Part shown: positions 1-45,320 of the stretch, in pieces
Position numbering within the stretch: position 1 is the stretch's first letter
How the letters are laid out: every line of letters begins with the position of its first letter
IMG/VR virus record: IMGVR_UViG_3300037657_000015
Location: 1 to 45,320 of that record
Length of the DNA stretch: 45,320 nucleotides
Reading direction: 5' to 3' (one strand)
Source: a virus
Taxonomy: Duplodnaviria > Caudoviricetes
The notes under the pieces: generated by a model
The model's database searches: none
Told to the model about the DNA's origin: nothing
Seen by the model: only the letters and a program-made list of their open reading frames with translations
Program-made: the position numbers and the translations under genes

Positions 1-127
1 AGTGACATTGGTGACACTGGTCCGCATAGTAATATGTGGTGACATAACGTGGCATGCGTGACATATTTCGACATGTGATACAATTAACAAAATTAGTTGT
101 TGACATATTGCGACACCACATGTTATA
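1..127. repeat. Terminal overlap, copy 1 (identical to 45194-45320)
   Basis: Exact 127-nt match between the two ends. The length is typical of a k=127 assembler overlap on a circular contig. Confidence 0.95.
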
Positions 128-129
128 AT
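100..129 (+). promoter_or_regulatory. Sigma70-type promoter for the first early gene
   Basis: TTGACA (100-105), 18-nt spacer, TGnTATAAT extended -10 (121-129). GGGGG RBS precedes ATG 164. Confidence 0.75.
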
Positions 130-163
130 CAGAATACCATAAAATAAAGGGGGTAGTGCACAA

Positions 164-598
164 ATGAAAGTAATTGGAGATTGGAAACGAAGAACAGACG
201 AGAAGCGCCCAAGGCAAGTGCAGTATCTTACCTACGGGATATTTGGTGCGTTGTTCAAGCGGGCGCAGTCAGAAGGCAAGTCACTGTCCGACACGTCAAG
301 GGACCTGTGGCAGGCTGTGATTGACGCGCCGGACGCGGAAGTGGTGGAATACCCAACGGGAGGTGCGGAGAATCTCATAACCGTGTCAATCACGGAAGCC
401 ATGTTCCAGGAAATCGAGCAGGCGCGGGGTGACATCCCGCGTGGGACGTTTTTGCGCAGCATGACCGCCGCCGGCCTTGCCTTACTGGCCAACAGCGTGG
501 ATGTGGTTGTGGTGCAGCTCACTTCTGACAATCTCCACCAGTTGGCCAACACGCCGCCGGCGCCGGACCAGGAAACCGAACCAGGGGAGGGATTCTGA
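164..598 (+). CDS. Putative tandem ribbon-helix-helix DNA-binding protein
   Basis: Two RHH-like segments: QVQYLTYGIFGALFKRAQSEGKSLSDTSRDLW and ITVSITEAMFQEIEQARGDIPRGTFLRSM. Fold call is by pattern only. Confidence 0.55.
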   Translation: MKVIGDWKRRTDEKRPRQVQYLTYGIFGALFKRAQSEGKSLSDTSRDLWQAVIDAPDAEVVEYPTGGAENLITVSITEAMFQEIEQARGDIPRGTFLRSMTAAGLALLANSVDVVVVQLTSDNLHQLANTPPAPDQETEPGEGF

Positions 599-599
599 C

Positions 600-878
600 A
601 TGAATAACATTCTGCACGTCTACAGCCAGGACGCGCATCACGATGCTGCGCATCTCGTTATGACCAGGGATGCGGCAGTCAAATTACGTTCTATGCTTTG
701 CGCAATGTTGGACCAAGGCTATGAGAAGGATTTCGATTGTTTTTACGTCAACGACGGTGAGGGGTACAATTTACGGCTCATCATCGTGGACGATGGAACA
801 GCCGACCGGCTCTCCACGCCCTACACGTCCGAAAACCATGCCGCTGAACCAGGCAGTCTGGAGCCGTGGAAATTATAA
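600..878 (+). CDS. Hypothetical phage protein (MNNILHVYSQ...)
   Basis: GGAGGG RBS before ATG 600, directly after the previous stop. Followed by a terminator. Confidence 0.75.
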   Translation: MNNILHVYSQDAHHDAAHLVMTRDAAVKLRSMLCAMLDQGYEKDFDCFYVNDGEGYNLRLIIVDDGTADRLSTPYTSENHAAEPGSLEPWKL

Positions 879-912
879 CCCGCGCGCGTAAGTATATGTA
901 TTCCATATATTC

Positions 913-939
913 ACCGGTCCATGTGACCGGGTTTTTTTT
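913..939 (+). terminator. Rho-independent terminator
   Basis: CCGGTC-catgt-GACCGG hairpin followed by G and 8 T. Confidence 0.8.
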
Positions 940-978
940 GCTTATTTGCAGGAATAAATATTTATTTTAAAAAACATC

Positions 979-1006
979 TTGACAAAATAAAATATTCGAT
1001 TATAAT
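979..1006 (+). promoter_or_regulatory. Consensus sigma70-type early promoter
   Basis: TTGACA (979-984), 16-nt spacer, TATAAT (1001-1006), with an AT-rich UP-like region upstream. Confidence 0.8.
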
Positions 1007-1041
1007 CTTAAGTGTAAGGGAAAACAAACAAACAGGAGGGG

Positions 1042-1302
1042 ATGATGGTGATGAAAACCAAGTCAGATTATTTGATGAGAAACACTAATAATGTATCGGC
1101 CCTAATAGCGCTTCGTGTCCATTGTGACAGAGTGGCAAAAGCGCTTAATATCGACATTTCTCGTGCTGACAATGAAAGCAGATATGATGTTGCGCATGAA
1201 TCTGCAATGCTTTGGAATAAACATCACGGGCGCGGTCATTGGGCAAGCCTGGGCGACATGTATAAGGCATTGTCAATGACAGGATCAGATTATAAAGACT
1301 AA
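1042..1302 (+). CDS. Hypothetical early protein
   Basis: AGGAGG RBS, directly downstream of the promoter. Confidence 0.7.
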   Translation: MMVMKTKSDYLMRNTNNVSALIALRVHCDRVAKALNIDISRADNESRYDVAHESAMLWNKHHGRGHWASLGDMYKALSMTGSDYKD

Positions 1303-1334
1303 ACACAACAAAAAACCAACAGGAGGACACAACC

Positions 1335-1550
1335 ATGAAAGAAGTCACAAACACAATGAGCTCCAGGGAACAGTACCGGACACGTGAAAAAAACATTAGG
1401 CATCTTTTGCGCAAAATAGAAAATCAGTTAGATAAAGACTCCGCAGCGTTTGATATCTCCGGTGGAAAAGATTACGGATACGCCGGGTCACTCGGACACG
1501 TGCAGGAATCCCTTGAGAACATACATGCCTTTTTAACCGGCAATGCCTAA
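1335..1550 (+). CDS. Hypothetical early protein
   Basis: AGGAGG RBS, 71 aa, helical character. Confidence 0.75.
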   Translation: MKEVTNTMSSREQYRTREKNIRHLLRKIENQLDKDSAAFDISGGKDYGYAGSLGHVQESLENIHAFLTGNA

Positions 1551-1628
1551 CCCCTTACCCGGCCGGCCACACAGCCCCCGTGTCCCGCTGAGCGAGTGGT
1601 TATCACAAAACAACAGGAGGACGGGACA

Positions 1629-1829
1629 ATGACAATGAAAGCTACTGGCAGCACCGTAGTAACGAGCATACCACATAGCACATACTGCGGCGGATTTATT
1701 GTTAGCGAGCCGGTGATGGAAGCAAAATGCCCGGACTGCGGAAAAAAGTACTGGAGCGATGAAACGGCCACGGACGCCATGAAAAACGGATGCCACGGAT
1801 GCGGCGAACTGAACGTAGAAAGAATGTAA
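1629..1829 (+). CDS. Small Zn-finger protein
   Basis: AGGAGG RBS. CPDCG and CHGCG motifs. Confidence 0.7.
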   Translation: MTMKATGSTVVTSIPHSTYCGGFIVSEPVMEAKCPDCGKKYWSDETATDAMKNGCHGCGELNVERM

Positions 1830-1858
1830 CACACACAAACCAACAGGAGGACGGGAAC

Positions 1859-2377
1859 ATGAAAGTCAAGTACAACGCATGGATTGATTTGTCGAAAGCA
1901 GCGCGCGAAACAAATCTGATTGTTGGTGCAGATTTGCGCGGGATTGATTTTAGCCACGCGGACATGAGCTGGGCGGCCCTGCACTGCGCGAACCTGCAAG
2001 GGGTGGACATGCAAGTGGCGAATCTGCGCTACGCGGACCTGCGCGGGGCGGCCCTGCAAGGGTCTTTCCTGCAAGGGTCGAATCTGCACTACGCAAATCT
2101 GCGCTACGCGGACCTGCGCGGGGCGAATCTGCGCCACTCGGACCTGCACGGGGCTGACATGCAAGGGGCGAACATGCAAGGTGCGAACATTGATTTTTCA
2201 GCCTGGCCTATGTGGTGCGGGTCAAAAAATGTAACTGTTGACGTGAAAATCGCGCGCCAGTTGGCCGCACATTTCTGTGCAGTTATTTGCGACGATCCAG
2301 AGTACTCCGAAGCGCGGGCCGCTATCCTGGAATTTGCGAAAAAGTCACACCACGCTAAAGACATAGGGATAGGCTGA
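1859..2377 (+). CDS. Pentapeptide repeat protein
   Basis: About 18 A(D/N)Lxx repeats (ADLRG, ANLRY, ANMQG) followed by a WPMWCGS C-terminal region. AGGAGG RBS before ATG 1859. Confidence 0.92.
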   Translation: MKVKYNAWIDLSKAARETNLIVGADLRGIDFSHADMSWAALHCANLQGVDMQVANLRYADLRGAALQGSFLQGSNLHYANLRYADLRGANLRHSDLHGADMQGANMQGANIDFSAWPMWCGSKNVTVDVKIARQLAAHFCAVICDDPEYSEARAAILEFAKKSHHAKDIGIG

Positions 2378-2415
2378 CTACTCATAAAAAACCAGTATTT
2401 TTTTTCAAAACTATC

Positions 2416-2444
2416 TTGACACAACATGTATTAATAAATATAGT
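2416..2444 (+). promoter_or_regulatory. Sigma70-type promoter for the replication/recombination operon
   Basis: TTGACA (2416-2421), 17-nt spacer, TATAGT (2439-2444). Same ATCTTGACA context as the promoter at 979. Confidence 0.75.
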
Positions 2445-2477
2445 AACATAACCAAAACAATAGGGAAGGAGAAAATA

Positions 2478-2717
2478 ATGGATAAACGACAGCATGAAAT
2501 TGACCGCGAGTTCCGCGATGCGTCTGGAATCCCGCAGAAGTTGATAGCGCAGGCAATTGGATGCACCGCGCGTGAAATGAGTCAATACGAAAAATACGGC
2601 GTTCCGCTCAAAAAGGACATCGCCGAAAACCTGCGCGCGCTGTACAAGAATCACAACCGCGCAATGACCGAGCTTGCAAGCTTGTGGAAACAAAAACAAA
2701 AAGGAGGCAAGGGATGA
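2478..2717 (+). CDS. XRE/Cro-like helix-turn-helix regulator
   Basis: FRDASGIPQKLIAQAIGCTAREMSQYEKYG HTH pattern. AAGGAG RBS. Confidence 0.75.
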   Translation: MDKRQHEIDREFRDASGIPQKLIAQAIGCTAREMSQYEKYGVPLKKDIAENLRALYKNHNRAMTELASLWKQKQKGGKG

Positions 2718-3775
2718 ATTTTAAACTCGGGGACAAGATTAACAGCATTGAAGAGATGCTGCATTCCTGGGCCGAAGATCCGGGGAGGTGGTATGTAAGT
2801 GTAGGCGGTTTTAAATTCACGATAGTTCTTTGGGTAACTCCAAAAAGTCCGCATTGCAAAAAACAAGATGGAAACGAATATATTTTAGGCGGTTTTATTG
2901 CACCATACACCATCATCGCAGACCCCGCGGTGGGATCCGATGACGCGCGGATATGCCGCGAACACTGGATCGAGGTCGGGCAGTGGTGGGCTGCCAAAAA
3001 AACCTGTATCACAGTGGAATTCGGGGCCTTGTGCAACATAGTGTCAGGGAACGGAACAGTAGAAATCTTTTTGACAAGAAAATATTCCGATAAACTTAAA
3101 TTCACCGAAGAACACAGCATGAGTCCTGCTTTTATTTTCGAATACTTCACCCGCATCGACCCCGTGAAATACATCAACTCCCGCGTGTACGAAATCTACG
3201 CGCGAAGCACACGGGAAACAGCGGTTGCGGACACACACGAAAAATTCACGCTGTTGGACCGCGCGCTTGAAATCGGTATGATCAAGCACGGGGAGTTTGA
3301 TTTGGAAACGAAAAATTGCCCCTTGTGCAAGGCGCACGGTAGGACTGACGTGATAATGGTGACATGTAAAAAGTGCTCAATCGAGGATGAAGGCCACGCT
3401 TGCTGCGCGCAATATGCCGCATACATTAAAAACAAAACCCCCGACACATGGCGCGCGCTGTACGAGCGGATCATGTCCGTGGAATCCCTGGAAAAGCCCG
3501 ACGCGCGGCCCAAAGTCAAGCCAGGGCAGGTGTGGAACCGGGCAGGATATCAAAGTCACCAGTATGTTGTTGAGTTCGGCAGCGGAGAATTACATACAAT
3601 TCTAATCGGCAGAAACGAATGCTTCAATTCCATGTCAACGGAAGAAACATTAGCTGGATTAGATCTTACCGATCTCCGCGTGTCACTCATTAAGCCTACA
3701 CAAATAATCGTGGACCGCAAGGAATGGGAAGCCTGCCAGTGTGCAAAAAAAGCGTTTGATGGAGGTAAGCAATGA
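2714..3775 (+). CDS. Hypothetical multi-domain protein with Cys cluster
   Basis: AGGAGG RBS and ATGA overlap. CPLC...CKKCSI...CC motif. Confidence 0.75.
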   Translation: MNFKLGDKINSIEEMLHSWAEDPGRWYVSVGGFKFTIVLWVTPKSPHCKKQDGNEYILGGFIAPYTIIADPAVGSDDARICREHWIEVGQWWAAKKTCITVEFGALCNIVSGNGTVEIFLTRKYSDKLKFTEEHSMSPAFIFEYFTRIDPVKYINSRVYEIYARSTRETAVADTHEKFTLLDRALEIGMIKHGEFDLETKNCPLCKAHGRTDVIMVTCKKCSIEDEGHACCAQYAAYIKNKTPDTWRALYERIMSVESLEKPDARPKVKPGQVWNRAGYQSHQYVVEFGSGELHTILIGRNECFNSMSTEETLAGLDLTDLRVSLIKPTQIIVDRKEWEACQCAKKAFDGGKQ

Positions 3776-3948
3776 GTAACCAAATGGACTTGCTAATCAT
3801 GGAATTCTCTACAAACCAGTGGACCCCGTTCTATTGCGCCCTTGCCGCGCTGATTGTTGGGTCCGCAATCATCGGGTATCTCTGCTATCTGGAGCGTGTT
3901 TCTGATGAAAAACGAAACGCTTATATCGAGGATGAATTGGGTGCTTGA
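3772..3948 (+). CDS. Small membrane protein (58 aa, not in ORF track)
   Basis: GGAGG RBS and ATGA overlap. Hydrophobic stretch FYCALAALIVGSAIIGYLCYL. Confidence 0.65.
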   Translation: MSNQMDLLIMEFSTNQWTPFYCALAALIVGSAIIGYLCYLERVSDEKRNAYIEDELGA

Positions 3949-4025
3949 TTTTGAAGCACTGAAAGCGGCCCTGGACGTACTGAACTCAAAATACTATATG
4001 GAAAATGTGAAGGGAGAAATCAAAC

Positions 4026-4865
4026 ATGGCAATTGATTTGAACAGCATTAAAAAAGAAACTGTGATCCGCGCTCCGCGAATGGTGCTGATTGGAGTAGAG
4101 AAAATCGGGAAAACAACATTCGCCTGCGGGTCCAGGGTTGAGAACGGAATTGTTGTGGAAACCGGACTAAACAGCCCGGTCGTGATACCGATTAAAGGTG
4201 AAGAAGGTGCGGACAGCCTCAACGTTGCGCAATTTCCCGTCTGCAAAAGTTACGATGATGTCATGGACGCAATAGAATCGCTTTTGGGCGAACATGATTA
4301 CAAAACAGTAATCATTGATTCCGCGTCTGCTTTGGAGCCGCTTATCTGGGATGCGGTTTGCAAAATTGCAAAAGTTGATTCCATTGAAAAAGTCGGAGGT
4401 GGATACGGTAAGGGCTATGCAGAGGCGGCGTCACTTTCGCGCAACATGCTTGCCGGTCTTGACGCACTAAGAAACGAACGCGGAATGTCGGTTATCATTA
4501 TCGGCCACGTCAAGGTTAAGCGGTTCGATGACCCGGGCGGCGATAGCTATGACCAGTACCAGTTTGACGCGCACGATAAAGTTGCAAATCTGATATACCG
4601 ATGGTCAGATATTATCCTTTTTGCAAACACAAAAGTGGTTGTGGCAAAAGAGGATGTTGGGTTTGGCAAAGACAAAAAGCGCGGCATTGATACGACTGGC
4701 GGGCGTCGGTTTTTGTACACACAGAAACGGCCTTCACATCCAGGCGGCGGGCGTGGGTATTTCGGGCAGTTGCCGTATGAAATCCCGCTTGACTGGGCGT
4801 CGTTCGAATCGGCAGTGTCGGACATCATAGACAAAAAATATAAAGGAGCTGAAAATCATGAGTGA
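4026..4865 (+). CDS. Sak4-like (AAA_24) phage recombination ATPase
   Basis: Walker A GVEKIGKT, Walker B VIIDS and a GYGKGY motif. Adjacent to an SSB and a nuclease. Confidence 0.88.
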   Translation: MAIDLNSIKKETVIRAPRMVLIGVEKIGKTTFACGSRVENGIVVETGLNSPVVIPIKGEEGADSLNVAQFPVCKSYDDVMDAIESLLGEHDYKTVIIDSASALEPLIWDAVCKIAKVDSIEKVGGGYGKGYAEAASLSRNMLAGLDALRNERGMSVIIIGHVKVKRFDDPGGDSYDQYQFDAHDKVANLIYRWSDIILFANTKVVVAKEDVGFGKDKKRGIDTTGGRRFLYTQKRPSHPGGGRGYFGQLPYEIPLDWASFESAVSDIIDKKYKGAENHE

Positions 4866-5439
4866 TCTTGAACAGTACTTGGACGAGCTTGAAGGCGGGG
4901 AAGGTTTTTTCCCGTCCGAAAACGGAGAGGACGACGGCGGGGACGAATACGGATTGGTCCCGGTAGGTTGGTATCCCGTGGAAATAACCGGGTCGAAAGT
5001 TGAAGAGACAAAATCAAAAACCGGCGTCATGCTCACCGTTGAATTCACTGTCCTTCCTGGGTCGTATGCGAAGCGGAAGGTCTGGAACAGGTTCAACTTT
5101 ATTAATCAGAATCCCAAAGCGCAGGCAATCGGCAAGCGCGAACTGGAAAAGCTGCTGCGCGCCTGCGGGTTTGACCCGAAAGGGAATCTATTCACTGACG
5201 AAAACCAGTTGCTCGGCAAAGAGTTGGACATCCGCGTGAAAATCCAGGCAGGAGAAAACGGGTACAAGGATTCCAACGTGGCCTGCGATTTTGCCCGGCT
5301 TGGGGACGGCGTGGGGTCCGACGAAAAGCAGCCGGAACAGAAACGAGAAGCACCCGCGCAGCGAACGCCTCCGGGCGAAGTGCGTGCACCGCAGAGTGAC
5401 AGCGGGACCACAAAAAAACGTCCGTGGGAAAGGGGATAA
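4858..5439 (+). CDS. DUF669-type phage ssDNA-binding protein
   Basis: VPVGWYPVEI...RKVWNRFN...AQAIG pattern, KKRPW tail and synteny with the Sak4-like gene. Confidence 0.8.
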   Translation: MSDLEQYLDELEGGEGFFPSENGEDDGGDEYGLVPVGWYPVEITGSKVEETKSKTGVMLTVEFTVLPGSYAKRKVWNRFNFINQNPKAQAIGKRELEKLLRACGFDPKGNLFTDENQLLGKELDIRVKIQAGENGYKDSNVACDFARLGDGVGSDEKQPEQKREAPAQRTPPGEVRAPQSDSGTTKKRPWERG

Positions 5440-5441
5440 TC

Positions 5442-5828
5442 ATGAGCGCACTTGAACACCTTGCAAAACGTTTGTTAGATACAAAATTAGAAGAAAACGA
5501 AGTGAAAGCCAGGCGCATTGAACTCGAAGAGCAGATCGCTGAACTGGTGGAAACGCCGGAACGCGGGAGCCGCACGGTTGAAGCGGGGGAAGGTGTCAAA
5601 GTAACCGTCAAGCGCGGCTTGCTTTACAAGGTTGACGTTTCCGGTCTGCGCGCATCCGGGCTTGCCGATGAATTCGGTGTGCTCAAGTCTGTCCCGGCGA
5701 CTTTTAAGCTTGACGAGGCGGCGTATGAGCGCGTAACATCGGAATCGCAGAACGCCGCCACGCGGTTATCGGAATACGTGACCGTGACGCCTGCTAAGGT
5801 GTCTGTCACAGTCAAGATGGGAGAATAA
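5442..5828 (+). CDS. Hypothetical recombination-module protein (coiled coil plus beta region)
   Basis: Lies between the SSB and nuclease genes. AGGGGA RBS before ATG 5442. Confidence 0.7.
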   Translation: MSALEHLAKRLLDTKLEENEVKARRIELEEQIAELVETPERGSRTVEAGEGVKVTVKRGLLYKVDVSGLRASGLADEFGVLKSVPATFKLDEAAYERVTSESQNAATRLSEYVTVTPAKVSVTVKMGE

Positions 5829-5831
5829 AAC

Positions 5832-6842
5832 ATGATCCCTACCGCAACTGTCCAAAAAATCTACAAATACCATGAACGGCGCGACGCGGCTAAACCGCCG
5901 CGCACCGGGCGGCTCGGAGCAAGCATCATCGGCCATCACTGTGACAGATATATGTGGTATTCGTTTCGGAAACTTTTCAAGAAGAAATTTGACGGGCGCA
6001 TGCTGCGCCTGTTTGAAACGGGCCATCTTGCCGAACCGCGATTTGTGGACGAACTGCGCGGGATCGGGTGCGTTGTGGAACCGGTTGACCCGGAGACCGG
6101 CGATCAATTCATGTTTACAGCACACGGTGGGCATTTCGTGTGCTACCTTGACGCCATTATAATGGTAGGCGTACCAGAGGCGCCGAAAGCCATGCACATC
6201 GGCGAATTCAAGACCATGGGCGGGACAGAGGACCAGAAATCAAAGGATTTTGAGAAGGTCCAAAAAGAAGGCGTTCGCGCAGCGAAACCGGAACACTACG
6301 CACAAATGATGGTCGGTATGGGTTTGTCGCAGATTGACAGGGCGCTTTACCTTGCATGCAAAAAAGCCACGGATGAACTGTATTCGGAGCGCGTGAGGTT
6401 CGACAAGGATGAATACGAGCAGATACTGGCGCGTGCATTGACGATAATCAATAGCATAAAGCCGCTTGAACGGTTTGCTGACCGGCCCGACGATTACCGG
6501 TGTAAATGGTGCGATGCGCGGGCGCTGTGTTGGGCGGTTGATACAGTCCCGTTGCCGGACGTTACATGCCGGTCATGCTGCCATGCGACTCCGGAACTTG
6601 ACGGGACGGCGCGGTGGTCCTGCGCGAAGCACGAAAAGGACTTGACGGGCGCAGAACAGCGGGCCGCGTGTGACGAACATTTGATTATCCCGTGGCTGCT
6701 TAATTTCGCGGAGGTTGCCGATGCTGGTGAGGACTGGATAGAGTTTAAAAACACCACGGACGGAGCAGTCTGGCGACACGGGAAACACGATGGCATGATA
6801 TCCACAAAAGAACTTATTGACACTAAGGAGGCGACAAAGTGA
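5832..6842 (+). CDS. PD-(D/E)xK Cas4-like exonuclease
   Basis: LGASIIG..C, LDA..EFKT, HYAQM and C-terminal CKWC....C Fe-S-type cysteines. Confidence 0.88.
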   Translation: MIPTATVQKIYKYHERRDAAKPPRTGRLGASIIGHHCDRYMWYSFRKLFKKKFDGRMLRLFETGHLAEPRFVDELRGIGCVVEPVDPETGDQFMFTAHGGHFVCYLDAIIMVGVPEAPKAMHIGEFKTMGGTEDQKSKDFEKVQKEGVRAAKPEHYAQMMVGMGLSQIDRALYLACKKATDELYSERVRFDKDEYEQILARALTIINSIKPLERFADRPDDYRCKWCDARALCWAVDTVPLPDVTCRSCCHATPELDGTARWSCAKHEKDLTGAEQRAACDEHLIIPWLLNFAEVADAGEDWIEFKNTTDGAVWRHGKHDGMISTKELIDTKEATK

Positions 6843-7804
6843 CAGAGATAACCGCGATAGAAAAACTTGAAAAAATCAATATCGTTGAACTTTTCACAGT
6901 GACCGGAGTAGGCCCGTTGGTTACTGAGATAGAAAATGCCGCTCGGTCCCTGGTGCTTGACCCGACAACGGCAATCGGGCGGAAGGAAATAATTTCACAC
7001 GCCGCAAGCGTGGCCCGTGCAAAAACATTCCTGGACAACAAGGGAAAGGAGTTGACCGAGGAATGGGCGCGCAAGAAGAAAAACGTGGACGCCGGGCGCA
7101 AGGAGATTCGGGATCGGCTTGACGCGCTGAAAGATGAAGTCAGAAAACCCGTAACGGAATATGAAGCCGCAGAAGCCGCGCGCATCGAAGCGGAACGCAT
7201 CGAAGCGGAACGCATAGAAGAAGAAAAACGTGCCGCAGAAGCCGCGCGCATCGCCGCAATCGAAGCGGAAAACGAGCGGTTGCGTGAACAGGAACGTAAG
7301 CGATTGGAAGCGGAACGTGTGGCCCGAGAGGAACAGGAACGCAAGGCCGCAGAGGAACGCATGAAAGCGGAAGCCGCAGAACGCGCACGATTGGAAGCGG
7401 AACGCGCGGCGGCACAGTCAATTGAAGATGCCAAGCGTGAAGCCGCAGAAGCAATCGCGCGTGAGGAACTCCAGAAACGTGAAGCGGAAGCCGAACGCAT
7501 CCGTGCAGAGGAACGGGCGCGGATTGAAGCAGATAATGCGGAGAAGGAAAAACAGCGCGCGATTGCAGAGGAACGTGAGCGCGCCCGGCGTGAAGCTGAA
7601 CGCATTGAAAACGAACGTATTGCAAAGATACACCGTGAGCAGGAAGCCGAGGCGCTGCGAGTTTCAAACGCAAAGCACCGGGCAGATGTCCTTAATCGCG
7701 CAACAGATGCGCTTATGGAAAACGGTATCCCGGAAGATGTAGCCGCCGATGCGGTTGCATTAATCGATGCCGGGAAAATTCCAGGAATTAAAATAGTCTA
7801 CTAA
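6839..7804 (+). CDS. Phage protein with long E/A/R-rich coiled coil
   Basis: N-terminal GRKEI...DALKDEVRKP helical domain followed by ERIEAE-type repeats. AAGGAGG RBS, GTG start. Confidence 0.8.
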   Translation: MTEITAIEKLEKINIVELFTVTGVGPLVTEIENAARSLVLDPTTAIGRKEIISHAASVARAKTFLDNKGKELTEEWARKKKNVDAGRKEIRDRLDALKDEVRKPVTEYEAAEAARIEAERIEAERIEEEKRAAEAARIAAIEAENERLREQERKRLEAERVAREEQERKAAEERMKAEAAERARLEAERAAAQSIEDAKREAAEAIAREELQKREAEAERIRAEERARIEADNAEKEKQRAIAEERERARREAERIENERIAKIHREQEAEALRVSNAKHRADVLNRATDALMENGIPEDVAADAVALIDAGKIPGIKIVY

Positions 7805-7989
7805 ACCGCGCGCTCGAATGACACGCGGCTAATAGATACGGTGGGGTTTTTACCTATTGTTTTGTCCCTACCGGACCAAAGTTGCCGAAAGCGGCAGTTT
7901 GGAGCTTGTGTTTTATTCAAAGGCTTGAAATGTTGGTTTCCCCGTACAGGTGATAGGTAACTCTCCCGGTTCGATTCCGGGGCGGGGAG
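7805..7989 (+). ncRNA. Putative structured intergenic RNA ending in a tRNA-like acceptor/T-arm minihelix
   Basis: TCCCCGT (7939-7945) pairs with GCGGGGA (7982-7988). T-arm is CCCGG-TTCGATT-CCGGG (7965-7981). Several hairpins lie upstream. Confidence 0.55.
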
Positions 7990-7996
7990 TAGGAGG

Positions 7997-8575
7997 ATGA
8001 AAAACATGAATAAAGCAATATATTTTGACATCGACGGTGTATGCTGTGATTTCATCTACGGGATCCGGTATGTGCTTCACTTGGAATCTGATTGGCAACC
8101 GCGCGAATGGGACATATCAAAGGAGTTGGGTATCCCATGGGCTGAAATAAACAAGGCAATATGTTCAAATCAGTATCACTGGTGGAACCTTCCCGAACTC
8201 CCGGACGGGATTAAAATATTTATATACGTAAAGAGAATGGCCGATGAAGCGGGGATACCGGTTATTGCAACTTCTAACGCGTTCCTTGCTGATACTGACT
8301 GGTGGACCGGGCGCGCGGAATGGATTAAATTCCATCTTGGAGAAGATGTTCCAATTGCGCTATGCACGGACAAATGCGTTCACGCTGGGCCGGGCCGATT
8401 GCTGATTGACGATTATTATCGCAACTATTCAAGATGGCTAAAGAGTGGCGGGTCGGCTATTTTGGTGCCGCGTCCGTGGAACACCTTTAAATATCCTACG
8501 GTCCCGATGCATGATGAAAACATCACAGAAATAATCAATGAGGTCAAATCATGGATAGGTGGAAGCCGTTCATGA
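7997..8575 (+). CDS. HAD-superfamily 5'(3')-deoxyribonucleotidase-like protein
   Basis: IYFDIDGV (motif I), LLIDD (motif IV) and PRPWN. Confidence 0.85.
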   Translation: MKNMNKAIYFDIDGVCCDFIYGIRYVLHLESDWQPREWDISKELGIPWAEINKAICSNQYHWWNLPELPDGIKIFIYVKRMADEAGIPVIATSNAFLADTDWWTGRAEWIKFHLGEDVPIALCTDKCVHAGPGRLLIDDYYRNYSRWLKSGGSAILVPRPWNTFKYPTVPMHDENITEIINEVKSWIGGSRS

Positions 8576-9282
8576 TCTGGCCTGACGATTACATCAACAA
8601 GATTATATGCGGTGATTGCCTGGAAGTGATGAAGGGCATCCCGGACGGCGCGGTTGACTGCGTTATTACCGACCCGCCGTATGGCGTTGGATACCAAGGA
8701 GGCCATTTCCATTCTGGAGATGTCAACATTAAAAGGCACCGCGAAAAACTCGCTAACGATGAAAATTCAGATATATATTATCCATTGTTAGAAGCAATTA
8801 AAAAGGTAACTAAAGGCCCGTGTTATATCTTCTTTTCAGGCACAAAGGCATTTGAGGTTTACGACGCGGCACGGATAAATAAGTTTGACATTCATGCTTT
8901 AATAATTTGGCACAAAACAAATGCAACATACGCGGCGATGAATTCACAATATAAACACAGGCATGAACCGATTTTGTATTGCAAACCCCGAGGCTGGAAC
9001 ACATTATGGTGTGGCCCAACTGATGAATGCACAGTTTGGGACATGAAGCGGAATCCAGAAAATATCCACCACCCAACGCAAAAGCCAGTAGACGTAATAA
9101 AGAGGATGATTCGCAATCACAATATAGACATCATCCTTGACCCGTTCTGCGGATCGGGCACAACCTGCGTAGCCGCCAAGCAGATGGGCCGCAAGTACAT
9201 CGGTATCGAGATCAACCCCGAGTACGCGGCAATCGCACAGCGCCGCGTGGACAACGTAGGCCACCAGTTGGAGGTATTTTAA
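8572..9282 (+). CDS. DNA amino-methyltransferase (N6A/N4C, beta class)
   Basis: GDCL, TDPPY, HPTQKP and LDPFCGSGTT in beta-class order. Confidence 0.93.
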   Translation: MIWPDDYINKIICGDCLEVMKGIPDGAVDCVITDPPYGVGYQGGHFHSGDVNIKRHREKLANDENSDIYYPLLEAIKKVTKGPCYIFFSGTKAFEVYDAARINKFDIHALIIWHKTNATYAAMNSQYKHRHEPILYCKPRGWNTLWCGPTDECTVWDMKRNPENIHHPTQKPVDVIKRMIRNHNIDIILDPFCGSGTTCVAAKQMGRKYIGIEINPEYAAIAQRRVDNVGHQLEVF

Positions 9283-9284
9283 AC

Positions 9285-9491
9285 ATGCACCGATTTTGCA
9301 ATCATCCCGCGAACGAGGCGGCGCTCCGGGACCGCATGGCTAACCGGCTCTGTGACGATTGCGGGATGTTGGAAGTGTCCGAGTATCACCTAACACCTTT
9401 CCGCACCGCCACGGGGCAATCCATGCGCCTGTGCGCACGGTGCTTGGAGTATCGCGAGATGGAAAAACTTGAAGCGGAGGCGCAGGGATGA
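9285..9491 (+). CDS. Small Zn-finger protein
   Basis: CDDC...CARC. GGAGG RBS. Confidence 0.7.
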   Translation: MHRFCNHPANEAALRDRMANRLCDDCGMLEVSEYHLTPFRTATGQSMRLCARCLEYREMEKLEAEAQG

Positions 9492-9673
9492 CCGCAGTTG
9501 AAGCCATTGAAAAAGCCATCAAGGACGAGCGCGAAAAGATGGAAGCCAACAGAACGTTTTTAAGAAGCTTTGAAGTTGGCGATGCAAGGCTAATTGGGAT
9601 TGCATCTACTCTTTCAAATCACCAGTACGCAATCGGGGTTCTGGAGAAAGTGCTTTCAGAAATCGAAGATTGA
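9488..9673 (+). CDS. Hypothetical protein
   Basis: GGAGG RBS and ATGA overlap. Confidence 0.65.
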   Translation: MTAVEAIEKAIKDEREKMEANRTFLRSFEVGDARLIGIASTLSNHQYAIGVLEKVLSEIED

Positions 9674-9698
9674 AAAACCAAACCGGAGGAATCACACA

Positions 9699-10190
9699 AT
9701 GATTAAAAATCTAATCGTACATCACAGCGTAAGCGCGTGGGGGGGCGGGGAAACGATTAAACATTGGCATTGCGACCCCAAGCCACGCGGGAACGGATGG
9801 AAACATCCTGGATACCACGTGGTCATCACGAACAGGTACAACACGTATAACGCGTACATCAGTCGCATGCGCGGACAAGTCAAAGTTGACCGCATATTGA
9901 GAGAGACAATCCCATCGAACGGGTGCAAGTACGCTAACGACGACAGCCTGCAAGTGTGTTTAATAGGAGACTTTGACAAGCAGGAACCACTTGCAATGCA
10001 ATTTGAAAAGCTCATCGACCTGCTCGTTCACTGGTGTAAGAAATACAAACTTGTCCCCAATGACATCTACGGACACGGGGAAATGCAGCGCAAGATTGGC
10101 AAGGAAAAATACTCGAAAACGTGCCCTGGGAAACTCATGAACATGGACGCCGTGCGCATGGCCGTGGCGCTTAGATTGGCAGGGAAATGA
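9699..10190 (+). CDS. N-acetylmuramoyl-L-alanine amidase (Amidase_2, T7 lysozyme-like endolysin)
   Basis: IVHHS, GWKHPGYH, VCLIGDF, YGH and TCPG give the His/His/Cys Zn ligands. GGAGG RBS before ATG 9699. Confidence 0.9.
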   Translation: MIKNLIVHHSVSAWGGGETIKHWHCDPKPRGNGWKHPGYHVVITNRYNTYNAYISRMRGQVKVDRILRETIPSNGCKYANDDSLQVCLIGDFDKQEPLAMQFEKLIDLLVHWCKKYKLVPNDIYGHGEMQRKIGKEKYSKTCPGKLMNMDAVRMAVALRLAGK

Positions 10191-11563
10191 ACTACTTATC
10201 AATCTGCTCTGGTATCGAAGCCGCAAGCGTGGCGTGGAAACCCATGGGATGGAATGCCGTGGGGTTTTCAGAGATTGAACCGTTTCCTTGTTCGCTTTTG
10301 AATCACCATTATCCAGGCGTGAGAAATTACGGAGACATGACCAACTATAATGAGTGGAGCATTGATGGAGAATCAGTTGACCTTGTTTGCGGAGGAACCC
10401 CATGCCAATCATTCAGCGTCGCCGGACTCCGAAAGGGACTGGATGACCCGCGTGGTAACTTGGCCCTCGTCTTTCTCGGAATTGTTGATCGATTCAAGCC
10501 CCGATGGGTTTTATGGGAAAATGTCCCCGGCGTGCTTTCCGACAAGGGAAACGCTTTCGGGCAATTCGTCACCGGGCTATCAGAACTCGGGTATGGTGTC
10601 TGCTACAGAATTCTCGACGCTCAAAACTTCGGAGTCCCGCAGCGGCGCCGTCGCGTGTGGGTTGTCGGATATTTTGGAAACGGAGCGAACGTATTACAAG
10701 TGCCTGGAATGCGGGGAGGAATTCGAGGACAACTTTGCAACGGGGGCGAACACATTGGCGCCAGCGGAGTGCCCGAGATGCGGGGAGGAAAACCATGTGG
10801 AGTCCAGGACTGGCGACCTTCCGCAGCGGTACTTTTTGAGCGCGAAAGCCTGCGCCGGGATCTTACGCCGCGCCGCAAAACGCGGGAAAGAATTGCCGGC
10901 AGCATTGCTCCAAGCCTTACGGGAAGTGGCCGGGGCGTCGAGCGATGCGGAGAAAGCCGTGGACAAGACCCCGTGATACCAGTCGCACCGCCTCTCCGGA
11001 GCAATCCATATTGCGACAACGCCAGCCATGAGAATGGCCTTGTGTGTAGTGCAGTTACATCCAAATGGGCGAAAGGCACTGGCGGGCCGTCGGGCGATGA
11101 ATGTCAGAATCTTGTAACAGCCCAGCAAGTCCAGTGGTCAAGCGGCGGCGGCCAGTTGATGAATGACACCGCGCAAGCGTTGCGCAGCGGCGCCGAACAC
11201 AATTACCAGTTCGTGGCAGAGCCAGTGGTGACCGGGCCCACCAAAAACGTTTCAGCGTTCGGAGTAAAACGAGCAGGCGGGAACTGCTCTTTTGAAATCA
11301 CCCCAACTCTTGACTCTGGTGGTGGTGGTGGTTTCGGGAATGGCATGAGCGTGTTTGGGCCCACCATGCGTGTGCGCCGATTGACCACGCGCGAATGTGA
11401 ACGGCTCCAGGGATTCCCCGACGATTACACGCTTATCCCGCACAAAGGAAAGCCCGCGTCCGATTCAGCGCGATACAAGGCAATCGGTAACTCCTGGGCT
11501 GTACCGTGCGCAAGGTGGATCGGCGAACGCATACAGATGGTTGAGGATGTTCTTAACAAATGA
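10187..11563 (+). CDS. DNA (cytosine-5) methyltransferase
   Basis: Motifs I (CSGIE), IV (GTPCQSFS), VI (ENV), VIII (PQRRRR), IX (RRLTTRECERLQGFP) and X (IGNS). Confidence 0.95.
   Translation: MNYLSICSGIEAASVAWKPMGWNAVGFSEIEPFPCSLLNHHYPGVRNYGDMTNYNEWSIDGESVDLVCGGTPCQSFSVAGLRKGLDDPRGNLALVFLGIVDRFKPRWVLWENVPGVLSDKGNAFGQFVTGLSELGYGVCYRILDAQNFGVPQRRRRVWVVGYFGNGANVLQVPGMRGGIRGQLCNGGEHIGASGVPEMRGGKPCGVQDWRPSAAVLFERESLRRDLTPRRKTRERIAGSIAPSLTGSGRGVERCGESRGQDPVIPVAPPLRSNPYCDNASHENGLVCSAVTSKWAKGTGGPSGDECQNLVTAQQVQWSSGGGQLMNDTAQALRSGAEHNYQFVAEPVVTGPTKNVSAFGVKRAGGNCSFEITPTLDSGGGGGFGNGMSVFGPTMRVRRLTTRECERLQGFPDDYTLIPHKGKPASDSARYKAIGNSWAVPCARWIGERIQMVEDVLNK
10365..10976 (+). CDS. Overprinted +1-frame ORF inside the C5-MTase; M.EcoHK31I beta-polypeptide-like, with inserted Zn ribbon
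   Basis: Own GGAG RBS and ATG. Contains GKMSP..NSG..LSDILET and RYFLSAKACAGILRRA..LP..L..AL, plus a CLEC/CPRC ribbon. Confidence 0.78.
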   Translation: MENQLTLFAEEPHANHSASPDSERDWMTRVVTWPSSFSELLIDSSPDGFYGKMSPACFPTRETLSGNSSPGYQNSGMVSATEFSTLKTSESRSGAVACGLSDILETERTYYKCLECGEEFEDNFATGANTLAPAECPRCGEENHVESRTGDLPQRYFLSAKACAGILRRAAKRGKELPAALLQALREVAGASSDAEKAVDKTP

Positions 11564-13224
11564 TTAATTTCCCCGCACCGAAAACAAGTACCATCGTCCC
11601 GCGCCCGTACCAGTCGGCAGCGCTTGAAGCACTTGACGCGCACATGCGCGAAAAGGACACTAACCCTTGCGTGGTTATCCCCACGGGCGGCGGCAAATCC
11701 ATCCTCATGGCATGGGCCATTCAACAGTGGAAACAGGATTACCCGCCATTCCGATGTTGCATTCTGGCGCACAGAAAAGAGCTTGTGGAACAGAACACAA
11801 AGGAACTCATGAAGCTGTGGCCGGGCGTGGATGTTGGTGTCTACGCGGCTGCGCTTAAAAAGCGTGCAGTCGACAACTCAATCATCTACGCCTCAATTGA
11901 TTCAGTGTACAACAAGTGGGGCGAGTTCGCACCGTTTGACGTGATAATCGTTGACGAGGCACACAGGATACCGGCGCGCGGGGAGGGGAAATACCGTCAA
12001 TTCATTAACGGGTGCAAAAAGACGAACAAGAATCTCAAGGTTATTGGATTCACAGCAACACCATTCCGAATGAACTGTGGGCCAATATGTCACAAGGACC
12101 ATATTCTTAACGAGGTCTGCTATGACGTGAACGTCGTGGACCTTATCAATGACGGGTATTTGTGCAAGCTCCGGTCAAAGGTCGGTGACGTACAGGCGAA
12201 CATGGCTAACGTCAAGCGCAACTCCGGCGGCGACTATATCACGAATTCACTTTCCGAAGCGGTTAATGGAGTTGTCCAGGGTGCGGTCCGGTCTGCGGTG
12301 CAAATCATAAACGCGGAGAACAGGAAAAGCATTGTGTTTTTCTGTGTTGACTTGAAACATTGCCGTGAGGTCACAGCGGAACTGCGCAAATACGGGATTC
12401 ATGCACCACAAGTCACGGGTAAAACCAGTGTGCAGGAACGCACACGGATTGCCGACGCATTCAAGGCCGGCCAGTTGCGCGCGATTGCCAACGTCAACGT
12501 CTACACAGAGGGATTCAACGCCAAGCGCGTGGATTGTATTGTGCTACTGCGCCCGACGCTATCACCAGGGCTGTACATGCAAATGGTGGGCCGTGGTCTG
12601 AGGATTCATCAATCGAAAACAGATTGCCTTGTGTTGGACTTTGCACACTGTATTGAAACCCACGGCCCGATTGATTGCATTGACGCTGGGGAAGTGTCCG
12701 TGATAACATGCGGAGAATGCGGGGACGTGTTCAGCCGTGCGGTGCGCGTCTGTCCGCACTGCGGATGGGAAATCCCTAAACAGGAAATCGAGCGCCACGA
12801 GGCAGCGGAACGTGAAAAGCGTATGCACGAAACCGAAGCATCCAAGCGTAGCATCCTTTCAAGTGAGCCGGAAGTGTATAATGTAGATGCGGTAATTGTG
12901 AGCAGACATAAAAAAGAAGGGAAACCCGATAGCATCAAAGTCCAATATCGGTGCGGGTTACAAGTGTTCCGGGAGTGGGTATGCCTGGACCATGAGGGAT
13001 ACGCCGGAGAGAATGCGCGCAAGTGGTGGTTTAAGCGGTTCGGGAAAACCGGTCCGGCACCGTCCGTCGGGGAGGCGTTATCGGATATGTTTTTAGCGGA
13101 AAATATTAACAGAGTTACCGAGAAAATAATTGTCAAACAGAGAGGCAAATACACAGAAATATTATCCCATAAGTTAACAATTGGTCCACAAAACTACTAC
13201 GAACGCGAGGCCGCGATACGATGA
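11560..13224 (+). CDS. Superfamily 2 DEAH helicase (RadD/YejH-like) with C-terminal Zn finger
   Basis: PRPYQ, PTGGGKS, DEAH, TAT, QMVGRGLR and CGEC...CPHC. Confidence 0.93.
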   Translation: MINFPAPKTSTIVPRPYQSAALEALDAHMREKDTNPCVVIPTGGGKSILMAWAIQQWKQDYPPFRCCILAHRKELVEQNTKELMKLWPGVDVGVYAAALKKRAVDNSIIYASIDSVYNKWGEFAPFDVIIVDEAHRIPARGEGKYRQFINGCKKTNKNLKVIGFTATPFRMNCGPICHKDHILNEVCYDVNVVDLINDGYLCKLRSKVGDVQANMANVKRNSGGDYITNSLSEAVNGVVQGAVRSAVQIINAENRKSIVFFCVDLKHCREVTAELRKYGIHAPQVTGKTSVQERTRIADAFKAGQLRAIANVNVYTEGFNAKRVDCIVLLRPTLSPGLYMQMVGRGLRIHQSKTDCLVLDFAHCIETHGPIDCIDAGEVSVITCGECGDVFSRAVRVCPHCGWEIPKQEIERHEAAEREKRMHETEASKRSILSSEPEVYNVDAVIVSRHKKEGKPDSIKVQYRCGLQVFREWVCLDHEGYAGENARKWWFKRFGKTGPAPSVGEALSDMFLAENINRVTEKIIVKQRGKYTEILSHKLTIGPQNYYEREAAIR

Positions 13225-15437
13225 TTGAATCCGCTTTAGAGTACGCAGAAAATGGATGGCGTGTTTTCCCTGTGGAACCAAATGGCAAGCGCCCGCTTAT
13301 CAAGGACTGGCCGAACGCCGCGACCACGGACAATGAGCAGTTGAAAACATGGTGGGGCAAGTGGCCTACAGCAAATATCGGGCTTGCGTGTGGCAGCGGG
13401 TCCGGCGTGTTCGTGGTGGATGTTGATGTTTCTGACGGGAAACAGGGCGCTGAATCGTGGGCCACTATTGGCGCGTTCACCGAAACCCTAGAATCCCACA
13501 CCGGGTCCGGCGGCGCGCATCTATTTTTCCTTTACCCCAAAGGTAAAGAAATAAAGAACAAACAGAACGCCATGCCTGGAATTGACGTGCGTGGGGAAGG
13601 CGGGTTTGTGGTGCTCCCTCCGTCCGTACATGCAAACGGACAGGAGTATCAATGGGAAAATGAAACCGAACCGATTGAATGCCCGGAAAGCATTTTTAAC
13701 ACGCTATTTAAACAGCGCGCCAAGAGCCTCCCGTGGGACAGGAAACCAAATGCGCCGGCCCCTCAACGTCCTGTAAGCACTCCGGTCATAGAGCGCGCGT
13801 CTGCATATCTCCGCAACGTTCCACCGGCTGTCCAGGGACAGGCCGGCCATTCTGCCTTACTTTGGGCGGCTCGTTGTCTTGTGGTCGGGTTTGAACTGTC
13901 TGAATCCGATGCGCTGTCACTGCTCTGGTCAGAGTATAACCCACGCTGTGCGCCACCGTGGGACCGTGGAAATCCGCAAGACGTGAAAGAATTTGAGCGC
14001 AAAGTCAAAGAGGCGCGCGAAACACCGAGCCAAAGGCCGCGCGGATGGCTGTTGCATGAAACTGGATTGCAAAATGATACCGATGCAATGGCGTCGATAT
14101 TGAGCGAATCGTTTGCGGAATGTTGCCGGGCAAGGTTTTTCGAGCATGCAAAACGCACGGAAAACAAAGAGGCGTTTCCGATGCACTGTTTCCCGGAACC
14201 GGTCAAAGCATACGTTGAGACCGTTGCGGACGTGCAGGTCGTAAGCCCGGACGGGATAGCATTATCCGTGCTCGTGGCTGCGGGCGCCGCGATGGGAAAC
14301 GCGTTCCGCTTGCGGCTTAAGAACGGGTTCAACGTGCCTCCTACGCTCTGGGGCGCTATTATCTCCGCGTCCGGCACAAACAAGTCCGGCCCGTTCCGTG
14401 AGATAATCAAACCGCTGCGCGCAAGCATACCTTACGAAATCCTGCAAAACAAAATGATGAATCCGCAAGGTCAGCTTCTTATCGAGGACGCCACAACAGA
14501 GGCCGTGATAGGCGTCATGGCAGGTGCGCCGCGCGGGCTGTGTCTGGCTAACGGTGAAGGTGCCGGATGGATAGGTTCATTTGACCGGTATTCACAAGGC
14601 AAAGGTAAAAAGACAAGCGTCGATGAAACGATATGGCTAAAGCTTTGGGACGGGGATCCGTACCAGAAAAACAGGAAAACAGATTCAGAGAACATCCTTA
14701 TCCACAACGCAACGTGCGGCGTCCTTGTGTGCATTCAGCCTAAGAAGATGGCCGAATGTTTCGACCCCGGCCAGTTCGCTTCTGGTCTGGTCCCGCGCTT
14801 GTTGGTTGTGTATTTGCCTAAAGAGTTTCGCGGATGGTCGGAATCTGAAATGACCGGAGATAAATCATCGTGGTGGACGGATACCATAATGAAGCTGCGG
14901 TCGTATCCGTTTTTAGGGCAGGACCCGAACACGGGCGAATATATGCCGAACCAGATAGACTTGAGCGCAGAGGCAAAAGCAGTTTACGTCGATGAATTCA
15001 ACAGGATAGCACGTCAGATAATGGAATCCGATGAAATGACGGATTTGTTTTTAGGCAAGCAGCAGGGGATGACTGGCCGGGTCGCGCTCGTCCTGCACGG
15101 CCTGGGAGCGGCATGCGGGATGCATGAGATGGACAGCGAACTGTCCGGGGAAACAATGGGAAACGCAATCGAGATAATGAAATACCTCGTCAATCAGCAG
15201 CTTTCAGTTTATTCACTGGCAAGCAAAGCGTTTGAATCAGATGTGATAGATACGATTATCGGATTCACAAAAGAGAATAACGGAGTTATGACCCCGCGCT
15301 TGTTGACACGAAAGAAGCGGGCGCGATGGGGAACTATCCCGGATGCGATTAGGGACTTGAAATTAGCCGCAGATGCGGGCCACGGTGAATGGAACGCGGC
15401 GACAAGCCAATTCAAATTATGTGAGAAAAAACAATAA
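13221..15437 (+). CDS. Bifunctional primase-polymerase (Prim-Pol) fused to a DUF3987/YfjI-type P-loop domain
   Basis: ANIG, VVDVD, GGAHLFF, IDVRGEGG..PPSVH, a helical PriCT-like segment, SASGTNKS P-loop, DATTEA and SGLVPR. Confidence 0.88.
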   Translation: MIESALEYAENGWRVFPVEPNGKRPLIKDWPNAATTDNEQLKTWWGKWPTANIGLACGSGSGVFVVDVDVSDGKQGAESWATIGAFTETLESHTGSGGAHLFFLYPKGKEIKNKQNAMPGIDVRGEGGFVVLPPSVHANGQEYQWENETEPIECPESIFNTLFKQRAKSLPWDRKPNAPAPQRPVSTPVIERASAYLRNVPPAVQGQAGHSALLWAARCLVVGFELSESDALSLLWSEYNPRCAPPWDRGNPQDVKEFERKVKEARETPSQRPRGWLLHETGLQNDTDAMASILSESFAECCRARFFEHAKRTENKEAFPMHCFPEPVKAYVETVADVQVVSPDGIALSVLVAAGAAMGNAFRLRLKNGFNVPPTLWGAIISASGTNKSGPFREIIKPLRASIPYEILQNKMMNPQGQLLIEDATTEAVIGVMAGAPRGLCLANGEGAGWIGSFDRYSQGKGKKTSVDETIWLKLWDGDPYQKNRKTDSENILIHNATCGVLVCIQPKKMAECFDPGQFASGLVPRLLVVYLPKEFRGWSESEMTGDKSSWWTDTIMKLRSYPFLGQDPNTGEYMPNQIDLSAEAKAVYVDEFNRIARQIMESDEMTDLFLGKQQGMTGRVALVLHGLGAACGMHEMDSELSGETMGNAIEIMKYLVNQQLSVYSLASKAFESDVIDTIIGFTKENNGVMTPRLLTRKKRARWGTIPDAIRDLKLAADAGHGEWNAATSQFKLCEKKQ

Positions 15438-15817
15438 TGACAAACAGTGAATCATTGACAATCGTTTTACCGTTGCCACCCGCCGCGCTCAACCAGAACG
15501 GGAGCCATGGGAAATGGTACATGCGCGCCAATGCTCTGAAAACATGTCGCAAGCTTGCGCGGGATGCGGTTGAAGCGGAAGGGATAGAAGGAACGTGGGA
15601 CCGGGTTGAAGTGAAAGCCGTTTTTTTCCACAAGCAAAAGCGAAGGCGTGACGATGTGAACCACAATGCAAAGCTTAAAGGATATTTTGACGGGATAGTT
15701 GATGCTGGCCTTGTTGTAGATGACGATTCCGAACACTGGACCACGTTGCCACCTGGGTTTGAAATCGACCGCGAACAGGGCCGGGTAGAAATAACTGTGA
15801 CAAGGGTTGACATTTAA
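15437..15817 (+). CDS. rusA: RusA-like Holliday junction resolvase
   Basis: LPLPP..LNQN and RRRDDVN..KLKGYFDGI..AG...DDD. Confidence 0.8.
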   Translation: MTNSESLTIVLPLPPAALNQNGSHGKWYMRANALKTCRKLARDAVEAEGIEGTWDRVEVKAVFFHKQKRRRDDVNHNAKLKGYFDGIVDAGLVVDDDSEHWTTLPPGFEIDREQGRVEITVTRVDI

Positions 15818-15834
15818 AAAAAACCGCGTATACT
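15807..15834 (+). promoter_or_regulatory. Sigma70-type promoter upstream of the radical SAM gene
   Basis: TTGACA (15807-15812), 16-nt spacer, TATACT (15829-15834). Confidence 0.65.
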
Positions 15835-15876
15835 AAACTAACATGATTGCATAAAGCATACCAGGAGGTTAGAATT

Positions 15877-16866
15877 ATGATAAAATCTGACAGTCAGCTT
15901 GAATCGATAGGCTTTTATACTCTTTCAGACGCCAGGGCTGCAAAAGCATCACGGACAAGCCCGCTTTCAAGATGCGAATTGATTTTAACGGACAGGTGCA
16001 ATTTCAAGTGCCCATATTGTCGAGGCCTTAGACAAGATTACTCTGGAGATATGCCGGTAGAAGATGCAGTAGAAATTATAAAACTATGGTCTTCAGATTC
16101 ACTTAAAAATATTAGACTGTCTGGAGGTGAACCAACACTTTACAAAGATATATTACGCGTTGTCTCAATATGTAAGGATGAAGGAATAGAGAGAATAGCA
16201 ATGTCAACAAACGGGTCAGCCGAAACTGATTTTTATCTTAATCTTGTGTCAAAAGGGATAAATGATTTTTCAATATCATTAGATGCTTGTTGCCACTCAC
16301 AGGCAAAAACAATGTCTGGAGGAATTGATGTTCTTGATAGGATTTCATCAAACATAAAAGTGCTGTCAAGTATTGTATATGTTTCTGTTGGCGTTGTTAT
16401 AACAGAAGATAACTCGAAAGACGTATGCGAAATAATAAGCTATGCGAATTCACTTGGTGTTTCAGATATAAGAATAATCTCGTCTGCGCAGAACAATGAG
16501 ATGCTGGTCAATGCGGTTAAAATTGAAGGGCGCGTTTTAGAATCAAATCCAATATTGAAATACAGAATAAACAACATAAAACAAGGTAGAAACGTAAGGG
16601 GGATCGCGAATGGTGATAGCAACAGGTGCGGACTCGTTATGGACGATATGGCCGTGTGCGGAAAATGGCATTTCCCGTGCATAATATATATGAGAGAGGG
16701 CGGAAACCAAATAGGCGTTGTTTCAGACAAAATGAGGGATGAAAGATATGAATGGTATTTGTCTCACGATACACACACAGACAAAATTTGCAAGAAAAAC
16801 TGTCTTGACGTTTGCATAGATTATAATAACAAGTTTGCAGCAACAAACCCAAATAGGCACATATAA
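15877..16866 (+). CDS. Radical SAM enzyme with Cys-rich C-terminal (SPASM/twitch-like) region
   Basis: CNFKCPYC, LSGGEP, STNG and SISLD. Further Cys in C-terminal PC and CKKNCLDVC. GGAGG RBS before ATG 15877. Confidence 0.92.
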   Translation: MIKSDSQLESIGFYTLSDARAAKASRTSPLSRCELILTDRCNFKCPYCRGLRQDYSGDMPVEDAVEIIKLWSSDSLKNIRLSGGEPTLYKDILRVVSICKDEGIERIAMSTNGSAETDFYLNLVSKGINDFSISLDACCHSQAKTMSGGIDVLDRISSNIKVLSSIVYVSVGVVITEDNSKDVCEIISYANSLGVSDIRIISSAQNNEMLVNAVKIEGRVLESNPILKYRINNIKQGRNVRGIANGDSNRCGLVMDDMAVCGKWHFPCIIYMREGGNQIGVVSDKMRDERYEWYLSHDTHTDKICKKNCLDVCIDYNNKFAATNPNRHI

Positions 16867-16883
16867 AATACGGAGGTTAAGCG

Positions 16884-17627
16884 ATGAACGAGTATCGAGA
16901 ATTAGTACCAACAAAGAAAACGCACGTTCTTGTGTTGCGCAAGGTGAGTTCAAACATGACCTCGTATGGAGGGTTCAAGTGGCCGTCAAGCGGTCCAGTC
17001 GAAGCGCTGGATTGGGACAACAAGCCAAAATGCGGCGGCGGCTTGCACGGTCTGCCCTGGGGGGAAGGGTCTGTAGGACTGTTGGATGGTGACATTTGGA
17101 TGTGTTGCCTCGTAAATACGGATGATGGGTATATCTATGGAGATGGAGATCTCACAGACAAGTGCAAATTCAAACGCGCCGAAGATGTGTCAATCGGGAG
17201 CAAAGAAGAAGTTATCGCAAATATCGTAAAATATGCACCAAAAGGCGCTCGGGTCAATTTTGCCACGCAGACAGCCGTGGACAGGTCCACGCAGACAGCC
17301 GGGAACATGTCCACGCAGACAGCCTGGGACAGGTCCACGCAGACAGCCGGTGACTGGTCCACGCAGACAGCCTGGTACAGGTCCACGCAGACAGCCGGGG
17401 ACAGGTCCACGCAGACAGCCGGGAACATGTCCACGCAGACAGCCGGGAACATGTCCACGCAGACAGCCGGGAACATGTCCACGCAGACAGCCGGGGATGG
17501 AACTGTGCAAATAACAAGATGGTACGAAAACGGAAAATTAAAAACAGCATGCCGGATCGTTACGAAAGAACAGGCAGGCAAGACGTTCTTCGTAAAAGAC
17601 GGAGTTTGGACGGAGGTTAAAAGTTGA
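16884..17627 (+). CDS. Phage protein with CGGGLHG/WGEG N-terminal domain and 8-aa STQTAxxx solenoid-like repeats
   Basis: GGFKWP, CGGGLHGLPWGEG, KCKF and ten octapeptide repeats. Confidence 0.85.
   Translation: MNEYRELVPTKKTHVLVLRKVSSNMTSYGGFKWPSSGPVEALDWDNKPKCGGGLHGLPWGEGSVGLLDGDIWMCCLVNTDDGYIYGDGDLTDKCKFKRAEDVSIGSKEEVIANIVKYAPKGARVNFATQTAVDRSTQTAGNMSTQTAWDRSTQTAGDWSTQTAWYRSTQTAGDRSTQTAGNMSTQTAGNMSTQTAGNMSTQTAGDGTVQITRWYENGKLKTACRIVTKEQAGKTFFVKDGVWTEVKS
17262..17501 (+). repeat. Ten tandem 24-bp coding repeats
   Basis: Invariant CCACGCAGACAGCC core plus a 9-nt variable G-rich segment. Confidence 0.97.
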
Positions 17628-17836
17628 AAACCAATAACTACGGCGAACTGCTACGCGCGATCCGCGAGTTGCGCGGGTTATCACAGGCCACGGTTGCCGA
17701 ACGGCTCGGGGTGTCAGACGTGTACATATCGTTAATCGAGCGCGGGATGCGTGTTCCTGGAATCGATTTGCAAACGAAAATAAAAAAAGAGTACGGCGTC
17801 CGGGCCACGTGCCCGCGCTGCGGGAAGGAAGTGTGA
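17624..17836 (+). CDS. XRE-family HTH regulator
   Basis: LRAIRELRGLSQATVAERLGVSDVYISLIERGMRVP and a C-terminal CPRCG. TTG start with GGAGG RBS. Confidence 0.88.
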   Translation: MKTNNYGELLRAIRELRGLSQATVAERLGVSDVYISLIERGMRVPGIDLQTKIKKEYGVRATCPRCGKEV

Positions 17837-17839
17837 GTT

Positions 17840-18163
17840 ATGAGCGGTGGATCATTGGACTATCTTTACGTGAAAGTTTCAGACGCGGCAAGTGAGATTG
17901 AATTTGAAAGCGGATTCTGTTCGTGTGATTCAACTCCTTCACACAGACGCGCGTTCGCGAAACATCTTTTTCTTGTGGCAAAGGCTCTCAGATCAATTGA
18001 GTGGAACATGTCATGCGATGGAGACGGAGATGAACGAGCGAATATCGAGGCTTGCATAAACAAGTCTGCGGTAATCGAGGCAGCAATAGATCGCGCAGAG
18101 GTCGCGAAATCAGAACTTGAAAAGGTTATCGCGGCAATAAAGAAAGCCGATACGATTGATTAA
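17840..18163 (+). CDS. Hypothetical phage protein (MSGGSLDYLY type)
   Basis: MSGGS.DY start and IEW..S.D motif, as recalled from phage hypothetical proteins. Confidence 0.75.
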   Translation: MSGGSLDYLYVKVSDAASEIEFESGFCSCDSTPSHRRAFAKHLFLVAKALRSIEWNMSCDGDGDERANIEACINKSAVIEAAIDRAEVAKSELEKVIAAIKKADTID

Positions 18164-18176
18164 TGGAGTCAAGCCA

Positions 18177-18350
18177 ATGATTGACCAGGACGAAGAAGTT
18201 GAAATATGTAATGGCTGCGGAATCGAGTTCCGGTATAACCGCAGATACAACCTTCGCAAAAGCAACGGGTACTGTTGCCAATGCAACGACGACATGCAGG
18301 ACGTGGCCGATGATATGAAAATCCAGGAGCGAAAGGACGGGGAACGATGA
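18177..18350 (+). CDS. Small Zn-finger protein
   Basis: CNGC...CCQC. GGAG RBS. Confidence 0.65.
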   Translation: MIDQDEEVEICNGCGIEFRYNRRYNLRKSNGYCCQCNDDMQDVADDMKIQERKDGER

Positions 18351-18925
18351 ATCCGATAGCGAAAGCGATTGAGGAAATTGAGGCGGCGATACCGAGTGTT
18401 GACCAATGCGGGCGCGATGTGGCCGCGAACGAGTATATGTGCGGAATGATTCACGCGCTCGACATTCTGCGCCGCAACCTAACCGGCACGGCCATGGTGG
18501 ATGTGAACAGCCACGAGGAACAAGAGTTTTCATGCCATACATGTTCTATGAGAAGCGACAATGATGATGTCTGTATGTCATACGTTTCAAATGACGTTGA
18601 AGACGTACATATTATATCGTATTTTCTATCTCACACGCGTCCGGATTGGTGCCCGGCGTATGTTGTGAAAGGGGAATTAGCGATGAAATTCATAAAGAAG
18701 CCAGTTGAAGTCGAAGCTATGCAATGGACTGGTGATAATCAAGATGCTATCGAGATGTGGTCTAAAAATAAAGTTCGGTATATCGGTGGGGATCTCCTGG
18801 AGATAGTCACCTTGGAAGGAAACATGATTGCATCTCCAGGAGACTGGATTATCCGTGGTGTCAATGGAGAATTCTATACATGCAAGCCAGATATATTCCA
18901 AAAGTCATACGAGAAGAAATTATGA
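18347..18925 (+). CDS. Hypothetical protein; C-terminal KKPVEVEA...PGDWII domain with a possible internal start at 18683
   Basis: KKPVEVEAMQWTG...TLEG.M.ASPGDWII.G..GEFY.CKPDIF domain. AAGGGG RBS before in-frame ATG 18683. Confidence 0.75.
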   Translation: MNPIAKAIEEIEAAIPSVDQCGRDVAANEYMCGMIHALDILRRNLTGTAMVDVNSHEEQEFSCHTCSMRSDNDDVCMSYVSNDVEDVHIISYFLSHTRPDWCPAYVVKGELAMKFIKKPVEVEAMQWTGDNQDAIEMWSKNKVRYIGGDLLEIVTLEGNMIASPGDWIIRGVNGEFYTCKPDIFQKSYEKKL

Positions 18926-19050
18926 AATATAAAAAAGTGGTCGATAGTCCGTATGACTCGTTTGCGATGTGCCCGCTGTGTCACCAGTTGCGCGGAGATG
19001 GCCGGCCACTGCACGCGCCGGACTGCATCATAAATAGGATGGGGGATTGA
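18922..19050 (+). CDS. Small CPxC...H...C protein (42 aa, not in ORF track)
   Basis: MKYKKVVDSPYDSFAMCPLCHQLRGDGRPLHAPDCIINRMGD, with an ATGA overlap. Confidence 0.55.
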   Translation: MKYKKVVDSPYDSFAMCPLCHQLRGDGRPLHAPDCIINRMGD

Positions 19051-19054
19051 CATC

Positions 19055-19207
19055 ATGGGGAATAAATATTCTCATGTGTATTTCAAGTGCCCCGCATGCA
19101 ACGGGATACGCAAAAAGAAAATAGGTAATCCGAAAGATAAGAAATACAAGTGTCTGCGATGCGGCACGGTTTCGCACATGGGGAAAATTATCAAGGAGGG
19201 GAAATAA
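19055..19207 (+). CDS. Small basic Zn-ribbon protein (50 aa, not in ORF track)
   Basis: FKCPACNG...YKCLRCG. GGGGG RBS. Confidence 0.65.
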   Translation: MGNKYSHVYFKCPACNGIRKKKIGNPKDKKYKCLRCGTVSHMGKIIKEGK

Positions 19208-19209
19208 TC

Positions 19210-19458
19210 ATGAAAGCAATATTTTCAGCATTTGGCGGCAAGCTTGAAAGCGACATAGTGGATTTACCAGAAGAAACACCTTATATATTCACAATGTTAC
19301 TTGATATGAGTTATGTACCACGTGAAGTATTTTACGACAACCCATCACCAGTAGGGCCAAGAATAAAGAGAGGAACATTTGAGTTTAGGGGAGATTATGC
19401 TATGACTCCAAATAATCAAGGAATGGCAAAAGTGTATGTGTTGGTAGATGTATCTTGA
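19210..19458 (+). CDS. Hypothetical protein
   Basis: AAGGAGG RBS before ATG 19210. AT-rich. Confidence 0.7.
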   Translation: MKAIFSAFGGKLESDIVDLPEETPYIFTMLLDMSYVPREVFYDNPSPVGPRIKRGTFEFRGDYAMTPNNQGMAKVYVLVDVS

Positions 19459-19472
19459 AAGGAGGCCACGCA

Positions 19473-19859
19473 ATGAAGAATGAAAAAGGACAGCACGGGG
19501 AGCCGTGGCGATCAGTTATGTCTTGTGAGGCCGACAATGACTACATTGTAATTTATGACATACTTGATTGCAATTTTAATGAGATCCTATCAACCAACAG
19601 ATATGACGCAGAAAAAGACGATTACAAAGTATCTAAGCGCATGGATCGCGCCGCCGAATGTGTCAACGCCCTGGACGGGATGAACCCCGCAGACGTGGCG
19701 AAAATGAAAGATTACATCAAGGATCTTGAATCGGCCATAAAATCTCAGTGCTATTATAAAAAGCACTGTCCATTTTGCAACGGCGAATACGCAGGAGATG
19801 GCAAATTTGACCATGATGAAATTTGCATCATGCGCAGAATACGGGAGGCCACACAGTGA
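19473..19859 (+). CDS. Hypothetical protein, paralog A (MKNEKGQHGEPW...CVNALDGM)
   Basis: AGGAGG RBS. Shares two blocks with 20128-20442. Confidence 0.8.
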   Translation: MKNEKGQHGEPWRSVMSCEADNDYIVIYDILDCNFNEILSTNRYDAEKDDYKVSKRMDRAAECVNALDGMNPADVAKMKDYIKDLESAIKSQCYYKKHCPFCNGEYAGDGKFDHDEICIMRRIREATQ

Positions 19860-20131
19860 AACAATTACAAGCCAAGATAACTCCACATGGAATTATTGAA
19901 ATTCACGAAATGAAATTTGGTGGTGGACATCCAATAGCATCGTTTGCTCCAATGCAAATCATACAGAACGCAAAACTTGCAAAGTTGAACAGTCCTTATC
20001 ATTGGGCCATTTCGCAGTTAAAAATAATGGCTGAAATGGTAGATGACCGCATCGAAAGCGGAGGATCGATTGAATTTGTTGCAAAGGAAACAAGGCGCAT
20101 TATAGACGGAATGCAGGAGGCCACGCAATGA
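19856..20131 (+). CDS. Hypothetical protein
   Basis: GGAGG RBS and GTGA overlap. Confidence 0.7.
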   Translation: MKQLQAKITPHGIIEIHEMKFGGGHPIASFAPMQIIQNAKLAKLNSPYHWAISQLKIMAEMVDDRIESGGSIEFVAKETRRIIDGMQEATQ

Positions 20132-20442
20132 AGCATGAAAAGGGACAGCACGGGGAACCATGGGTTATGTACAGCAATCATATCTGTTCAGACAATAACG
20201 AATTATTAATGACGCCAAATGTTTATTCTGAAAGGGTAATTTCCTGTGTCAACGCCCTGGACGGGATGGACCCCGCAGACGTGGCGAAAATGAAAGCCGT
20301 GGTGGACGCTGCAAGGGTATCGGTTAGAAATCAGATTAGAAGGAAACAACGTGGATATGGCGGGCATCAGTGCGATGAAAAATGTATGTGTGATGTTTGC
20401 AGAATAAAACGCGCGCTCGACGCGCTCGACGGGGAGGGGTGA
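20128..20442 (+). CDS. Hypothetical protein, paralog B (MKHEKGQHGEPW...CVNALDGM)
   Basis: AGGAGG RBS. Shares two blocks with 19473-19859. Confidence 0.8.
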   Translation: MKHEKGQHGEPWVMYSNHICSDNNELLMTPNVYSERVISCVNALDGMDPADVAKMKAVVDAARVSVRNQIRRKQRGYGGHQCDEKCMCDVCRIKRALDALDGEG

Positions 20443-20444
20443 CC

Positions 20445-20591
20445 ATGAAACCACATGATCATGATTACATCGAGGCACAGGAATACAACGAGGCTGCATT
20501 ACTTGGATGTGTTATCGCTGTTATTGTTGTAGCAATAACAATAGTTGGCACCATTGGTTCATGGTACTACTTCTATTCAAAGGTTGGCTGA
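20445..20591 (+). CDS. Small single-pass membrane protein
   Basis: GGAGG RBS. Hydrophobic stretch ALLGCVIAVIVVAITIVGTIGSWYYF. Confidence 0.65.
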   Translation: MKPHDHDYIEAQEYNEAALLGCVIAVIVVAITIVGTIGSWYYFYSKVG

Positions 20592-20593
20592 AT

Positions 20594-20779
20594 ATGCGTA
20601 CACGCATTTATGCAATAAGCAAACGGATTAGATACGCATTGCGAGGACAGTGGCCCAAGATTACAATACAGGGACCAATGATGGTAAGGGTTAAATCTAA
20701 GCGCAGATGCCGCCAGTACAAACCAGAGTACATTACCGGGGAACCGGACAGGACTGAATACTACAAGATCACTTCATAA
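20594..20779 (+). CDS. Small basic hypothetical protein, last gene of the + arm
   Basis: ATG 3 nt after the previous stop. Weak RBS. Confidence 0.5.
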   Translation: MRTRIYAISKRIRYALRGQWPKITIQGPMMVRVKSKRRCRQYKPEYITGEPDRTEYYKITS

Positions 20780-20981
20780 GTCCGCGTTTCTGCGCATCGG
20801 TTCGGCTGATACGAGTTGCCTTTAGTGCGGCTGATTCGCCTTCATTATTGCGTATATCCTTAAACCGGTTAATCTCACGCTGAAATCTAATAATCGCCTG
20901 TACGGCGAATATAGCAATGGTTGTTACAGCAGTAACAACAGTCATTACGATACTCTGCCACATGAGTATTTTCTGTTCCAT
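20769..20981 (-). CDS. Small membrane protein, possible holin/lysis accessory
   Basis: N-terminal TM segment, basic C-terminus, last gene of the late arm, GGAGG RBS. Confidence 0.55.
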   Translation of the reverse strand: MEQKILMWQSIVMTVVTAVTTIAIFAVQAIIRFQREINRFKDIRNNEGESAALKATRISRTDAQKRGLMK

Positions 20982-21295
20982 CAGTCAAACACCTCCATCA
21001 CAATCATCTTTAAACGGGCCATGGCCTGCTCTGCGTACTTTTCTGCCACGTCCTTGGCCAGTTCCTGGTTGACAAGCTCAATGCTATTTAGAAATTCAAT
21101 CATTCCAGAAACAAGCGCATTCCGGAATTCATCTTCTTTGGCTTTCAGAATAGCCATGATTCCCTTTTCAACAAAGTCTGCACCCGCTCCTATGAATTCC
21201 ATAATCACGGGATCGAATTTAAATTCAGACAATTCGGGAACATCTTTGCCACGCGCCTTTTTAACTAACCTTTCAAGATTCCTTAATATGCTCAT
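20981..21295 (-). CDS. Hypothetical helical protein
   Basis: Translationally coupled in the late operon. AAGGAG RBS. Confidence 0.7.
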   Translation of the reverse strand: MSILRNLERLVKKARGKDVPELSEFKFDPVIMEFIGAGADFVEKGIMAILKAKEDEFRNALVSGMIEFLNSIELVNQELAKDVAEKYAEQAMARLKMIVMEVFD

Positions 21296-21513
21296 GCTTT
21301 GTTCTCCTTTTCATTTTTTTGTTTTCGACATTCGGGGCATGTGTGAGTTACCACGCCTCCGGTGACGGTTGTTTCCCATCCGTCATATTTCAGTCCTTCA
21401 AGGAATTCGTCAGATGTGCCGCGTTCAAAAACCCGAACAGTCCCACATCCGCAATCGCATTTCACTGCATACCTCGCATCCTTTGGAGCATCCTTACCTG
21501 TTAAAATAGACAT
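21292..21513 (-). CDS. Small Zn-finger protein
   Basis: CDCGCG...CPEC. AAGGAGG RBS. Confidence 0.7.
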   Translation of the reverse strand: MSILTGKDAPKDARYAVKCDCGCGTVRVFERGTSDEFLEGLKYDGWETTVTGGVVTHTCPECRKQKNEKENKA

Positions 21514-21526
21514 CCTGTTTTCCTCC

Positions 21527-21793
21527 TTATGTTCTGTTTAACAACTCTGTGATAAGTGCAGCGGTTAATGATAGAGATGCTATAAGCAACACGCCTACGA
21601 GCCACGAATAACGAGCATTTAAAGCCTTGTGCGTTGCGTCACAATGCGCTCTGGTAATAGCGTCTGATGCACATTTTTCCTGTACGCGCAAGCGGAATTC
21701 ATGATCGGCCATCACTTCAGTTCCGCGTTTCAATTCGCTGTGTATGGCCTTTACATTCCCTGCGATTTCAAGTAACAGGTCGTGATCATTCAT
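21527..21793 (-). CDS. Coiled-coil plus C-terminal TM protein, holin-like
   Basis: HEFRLRVQE coil followed by WLVGVLLIASLSLTAALI TM. Located at the end of the late operon. Confidence 0.55.
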   Translation of the reverse strand: MNDHDLLLEIAGNVKAIHSELKRGTEVMADHEFRLRVQEKCASDAITRAHCDATHKALNARYSWLVGVLLIASLSLTAALITELLNRT

Positions 21794-21840
21794 GGCTTGT
21801 ACTGGCCCCCTGGAATTTAGTGTTTTTTGAAATGATCAAT

Positions 21841-23373
21841 TTATTCAATCCATCCTCTAAGCACACACGTTGCCGGCCCGCTTCCAGCAGTTGCCGCTAA
21901 TCCAGACATGCGAATATCCGTCTTTGCTGGCAATGACGTCGGAATATCAAGGTTAACAGTAACGGCAGCGTTTGAAACCAACACTTCCGTATATGGGTAG
22001 AACAAATCACGCGTGTTATGTTTTTTTCCTGGTTCAATATTAGCTCTCGTATATATCCGTGCCGTCTGGATCTTTGCGTCATTCGGAGTGGCCCACGATA
22101 CAAATACGGAAGTTACATACAGCGTCTTTCCGGCAGGCACTGTATAAATAATACTCCTTGCGCGCGTAAATCCAGCAAGGATATACCCGTATGTTGTCCC
22201 TGCGCCATCTGCGCGTAATGTAAGATTACCAACCGCCTTAAGTCCAGATCCAACAGCGATAACTCGGAATGAGTTTAAGCGGAAAAAATTTGTGTTCACT
22301 GTGTCAACCGCTGTTAATCCGCTAAGCACTATAATCTCGCAATGTTCAGCATAGTCATCGTCAAGGTAACACGCAAAAACTGCCTGCGCTCCAGTCGTAG
22401 CAGACTTGTCAATTATGTTATATGTCCTTCCGCTACCAGTCCCGTCTTCACTGAACTCACCGGCAACAGCCAATTCAGTTGCGCTCGTTATTGCAGTCAC
22501 ATATCCGAACTCTGGAGTTGTACCGCTTGAATCAAGAATGATTAAATCTCCAACAGCAACTGGTGTACCAGCAGTGAAATCCTTACCAGTGTCAATAAGT
22601 GAAGTTGTTGAACCGCCTGTAGATGTTCCAGAAAATATCGATGTGCCAGCATCATTCGCGCTGCTGCTGACAACTTCCCATTTTCCCTCTGCTGATGGGA
22701 ACGTGTATACGCCAGCAGCAGACCATATATCAGATTCTGTTGTGTTCACAGTTGGGCTATAGCCTATCTTAGTGAATGGTGTATGGCCAGATACGTTCCC
22801 TTCCGCTATGTCCTGCAAGTATGTCATGGAGCTTACTCTGATTTTACCGTCTACAGATTTATTTGATTCCCATGCTGTACCAGTCCATCCCTTTAGTTGC
22901 GCGTCAACAGCACCGTCAACCGTAAGTGAGTTGCCACCGTCCTGCACATTTACCGCCGCAGCACCAGCACCGTTATTTATTGTGACATCACCAATATCAG
23001 TACCAGTAACAAGCTTTGCGTTTATCGCCGCAAGCGTTGTCTGCGTTGCAAAGTCTTTACCTGCAATAGTTGTTAGACTTGCATTCCCGCTTGTTTGTAA
23101 TGCCGCAGTCGCAGCACCTGTTGGCAATGCGCTGCTCTGAACATCAACATCAATGTTATTTGTCTGCGTCCCGCTGCAAGGGTCTGATACGTCTACCGTT
23201 CCAGTTACTGGAGTTGTACCGCCTGATCCTGTTCCAACGCCATACACATATAGCGGATTAGTAGATGTGCCAACATCTACGCCATCGTTATCTTTAAGCT
23301 GAACCCATGTTATTTTTTTGACCATTAAATTATATGGTCTTTCAGCGCCACCGCTGTTCTTAAGAATCGCCAT
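21841..23373 (-). CDS. Putative virion structural (fibre/spike-like) protein
   Basis: G/S/T/A-rich beta character with IAEGNVSG, VVSSSAND and YTVPAGKT motifs. Follows the ejection genes. Confidence 0.65.
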   Translation of the reverse strand: MAILKNSGGAERPYNLMVKKITWVQLKDNDGVDVGTSTNPLYVYGVGTGSGGTTPVTGTVDVSDPCSGTQTNNIDVDVQSSALPTGAATAALQTSGNASLTTIAGKDFATQTTLAAINAKLVTGTDIGDVTINNGAGAAAVNVQDGGNSLTVDGAVDAQLKGWTGTAWESNKSVDGKIRVSSMTYLQDIAEGNVSGHTPFTKIGYSPTVNTTESDIWSAAGVYTFPSAEGKWEVVSSSANDAGTSIFSGTSTGGSTTSLIDTGKDFTAGTPVAVGDLIILDSSGTTPEFGYVTAITSATELAVAGEFSEDGTGSGRTYNIIDKSATTGAQAVFACYLDDDYAEHCEIIVLSGLTAVDTVNTNFFRLNSFRVIAVGSGLKAVGNLTLRADGAGTTYGYILAGFTRARSIIYTVPAGKTLYVTSVFVSWATPNDAKIQTARIYTRANIEPGKKHNTRDLFYPYTEVLVSNAAVTVNLDIPTSLPAKTDIRMSGLAATAGSGPATCVLRGWIE

Positions 23374-26300
23374 TATCGTTTACCCCCGCGCCGTGACAAT
23401 TCCTTGTTTATTTCCCGGAGTGATTCCATGTCAGCTTCATACATTTCACGCGCTTCTTTTTCAGTCTTGGTTTGCAAGGCGTTTAAATATTTATATTTCA
23501 TATCCTTCTTGATATTTTCCATTTCCTTTTTCAGTTCATACATGGAATAGATTTTGTACTTTTCAACGTTTGCATGAGACAAGTCAATTCCGGCATAAGT
23601 TTTAAGCCGAGCCTCTTTAATGCTTCTCTGTGTCCCCGTTACCGGGTCTATCCTGCCCTGTTTCGCACGTTCAATGCGAGTGGCACCATATCCACCTGGG
23701 CCAGTCTCTACGCTGCCTATGGACTCTGGCATAAGCGATGGCATTAAAAGCCTGTATATATATTCCTTAAACGCCTTCCGATTGCGCGGGGAACCATTTA
23801 TCCCGCCCTTGTCCGGCATGATGTCTTGATTCCTAAAGTCTCTATTGTATCCGATGTCTGCCGCGGCCCTTATCAATGGTGCGTTAATAGGACTGAACGG
23901 ATTACTGCTTGAAGTTGCGGCTTGAACCATTCCAACGCCCCTGTAATAGTCGCTGAACACCATAGACATGTTATCAACGTATGGCAAGATATTTGTCCAG
24001 TCCCACCATGTGATAGAGTTCGGATCGCCTTGTTCGCCGCCAACAGGTACGGATGCTTTTACATAATCACCAACCCACGGGAAATCTACGCGAACCCAAT
24101 CCGGCAAGGCTTCGTATGATTCTTTTAGCGTTTCCTTTCCATACTTTTTACCTGCCGCGTATTGGATCCCTGCACCCATGGCCAACGGGAATAATGCGCG
24201 GTGCGGATTCCTTGCAAGCTGTTTAGCAAACATGGGACCAAACTTTGCATAAAACTTAGCGAATGGAGATCCGAAAAATGGAGTTTTTGTAAACGCGTTA
24301 AGCAGTGGTGATGCATCGGAATAATCAAAAAGGAATTCCTGTGCCTTTTTAACTGCGGCTTGCGCAGCAGTATAATCACCATTCTCCATCATGGCTTTTA
24401 CAGCAGACCAACCGCCGGCCTTTTCAATCTCACTGTTAATAATAAGCGCCTTGAACAGTGCTTCTTCACCACCATACACGCGCGCGGGAATGTCTATAGT
24501 TGCCTTTGCACCTTTCAATAAGCTTTTACCAACACCCTCGTCAAGTGTTGTTTTTAACATTGCAGACCAACCGCTGCCGCCCTTCATGGTTTTTTCAGCA
24601 GCAATAACGCGTTCCATTTTCGTTATGTATGATTTGACATCTGAACCGAATCCGGATTCAAATACACCAGTATCCTGCATGAGTTTGAACAGGTCTGAAT
24701 CCTTGTCCAACATTTGATTTATGGTGTTTCCCCAAAGTTTGAAATCAAGTGGATTTACATCCGCAAGGGTCCATGTTGAAATAGCATTCCACATTATATT
24801 CCGTGCGTGTGTTGAAGGGTTCCAAACTGTTTTGCTTGTCTTCCATGTCCTGTATAAAGTCCATTTTGAAATGAGATCAAGCATGCGCTCGCCCATGTCC
24901 GGCGCTCCAATTGTAGCGTCTATATCCATCTTCACGGAACGCTTAACATACATATTACGCATTGGACCATACATTGATTGATCTGGAATTTTAACATATG
25001 AAGAATCATCAGCAAGTTTTGCATTCGCTTCCCTTAATGCTGTCAGACCATCAACATGCCTTTGCTGTGCGGCAATCTTTTCCGGCGCAGAATTAGCGGC
25101 TTTCATCTTTCCAAGTGTTCTACTCTCTTCTAAAAGATGTGAATCTGACAAGAAAAGCTTTGATGTTTGTGGGCTTAGTTCAACCCTTGGGAAAAGGTCA
25201 TTCCATACCGTGGCAAGTTTGTTTATATCACCATCATTAAACATGGCATTCATATGCCGTGCCGTAATTAGGTCATAGCTGAATTCTGAAAGGCCGCGTA
25301 TCCCGGCCTCCATACTTTTAATTAAATGCTCTTCTTTCCACTCTGGTGTCATGTACTTGCCTTTTTCCCAAAACTTTTTATTCTGGGAAATTCCACGCTT
25401 AAGCAATTCTGACTGTTTTTCTGAAAGCGGAGATATGTTTTCCTTTAATACTTTACGTTCAACCTCTGCAACAAACTTCCTTGCCTCCTGGAATATGTAA
25501 TTACCTTTGACCCCACGTTTGTGTTCCTGGATAACTCTAACTGCGTCTTCCTGTGAAACTCCGCGAGACATCATATATTCTGCGATAGCATCACGCTTTG
25601 TTGCATCGGATAATACTTTCTCTCCGCTTGACAATTCCCTAATCATTTGTTCTTTAAGTTCAGTGTTGAATCCCTGTCTAAAAACACTATTCAATTCATA
25701 ATGTGCTTTAATGTTTAGTGCTTCAGCATCTGACAGTTCTGGCAATCTTTGATTCTGCCAATCAAAGCCCATGCGCAAATCATCTTTGCCGCCACGCATA
25801 CGTTTGAATAATGATTTGTTTTCATATTGGTCATAGTAGTATCTGATATAATTGTCGCGTATCTGGTTTGGATTTAACAATAAGTCTTTTAGTGCATCAT
25901 CAGTCATCTTATCACGAATCATAACGAAATCATCGTGCAGGGTTTTTTCTTTAACAGTAAGCGTAGCTATGTCACGCTTGCCGTCTACAGCTTCGAATAC
26001 GCGCATTGACATTTCATCATTTTCAATTTGACGATACAAAGGATCTGCCACATTTTCCATGAAATGTCTGAATCCAATGTTGCGGGCCATTCGTGTTCGC
26101 GCAACAATCTGGTTTGAATAAGCTGATGGAGCAACAGTCGTTCTGAAAAATTTTCCAAGCATTGTATCCTGGTCTACATTGTTAATAACCAGTCTGCGCG
26201 TTCGTGCTTCGGCTGCGCTAATCAATCCGTTTGAAACTCCCCAATCAAGCTTCGCATCTACTTTGGAAAGACCTTTAAGCCATACCTTTGATGCTAACTT

Positions 26301-27977
26301 AAATGGGAACTCGTAACCATACTTTGCTCCCTCCCACACATATTTAATTGCATTGGGGCTAATGTCTGGACCACCACGGAATAAAACGTCACCGGAACCC
26401 ATCTTGATGTCTGGTGTTGCCGTGCCTTTTGCCTTTGGCGCTTCTTTAGATATGTCCTCCGCAATCTCCGCTTCTACTGACTTTCTCGTGGACGGTGCAA
26501 TATCCATGCGGCCTTCAAGGTTGAAAACGTCTTCAACAACTCCACCAGACCGGCCAGTCCCTTTTGACATCATTTCATCCGGGAAGTTTTTGTAAGCCCA
26601 TTCAAGTGCTTCGTCCGCATCACGTAATCCCTGCTGTGTTCCCTGTGCGGCTACAGCTTCTTTTGTTAGAATAGTTTCAGCTTCACCACCGGAACGCGCC
26701 ACGACTGCTTGTGCTGCACGTGATTCAGCCTCTGGCGTATTTTCAACAACCTTAGGTGCATTGCCCATTATATCGTCATACGCTTTTGCTATGCCGTCTT
26801 TACCTGTAGATTTGATGGTTCCTAAAGCCAATTCCTTTTGTGCAGGAGTAAGCGCTCTTTCTATTCGCTGCATCCGTTTAATTGTGTTTAAGTCAGCACC
26901 GGCATTGATTGCTTTAGCTGAATTCCCGAATTTATCAAATGCATTAATTATCTTGAACATATCATCTGCTTTGGCAGCACCCTTGATTGTTGCGGCGCCT
27001 GGAACAATCGGCGACACAAGCGCCATGACGAAACCCATTGCCGCCATCCTGTTATTGCCGATGTCAAGACCAACATTTAACGATGTTGGAATGCTATCAT
27101 ATTCTCTTGTTGTGTCGAATGCCGTTTCCCACAATGAGGGAATCGTAGCGTTTGATTCTTCACCAGAAAGCTTTTCGATTACATTCCTTACCGTTCGGAT
27201 TTGCCCTGGACGGCCCTTACCCATCAGAATATTCGGGACAAGTCCGACAACGGGGATTTCTTCAACAACCTTTTGACCTAAATCAAATGCTTTTGTGACA
27301 ATCTTTATTGCCTGTTCTCCCATTGGGACAATGGAATCCTCATATTGCTGTCTCTGTGATTCACGCTCAATATTGGCTGTCCTGTCACCGGCAAATTCCC
27401 CACTACCATCACCAAGTATTTGATTGCCACGCGGCTGGCCAACTGCCCTCTGAGCGCCGATAGCAGCTTTGTCTTGTCTTAGTTCATCGAAACCTTTAGA
27501 CTGGTCCTGCATTGGCTGTATGAGATTGTTCAGCACATTCGGATCAAGCAACTCCTGGAAATCATTAAAGTCGTCTTGCGTTATGTGGTCTGGGAACACG
27601 CGCAACACGCGGTCATATTTGTCGCGGACCAACGCGGCTTTTTCATCCAATCCTTTATACATCGCGGACTTGGTTATATTTTCTTTAAACCAGTTTGTGT
27701 CTTCATCGGTTATTTTTTTCGGGTCAATCTTGATAACCCGGCCCTGCTTGTCTTCAACCATGAATTCAGTTTGGCGCATAATTGTTTTTGGAATGTCGAA
27801 TGCGTCAAAGAATGAAACACCGCCCTGTTTTGGCTGTGTCACTTCTGGCACTGGTTTAAGATTGACGCCCTTTGACTTTGCATTTGAAACATAGGCGTCA
27901 TGGACAAGTGTTGTCGGCTTGTTTGCGTTAATCTGGCTCTGAACTTTTGACGCTACATCAAATGGGTTTTTTGCCAT
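23373..27977 (-). CDS. Large internal virion / DNA ejection protein (1534 aa)
   Basis: Largest of three successive helical genes after the tail genes. KTVWNPSTHARN, FLFDYSD and PFAKFY motifs are typical of large podophage ejection proteins. Confidence 0.7.
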   Translation of the reverse strand: MAKNPFDVASKVQSQINANKPTTLVHDAYVSNAKSKGVNLKPVPEVTQPKQGGVSFFDAFDIPKTIMRQTEFMVEDKQGRVIKIDPKKITDEDTNWFKENITKSAMYKGLDEKAALVRDKYDRVLRVFPDHITQDDFNDFQELLDPNVLNNLIQPMQDQSKGFDELRQDKAAIGAQRAVGQPRGNQILGDGSGEFAGDRTANIERESQRQQYEDSIVPMGEQAIKIVTKAFDLGQKVVEEIPVVGLVPNILMGKGRPGQIRTVRNVIEKLSGEESNATIPSLWETAFDTTREYDSIPTSLNVGLDIGNNRMAAMGFVMALVSPIVPGAATIKGAAKADDMFKIINAFDKFGNSAKAINAGADLNTIKRMQRIERALTPAQKELALGTIKSTGKDGIAKAYDDIMGNAPKVVENTPEAESRAAQAVVARSGGEAETILTKEAVAAQGTQQGLRDADEALEWAYKNFPDEMMSKGTGRSGGVVEDVFNLEGRMDIAPSTRKSVEAEIAEDISKEAPKAKGTATPDIKMGSGDVLFRGGPDISPNAIKYVWEGAKYGYEFPFKLASKVWLKGLSKVDAKLDWGVSNGLISAAEARTRRLVINNVDQDTMLGKFFRTTVAPSAYSNQIVARTRMARNIGFRHFMENVADPLYRQIENDEMSMRVFEAVDGKRDIATLTVKEKTLHDDFVMIRDKMTDDALKDLLLNPNQIRDNYIRYYYDQYENKSLFKRMRGGKDDLRMGFDWQNQRLPELSDAEALNIKAHYELNSVFRQGFNTELKEQMIRELSSGEKVLSDATKRDAIAEYMMSRGVSQEDAVRVIQEHKRGVKGNYIFQEARKFVAEVERKVLKENISPLSEKQSELLKRGISQNKKFWEKGKYMTPEWKEEHLIKSMEAGIRGLSEFSYDLITARHMNAMFNDGDINKLATVWNDLFPRVELSPQTSKLFLSDSHLLEESRTLGKMKAANSAPEKIAAQQRHVDGLTALREANAKLADDSSYVKIPDQSMYGPMRNMYVKRSVKMDIDATIGAPDMGERMLDLISKWTLYRTWKTSKTVWNPSTHARNIMWNAISTWTLADVNPLDFKLWGNTINQMLDKDSDLFKLMQDTGVFESGFGSDVKSYITKMERVIAAEKTMKGGSGWSAMLKTTLDEGVGKSLLKGAKATIDIPARVYGGEEALFKALIINSEIEKAGGWSAVKAMMENGDYTAAQAAVKKAQEFLFDYSDASPLLNAFTKTPFFGSPFAKFYAKFGPMFAKQLARNPHRALFPLAMGAGIQYAAGKKYGKETLKESYEALPDWVRVDFPWVGDYVKASVPVGGEQGDPNSITWWDWTNILPYVDNMSMVFSDYYRGVGMVQAATSSSNPFSPINAPLIRAAADIGYNRDFRNQDIMPDKGGINGSPRNRKAFKEYIYRLLMPSLMPESIGSVETGPGGYGATRIERAKQGRIDPVTGTQRSIKEARLKTYAGIDLSHANVEKYKIYSMYELKKEMENIKKDMKYKYLNALQTKTEKEAREMYEADMESLREINKELSRRGGKR

Positions 27978-27980
27978 TGG

Positions 27981-29219
27981 TTACTTTTTCCTTGCGGGAC
28001 CTACAACAGTCCAACTCGTCCCGCCCTCTTTTGGCTTGGTCCCGGTTTTCCCGGGCGTGGCAATCTTACCTGTGCTTTTATTAGATGGTGCTGCACCAGA
28101 AGCTGGCTTGTTAGCAGATTTAGTAGAAGCTTTTACCCCCTTACTCCTTGCTTGGTTTGGAACGTAAATGTTGGGTGGAGTCCATGAACCAAGTGCGGAT
28201 TCAGTAGTGGTAGGATATCCGCTAATTTCAGGATTATTCATATCGCCGATTTGAGGTATAGGAACGCCAAAGAATGAATTTCCATTAAACGCGTCAATTG
28301 ATTCTTGCGTGATAGGGGCCAACTGGTATTTTTGAAGAAGAGCGTTCATTTCATCCAAAGCATCATTAGCACCCTGCGGATTCTGCATCATTGAGAATGG
28401 GTCAGTTTGGAACTTCTGTATGGTGCTGTTAAGCCTCTTGAAAATCACCATATCAGCATCAGACATCTGTGAATCTGAAAGCTCCTTCTGCTTAATTTGC
28501 ACTTCCAATCCAAGTTTCATAAGTTGAAGCGCGTCTTTTTCCTCTTGGGTTTTGGCTTCTGCTATCGACTGGTTTAGACGTGCGAATCCCAACTGTAAAT
28601 TACCGCGCTGAATTTCAAGCACTGCCTGCCTGTTGGCTTCCGTGTTAGCTACTTGCTGTTGCCTTAATTCAAAATCTCTTTTATCGCTTGCAGCGGTTCT
28701 TTCTTCACGCATTGCAGGAATTGATTTCCTTTGTGTTGATTCACCAAATGGTCTGCGCTGTTCATCATTAAAATCTTTCATTCCGAATCGTTTTGCAGCA
28801 TCACTAAACCATCCACCAGTTGAGTTATGGTAATATGTTGTTACTGCATTATTGGCTTCCTCAAAAGTTACTGGTGTGTCTCGCATCATATTACCGATTG
28901 CTGTTAATCGCTTTTCATTCATCTTGTCAAATCTGTCTTTTTCTTCCTGGATTCCTTTCTTTTCAGAATCGACAAAATCCTTAATGCCAGTTGATAATTT
29001 ATCTTTTCTCTCTTGCCTGTATTTATCCTTTTGCATCCCAAGCTGTTGCTGTTGAATATCAATCTGCTGCGTTCTGAACTGATTATCAAGAGCCTGCTGA
29101 CGCGCTGCCGCTGCGGCTGCTTGTTCGGCCAGTGTTCGCTGACGTTTCATTTCACGGCCCTGCATATTGCCACGGAGATAAGCATCGATTCCTGCCGCAA
29201 AAGGGGTTAGATTAGACAT
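27981..29219 (-). CDS. Putative internal virion / ejection protein
   Basis: Q/A-rich coiled coil. Position within the podovirus ejection cluster. Confidence 0.6.
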   Translation of the reverse strand: MSNLTPFAAGIDAYLRGNMQGREMKRQRTLAEQAAAAAARQQALDNQFRTQQIDIQQQQLGMQKDKYRQERKDKLSTGIKDFVDSEKKGIQEEKDRFDKMNEKRLTAIGNMMRDTPVTFEEANNAVTTYYHNSTGGWFSDAAKRFGMKDFNDEQRRPFGESTQRKSIPAMREERTAASDKRDFELRQQQVANTEANRQAVLEIQRGNLQLGFARLNQSIAEAKTQEEKDALQLMKLGLEVQIKQKELSDSQMSDADMVIFKRLNSTIQKFQTDPFSMMQNPQGANDALDEMNALLQKYQLAPITQESIDAFNGNSFFGVPIPQIGDMNNPEISGYPTTTESALGSWTPPNIYVPNQARSKGVKASTKSANKPASGAAPSNKSTGKIATPGKTGTKPKEGGTSWTVVGPARKK

Positions 29220-29231
29220 GATGTTCTCCTG

Positions 29232-30143
29232 TTAGAAATTCTGGTTACTCAAGTAAAGACTGTTCCTAATCTTGTTGTTGTTTGTTGCGTATGGATCATA
29301 TTTATACTTTTGCTGCGGGTTCAATGAACTGCTCGTCATGCTCCCAAGATTTGGCGGCTGATTAAGCGATGTTGTAGCCATAGGTCTACTGCTCCACGTT
29401 GACGGATTGAATGGTGAATAATTAGCAGATGGCTGCGTTGTCATTGTCTGCGGAGTCATCCCACGTCCAACATCTGCAACGTCATCGGCTGTTCCACCTC
29501 CGCCGTCACCCTGCATTCCAATGTATGTTCCTACAGCATTACTAAGACTGCCCCATTGGTTCTGTATCGCGTTAGCTTGGTTCTGTGCCGCCGCACCCTG
29601 CGCGCCGTATGTTCCCGCTGCCTGGAAAGGCAAGTTTTGAATCTGGCCGGCCATGTTTGATAGATTGCCTGCCGCGTTGCGCTTCAAATCCTCGTTAGCA
29701 AAAAACAGATCACGGCCGGCACTCTGCATTCCAAGTGTGCGCTGTTCTCCTAATCTGTCCATGGCCCGCATATATGTTCCACTTGACGGGTCTGCCGCAA
29801 ATCCAGACTGCCCGATCCTGTTGTTTAAGTCATTCACACTTGCATTGTATGCATGGTCAACAGCTTCACGTAGAGAGCTATTCTGTAACGCCTGTTCCTG
29901 TGTTCCATATCCTTGAGTTGCGTCCGAATACTGACGGGCAATAGCAAGTTCCCATGGTGACATTCCTGATTCCGGTGCAGCACCATTGAAATTATAGAAT
30001 TGATTGTATGGGTCCATTCCCTGCTGTGCTAATTGACCCTGCGCCCGCATAGCATCGTTAGCTTGATTCTGCGCGTTCTTACTTTCCTTCTTACCTAAGT
30101 ATGAAGTCCCAAGAGCAATAAGCCCGCCAACTGGTCCGCCCAT
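29232..30143 (-). CDS. Putative internal virion / pilot protein
   Basis: N-terminal GGPVGGLIALG..LG..K..K.AQ.QA pattern. G/A/Q/N-rich. Confidence 0.65.
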   Translation of the reverse strand: MGGPVGGLIALGTSYLGKKESKNAQNQANDAMRAQGQLAQQGMDPYNQFYNFNGAAPESGMSPWELAIARQYSDATQGYGTQEQALQNSSLREAVDHAYNASVNDLNNRIGQSGFAADPSSGTYMRAMDRLGEQRTLGMQSAGRDLFFANEDLKRNAAGNLSNMAGQIQNLPFQAAGTYGAQGAAAQNQANAIQNQWGSLSNAVGTYIGMQGDGGGGTADDVADVGRGMTPQTMTTQPSANYSPFNPSTWSSRPMATTSLNQPPNLGSMTSSSLNPQQKYKYDPYATNNNKIRNSLYLSNQNF

Positions 30144-30144
30144 T

Positions 30145-30480
30145 TTAGTTCACTTCCTTTTCAACCGTTATTTCACCGTTAATGATTTTCTTTAAGAACA
30201 GATATGTTTTCAAAGAATCCTCACCTTTTATGCTTCCTGGTTCAACATTGTTTTTGGACCACCAGAACCCGCATGTCCTGCGAGTCATTTTAACAATAGG
30301 ACATTCACGACATGAAAGATATTTAACATTGTTTAAAACAGTTTCCTTTTTATACTTTGGACATAGGCCACAGCGTTCATCCTTTGTCGCCATCTTTATT
30401 TCAGCCGCATCCTTGTTAAATAAAAAGGTTCGGTAGATATCCTGCCAGTCCTCAAGCTCTTTTTGCAGTTCACTTGTCAT
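30145..30480 (-). CDS. Cys-cluster hypothetical protein
   Basis: CGLC...CRECPI...C. ATGA-coupled within the structural operon. Confidence 0.65.
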   Translation of the reverse strand: MTSELQKELEDWQDIYRTFLFNKDAAEIKMATKDERCGLCPKYKKETVLNNVKYLSCRECPIVKMTRRTCGFWWSKNNVEPGSIKGEDSLKTYLFLKKIINGEITVEKEVN

Positions 30481-31166
30481 ACTGCCTCTACTACCATTGA
30501 TACATTGCTAATAGTTCCTGCTGACCCAACATTCCACGCTGCCCCTGCGTAAAGAATAACGATTGCTGTTTTAGAGAATGGAGTCGTCAATCCGCTTGTG
30601 GTTGTCGCGTCAATCCACATTGTTCTTTCTTGTGTAAGTCCCCCACCATTTATACATGATGATACAACTTCAAATCGAGCATCTCGCGAACCAGAAGAAG
30701 AAAGATCCTCTGCTGCTGCTGCGCCTACCTTCATGCGCAATGGTAGAAGTCCATCATATGCGCCAACACCTGGACCGTCAAACTGCATTGACAGTGTGAC
30801 CTTTAATCCATTTGTTGCTGTGTTTGCCGGAACCGTAACCGAACACGCTGTCCATGAAGCACCGCTTGAAGATGCCGCGCTCGTAGAATCAAAATCATAT
30901 CCTACAAGTTTTGACGCTCCAAGTGTGTTTGAAATTCCAGTACCAACAGCCGTTTCAAGTGTTGAAATATCAGATGTGTTTGTTGCGATATCAGCAGTGT
31001 TCGTTGCAATGTCTGCAACATTCGTAGCAATATCAGCCGTGTTGGTTGCGATGTTGGCGTCAGAGATAACCGATGCCGCCGCGATCTTGGCCAATTCAGC
31101 ATCTAATGCACTGGCATTGTTGTTTGTCGCCGTAGATGAAAATGTTGCGCCCTTAGTGTAAGACAT
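30477..31166 (-). CDS. Tail needle-like trimeric coiled-coil protein with C-terminal beta domain
   Basis: Heptads IATNTAD/IATNVAD/IATNTAD/IATNTSD. Directly follows the nozzle gene, as P22 gp26 follows gp10. Confidence 0.65.
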   Translation of the reverse strand: MSYTKGATFSSTATNNNASALDAELAKIAAASVISDANIATNTADIATNVADIATNTADIATNTSDISTLETAVGTGISNTLGASKLVGYDFDSTSAASSSGASWTACSVTVPANTATNGLKVTLSMQFDGPGVGAYDGLLPLRMKVGAAAAEDLSSSGSRDARFEVVSSCINGGGLTQERTMWIDATTTSGLTTPFSKTAIVILYAGAAWNVGSAGTISNVSMVVEAV

Positions 31167-31177
31167 TTCTTTACTCC

Positions 31178-32986
31178 TTAAGTTGTCTCTACCGAGTAGT
31201 CTATTGTTGCTCCTTCAAATACGCAATCACCAGTCATTGTATTCGTAATAAAGTCGCATCCTATATGCGCTCCAACAACTCCCTGGGCAATCATCTGGCG
31301 CTCAATCCTGTCAGTAGTTGTTGAAGACCATCCACCGTCCCATCCACCGTCCCAAATCAACTCAACTGCATGCGTAAGGGTATGTGTCGATGTGAACCCG
31401 GTTCGTGTGCGAGGGGTTATTGTAACGGTGTCAGAAGCAACGCTCATGGTTGCCTCTGCCGCAAGGTTCCATGCTTTCTTGAATAAATACGGCAATCCCG
31501 CATCATCGAGTCTGCTTTGAAGTTCAGCTACAAATCCTGCCGAATCATCAGTTGAACCTGTTTCCTCTGTGCGGATAAATCCGTATGCATCACCAGAGTA
31601 CCAATTGTTGTTATCGTTTTCATTGTTTGCCACACACATTGCGCTGATCATCTTTTGCGACATGTACGGAGTCCAGGATTCAAATGCAACATGATATTCA
31701 AGCACCAGGTCATTATTGACGCTGTTCTGGTTTGACGGGACAGAGAAATAAATCTTACCGTTCCCACGGTCAACAGCAATGGCATTGGCCATGGTTGATT
31801 CAGTAACATTGTCGAACAGGCTATCTATGTCCAGAGAAATGCGAATCGGATTAAAATCATTCCCCATTTTGTAGATATATCCAAACCGACCAACAAAATA
31901 TAAAAACCCATTGGACACAATCATTGAGCGTGGGGCGATAACGCCATTGTCTTCTATCTGGCGAACCTTTACCCAATTGAGTGAGTCTTCATTTTCGCAT
32001 CCCCAAAACACCCATATAACATTTGACTTTGCAACAACCAGTGCATCTCCGAATGAGGCCATTCCTGTACATACGCCGCCATAGCCCTTATCAATATCTT
32101 CATAGTATGTATCCGGGAAGGCCCATGGCTTATTCAAAATTGACCATGCAACCCTTGAAGTATTCGCTGACTGGTGCGATGTAAAAAGCCTGTTCTTATG
32201 AAGGCACACATATTTTGATCCAACAGGTGCAACGTTATCTGCTGCGCTGAATGAAGCATTGTCCTGTAAATCTGCATCAGCAGTACTATCAGCATACGAG
32301 CTTGTGGCATTTGTTACAGTTGTAAGAAGGTAATAATCAGTCCCGCCATCAGTTGTCCTGTAAATGCGAATGCTCGTTACCTGTGCATCTGTGCTTGCTG
32401 TGTAACCAACAGCCACGCTTGCTTTACTTGTAAATACGCCTGTTGAAGCAACGGCTTCTTTAGCGTCTGATTCATGCAGTGTTGTTGAATTGTAATATGT
32501 ATATTTGTAAGTGTATCCAACGCTTGCTGAGAACGATCCTGCTACTCCAGAAACCGTTATTGTAGGCGCAACAGTTGGCCCGACTATTCCCCAATTTGTT
32601 ACGGAGGTCATATCATACTTAACCATATTTGTTCCATCAGCAATAAAGCAAAGCCTTTGGAAACTTTCAAATGAAAGCGGATTGCCAGTCAATCCAGTTT
32701 TAAGCGTAGTAAGAGATGAACCATTAACCTTTTTTAGATTAGTGGTTTCCCCGGCAAGTACTTGCGTTGTCGTATCTCTTGAAAATTTGTATAGGCTGTG
32801 AATCTTGTTTGTTGCAGACGTGTTAATCTTTAATCTACCGCCACGCTTTTGTAGCTTGGCGATATTGTTCATGGTTAGATTGCTGCCGCCACGGAATTGA
32901 TTTTCCGGTAGCGCAGTAGGAAGCGCCCTATAATTAACGCCTCCGCTGAAATTCCTAAAATGTAAGAACTGGCTTTTTCCGCGCAT
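31178..32986 (-). CDS. Tail nozzle / DNA stabilization protein (P22 gp10- or T7 gp12-like) with FN3-like insert
   Basis: NFSGGVN..LP.NQ...N....LQKRGG N-terminus, propeller-like repeats (HKNRLF, RVAWS) and C-terminal WDGGWDGGW. Confidence 0.8.
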   Translation of the reverse strand: MRGKSQFLHFRNFSGGVNYRALPTALPENQFRGGSNLTMNNIAKLQKRGGRLKINTSATNKIHSLYKFSRDTTTQVLAGETTNLKKVNGSSLTTLKTGLTGNPLSFESFQRLCFIADGTNMVKYDMTSVTNWGIVGPTVAPTITVSGVAGSFSASVGYTYKYTYYNSTTLHESDAKEAVASTGVFTSKASVAVGYTASTDAQVTSIRIYRTTDGGTDYYLLTTVTNATSSYADSTADADLQDNASFSAADNVAPVGSKYVCLHKNRLFTSHQSANTSRVAWSILNKPWAFPDTYYEDIDKGYGGVCTGMASFGDALVVAKSNVIWVFWGCENEDSLNWVKVRQIEDNGVIAPRSMIVSNGFLYFVGRFGYIYKMGNDFNPIRISLDIDSLFDNVTESTMANAIAVDRGNGKIYFSVPSNQNSVNNDLVLEYHVAFESWTPYMSQKMISAMCVANNENDNNNWYSGDAYGFIRTEETGSTDDSAGFVAELQSRLDDAGLPYLFKKAWNLAAEATMSVASDTVTITPRTRTGFTSTHTLTHAVELIWDGGWDGGWSSTTTDRIERQMIAQGVVGAHIGCDFITNTMTGDCVFEGATIDYSVETT

Positions 32987-32988
32987 TG

Positions 32989-34068
32989 TCAGTACCTGTA
33001 TTGAAGGTATACATCTGTTGCATGATCGAACTCAGCCGGCCCTCTATCTTCAACTTCAGCCTTTGCCTGTTCGAAAAGTGAACTCATATCATTTAGATAC
33101 GATCTCGATTCATCAAACAGACGCCGCTTTTTCTTACCCCATGAAACGGCACCGTATATCAACGCCCACTGATAATCAAGAGGGATAATTGGCGACGTAG
33201 CCGTTGGAGTTTCATAAAGCAATGTAGGCAATGCTACATAATATGCCTGCAAAAGATTCCCGGCTGCGCTCGGATACGGATACGTTTCGAGAACATAACC
33301 GCTTTTCGCATACGAACCGAATGCGGTCTTCGTTATCAACGTTGCATCATCCATATTGTCAGCGTATGAACTTGTTGCATTGGCCACGGTTGTTACGAGA
33401 TAATACGAACTACCTGCATCGGCTGTTCTATAAATCCGTATGTAGTCAACATTGGGATCTCCGCTTTCAACATATGCAACAGCAACGCTTAACTTATTCG
33501 TAAAAATCCCGCTTGATACTCCGTTTGGAGCGCCGGATTCCTGCGTCGTTTGGCTATTGTAATATGTGTATTTGTACTTGTACCCAGATACCGCAGAGAA
33601 TGTTCCACCAGTCCCAGAAACGGTTAAGGTAGGCGCGCTTGTTGGGTTATCCAATCCGTGCAAGTCTGAATCGGAATACCTTATGTTGTAATACAATGGT
33701 GTCCCTGGCGTGTTTATCCCGGAAAACCAACCCTCATTAGATGCCTGTACCTTATCCATTTCATGAAGCATTCGCAGAGTTGTTCCGTCAAGCCAGAAAA
33801 CACCACTCTTTGAATCGAGCTTCATAAAATCACTTGGTAAATTATGAATTGGACTATTCGCCACAGATGCAGATGCATTTACATAAGTTGAACCAACAAG
33901 GTAATTTGTCATCTTTACAGTCCAACTCGTATATCTGCAAAATGACATATAAGCTTGATTCAGCCATGCTAAAATGCGCGCATCAACAAAGTACGGAGTT
34001 GTGGCCGCACTTGACGCTGGTTCGTCCAATAGCTCTCGAACTTCTGCAATCAGTTCGGTGGCATTCAT
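32989..34068 (-). CDS. Head-tail adaptor with inserted FN3-like domain
   Basis: MNATELIAEVRELLDE..ILAWLNQAY, LPSDF, GTPLYY, YPYP and IPLDYQWALIYGA adaptor motifs. Confidence 0.8.
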   Translation of the reverse strand: MNATELIAEVRELLDEPASSAATTPYFVDARILAWLNQAYMSFCRYTSWTVKMTNYLVGSTYVNASASVANSPIHNLPSDFMKLDSKSGVFWLDGTTLRMLHEMDKVQASNEGWFSGINTPGTPLYYNIRYSDSDLHGLDNPTSAPTLTVSGTGGTFSAVSGYKYKYTYYNSQTTQESGAPNGVSSGIFTNKLSVAVAYVESGDPNVDYIRIYRTADAGSSYYLVTTVANATSSYADNMDDATLITKTAFGSYAKSGYVLETYPYPSAAGNLLQAYYVALPTLLYETPTATSPIIPLDYQWALIYGAVSWGKKKRRLFDESRSYLNDMSSLFEQAKAEVEDRGPAEFDHATDVYLQYRY

Positions 34069-34086
34069 GGTATTGCCCCCTTATGA

Positions 34087-34413
34087 TTACACAGCGTTTC
34101 CGTAGCCCATCGCCAGAATAGTGAATATTGATGCTGTCTTGGTCGTACCACCGTAACCGTAAAGCCTAACAGTGCATCCCGTAGTCGTAGTTGCGATCTC
34201 ATGCCGAACGGCAGAAGCGTGTGCGACAGACACAGCCGGTGCAACTTTGAACGCCTGGGGCCACACGAATGTATACAGGCTCGTATCAGAAAGAGTGCAG
34301 CTTCCAGTGCCTGTAGTGCCGTTTGTAAGTCCGAATCCACCAGAGACAGTCCCGTTTGCAGCCACGTTGCCAAGACAAATCTGAAGTTCCCTTTTCGCTT
34401 TATTCATTGCCAT
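34087..34413 (-). CDS. Small putative structural protein (H-lectin/fibre-tip-like)
   Basis: YTFVWPQAFKVAPAVSV...FTILAMG pattern. GGAGG RBS before ATG 34413. Confidence 0.65.
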   Translation of the reverse strand: MAMNKAKRELQICLGNVAANGTVSGGFGLTNGTTGTGSCTLSDTSLYTFVWPQAFKVAPAVSVAHASAVRHEIATTTTGCTVRLYGYGGTTKTASIFTILAMGYGNAV

Positions 34414-34777
34414 CTTGTTTCGCCTCCATATCAAAGTCTTTGCCATGCAAAGCTTTTGCGATGCCTTGGACAAGCGCTCTCGCAACTTTAAATGCCATTT
34501 CCCCTACCCTGTCGTCACGATCTTTTTCAATCTTGGAAATATCCATGTCCTTATATTGGAAAACAAATGCCATCGATTCACCAACACACTCTAAATCCTC
34601 TGTAAGCGATGTCTCTGTTTTCTTATATAATTGAACATTGAATCCAAGACACAGACTATCAACGCTGCCGCCAGCATCAATTATCATTTGATTCGATTTA
34701 TCGCACATGAGTCCAATCGCTTGGTCAACATCTGCCATATCGTCACGGCGCATAATCTCAAATGCTGCGTTCTGCAA
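34400..34777 (-). CDS. Hypothetical protein
   Basis: Fills the gap between the terminator and the next gene. GGAG RBS before TTG; the start is uncertain. Confidence 0.6.
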   Translation of the reverse strand: MQNAAFEIMRRDDMADVDQAIGLMCDKSNQMIIDAGGSVDSLCLGFNVQLYKKTETSLTEDLECVGESMAFVFQYKDMDISKIEKDRDDRVGEMAFKVARALVQGIAKALHGKDFDMEAKQDGNE

Positions 34778-34795
34778 AATCGTGTCTCCAGGTTT

Positions 34796-34825
34796 AAAAA
34801 ATGTGAGGGGATTATGGCTCCCCTC
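34796..34825 (-). terminator. Rho-independent terminator after the capsid/decoration genes
   Basis: On the minus strand, GAGGGGA-gccataa-TCCCCTC followed by ACATTTTTT. Confidence 0.7.
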
Positions 34826-34837
34826 CGGCCATGTTGT

Positions 34838-35314
34838 TTAGCAGGGATACATCAGATATACGGTTGTGGTAGTGCCCGCGCCGAGCCCGGTCTCAAGAGT
34901 CTGCGCAACGCCATTTGCAATCGTGGACGTCTTAGCAGCAAAAAGACCTGCCGTTGAAGCATGGGCCATAAGTGTCGCGCCAGCCGCAACAGAGCTTGTA
35001 ACATACGCTTTTGCTACGCCTGTCTTCTTAATGAACCCGTAAGTTCCTGCACTGAAGTACTGTTGCGTCACGCCGCAGCCTACAGTTGAGCTTGTAACGG
35101 GTTTCTTCACGACTGTGAACGTTGTCCCGTCAACAGCCGACTGGATGCCCACCTGGAAATAGGAGCTGATCACAGAACTCACATAGACGTACTGCCAATT
35201 AGCGCCTGTTAGTTCATCTGTGTAGATCGCTCCCGGCGGATAGACGGCTTTTGAAGTCGTGCTGGTAAGGTCGCCACCCTTAACGAGTCCGTTTAGTTTC
35301 ATGTTACCTGACAT
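34838..35314 (-). CDS. Capsid decoration/cement protein
   Basis: Directly follows the MCP gene. YPPG....G..WQYV and GTYGFI...G..AAG..L pattern. Confidence 0.72.
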   Translation of the reverse strand: MSGNMKLNGLVKGGDLTSTTSKAVYPPGAIYTDELTGANWQYVYVSSVISSYFQVGIQSAVDGTTFTVVKKPVTSSTVGCGVTQQYFSAGTYGFIKKTGVAKAYVTSSVAAGATLMAHASTAGLFAAKTSTIANGVAQTLETGLGAGTTTTVYLMYPC

Positions 35315-35343
35315 GTTGATTTCTCCTTTCCGCTATCCGGCAA

Positions 35344-36276
35344 TTATGCAGCAATGCCGGTCAGCTTTCCGTTGAGACGTCGTTCGTCAATCCAGAAGCA
35401 AGGTGCGTAAAGAATTGACTGGACTTCAGAGAACTGATTGTCCGGTTCCTGCTTAGCCTTCATGAACATGTCCGCGCCCTTGAGAACCTCATAGTGAATG
35501 GTGTCCTCATTGATGAAATACATGACGCCGGACGTGCATCCCTTGTCCTCAAGAACTGGAATGCCGTGGTACGCAAGGTCCGCGAATCCGCTGTTGCCAC
35601 GATTTGCATCTGAGATTGTCTGAATAGGAAGCAACAGATTCTCATAGATTACGGATGCATCATCAGTTGTCATAATGACTGTTGGCTTGCGATTGCCAAT
35701 CGTAATGGTACGCAGCATAGTGGACATTGCACCAAGCGTAAGCGTTGTTGCCGCTGTTTCCGTCGATGCCCACTGTGTGATTGTTGCCGGGTCAACGCCG
35801 CCATATGCGGCAGTGGCGTCAATTGCCGTGGCCAACCCGACCAACTGGCGCACACCTGTTCCAGTCTGAATGCCTGTGCCAGAGAAGATATTCGCTGAAA
35901 CAGCGTCATTAAGGGACAGTGAAGCGCTCTTGAATTCATCTGCAATCATGTCGAGAATGCGCGTTGGGCCGCCCTGGTTAATCAGAATGTCAAACTTGAA
36001 AAGCTCAATGCTCGCCTGGTATGTAGCCCAATCGAATTCCGATTCCCGGCGCTTTTCATTGTTTGTGATGGAATGGGGCGAGTACGGATTGATAGCGCCC
36101 GCGTTATCAAGCTTGTCGTATCCAATCGGCTGCTTGATAGCCAAACCACCAGGACGGATTTTCTTTTTCGTCATTACGCGCTCAAGAAAACGGTTGTTTA
36201 CATGGAACTGGTCTCGCAGAATTTTCATATGCACTGCGATAGTGTCGGTCAAAAGCTGTGTGGTTTCTGCTGACAT
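35344..36276 (-). CDS. Major capsid protein (HK97 fold)
   Basis: Follows the scaffold gene. GG..I..PI.Y, FDW..Y, IFSGTG...LVGL, GF..L.YHGIPV..D and MYFIN motifs. Confidence 0.9.
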   Translation of the reverse strand: MSAETTQLLTDTIAVHMKILRDQFHVNNRFLERVMTKKKIRPGGLAIKQPIGYDKLDNAGAINPYSPHSITNNEKRRESEFDWATYQASIELFKFDILINQGGPTRILDMIADEFKSASLSLNDAVSANIFSGTGIQTGTGVRQLVGLATAIDATAAYGGVDPATITQWASTETAATTLTLGAMSTMLRTITIGNRKPTVIMTTDDASVIYENLLLPIQTISDANRGNSGFADLAYHGIPVLEDKGCTSGVMYFINEDTIHYEVLKGADMFMKAKQEPDNQFSEVQSILYAPCFWIDERRLNGKLTGIAA

Positions 36277-36312
36277 TTTCTTAATCCTTTCTCACCAACA
36301 ACATGCGACACG

Positions 36313-37269
36313 TTAAATAAGACCATGCTGTGAGGCAAGCCACTGCGATGCCTGTTCGTGCGCGTTCTTTCCTCTAAACACCGGCATTTGCCCGTTCCCA
36401 TTGGGAACCGGTTTGACGCCAGATGATGGTGTTCGCGATACAACACCATCAGCACGATCTTTTTGCAGTTTCGCAATGTCTGCCTGTAGCCGTCGATCAT
36501 AAAACTTTTCGCTGAAAAGAGTTTGCCCGGCCATTCTGAACGCATTAGGGTTAGTCATGTCAAGACGCTCTGAATGCATGAAGCTAATCATTTCATGGAT
36601 CTCCTCTGGGGCCATGTTGCGCCCCATTGACTGACTAAATTCCTGTTCATATACACCGCTTGCGTCAAGAGCGGCTTTGTGGGCCTGTTGCGTTTGATAA
36701 CTCTTAACAACTCCATTAACCTCTCTAAGTTGATCGACGAGGCTGTTTACCGTGTTTGCAAGTTGCGGTTCATAAATTTTAGAGTCCAGCCTCAACCCAT
36801 CATATGGGTCTGTGGGAGGCTGTTGTGGTTGTACGTTTTGGTTCTGGTACTGATTCGGGTATACTGGAACGCGCTCCCCGCGAGCGCGCGCTTGGACAAT
36901 TTGTAACAGGTCGCTATTCGCTGGATCGTCAAGGACACTTGAAATGCCATGGAACCTTTCAACCTGTTCGCCCAAAGCCTTGCGTTCATCAGACAGAGCC
37001 GTGGTTTTCTTGGTGTAATCGTATCCCATCTGGGCGTAATTAACCAATTCATCCTGTGTAACTTCAAGCTCTTGTCCATTGTGTTTAATGCGGAATTTCT
37101 GCGGTTCTACTGCTGTTTCACCCTGTGCTGCTTGGCCGGCAACGTCCTGCTGTGAAGTCTGATCAGCCCCTAATCCAAGAATATCTCTCACATCTGGATC
37201 CGGGATACTATCACCTATCACACCATTACGAACGTCAATGTCTGCGGCTGCTGTTACGGGTTCGTCCAT
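36313..37269 (-). CDS. Scaffolding protein
   Basis: KHNGQELEVTQDELVNYAQMGYDYTKKT..LS.ERK motif. Lies between portal and MCP. Confidence 0.88.
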   Translation of the reverse strand: MDEPVTAAADIDVRNGVIGDSIPDPDVRDILGLGADQTSQQDVAGQAAQGETAVEPQKFRIKHNGQELEVTQDELVNYAQMGYDYTKKTTALSDERKALGEQVERFHGISSVLDDPANSDLLQIVQARARGERVPVYPNQYQNQNVQPQQPPTDPYDGLRLDSKIYEPQLANTVNSLVDQLREVNGVVKSYQTQQAHKAALDASGVYEQEFSQSMGRNMAPEEIHEMISFMHSERLDMTNPNAFRMAGQTLFSEKFYDRRLQADIAKLQKDRADGVVSRTPSSGVKPVPNGNGQMPVFRGKNAHEQASQWLASQHGLI

Positions 37270-37336
37270 TTTTCTGCCTCTTTCTTTTGCGCTGCTCTTG
37301 GCTTGGCGCAATAACTTATTTGAAAATGAAGCTCCG

Positions 37337-39391
37337 CTATTCCTTCTTGCGGTTGGCTCCTAACTGCGCTACTTTGTTATCAGCTTTCAATGTGGTTATC
37401 ACAGCATTCAACTTGGCTTCTCCTGCCTCGTTTTCTGCTTCATCAGCCTTTCCTTCAAGCTGTTTATTTTCCGATTCAAGCTGCTTAATGTATTTTGTTC
37501 CCTGCTCTATAATCTGTTCGCTTTCCTGGACCTTCTGCTTGAGTTGATTCATCATGCTCATTTCCTGCATGGCTTCTTGGATGTTCGGCCAGTCAAGCGA
37601 CTTTAAAAGCGTCTCCGGTCCAAGCACGCCATCTTTAAACAACTGTATGGCTGTAGCCGCACGAGAAGGTTTGTCTGCCGGAAGCGTCGAATTGCTCTTT
37701 ACATTTACCTTGAAAACAAGATCGATATCCTTTGGGAACCCCCCAATATTAAGAACAGAAGGTTGGCCAGTGTCTGGATTTGAATATGAATATTTTCTGC
37801 TTAGTGAGTTGTGTTGCAGAATGCGAGCTATGCACATTTCTCCGATTTCAGATATGAACCGCTCGAAGTTCCTAATAACCGGCCTCAATCGCGTGAAGTC
37901 TGAATCCTTGAGTGATAACGCAATCCCAACTTTATCAAGCCCTGGAGTGCGCTCACCACGCGACATGTCATGCAATCCGCTTTCCATGTCTATTGTAGAC
38001 CGGAACATTGAAAGCATTTGAAAATAGTCGTTAGGAAGCGGAGGCGGTGTCTCCATTTTAGGAGCTGTCTTTGTGTATGTAATAACTTCCCATGGCTTGT
38101 TTGACAGTTTCTTACCAGATGTTAATGAACCATGTTGAACCATCCATTTTGAATTAGCGCCATTGTAATGGTCAATCATTTGACACATAAGGCGATTCCA
38201 CGCCCTTTGTGACTTGTGATGCGCCTCGTACTCCCCGACGCCCCAGAATTGACCAGGGACCGTATTTGCGCGGAATATAGCGTATGGGAACTTGCCATCC
38301 TTGTTCGGGTTCTTATCGTCAAACAGAACAACATTGTTGCTCCATATGATAAGCCGTCCATTCGGATACTTTTTACGCACAACTGTTTCTGTCTCTACTT
38401 CACCAGTAAGCGGGTCAATTACTGCATCCCCTTGTTCATCAAGCACTGGCTCTTCAACGGATATCGTTTCATTGTCTTTGATGTACATGCGATAAACCAT
38501 CGCACGTTCAAGAGCATATTGGCCTACGCTGCCAGTACGCTTTGTGTCTCTGTATACAGCACCAGTTGAACTAACTGCCCCGTTTCCAAAGGTACTACCG
38601 GTCCCCTCTGCATCATTATTCTCTATTTCTTTGTCATATCTGATTTCACTAAAGTCTTCCTCTGGTGCAACAAACTTTCCCTTTTCTTCAAATTCCTGAT
38701 CAATATTGTCAAGGCGCATTACACTTGCTTCAATGCACCCATCAGCATCTTGAAAACATTCTCCAGAGCGCGGGAATATGTAAAAACAATATGGCGATAT
38801 CCTTTGTCCAGACACATCGCCAAACGGGAAATCCTTTTCACTATCGTAACCTATTTTTATGATACCAATGCCATAGGTGAACGCATCAATAGCAGCGGAT
38901 TCAACTGTTTCCTCAAGGTTCCAATGATACCATCCATAGTCCTCAAGTAGAATCTTTAGCTTTTCAACGTCCTCATAACCTATCTGTATTGTTTCACCGG
39001 ATTTTTCATCAACTGATGCAATTGGCAACTCTTTTGTCGGAGACACATTATACATTGGCCTGTTGTCTGTTACCAACGCTGCCTTGTGTCTCACGTTAGC
39101 AAACAGGATATTCCCTGTATAATCACTCATTTCCTTTGGTTTTGCACGTTCCCATTGGATATTCTCATGAATGAATTCATGTGCCCTGTCCCAAATAGCT
39201 TCCTTCTTCTTGCGCGCTTCCTTACATGCCGAAAGCATCATGTTGAGTTTTACAAGTTGCTTTTCTTCTGCCGGAGTTGGAACATAAACAGGACGAGGAG
39301 CCTCTTCTTCAATTGAAAGAACGGACTTAATCTTAGAGACAGCCTTACCCAAGATAGACTTAGAAGGTTGTTTGAGTTCACCGACTTCCAA
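37337..39391 (-). CDS. Portal protein (P22-like)
   Basis: 684 aa with GIGIIK, ISPYCFY, YPNGR, FPY, FWG.G, SG.HD..RG and STLP motifs and a C-terminal coiled barrel. Confidence 0.88.
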   Translation of the reverse strand: MEVGELKQPSKSILGKAVSKIKSVLSIEEEAPRPVYVPTPAEEKQLVKLNMMLSACKEARKKKEAIWDRAHEFIHENIQWERAKPKEMSDYTGNILFANVRHKAALVTDNRPMYNVSPTKELPIASVDEKSGETIQIGYEDVEKLKILLEDYGWYHWNLEETVESAAIDAFTYGIGIIKIGYDSEKDFPFGDVSGQRISPYCFYIFPRSGECFQDADGCIEASVMRLDNIDQEFEEKGKFVAPEEDFSEIRYDKEIENNDAEGTGSTFGNGAVSSTGAVYRDTKRTGSVGQYALERAMVYRMYIKDNETISVEEPVLDEQGDAVIDPLTGEVETETVVRKKYPNGRLIIWSNNVVLFDDKNPNKDGKFPYAIFRANTVPGQFWGVGEYEAHHKSQRAWNRLMCQMIDHYNGANSKWMVQHGSLTSGKKLSNKPWEVITYTKTAPKMETPPPLPNDYFQMLSMFRSTIDMESGLHDMSRGERTPGLDKVGIALSLKDSDFTRLRPVIRNFERFISEIGEMCIARILQHNSLSRKYSYSNPDTGQPSVLNIGGFPKDIDLVFKVNVKSNSTLPADKPSRAATAIQLFKDGVLGPETLLKSLDWPNIQEAMQEMSMMNQLKQKVQESEQIIEQGTKYIKQLESENKQLEGKADEAENEAGEAKLNAVITTLKADNKVAQLGANRKKE

Positions 39392-39662
39392 TTATTTCAA
39401 ACCCCCTGGCCGCGCATTTGCGCTCCGTATCCTTCACACCAAAACACCATTCTCCAAGTCCGTGATTGAAATAACCTTTTTCACGGTGTCCTGTGTCCGG
39501 ATTGACTCTCCATTGCACATCCTCGTCCCTGCGGTCTTTTGGTACAAGAGATTGCACCCCAATTGTTGGGCATGTTTCTCCGCTGATGCCGGGTATAAAA
39601 TCAGAGTCAGCACATCCGTTAGGGCAGTCCCTGATATATCCATGTTTGCAAAAAATACCCAT
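39378..39662 (-). CDS. Hypothetical Cys-containing protein upstream of the portal
   Basis: CKHG..CP and YFNHGLG motifs. Operon position. Confidence 0.65.
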   Translation of the reverse strand: MGIFCKHGYIRDCPNGCADSDFIPGISGETCPTIGVQSLVPKDRRDEDVQWRVNPDTGHREKGYFNHGLGEWCFGVKDTERKCAARGFEIIGSR

Positions 39663-39673
39663 GTTTCACCCTG

Positions 39674-40921
39674 TTAATCAGTTAGATATGTACAATGAAA
39701 ATATCCAGTCCATGCCGTATCTGCTGGTGCTAATGTTGCAGCTCCACCACCAACAGGAGTCTGCCAAAACCGCATGGCCGATATTGTATAAATTGTCGAT
39801 GTCATTATGTTGTTTGCTGAAAGCGCATAGTCACTTATATACCCAATCGAACAAGCACCAGCAAGCGTACTTGAAGGAGCAACAGGCAATGTAACATATG
39901 ATCCGCCTGTGGGTGTTACAGCACATCCAGTAACAGTAACCATAATTGTTGCGTGTACCACATTCCCAATTACCGTATAGGTACCTGTAGCCGTGGTACC
40001 AGTAGCACAATCACCAGCTGTTACGCCGTCATACGCAGGAGTCCACGTTCCTTCATCATAGAAATCAAGCGTGTCGCTTGCTGTGTCGAATGTTAATCCG
40101 CTGCTGAACGTGCTAAGACCGCCCATTGTTAATGTTCCGCTTGCAGCTATGTTCCCATTAGTTGAAATGCTGCCGGAAGCGAACAGTCCAACGGCAATGG
40201 TGCTCGATGCGATGTTTCCAAGATTCGAATATGAAACATTCGTTCCAAGCGCCAACCCGCCGTATTTGCTCATTACAGCCACTGGCGTATCAACTCCGCT
40301 TATTCCCGTTGACCATTGAGCGTGATTGCCCGCCGCCGCACCATCAGATTTATCAATGGAACTTTTAAACACATAAGAAGTGAATCCGTACTTTAATGCA
40401 TGGGCGTCAATAATGTACTTTGCAGCACTTATACTGTTTGTCTGTACCTGTATCCCGGGTCCATCACCGGTGCCGCTAAACCTTCCAGCAAGTCCAGTTG
40501 ATGTATTGAATGCATCAAGAGCGTAGAACGCTGATGCATTCTCTAAACCCAAAGTAGATGAAGAACCAGCTTGCTTAATGTATGCGGCATTAGCTGATGT
40601 ATTTGCATTAATATCAAGTGCGCGCGCAGTTCCTGCAACACCACCAGAAGGAGATATGTATATTGGTGCAAGACTGGTTAGCTTATCAGGTTGAGTCACA
40701 GTCTCAAGCAGCTTAACAGTCTCTGACGCGTTAAATGTAAGTGGCTGGCCAGCCGCCGTAATCGACAATCCCGCAGCTTCAATGGGCACCGTAGCCGTGG
40801 CCCCACGGCTTGCCACATCAGCAAGCGTGTCACTCGATGCACCGCTGCTACTTCCACTGTCAGCATGCGCTACACAACCACAAAGCATAATCGCAATTGT
40901 AATTAGAAGAAGTTTTTTCAT
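39674..40921 (-). CDS. Tail fibre-like protein with N-terminal signal peptide
   Basis: MKKLLLITIAIMLCGCVAHA|D, then TLADVASRGA and a C-terminal DFYDEGTWTP...GTYTVIGNVV...TLPV fibre-tip domain. Confidence 0.72.
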   Translation of the reverse strand: MKKLLLITIAIMLCGCVAHADSGSSSGASSDTLADVASRGATATVPIEAAGLSITAAGQPLTFNASETVKLLETVTQPDKLTSLAPIYISPSGGVAGTARALDINANTSANAAYIKQAGSSSTLGLENASAFYALDAFNTSTGLAGRFSGTGDGPGIQVQTNSISAAKYIIDAHALKYGFTSYVFKSSIDKSDGAAAGNHAQWSTGISGVDTPVAVMSKYGGLALGTNVSYSNLGNIASSTIAVGLFASGSISTNGNIAASGTLTMGGLSTFSSGLTFDTASDTLDFYDEGTWTPAYDGVTAGDCATGTTATGTYTVIGNVVHATIMVTVTGCAVTPTGGSYVTLPVAPSSTLAGACSIGYISDYALSANNIMTSTIYTISAMRFWQTPVGGGAATLAPADTAWTGYFHCTYLTD

Positions 40922-41568
40922 TAACGTCTCCGTCCTTCCCCAAACACATTCGCAGCAGCACCCGAATCAAAGTTGTACAGGGAAACTTCAGTTGCCCATA
41001 TCTTTTCAAAACAATGGAATCCACCCGCAGATACCGGGAACCCATTCGTGGCGCTTGCCTGTCCATGCGTTGCCGGCGCACGCACAACAGTCACATAATT
41101 CGCACCAGTATTGTAAATGCAAAGAGTTGATACCGGCGCACTAAACGTCATTGTAGCCACGCTCGATGTCGCAGGACTCGTGTATTCATACTCAAGACCG
41201 GTGTCAGATTCAATGTACATGGTCCCACTCGCAAGCGATGTAATCGTCGTAATAGAGGAAATGGTACCAGTAGACACGTTGACCATCAAATTGCCGGAGG
41301 CGTCAATCAAGGCGGTCTCTGACCCATCATTTATGGTCACTGTACCACTCGCAAGGTTCGCAACATACGTAACCGTGGCAATCTCACTCAGAATCAACTT
41401 GCCATCATCGTCCGTAAGCACATTCCGCACTTCATCACTGACATTCGACCCCAACATCGACGTTACCCGGTTCGCATCCCTGTTGGCAATATCATCCGCT
41501 GCCACGGCCCCAATAGATAAAAAGGCCGTGAACGCCATAATAGACACAAATAAAAGGATTTTATTCAT
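40921..41568 (-). CDS. Virion-like beta protein with N-terminal signal peptide
   Basis: MNKILLFVSIMAFTAFLSIGAVA|A, RDANRV motif and a C-terminal jelly-roll-like region. GGAGAAGG RBS before ATG 41568. Confidence 0.7.
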   Translation of the reverse strand: MNKILLFVSIMAFTAFLSIGAVAADDIANRDANRVTSMLGSNVSDEVRNVLTDDDGKLILSEIATVTYVANLASGTVTINDGSETALIDASGNLMVNVSTGTISSITTITSLASGTMYIESDTGLEYEYTSPATSSVATMTFSAPVSTLCIYNTGANYVTVVRAPATHGQASATNGFPVSAGGFHCFEKIWATEVSLYNFDSGAAANVFGEGRRR

Positions 41569-41738
41569 ACCCTTCTCCAATCTGCAAGACTGCATTTTGT
41601 TTTTTCAATGTAATCGTCCGGCCCGTTCTCGTCGTTAAACGATAGATACCCCAAAATCGTAAGACGGCGCACAAATTCCTCGACGCTTATGCCGAGATTC
41701 TCTGCCGCCGTCTTGATCTTGCACTTTGTGTTGGCCAA
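41565..41738 (-). CDS. Small HTH-like protein (57 aa, not in ORF track)
   Basis: TTG start with GAAGG RBS. Sequence begins MANTKCKIKTAAENLGISVEEFVRRLTILGYL. Its stop overlaps the next ATG (ATGA). Confidence 0.6.
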   Translation of the reverse strand: MANTKCKIKTAAENLGISVEEFVRRLTILGYLSFNDENGPDDYIEKTKCSLADWRRV

Positions 41739-41766
41739 GTGTATACCTTCTTATACAGATGATTCC

Positions 41767-41795
41767 ATCGTATATTATTTTATACACTCTGTCAA
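41767..41795 (-). promoter_or_regulatory. Sigma70-type late promoter with operator in the spacer
   Basis: Minus-strand TTGACA (41795-41790), 17-nt spacer, TACGAT (41772-41767). Confidence 0.65.
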
Positions 41796-41813
41796 GCTGT
41801 AATTAAAAAAAAA

Positions 41814-43364
41814 TTAGTGGATAGTCGATCCTGTCGGGTTTTCGTACCAGTCCGCTTTGCCATCCTCACCATTTCTATTCTTAAGTGAATCAAAATATTT
41901 GCCTAATTCGTTTGATTCTTCACCTTTTTCCTGTTTATTCGGGACACACCACATCTTTACTTGATATGCCGCAGCATCCGCGACGTCCGGGTGCGATCCT
42001 TCCCCTAACCACAACAGTTCTTCCTCCAACGGGTCACACGCCCCACGCCTATGCCAAATGTTGCCACGCTGATACCTCGGCTGCAAACCCCGAATCCTGT
42101 CAATCTTGCTCTGCTGCTTCGGTTTAAGCTCCTCCAACGGGAAAAATACCTGCGTCTGCTGCATCCTCCTGTCAAATTCATCCACAAGCATCTCCTGGAA
42201 CCCTATAGCTTCAACCCCAACATCGACATAATGAACATTCGGCATCTCACTGTATTTAGAAACTAACTCAAAAACCCTGTCCACCGTGTCCTTAGGTGAA
42301 AATTGACCCCTCAGCACACAATCAAACAGCACTTCACCTCTCTGATTCACTAACCCGACAACTATCCCAGTATTGTGCCGGCCCTTTAGTTTCGATATCG
42401 CCGGGTCAACCGTTATGTAACAGTTGTACACGTCCTGGCTCGATAACCTGTCATAATGACTAAACCATTCTTCCTTGAAATCTTCCTTGTCACTGTCCCT
42501 CGGCTCATTCATGTACTGACACGAAAACATATACCCGCCCATCTCTCGCCTAAGAGACTCGATATAGTCAAGCTTGAACCGCTCCGGATATATAATCCTG
42601 TCATCCTCAATAACTTTCCGTACAACCTTCAACTGGAACTCCTGTGAAAGGTTCTTCAATATGTATCCGTATAAATCCTTCTTGTGCCAACGTGTCCCAA
42701 TAACCACCATCCGCCCATTCGGGTCAAGCTGCGGCAATGCCTGCTTGTAAAAGTTAATAACCTTCTGTATCTGCTCCGGCGTACTGATATTCGACAAGTT
42801 AACCAAATCATCAAATATCATCAGGTCATAATGATACCCTGTCTTCAACCCTCCAATCCCGCACGTGTCTACCGTAGGCTCTTTAATACTCGGATTTCGA
42901 CGCCGTGAAACCATTATCTCAGAATCAGTCCACTTCGTCCCAACCATGTCTCCATATATCTCTGTTATGGATGGATGAATTAAGAAGTTCTTAACTGTTC
43001 TTAGAAAGGCTTGGGCCTTCTCAGCAGTCTCCGATCCTATCAAAATCCGAGTATCAAAGTTCCTAAGGATCTCCTGCACCACAAACGTTGAATTGCAAAA
43101 CGTACTCTTAAGATGATCCCTCGGCACCAATATTAATGCCTTCTTCCAATCAGGCATCATCATCATTTCACTTAATTCACTGTGTATCTCACCTAACCAA
43201 TTATTCTCAAGCACCTCTCTCCCTAAATAAAATAAATCACTCTCTATCATCCCCTTCGTGGCCCGCACGTCCTTCGACTCAAATCCCCACGCTATCTCAG
43301 CACCACTTATAAACCTGTCAAGTAAACTAAGATATAACGACGGCTTCCGCTCCACTTCTACCAT
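41814..43364 (-). CDS. terL: Terminase large subunit
   Basis: Walker A PRDHLKST, Walker B LMIFDD, GTRWH, QYMNEP and nuclease motifs TVDPA and HPDVADA. Confidence 0.95.
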   Translation of the reverse strand: MVEVERKPSLYLSLLDRFISGAEIAWGFESKDVRATKGMIESDLFYLGREVLENNWLGEIHSELSEMMMMPDWKKALILVPRDHLKSTFCNSTFVVQEILRNFDTRILIGSETAEKAQAFLRTVKNFLIHPSITEIYGDMVGTKWTDSEIMVSRRRNPSIKEPTVDTCGIGGLKTGYHYDLMIFDDLVNLSNISTPEQIQKVINFYKQALPQLDPNGRMVVIGTRWHKKDLYGYILKNLSQEFQLKVVRKVIEDDRIIYPERFKLDYIESLRREMGGYMFSCQYMNEPRDSDKEDFKEEWFSHYDRLSSQDVYNCYITVDPAISKLKGRHNTGIVVGLVNQRGEVLFDCVLRGQFSPKDTVDRVFELVSKYSEMPNVHYVDVGVEAIGFQEMLVDEFDRRMQQTQVFFPLEELKPKQQSKIDRIRGLQPRYQRGNIWHRRGACDPLEEELLWLGEGSHPDVADAAAYQVKMWCVPNKQEKGEESNELGKYFDSLKNRNGEDGKADWYENPTGSTIH

Positions 43365-43819
43365 TGGCCACCACTCCCATACGCCACCCGCAAATCATTC
43401 AATATCGCTTCCAATACTCCCTTGTCCTTCACATGCCGCGATATCGAATCCAACGCCTCCTGGATGAACGCCTTGCACTGCTTCGCATTCCACTTCATCT
43501 CAAGTATCTTCGCTTCCTCAGACATCAATTCCTTCAACTTCGGCGCTATCACAGCACTCACCTTCGCCGCATTCATCGTGTGATACTTGTTGAACGGCGT
43601 GAACTCTAAATCACACGCCGTACATACTATCGTTGTCTGAAACTCGTTCGCACACTTCGGACACCGGAAATTCGGATTCTCCATCTCTTTCAACATACTA
43701 TCGTAAATATCAAACAATCCCTGCTTTAACCCCGTTATGTCCATGCTCTCTACTACTTCAACCGTTGACCCAGCACCCGTCCCATGCTTCACTATCATCT
43801 CCGGCTTGCTCTTACCCAC
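43358..43819 (-). CDS. Putative terminase small subunit with Zn ribbon
   Basis: Overlaps the terL start. CPKC...CTAC followed by a helical C-terminus. Assigned by synteny. Confidence 0.5.
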   Translation of the reverse strand: MGKSKPEMIVKHGTGAGSTVEVVESMDITGLKQGLFDIYDSMLKEMENPNFRCPKCANEFQTTIVCTACDLEFTPFNKYHTMNAAKVSAVIAPKLKELMSEEAKILEMKWNAKQCKAFIQEALDSISRHVKDKGVLEAILNDLRVAYGSGGQW

Positions 43820-44069
43820 TATACACTACCCCCTCTCTACCACGCCGAATCGTTACCACCTTCTTCGGCGCAGCATACGATTTCCTGTCCTCTACCACTC
43901 TACCCATAGTCTCCTCAGACATTAAACCCCTCATCCCAACCGAACTCTCTCCCATATGCCTCGCAATCGTCTTCCTACCACTAAACTCACTGTAAATACG
44001 TACATGCTCCTCAGCAATAAGCTTCAATGTTCCCAATATCCGTAACGTGACCTCAAGGGTTTTGTCCAT
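43812..44069 (-). CDS. Hypothetical protein, first gene of the late arm
   Basis: ATG 44069 lies just downstream of the promoter -10. Overlaps the next gene. Confidence 0.55.
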   Translation of the reverse strand: MDKTLEVTLRILGTLKLIAEEHVRIYSEFSGRKTIARHMGESSVGMRGLMSEETMGRVVEDRKSYAAPKKVVTIRRGREGVVYSG

Positions 44070-44075
44070 GCCACA

Positions 44076-44105
44076 ATAATAGTCTATTTTTTTATACACT
44101 GTCAA
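44076..44105 (-). promoter_or_regulatory. Sigma70-type promoter for the packaging operon
   Basis: Minus-strand TTGACA (44105-44100), 18-nt spacer, TATTAT (44081-44076). Confidence 0.6.
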
Positions 44106-44107
44106 GC

Positions 44108-44127
44108 GTGTATATTATTTTATACAC
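44108..44127. promoter_or_regulatory. Palindromic operator GTGTATA-N6-TATACAC (perfect copy)
   Basis: Near-copies at 41739-41758, 41768-41787, 44331-44350 and 44794-44813; half-match at 44080-44099. Confidence 0.7.
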
Positions 44128-44987
44128 ATATATAGGCGTTTGGACTATATATAGGCGTTTTGGCTCAAACATACCGCGCTCCGCGAGTGTAGTAGTTTAT
44201 ATAGTCGAGGGGGTACCGGGGGGTACATGCCGGTCGAGCTTGGATTTTTTTCCCGCACGTGTGTGGACAAACAGCAACGCGCGCGAACGCATGCGTCAAC
44301 GATTGTCAACCCATACACACCAGCACCCGCGTGTATAAAAAAATATACATGTAGCATTCAGGATACACGTGATATCATGGGTGTGTGTAAGAGGTTACAC
44401 ACGTGCGCGTGTGGTACGTGCCGAACGCCTGCGGACCCTGCGCATAGATTAAATGTATTTATTTAATATGTGTGTGTGTGCGCGCACGCGCGTGGTATGT
44501 ACTAATTATCATCATCATCCAGGTCAAGCGCTGCGTCCTCGCACGTATACGGCTCCTCACAACGCTTTACACGCATCCGCGCGTACTCCATCGCCCCGCG
44601 TATACTCATTCGATCTCCAGTGTCCGGCGCAGGAGTAGTCAAACGGCTGGCGGCCCCCTGTTCCCGTTGTTGGATAGCATGGGCAATCAATCGGCCAGTG
44701 ATGTTAATTGAGTATGAGATAATGATTGCTGATGGAATGAGTAAGATGTCCATAATTATATTATATATTAATAAGGGTGAATGTAAAGTGATAACGTATA
44801 AAAAAGCATACACTGTACGTTTTTCGATGTATGAAAGAATATAATGCGCGAGAAGGGCGAATAGGTGGCAAATACGTAAGAATCGTGATATTTCGTGATA
44901 ATGGCCTACGGTATTAGTTATGTGCTAAAAGTGCGCCTATGGGCCTGTTAGGTGGCATCTTTTTGTTTCCTTTGTTCTATTTTATTA

Positions 44988-45310
44988 GGTGTCACAGAAT
45001 GTCATTTATGTATTTAGTATATATATGTAATATATATATATTAAAATAATATACTTTGGTGTCACACATTGGCACGGTGTCATTTATTGTCATGGTGTCA
45101 CGCTGTGTCATTGTACTTACCTCTATTTCCATACTATTTGTTCTATGCTAATTATACTATTTTGATATTCTACGGGTATACACCTTGCGCGCTAGTGACA
45201 TTGGTGACACTGGTCCGCATAGTAATATGTGGTGACATAACGTGGCATGCGTGACATATTTCGACATGTGATACAATTAACAAAATTAGTTGTTGACATA
45301 TTGCGACACC
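44988..45310. repeat. Inverted array of phased TGTCA/TGACA boxes (iteron/operator-like)
   Basis: GGTGTCAY-N4-TG(T/G)CAY at 44988, 45058, 45076 and 45094. Looser reverse-orientation pairs at 45195-45310 (= 2-117). Confidence 0.75.
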
Positions 45311-45320
45311 ACATGTTATA
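45194..45320. repeat. Terminal overlap, copy 2 (identical to 1-127)
   Basis: Exact match to the start of the window. Confidence 0.95.

What the first reader, a model, noticed from the sequence alone, without database searches (positions are those of the whole stretch)
10187..11563. Dual-frame C5 methyltransferase whose overprinted beta-like chain carries an inserted Zn ribbon
Seen: a 203-aa +1-frame ORF (10365-10976, own GGAG RBS) lies wholly inside the MTase gene. Known: M.EcoHK31I is a two-chain C5-MTase whose beta chain is encoded in an alternative frame and supplies motif IX. As I recall it, its KM.P..NSG..LS.v.ET..FL segment resembles this ORF. Two differences stand out. The alpha frame here keeps motifs IX and X itself. 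The beta frame has a clean Zn ribbon (YKCLECGEEFE...ECPRCGEEN, about 10690-10800) between LSDILET and PQRYFLS, while the alpha frame reads as Gly-rich filler over the same bases. Inference: the insertion was selected for the hidden frame, so beta is translated and has gained a metal or nucleic-acid binding module.
Basis: partly seen in the sequence, partly recalled or inferred. Interest (0 to 1): 0.72.

Follow-up and report, generated by a model that had tools for sequence, protein, structure and literature searches.

The report
Two-frame phage methylase with zinc-ribbon insert
A phage DNA-methylase gene holds a second, overlapping reading frame that related phages keep open and that likely encodes a partner subunit, and in this one genome the hidden frame carries a 43-residue, four-cysteine insert predicted to fold as a zinc ribbon, likely a tolerated add-on rather than a new function.

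Summary
Observation confirmed. A 458-aa orphan phage C5-methyltransferase (alpha, 10187-11563) contains a nested +1-frame ORF (beta, 10365-10976) homologous to M.EcoHK31I beta (HHalign 99.7%). Beta is under selection: in loci picked only by alpha sequence outside the overlap, +1 is stop-free in 122 of 133 (null 2.8%; +2 frame 0 of 133). Alpha keeping motifs IX and X is the norm of this large phage family (P1 Dmt too; phage MM1 is annotated alpha/beta), not a peculiarity, so beta is kept for something other than motif IX: likely the post-motif-VIII hinge segment supplied in trans (modest sequence support; no complex model obtained). The 129-nt insert codes CxxC-x19-CxxC in the beta frame, where its coding signal lies, keeps both frames open, and shows an internal duplication. 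It is a singleton: 0 of 565 other beta cores carry it. A new binding function is not shown; a tolerated loop insertion is likelier. The scan noted dual-frame methyltransferases on other DNA before (38 notes); none with this insert turned up. New variant of a known kind.

The parts
10187..11563 (+). alpha chain: C5 cytosine DNA methyltransferase, 458 aa, motifs I-VIII, variable region, IX and X
   Evidence: model matches M.HhaI 1fjx_A Z 27.2, rmsd 2.3, 233 aligned
10356..10359 (+). GGAG ribosome-binding-like site 5 nt before the beta ATG
   Evidence: 41 of 49 relatives have GGAG/GAGG/AGGA there, partly imposed by alpha codons
10365..10976 (+). beta chain: nested +1-frame ORF, 203 aa, homologous to the N-terminal core of M.EcoHK31I beta, without motif IX
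10391..10408 (+). alpha motif IV GGTPCQ, catalytic C73
   Evidence: sequence; invariant in alignment A2
10517..10525 (+). alpha motif VI ENV
10584..10595 (+). beta NSGM motif (residues 39-42 in the EcoHK31I-type beta, where truncation lowers alpha-beta association)
10640..10654 (+). alpha motif VIII QRRRR
10662..10682 (+). beta LSDILET, left flank of the insert; equals LSQVLE(T) 65-70 of EcoHK31I-type beta
10683..10811 (+). 129-nt private insert; beta frame gives a CxxC-x19-CxxC zinc-ribbon-like segment, alpha frame gives 43 open filler residues; two imperfect internal copies (10698-10721 vs 10767-10790, 20 of 24 identical)
10812..10931 (+). beta C-terminal core GDLPQRYFLS..GILRRA..LP..L, two predicted helices, conserved in beta register
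10904..11335 (+). alpha variable region (aa 240-383), presumed target-recognition modules; low confidence when folded alone
   Evidence: pLDDT < 50; aa 371-384 align to the M.HhaI TL segment
11372..11419 (+). alpha motif IX
   Evidence: EcoHK31I-family beta profile hits alpha 392-418, E 3.9e-10
11468..11536 (+). alpha motif X (GNS at 11486-11494)

Best explanation
This phage gene is kept open in two overlapping frames and likely yields two chains from one mRNA, a catalytic alpha chain with all ten C5-methyltransferase motifs and a beta chain that would bind alpha and likely supply in trans the hinge segment that single-chain enzymes carry right after motif VIII; the 43-residue insert in beta is predicted to fold as a zinc ribbon and is likely a tolerated, recent addition to a surface loop. 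Shown: both frames, the motifs, homology of beta to M.EcoHK31I beta, family-wide selection on beta, the insert's frame and its uniqueness. Inferred: internal initiation at 10365 (or 10350), alpha-beta assembly, the hinge role, zinc binding, and the role of an orphan enzyme in protecting phage DNA from host restriction.
For: Beta frame open in 122 of 133 alpha-selected loci against a synonymous null of 2.8%, +2 frame 0 of 133, beta profile hit in +1 in 133 of 133. Over 20 codons of the C-core, beta residues are 0.77 conserved and alpha residues 0.44, with the third position of beta codons most variable (0.72/0.81/0.54; 24 alpha-selected rows). HHalign to EcoHK31I-family beta P 99.7%, E 4.9e-26, 142 columns; that family's profile hits the window beta in two pieces split by the insert. 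In M.EcoHK31I, N-terminal truncation of beta lowers association with alpha, and tethered activity falls between the 65- and 70-residue deletions (PMC2836561 passages), which are LSQVLE, the homologue of LSDILE. A broad beta-core profile hits the in-frame segment 35 and 50 residues after motif VIII in 2 of 8 single-chain enzymes, with 0 of 150 shuffles as high in each. At least 24 of 120 listed longer proteins have a near-full beta core followed in one chain by IX and X, so beta is part of the enzyme. Two relatives with an HNH gene inserted beside this site keep alpha open and restart the beta C-core. Insert: codon score beta 3.9, alpha -2.2, third -6.5, and 0 of 86 stop-free off-frame windows reach 3.9; both knuckles modelled at pLDDT 73-80 without alignment support.
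Against: No expression, activity or binding data. The hinge homology is modest: 6 of 8 single-chain enzymes gave no significant hit, the narrow beta profile hit none of 13, and neither profile found a methyltransferase in the PDB. Beta alone folds poorly (pTM 0.36) and its fold search gave only generic helix pairs (best Z 5.9). Part of the beta-to-beta homology could be carried by alpha's conserved motifs in the overlap. Alpha has every canonical motif and models as a full M.HhaI-like large domain, so it might work alone. One of 133 loci (L392) has a single stop in beta. The ribbon scores below curated cut-offs and rests on one contig with no reads.
Confidence: 0.55

Rival explanations
1. The ribbon is an adaptive gain: it gives beta a DNA- or protein-binding module that changes target range, processivity or localisation of the enzyme.
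For: All four cysteines are intact, the coding signal is in beta, and the insert sits next to the segment EcoHK31I needs for activity. With the genome's codon usage a ribbon-coding insert would leave alpha open only 176 of 20,000 times.
Against: Singleton: 0 of 565 other beta cores, region search finds only itself among 11 candidates, 0 of 22 pattern matches. Alpha stays open in 8% to 22% of trials under other codon usages, and an open alpha is a survival filter, not proof of benefit.
Confidence: 0.15
2. The insert is a relic of a mobile element, such as a zinc-finger piece of a hidden out-of-frame HNH endonuclease, or an assembly chimera, and does nothing.
For: Hidden HNH genes with flanking zinc fingers invade phage methylases and keep the host frame open (PMC11855218 passages); two relatives carry an HNH gene a few codons upstream of this site. 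One contig, no reads.
Against: Those HNH genes lie in the third frame, the ribbon in the beta frame; no HNH family among its hits; the insert looks like two imperfect copies of one unit (P 0.0005-0.002 against synonymous resampling); it keeps both frames and lands exactly between two conserved motifs.
Confidence: 0.12
3. Beta is not a free chain: ribosomes shift between frames so that the beta core is made fused to alpha's variable region, IX and X, or to alpha's N-terminal part.
For: Natural in-frame fusions beta-core+IX+X exist, some in clusters of 66-341 members; motif IX is in beta in 72 of 79 EcoHK31I-family loci and in alpha in 5, so segments switch frame in evolution.
Against: Conserved ATG at a fixed offset (175 nt in 39 of 77) with an SD-like site (41 of 49); M.EcoHK31I works from two separate genes. 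I ran no test for slippery sites.
Confidence: 0.08
4. Alpha is self-sufficient and beta is a regulator (inhibitor, chaperone or translational control) rather than a needed subunit.
For: Alpha has all ten motifs; subtypes shorten beta's N-terminus.
Against: The same core drives association and activity in M.EcoHK31I and is fused into the enzyme chain in many relatives.
Confidence: 0.1

Closest known systems
M.EcoHK31I (E. coli, YGGCCR), alpha/beta C5-methyltransferase, as described in PMC2836561; near-identical allele fetched as L244 (NZ_CP024886.1)
   Same: Nested +1-frame beta inside alpha; homologous beta core (26% identity pairwise; HHalign 99.7%); same NSGM and LS..LE motifs.
   Different: There motif IX is at the end of beta and a restriction endonuclease gene is adjacent; here IX is in alpha, beta starts about 45 codons earlier, no endonuclease was recognised, and beta has the ribbon insert.
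Streptococcus phage MM1 1998 orf13/orf14, annotated 'C5 methyltransferase alpha subunit / beta subunit' (DQ113772.1)
   Same: Phage gene with nested beta that ends after the LSDILE..YFLS core without motif IX.
   Different: Shorter beta (141 aa), no insert; annotation only, I saw no functional test; I did not check where IX lies in its alpha.
Phage P1 Dmt (NC_005856.1) and mycobacteriophage Omega gp127
   Same: Unannotated nested +1 ORFs of 162 and 157 aa with the same core; Dmt keeps IX and X in the main frame.
   Different: Dmt is fused to a Dam domain; Omega's main frame is split into gp127 and gp128; neither has the ribbon.
FmdB-type zinc ribbon (PF09723, TIGR02605)
   Same: Y-x-C-x-x-C-G-x-x-F-E...C-P-x-C-G pattern.
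   Different: Below both cut-offs; embedded in a loop of another protein, not a free-standing small protein.
ShiLan domain: hidden out-of-frame HNH endonuclease in phage methylases (PMC11855218)
   Same: An insertion in a phage methylase whose meaning lies in another frame while the methylase frame stays open.
   Different: ShiLan is about 200 codons, third frame, with its own start and stop and an HNH domain; this insert is 43 codons, in the beta frame, with no nuclease motif.

Membership tests
C5 cytosine DNA methyltransferase (PF00145) | Motifs I, IV (PC), VI (ENV), VIII, IX, X and M.HhaI-like fold | tested here: met
C5 cytosine DNA methyltransferase (PF00145) | Methylation activity and target sequence | not testable with these tools
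   needs assay
M.EcoHK31I-type two-chain enzyme | Beta ORF nested in another frame of alpha | tested here: met
M.EcoHK31I-type two-chain enzyme | Beta homologous to EcoHK31I beta | tested here: met
M.EcoHK31I-type two-chain enzyme | Motif IX in beta and absent from alpha | tested here: not met
   IX is in alpha 396-411; none in beta. So not a strict member; it works like one.
M.EcoHK31I-type two-chain enzyme | Both chains made and needed for activity | not testable with these tools
   no expression or assay data
M.EcoHK31I-type two-chain enzyme | Paired with a cognate restriction endonuclease | tested here: inconclusive
   none recognised by Pfam among 30 other window ORFs scanned; smaller ORFs not scanned; neighbours are an amidase and a helicase
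MM1/P1-Dmt-like phage dual-frame subtype (alpha complete, beta core only) | IX and X in the main frame, +1 ORF ending after the LSDILE..YFLS..LP core | tested here: met
   the subtype name is mine
FmdB zinc ribbon (PF09723/TIGR02605) | Score above curated cut-off | tested here: not met
   25.7 < 34.4 bits; 27.2 < 31.3 bits
Zinc ribbon (general) | Two CxxC knuckles with short strands | tested here: met
   sequence; strands 110-112 and 119-121, pLDDT 73-80 at the knuckles, 55-59 between and after
Zinc ribbon (general) | Binds zinc | not testable with these tools
   needs metal analysis
ShiLan-like hidden HNH element | Third-frame ORF with an HNH domain inside the insert | tested here: not met
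   third frame of the insert has the lowest coding score of the three forward frames and no HNH motif by eye; it was not scanned against Pfam

The most novel reading that the evidence does not exclude
A zinc ribbon was born in place, by duplication of one CxxCGEE knuckle inside an overprinted frame, and now gives a new DNA- or protein-binding arm to a hidden beta subunit that thousands of seemingly complete phage C5-methyltransferases, P1 Dmt included, need as a trans-acting hinge and that annotation misses.
Probability: 0.2. Interest if true: 0.75.

Novelty: new variant of a known kind. Interest (0 to 1): 0.45.

Why it matters
The account I read explains EcoHK31I beta as the carrier of motif IX. 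Here a very large phage family keeps the beta core although alpha has IX, so the core has its own job; that predicts that cloning or recoding such 'complete' methyltransferase genes without the hidden frame (codon optimisation, for example) would inactivate them, which is easy to test with P1 Dmt. The insert is a rare snapshot of a folded-looking domain added to one frame of a dual-coded gene while the other frame tolerates 43 filler residues. As a singleton with no shown function it is a curiosity more than a new system.

Tried and rejected
Alpha-beta complex prediction: not available, so no verdict on binding. Deep profile search of the insert against cluster representatives: never ran, so distant relatives of the ribbon remain untested. 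Sequencing reads: not obtained, so the junctions and expression are unchecked. Beta profiles against the PDB: nothing significant. Beta model against 48,161 chains: generic helix pairs only. ESM Atlas: no usable feature hit for beta; four structure rows at TM 0.28-0.37; insert hits at 0.76-0.77, below the 0.9 bar. PHROGs: only weak beta hits. Donor in the same genome: only the site itself matches. Intein reading rejected by eye: no C/S start or HN end. 'Alpha keeps IX/X' as a novelty rejected. My first conservation figures used loci picked by beta and are circular, so I repeated the test on alpha-picked loci. Target site not inferred: several palindromes are depleted but none can be assigned. 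Paper searches found no report of a zinc ribbon in a beta chain or of the family's size; the library lacks most subscription journals. PMC3483164 and PMC3706429 (passages) held nothing on this.

Full report
Setting. The window is a whole virus record with direct terminal repeats (127 bp), a P22-like portal, helicase, primase and amidase. The gene lies between the amidase and the helicase. Pfam recognised no restriction endonuclease among 30 other ORFs scanned, so it is likely an orphan methyltransferase; a second, N6/N4-type one lies at 8551-9282.

Alpha (10187-11563, 458 aa) is a C5-methyltransferase (PF00145 E 1.5e-54; model matches M.HhaI at Z 27.2, rmsd 2.3, 233 aligned) with motifs IX and X in its own frame. 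A +1-frame ORF (10365-10976, 203 aa) lies wholly inside it, behind GGAG. Beta carries C113, C116, C136 and C139 in a 43-residue segment between LSDILET and GDLPQRYFLS.

Beta is a real, selected frame. It has 1,546 relatives at E <= 0.001 among 1,800 candidates. Loci picked with beta are nested in +1 (frame +1 in 239 of 239), but that is circular. I therefore picked 160 loci with alpha's first 59 or last 64 residues, both outside the overlap. After dropping 21 duplicates, 5 without motifs IV-VIII in the stored DNA and 1 truncated, the +1 frame was stop-free in 122 of 133, the +2 frame in 0 of 133, against a mean of 2.8% when alpha's codons were resampled; the beta profile hit the +1 frame in 133 of 133. 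I read 10 of the 11 exceptions: 7 have an intact core with a later start, 2 carry an HNH insertion, 1 has a single stop. In the C-core, conservation is in beta register: beta residues 0.77, alpha 0.44, beta codon positions 0.72/0.81/0.54 (24 rows that the anchor pattern could place).

Relation to M.EcoHK31I. PMC2836561 (passages; supplement text; its Figure S1 is a picture I could not see) states that beta is encoded in another frame of alpha, holds motif IX and is needed for activity. One of its primers retrieved an E. coli locus with a 309-aa alpha, a nested 176-aa beta and a convergent NotI-family endonuclease; the starts match the paper's primers and one residue differs from a primer, so it is a near-identical allele. 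Its beta is a core plus motif IX. The core matches the window's beta (26%, E 1e-7 pairwise; family profiles P 99.7%, E 4.9e-26; two pieces split by the insert), while its motif IX matches the window's alpha (E 3.9e-10). Motif IX is in beta in 72 of 79 EcoHK31I-family loci but in alpha in 120 of 133 and in beta in 0 of 133 of the window's family (13 matched neither pattern). P1 Dmt and Omega gp127 have unannotated nested ORFs with the same core, and phage MM1 1998 is annotated alpha/beta in GenBank.

What beta likely does. If alpha has IX, the core needs another job. Three leads point to a structural part supplied in trans. In EcoHK31I, trimming beta's N-terminus lowers association with alpha, and tethered activity drops between the 65- and 70-residue deletions; residues 65-70 are LSQVLE. 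At least 24 of 120 listed longer relatives carry a near-full core in one chain with IX and X (148 found); some may be frameshift errors, but related partial-core forms stand for 66-341 sequences. Single-chain enzymes show a similar D-I-L-E-x5-K-Y-x-L/C-S segment in frame shortly after motif VIII; a broad core profile found it in 2 of 8 (0 of 150 shuffles as high for each), not in the other 6, and found no PDB entry. The alpha-M.HhaI alignment leaves HhaI 178-246 unmatched. This hinge model is inference with modest support; no complex model was obtained.

The insert. Targeted searches found no other carrier (0 of 22 pattern matches). Its coding signal is in beta: score 3.9 against -2.2 and -6.5, with 0 of 86 stop-free off-frame windows as high, though 88% of true in-frame windows score higher (window shifted one codon). 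Resampling alpha's codons yields the four cysteines in 311 of 20,000 trials; resampling beta's leaves alpha open in 176 of 20,000 with this genome's usage but 8-22% with GC-richer usages. The two halves are more alike in DNA than their residues require (20 of 24 bases; P 0.0005-0.002), which hints at duplication of one knuckle. It resembles FmdB-type ribbons below cut-off and both knuckles are modelled at pLDDT 73-80. In alpha it falls after the motif VIII strand and is modelled as disordered. Two relatives take about 200 extra residues a few codons upstream, from a third-frame HNH gene, with alpha open and the beta C-core restarting behind it; this matches the published ShiLan kind of element (PMC11855218 passages) and shows that the site tolerates insertions. 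One methyltransferase, L504, also has a longer loop in the equivalent in-frame segment (by eye).

Verdict. Dual-frame coding is real and known in kind; the scan's own notes list 38 such findings on other genomes, the eight shown mostly with the recognition part or motif IX in the second frame, and none combining it with a ribbon turned up (sequence look-up empty). What is new here is a beta core kept without motif IX across a very large family and a singleton ribbon in that hidden frame. A tolerated insertion is likelier than an adaptive one. Motif numbering I-X, the label TRD and the usual role of orphan phage methyltransferases are recalled knowledge. PMC4351075 (passages) describes a different split methylase in Cluster O phages, with no products detected. 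Interest 0.45; new variant of a known kind.

Noticed in passing
L284:2483-3091 and L308:2471-3073: Third-frame HNH_3 genes (Pfam E 2.8e-7, 6.9e-8) inserted just after motif VIII of the same methyltransferase family; alpha stays open (653 and 577 aa), beta's N-part is broken and its C-core restarts behind the HNH stop. ShiLan-like element in a dual-frame host; 2 of 133 loci; a scan with L284's HNH found only itself and 3 weak partial hits.
   Followed up: partly
L081:6714-7202 (phage P1 dmt): Unannotated 162-aa +1-frame ORF with the beta core inside P1 Dmt; tblastn with beta hit 521 plasmid records, the listed ones mostly under Dam-family annotations.
   Followed up: partly
L082:1264-1737 (mycobacteriophage Omega gp127): Unannotated 157-aa beta ORF; the main frame is split into gp127 and gp128, and a further 171-aa ORF overlaps gp128.
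   Followed up: no
P0123-P0242: Frame-crossover forms: beta core fused to variable region, IX and X; P0143 crosses from beta to alpha at RYF/FERASL; P0150 joins a beta core to an HNH domain.
   Followed up: partly
L493, L497: A second dual-frame subtype on Bacillus and Lacticaseibacillus plasmids, whose +1 frame reads LLPTPTAS after motif VIII instead of LSDILE.
   Followed up: no
window, whole: Strong depletion of CTAG (2 vs 40 expected), CTGCAG (0 vs 9.9), CCGCGG (2 vs 15.6) and CGGCCG (2 vs 12); likely restriction avoidance, target of this enzyme unknown.
   Followed up: no
window:8551-9282, 15847-16866, 16884-17627, 1790-2377: Second methyltransferase (N6/N4), radical SAM protein, ice-nucleation-like repeat protein and pentapeptide repeat protein.
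   Followed up: no
window:10504-10839: The third frame is also open for 111 codons across the insert; low coding score, not kept open in relatives.
   Followed up: partly
L392: Single stop codon in an otherwise intact beta frame (real loss or sequence error).
   Followed up: no

Follow-up and report, generated by a model that had tools for sequence, protein, structure and literature searches.

Paired fibre-like proteins with predicted signal peptides in a podophage late operon, and their possible docking onto particles at lysis

In the textbook view, the particles of tailed phages are built wholly in the cytoplasm, and their tailspike and fibre proteins are cytoplasmic, leaderless and equipped with an N-terminal particle anchor. 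Phage products that leave the cytoplasm include morons and exclusion lipoproteins (for example, Bor and T5 Llp). Lambda Lom is likewise described as an exported moron-type protein (PMC12309495). Lom, Bor and Llp resemble the two proteins reported here (ORF-A and ORF-B) in being phage-encoded, exported (by prediction for ours) and encoded within or near the late region, but they are not fibres, whereas the genes of ORF-A and ORF-B are coupled translationally into the head block, sit in a conserved slot and have native GC. On cells, the Bdellovibrio MAT fibres consist, according to PMC10769870, of a signal peptide followed by a phage-fibre-like trimer with a variable adhesin head; they differ from our proteins in being cellular and surface-displayed, with a conserved beta domain of ~130 aa behind the signal and, in many of them, an S74 chaperone. 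Pfam gave no match to the ~130-aa domain or to S74 in ORF-A or ORF-B.

Cultured phages offer one analogue, phi18:3, from a group whose proteomics (that is, of the Cellulophaga phages) is said to come from Holmfeldt 2013. In the record of Cellulophaga phage phi18:3 (KC821620; a cultured podovirus of the Pachyviridae), gp085-gp087 are annotated 'structural protein, MS/MS' and leaders are not mentioned, yet among the 12 proteins so annotated in two stretches exactly these three begin with the signal pattern. Leader-bearing proteins are accordingly on record in preparations of a cultured podophage, where detection by MS/MS can reflect co-purification. Like ORF-A and ORF-B, gp085-gp087 are consecutive structural-annotated proteins that start with signal-peptide patterns; unlike them, they come from a phage of a Bacteroidota host, are larger, have few cysteines and give no sequence match. 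In searches of the open-access literature we found no description of signal-bearing virion fibres of tailed phages; the passages of PMC3426561 and PMC8143477 have no bearing on them, and that of PMC12309495 only through Lom.

The window analysed here (the whole stretch of DNA, 45,320 nucleotides) is a complete 45.3-kb genome of a P22/SU10-type podophage with a 127-nt terminal repeat. Its podovirus late block lies on the minus strand, as do all genes and promoters of the block given below. It includes the terminase large subunit gene terL (41814..43364; PHROG match), a P22-like portal gene (37337..39391; Pfam and PHROG matches), and genes for a scaffold, a major capsid protein (phrog_9953), an SU10-type adaptor and a head-closure/nozzle protein; judged by position and composition, three further genes are likely to encode ejection proteins, and two leaderless genes (30477-31166 and 21841-23373) are labelled fibre-like. 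Between terL and portal lie, in this order, a 57-aa ORF (41565..41738), ORF-A (215 aa; 40921..41568), ORF-B (415 aa; 39674..40921) and a Cys-rich 94-aa ORF (39378..39662), neighbours overlapping or at most 11 nt apart: the 57-aa ORF, which has a TTG start, overlaps the start of ORF-A by 4 nt, the ORF-A stop overlaps the ORF-B start (TAATG), and the 94-aa ORF begins 11 nt past ORF-B and overlaps the portal start.

Scans with the terminase yielded one close relative, L001, and distant matches. The gene order in L001 (terL, an extra 157-aa ORF, the 57-aa ORF, A, B, the 94-aa ORF, portal) places the pair in the same slot and order, which answers in the affirmative a question that the first-pass annotation had raised about related phages. 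The 94-aa ORF is 72% identical there and the 57-aa ORF 46-50%, while ORF-A and ORF-B have the lowest identities of 11 late genes (32% and 35%, against 41-72% for the rest). As the GC content of the cassette (0.47-0.49) is the same as that of its neighbours and none of the late genes compared diverges more than A and B, receptor-binding parts fit better than a moron; a stand-alone moron was rejected, given that a promoter is present with no convincing terminator, GC is native and the slot is conserved in the one relative. A homologue of A (P0023) and one of B (P0002) both lie on one 33,526-nt contig and are probably a third copy of the pair. Further afield, Pfam and PHROG held no family above cut-off for either protein, tblastn gave no match in 50,697 annotated phage records, and neither metagenome scans with portal and ORF-B alignments nor genome scans with ORF-B and RDANRV alignments confirmed a locus. 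A distant A homologue lies on a 43.6-kb contig labelled Aestuariibacter sp., too weak a likeness for host assignment.

Signal peptides were called with our own n/h/c-region heuristic (not SignalP), which scores an N-terminus for basic residues at its start, a hydrophobic core of 10 uncharged residues and a small-x-small site. It picked 2 of the 45 ORFs in the window, exactly ORF-A and ORF-B, and so upheld the first-pass claim of two adjacent Sec-type signals, both ORFs and their N-termini lying where that annotation had placed them on the minus strand; shuffled copies passed at rates of 1.2% and 1.35% (2000 copies of each ORF). Both leaders have the basic n-region, hydrophobic h-region and A-x-A site of the Sec/signal peptidase I pattern. 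The predicted signal peptide of ORF-A, supported by the heuristic and a motif test, spans residues 1-23 (AVA|ADD; 41500..41568), and that of ORF-B residues 1-20 (AHA|DS; 40862..40921), with lipoprotein cleavage before Cys16 as the alternative. ORF-A starts at ATG 41568, with GGAG 7-8 nt upstream, in favour of which a longer start at ATG 41595 was rejected.

Homologues keep these leaders, as had been expected. All four full-length ORF-B homologues (three database proteins, 35-45% identical, and one in L001) retain theirs, and A18-x-A20|D21-S22 is invariant in the five family members. A profile search with ORF-A gave 26 proteins among 1.84 billion, a denominator that retains two repeat proteins lacking the family motif (P0034 and P0038); 19 of the 26, query included, are signal-positive, a share biased upward because the profile contained the leader. 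Among the matches of DNA scans with the RDANRV motif alone there were only leaderless forms. The outcomes named beforehand as counting against the idea (no predicted cleavable signal, starts downstream of the hydrophobic segments, leaderless homologues, unrelated domains) did not occur. The lipobox noted earlier in ORF-B is ambiguous: Cys16 fits a loose pattern (that of PROSITE) in 4 of the 5 proteins of its family, a pattern that only 1 of 20 leaders in the A family shows, but the strict pattern is present in 0 of 5, and P0004 is without Cys16 while keeping A-x-A. Taken together, export of both proteins is well supported as a prediction from sequence.

In its model, ORF-A consists of a leader helix, a beta-hairpin module (about residues 28-60), a thin, short beta shaft and a confident single jelly roll (residues 119-215; 40924..41214), which agrees with the RDANRV motif, two cysteines and beta domain reported at first pass. 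The closest structures to the jelly roll are the STIV turret A223 and PirA, tied at Z 9.6 each, with cupins close behind, followed by Ena pilins, the HFTV1 turret (7.9) and PM2 P1 (7.6); 93 viral models, nearly all uncharacterised, match at E up to 0.001. As modelled, the jelly roll is a generic fold. ORF-A thus has the same single jelly roll as the vertex turrets and spikes of STIV (A223), HFTV1 and PM2 (P1), and is likely to be an outer virion part, and it differs from them in its leader, its RDANRV module and its predicted trimer. A trimer had been suggested at the outset, and three copies of mature ORF-A indeed gave a complex score of 0.63 against 0.00 for the best control; 20 of 30 solved pairs pass the mark used, as does 1 of 23 single chains, figures that apply only roughly here. 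The copies touch one another in module, shaft and head, contact agreement between runs was at least 92% and pLDDT at least 79, so that a homotrimer is supported for the mature protein as modelled. In prediction, ORF-A is therefore an elongated homo-oligomer with a small distal head, as head fibres and vertex spikes are, and it is likely to be one or the other.

The RDANRV module (about residues 24-60; 41389..41499) is a candidate particle anchor. Each of the 15 listed RDANRV proteins that bear a signal has the motif about six residues past the hydrophobic leader (for example, A|ADDIAN-RD and A|VDEVAE-RD), and in the leaderless proteins P0035 and P0040 it stands six residues after Met (M-VDQIAK-ED and M-VDEVAS-RD); the distance from Met is four residues in further leaderless proteins, namely P0012 and five encoded on four phage contigs. 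Given this shared register, the predicted cleavage would recreate an N-terminus that is native to the leaderless forms, which lends export and cleavage indirect support. Those leaderless proteins are encoded in late gene blocks in all four distinct phage contigs found, between the capsid and adaptor genes in three and just before terL in one, and the capsid of all four belongs to the major capsid family of the window (E 1e-23 to 1e-34). One leaderless module heads a collagen-like fibre, and P0012 joins an RDNNHV start and an ORF-B-type head domain in one chain, the N-terminal match being made by eye (hhalign E 0.23). Judged by this context, RDANRV would serve as a particle anchor in phages with this type of capsid, attaching either to the capsid itself or to one of its accessory proteins. 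Comparison of ORF-A with the 510-aa fibre-like protein gave no significant match.

Two variations on the module were observed. Five A-family proteins (P0024-P0027 and P0029) have a short two-cysteine module directly after the leader in place of RDANRV. Four tiny proteins (P0036, P0042, L066:7712-7993 and L071:7720-7998) consist of the RDANRV module alone, as one copy behind a leader or as two copies without one; such proteins often stand just before a longer RDANRV fibre.

ORF-B continues after its leader with a G/S linker and an S/T/G-rich fibre shaft, whose motif is also found inside leaderless fibres, and ends in a beta-barrel fibre head (residues 287-415; 39677..40063). This 130-residue end is a member of a large, unnamed family of head domains with a YxEGTWTP motif, C-terminal in all 62 distinct proteins that we gathered. 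The full-length AlphaFold model is poor (mean pLDDT 39, with residues 1-287 below 50) and only the head is usable; it matches the C-domain of the Dettilon tailspike gp208 (6F7K) with Z 11.3, rmsd 3.2 and 118 aligned residues. The next matches, at Z 6-7.7, are to the heads of reovirus attachment proteins, AP22 gp53, PSA gp15 and pyocin fibres, and lactococcal RBP heads are matched as well. Searched by sequence against solved structures, ORF-B gave no match (best E 0.64). The fibre-tip domain with four cysteines was thus correctly described at first pass, and the structure comparison suggested there identifies the mature parts as phage fibre modules. ORF-B is likely to be a receptor-binding fibre; from its structural relatives it would be trimeric, and disulfides are predicted in its four-Cys head.

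ORF-B shares its head fold with Dettilon gp208, AP22 gp53, PSA gp15 and lactococcal RBP, and its head family also sits on T7 gp17-type and P22 gp9-type fibres (among 20 N-termini scanned, three have the T7 gp17 N-terminal domain and one the P22 head-binding domain). Where those tailspike and fibre proteins have an N-terminal particle anchor, ORF-B begins with a leader and a G/S linker, and neither Pfam, PHROG nor the model (below pLDDT 50 over residues 1-287) gave a recognisable anchor domain. A leader is present in 7 of the 62 YxEGTWTP proteins (five ORF-B family members, P0005 and a 770-aa fibre of L038) and absent in 55. The 55 include L042: the heuristic called it signal-positive, but the call was discounted on inspection by eye because of a Ser-rich start, which we take to resemble a common leaderless fibre N-terminus. 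The heads of the seven have 4, 4, 4, 4, 4, 3 and 1 cysteines, against at least three in 3 of the 55 leaderless proteins, a trend that rests on few events because five of the seven are one clade. A quick tree of the 62 head domains needs three changes of the signal label, of which the starred branches force only one. The signal-bearing fibre of L038 (L038:4063-6375) has the same head domain and follows directly on baseplate-like genes, that is, in a tail-fibre slot; L038 is a phage unrelated to the window phage, with an integrase-like gene.

Upstream of the 57-aa ORF, a putative sigma70-type promoter (TTGACA-17-TACGAT, 10/12; 41767..41795) is present as first reported, and L001 has TTGACA at the corresponding position, in a region where promoter-like sites occur at chance level (4 found, 4.5 expected). 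The two operators proposed earlier also hold up: an operator-like 18-bp near-palindrome overlaps the promoter spacer (41769..41786) and an 18-bp palindrome, TGTATA-N6-TATACA, surrounds the ribosome-binding site of the 57-aa ORF (41740..41757), neither having a strand. TGTRTA-N6-TAYACR occurs at 5 sites in the window and at none in 100 shuffles, the independent part being the three further sites near 44.1-44.4 kb, as the pattern was drawn from the cassette sites and the relative. L001 has two boxes in the same gap (7571-7588 and 7593-7610), one with a single mismatch, a count reached by 3 of 100 shuffles. Of the three further boxes in the window, one (44109-44126) stands beside a sister promoter, TTGACA-18-TATTAT, upstream of terS/terL (44076..44126 with its box), and the others lie at 44332-44349 and 44384-44401. 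In the stretches of the relative that were scanned, no box was found at its terS promoter, so that control shared with terS/terL is limited to the window phage.

These observations alter the picture of a cassette with its own promoter and regulator. Before portal no convincing terminator was found, only one weak site within ORF-B, and the promoter is therefore most likely the head of a structural operon, which likely runs from the 57-aa ORF through A, B and the 94-aa ORF to portal, scaffold and capsid, and ORF-A and ORF-B would then be made together with the head proteins. A promoter private to the cassette was rejected in view of the missing terminator and the abutting or overlapping genes. 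A private regulator fares no better, since the operator recurs at the terS/terL promoter. The 57-aa ORF, conserved as a gene, is a candidate regulator, but the helix-turn-helix attributed to it is weak, with Pfam matches below cut-off.

The first-pass annotation had proposed exported receptor-binding-like proteins, either docking onto particles or acting as decoys. Export stands as a prediction; for the fate of the proteins, we give docking at lysis about an even chance. Under this model, fibre-type ORF-A and ORF-B, encoded at the front of the structural gene block, would be exported by the host Sec system, cleaved after A23 and A20, respectively, and folded outside the cytoplasm, likely as trimers with disulfides. 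Lysis would mix the compartments, and the mature fibres would likely dock onto finished particles: ORF-A through RDANRV, as a head fibre or vertex spike that joins the particle late, and ORF-B, which has no recognisable anchor, by riding on ORF-A or at another particle site, where it would supply the variable receptor-binding head. Export would bring disulfide-stabilised folding and would hold sticky adhesins apart from assembling heads. The evidence for ORF-A leans to docking; for ORF-B, a lipid-anchored or released form may apply instead. The broader proposal, held tentatively and at a little under even chance, is of two-compartment assembly in tailed phages of this capsid family, in which heads and tails are cytoplasmic and exported, disulfide-folded A and B are snapped on at lysis by means of RDANRV; the module would then be an uncatalogued capsid anchor, found across the family both behind a signal peptide and without one.

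That the two proteins are exported and never join the particle is a possibility that we consider rather unlikely. ORF-B might be lipid-anchored through Cys16 or released, with ORF-A as its partner, and might block the receptor, mop up competing phages or come free at lysis to act as an adhesin or decoy. Such a role would be in keeping with the loose lipobox that 4 of 5 ORF-B proteins have ahead of the G/S linker, the lack of an anchor domain in ORF-B, the operator-controlled promoter directly upstream and the display of signal-bearing phage-like fibres on Bdellovibrio cells (PMC10769870). The genome also has its two separate leaderless fibre-like genes, so that the phage may not need ORF-A or ORF-B on the particle. 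Against this stand the A-x-A|DS invariant in 5 of 5 proteins, P0004 without the Cys, and the exact N-terminus of leaderless late-operon fibres in ORF-A; the stand-alone moron form of the idea also has to contend with genes that are translationally coupled to the portal block without a terminator of their own, have native GC and keep a conserved slot.

An improbable alternative is that cleavage is slow or absent and the leaders act as membrane anchors, so that the proteins would tether assembling heads to the inner membrane or be picked up with membrane at lysis. Both N-termini are hydrophobic enough to span a membrane and the genes adjoin those of terminase and portal, but the cleavage motifs are conserved and the register matches that of the leaderless forms. 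By the established rule of topology, moreover, a basic n-region predicts the part that follows on the outer face of the membrane, and the fibres would then point away from the cytoplasmic heads. That the signals are look-alikes or the starts wrong, and the proteins ordinary cytoplasmic fibres, is hardly credible, for although the calls come from a heuristic and not SignalP, the starts are fixed by ribosome-binding sites and stop/start overlaps, the leaders persist at 32-45% overall identity and the chance rate is 1.2-1.35% per protein.

We therefore return to docking at lysis as the preferred reading, under which ORF-A and ORF-B are a variant of phage fibres with an apparently undescribed maturation route. 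If particle parts do mature across a membrane, assembly would gain an extra step at lysis, the disulfide and other envelope machinery of the host would become usable for the host-recognition proteins of phages, and signal-bearing genes of late operons are being mis-filed as morons. RDANRV offers a clean test case: among phages that share a capsid family, some have the module behind Met and others have it behind a leader predicted to be cleaved.

Further features of the genome touch on adsorption, lysis and control. An o-spanin-like lipoprotein, which would point to a periplasm in the host, was found neither in the window phage nor in the relative; an amidase gene (9594-10190) belongs to the early arm, at a distance from two small single-span membrane ORFs (20772-20981 and 21530-21793) with which the late block ends. 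The last late gene (21841-23373) and its counterpart in the relative (G001:C1 30033-31052) have only their N-terminal ~115 residues in common (65%), and their C-termini differ, that is, a fibre or spike head has been swapped. The adaptor and nozzle proteins (32989-34068 and 31178-32986) each contain a similar inserted segment with a YKYTYYNS.T..ES motif, both match phrog_752 and the segment is kept in the relative; these segments are candidates for neck domains with a role in docking or adhesion. The early arm also encodes a Radical-SAM-like protein with CxxxCxxC (15847-16866) and two DNA methyltransferase-like proteins (8551-9282 and 10187-11563). Finally, GTGACA/TGTCAC boxes, 33 of them window-wide, cluster around the terminal repeat, with seven at 44990-45251, four of which are repeated at 2-58, and the cluster (44990-45251 and 1-60) is possibly a second operator set or an origin.
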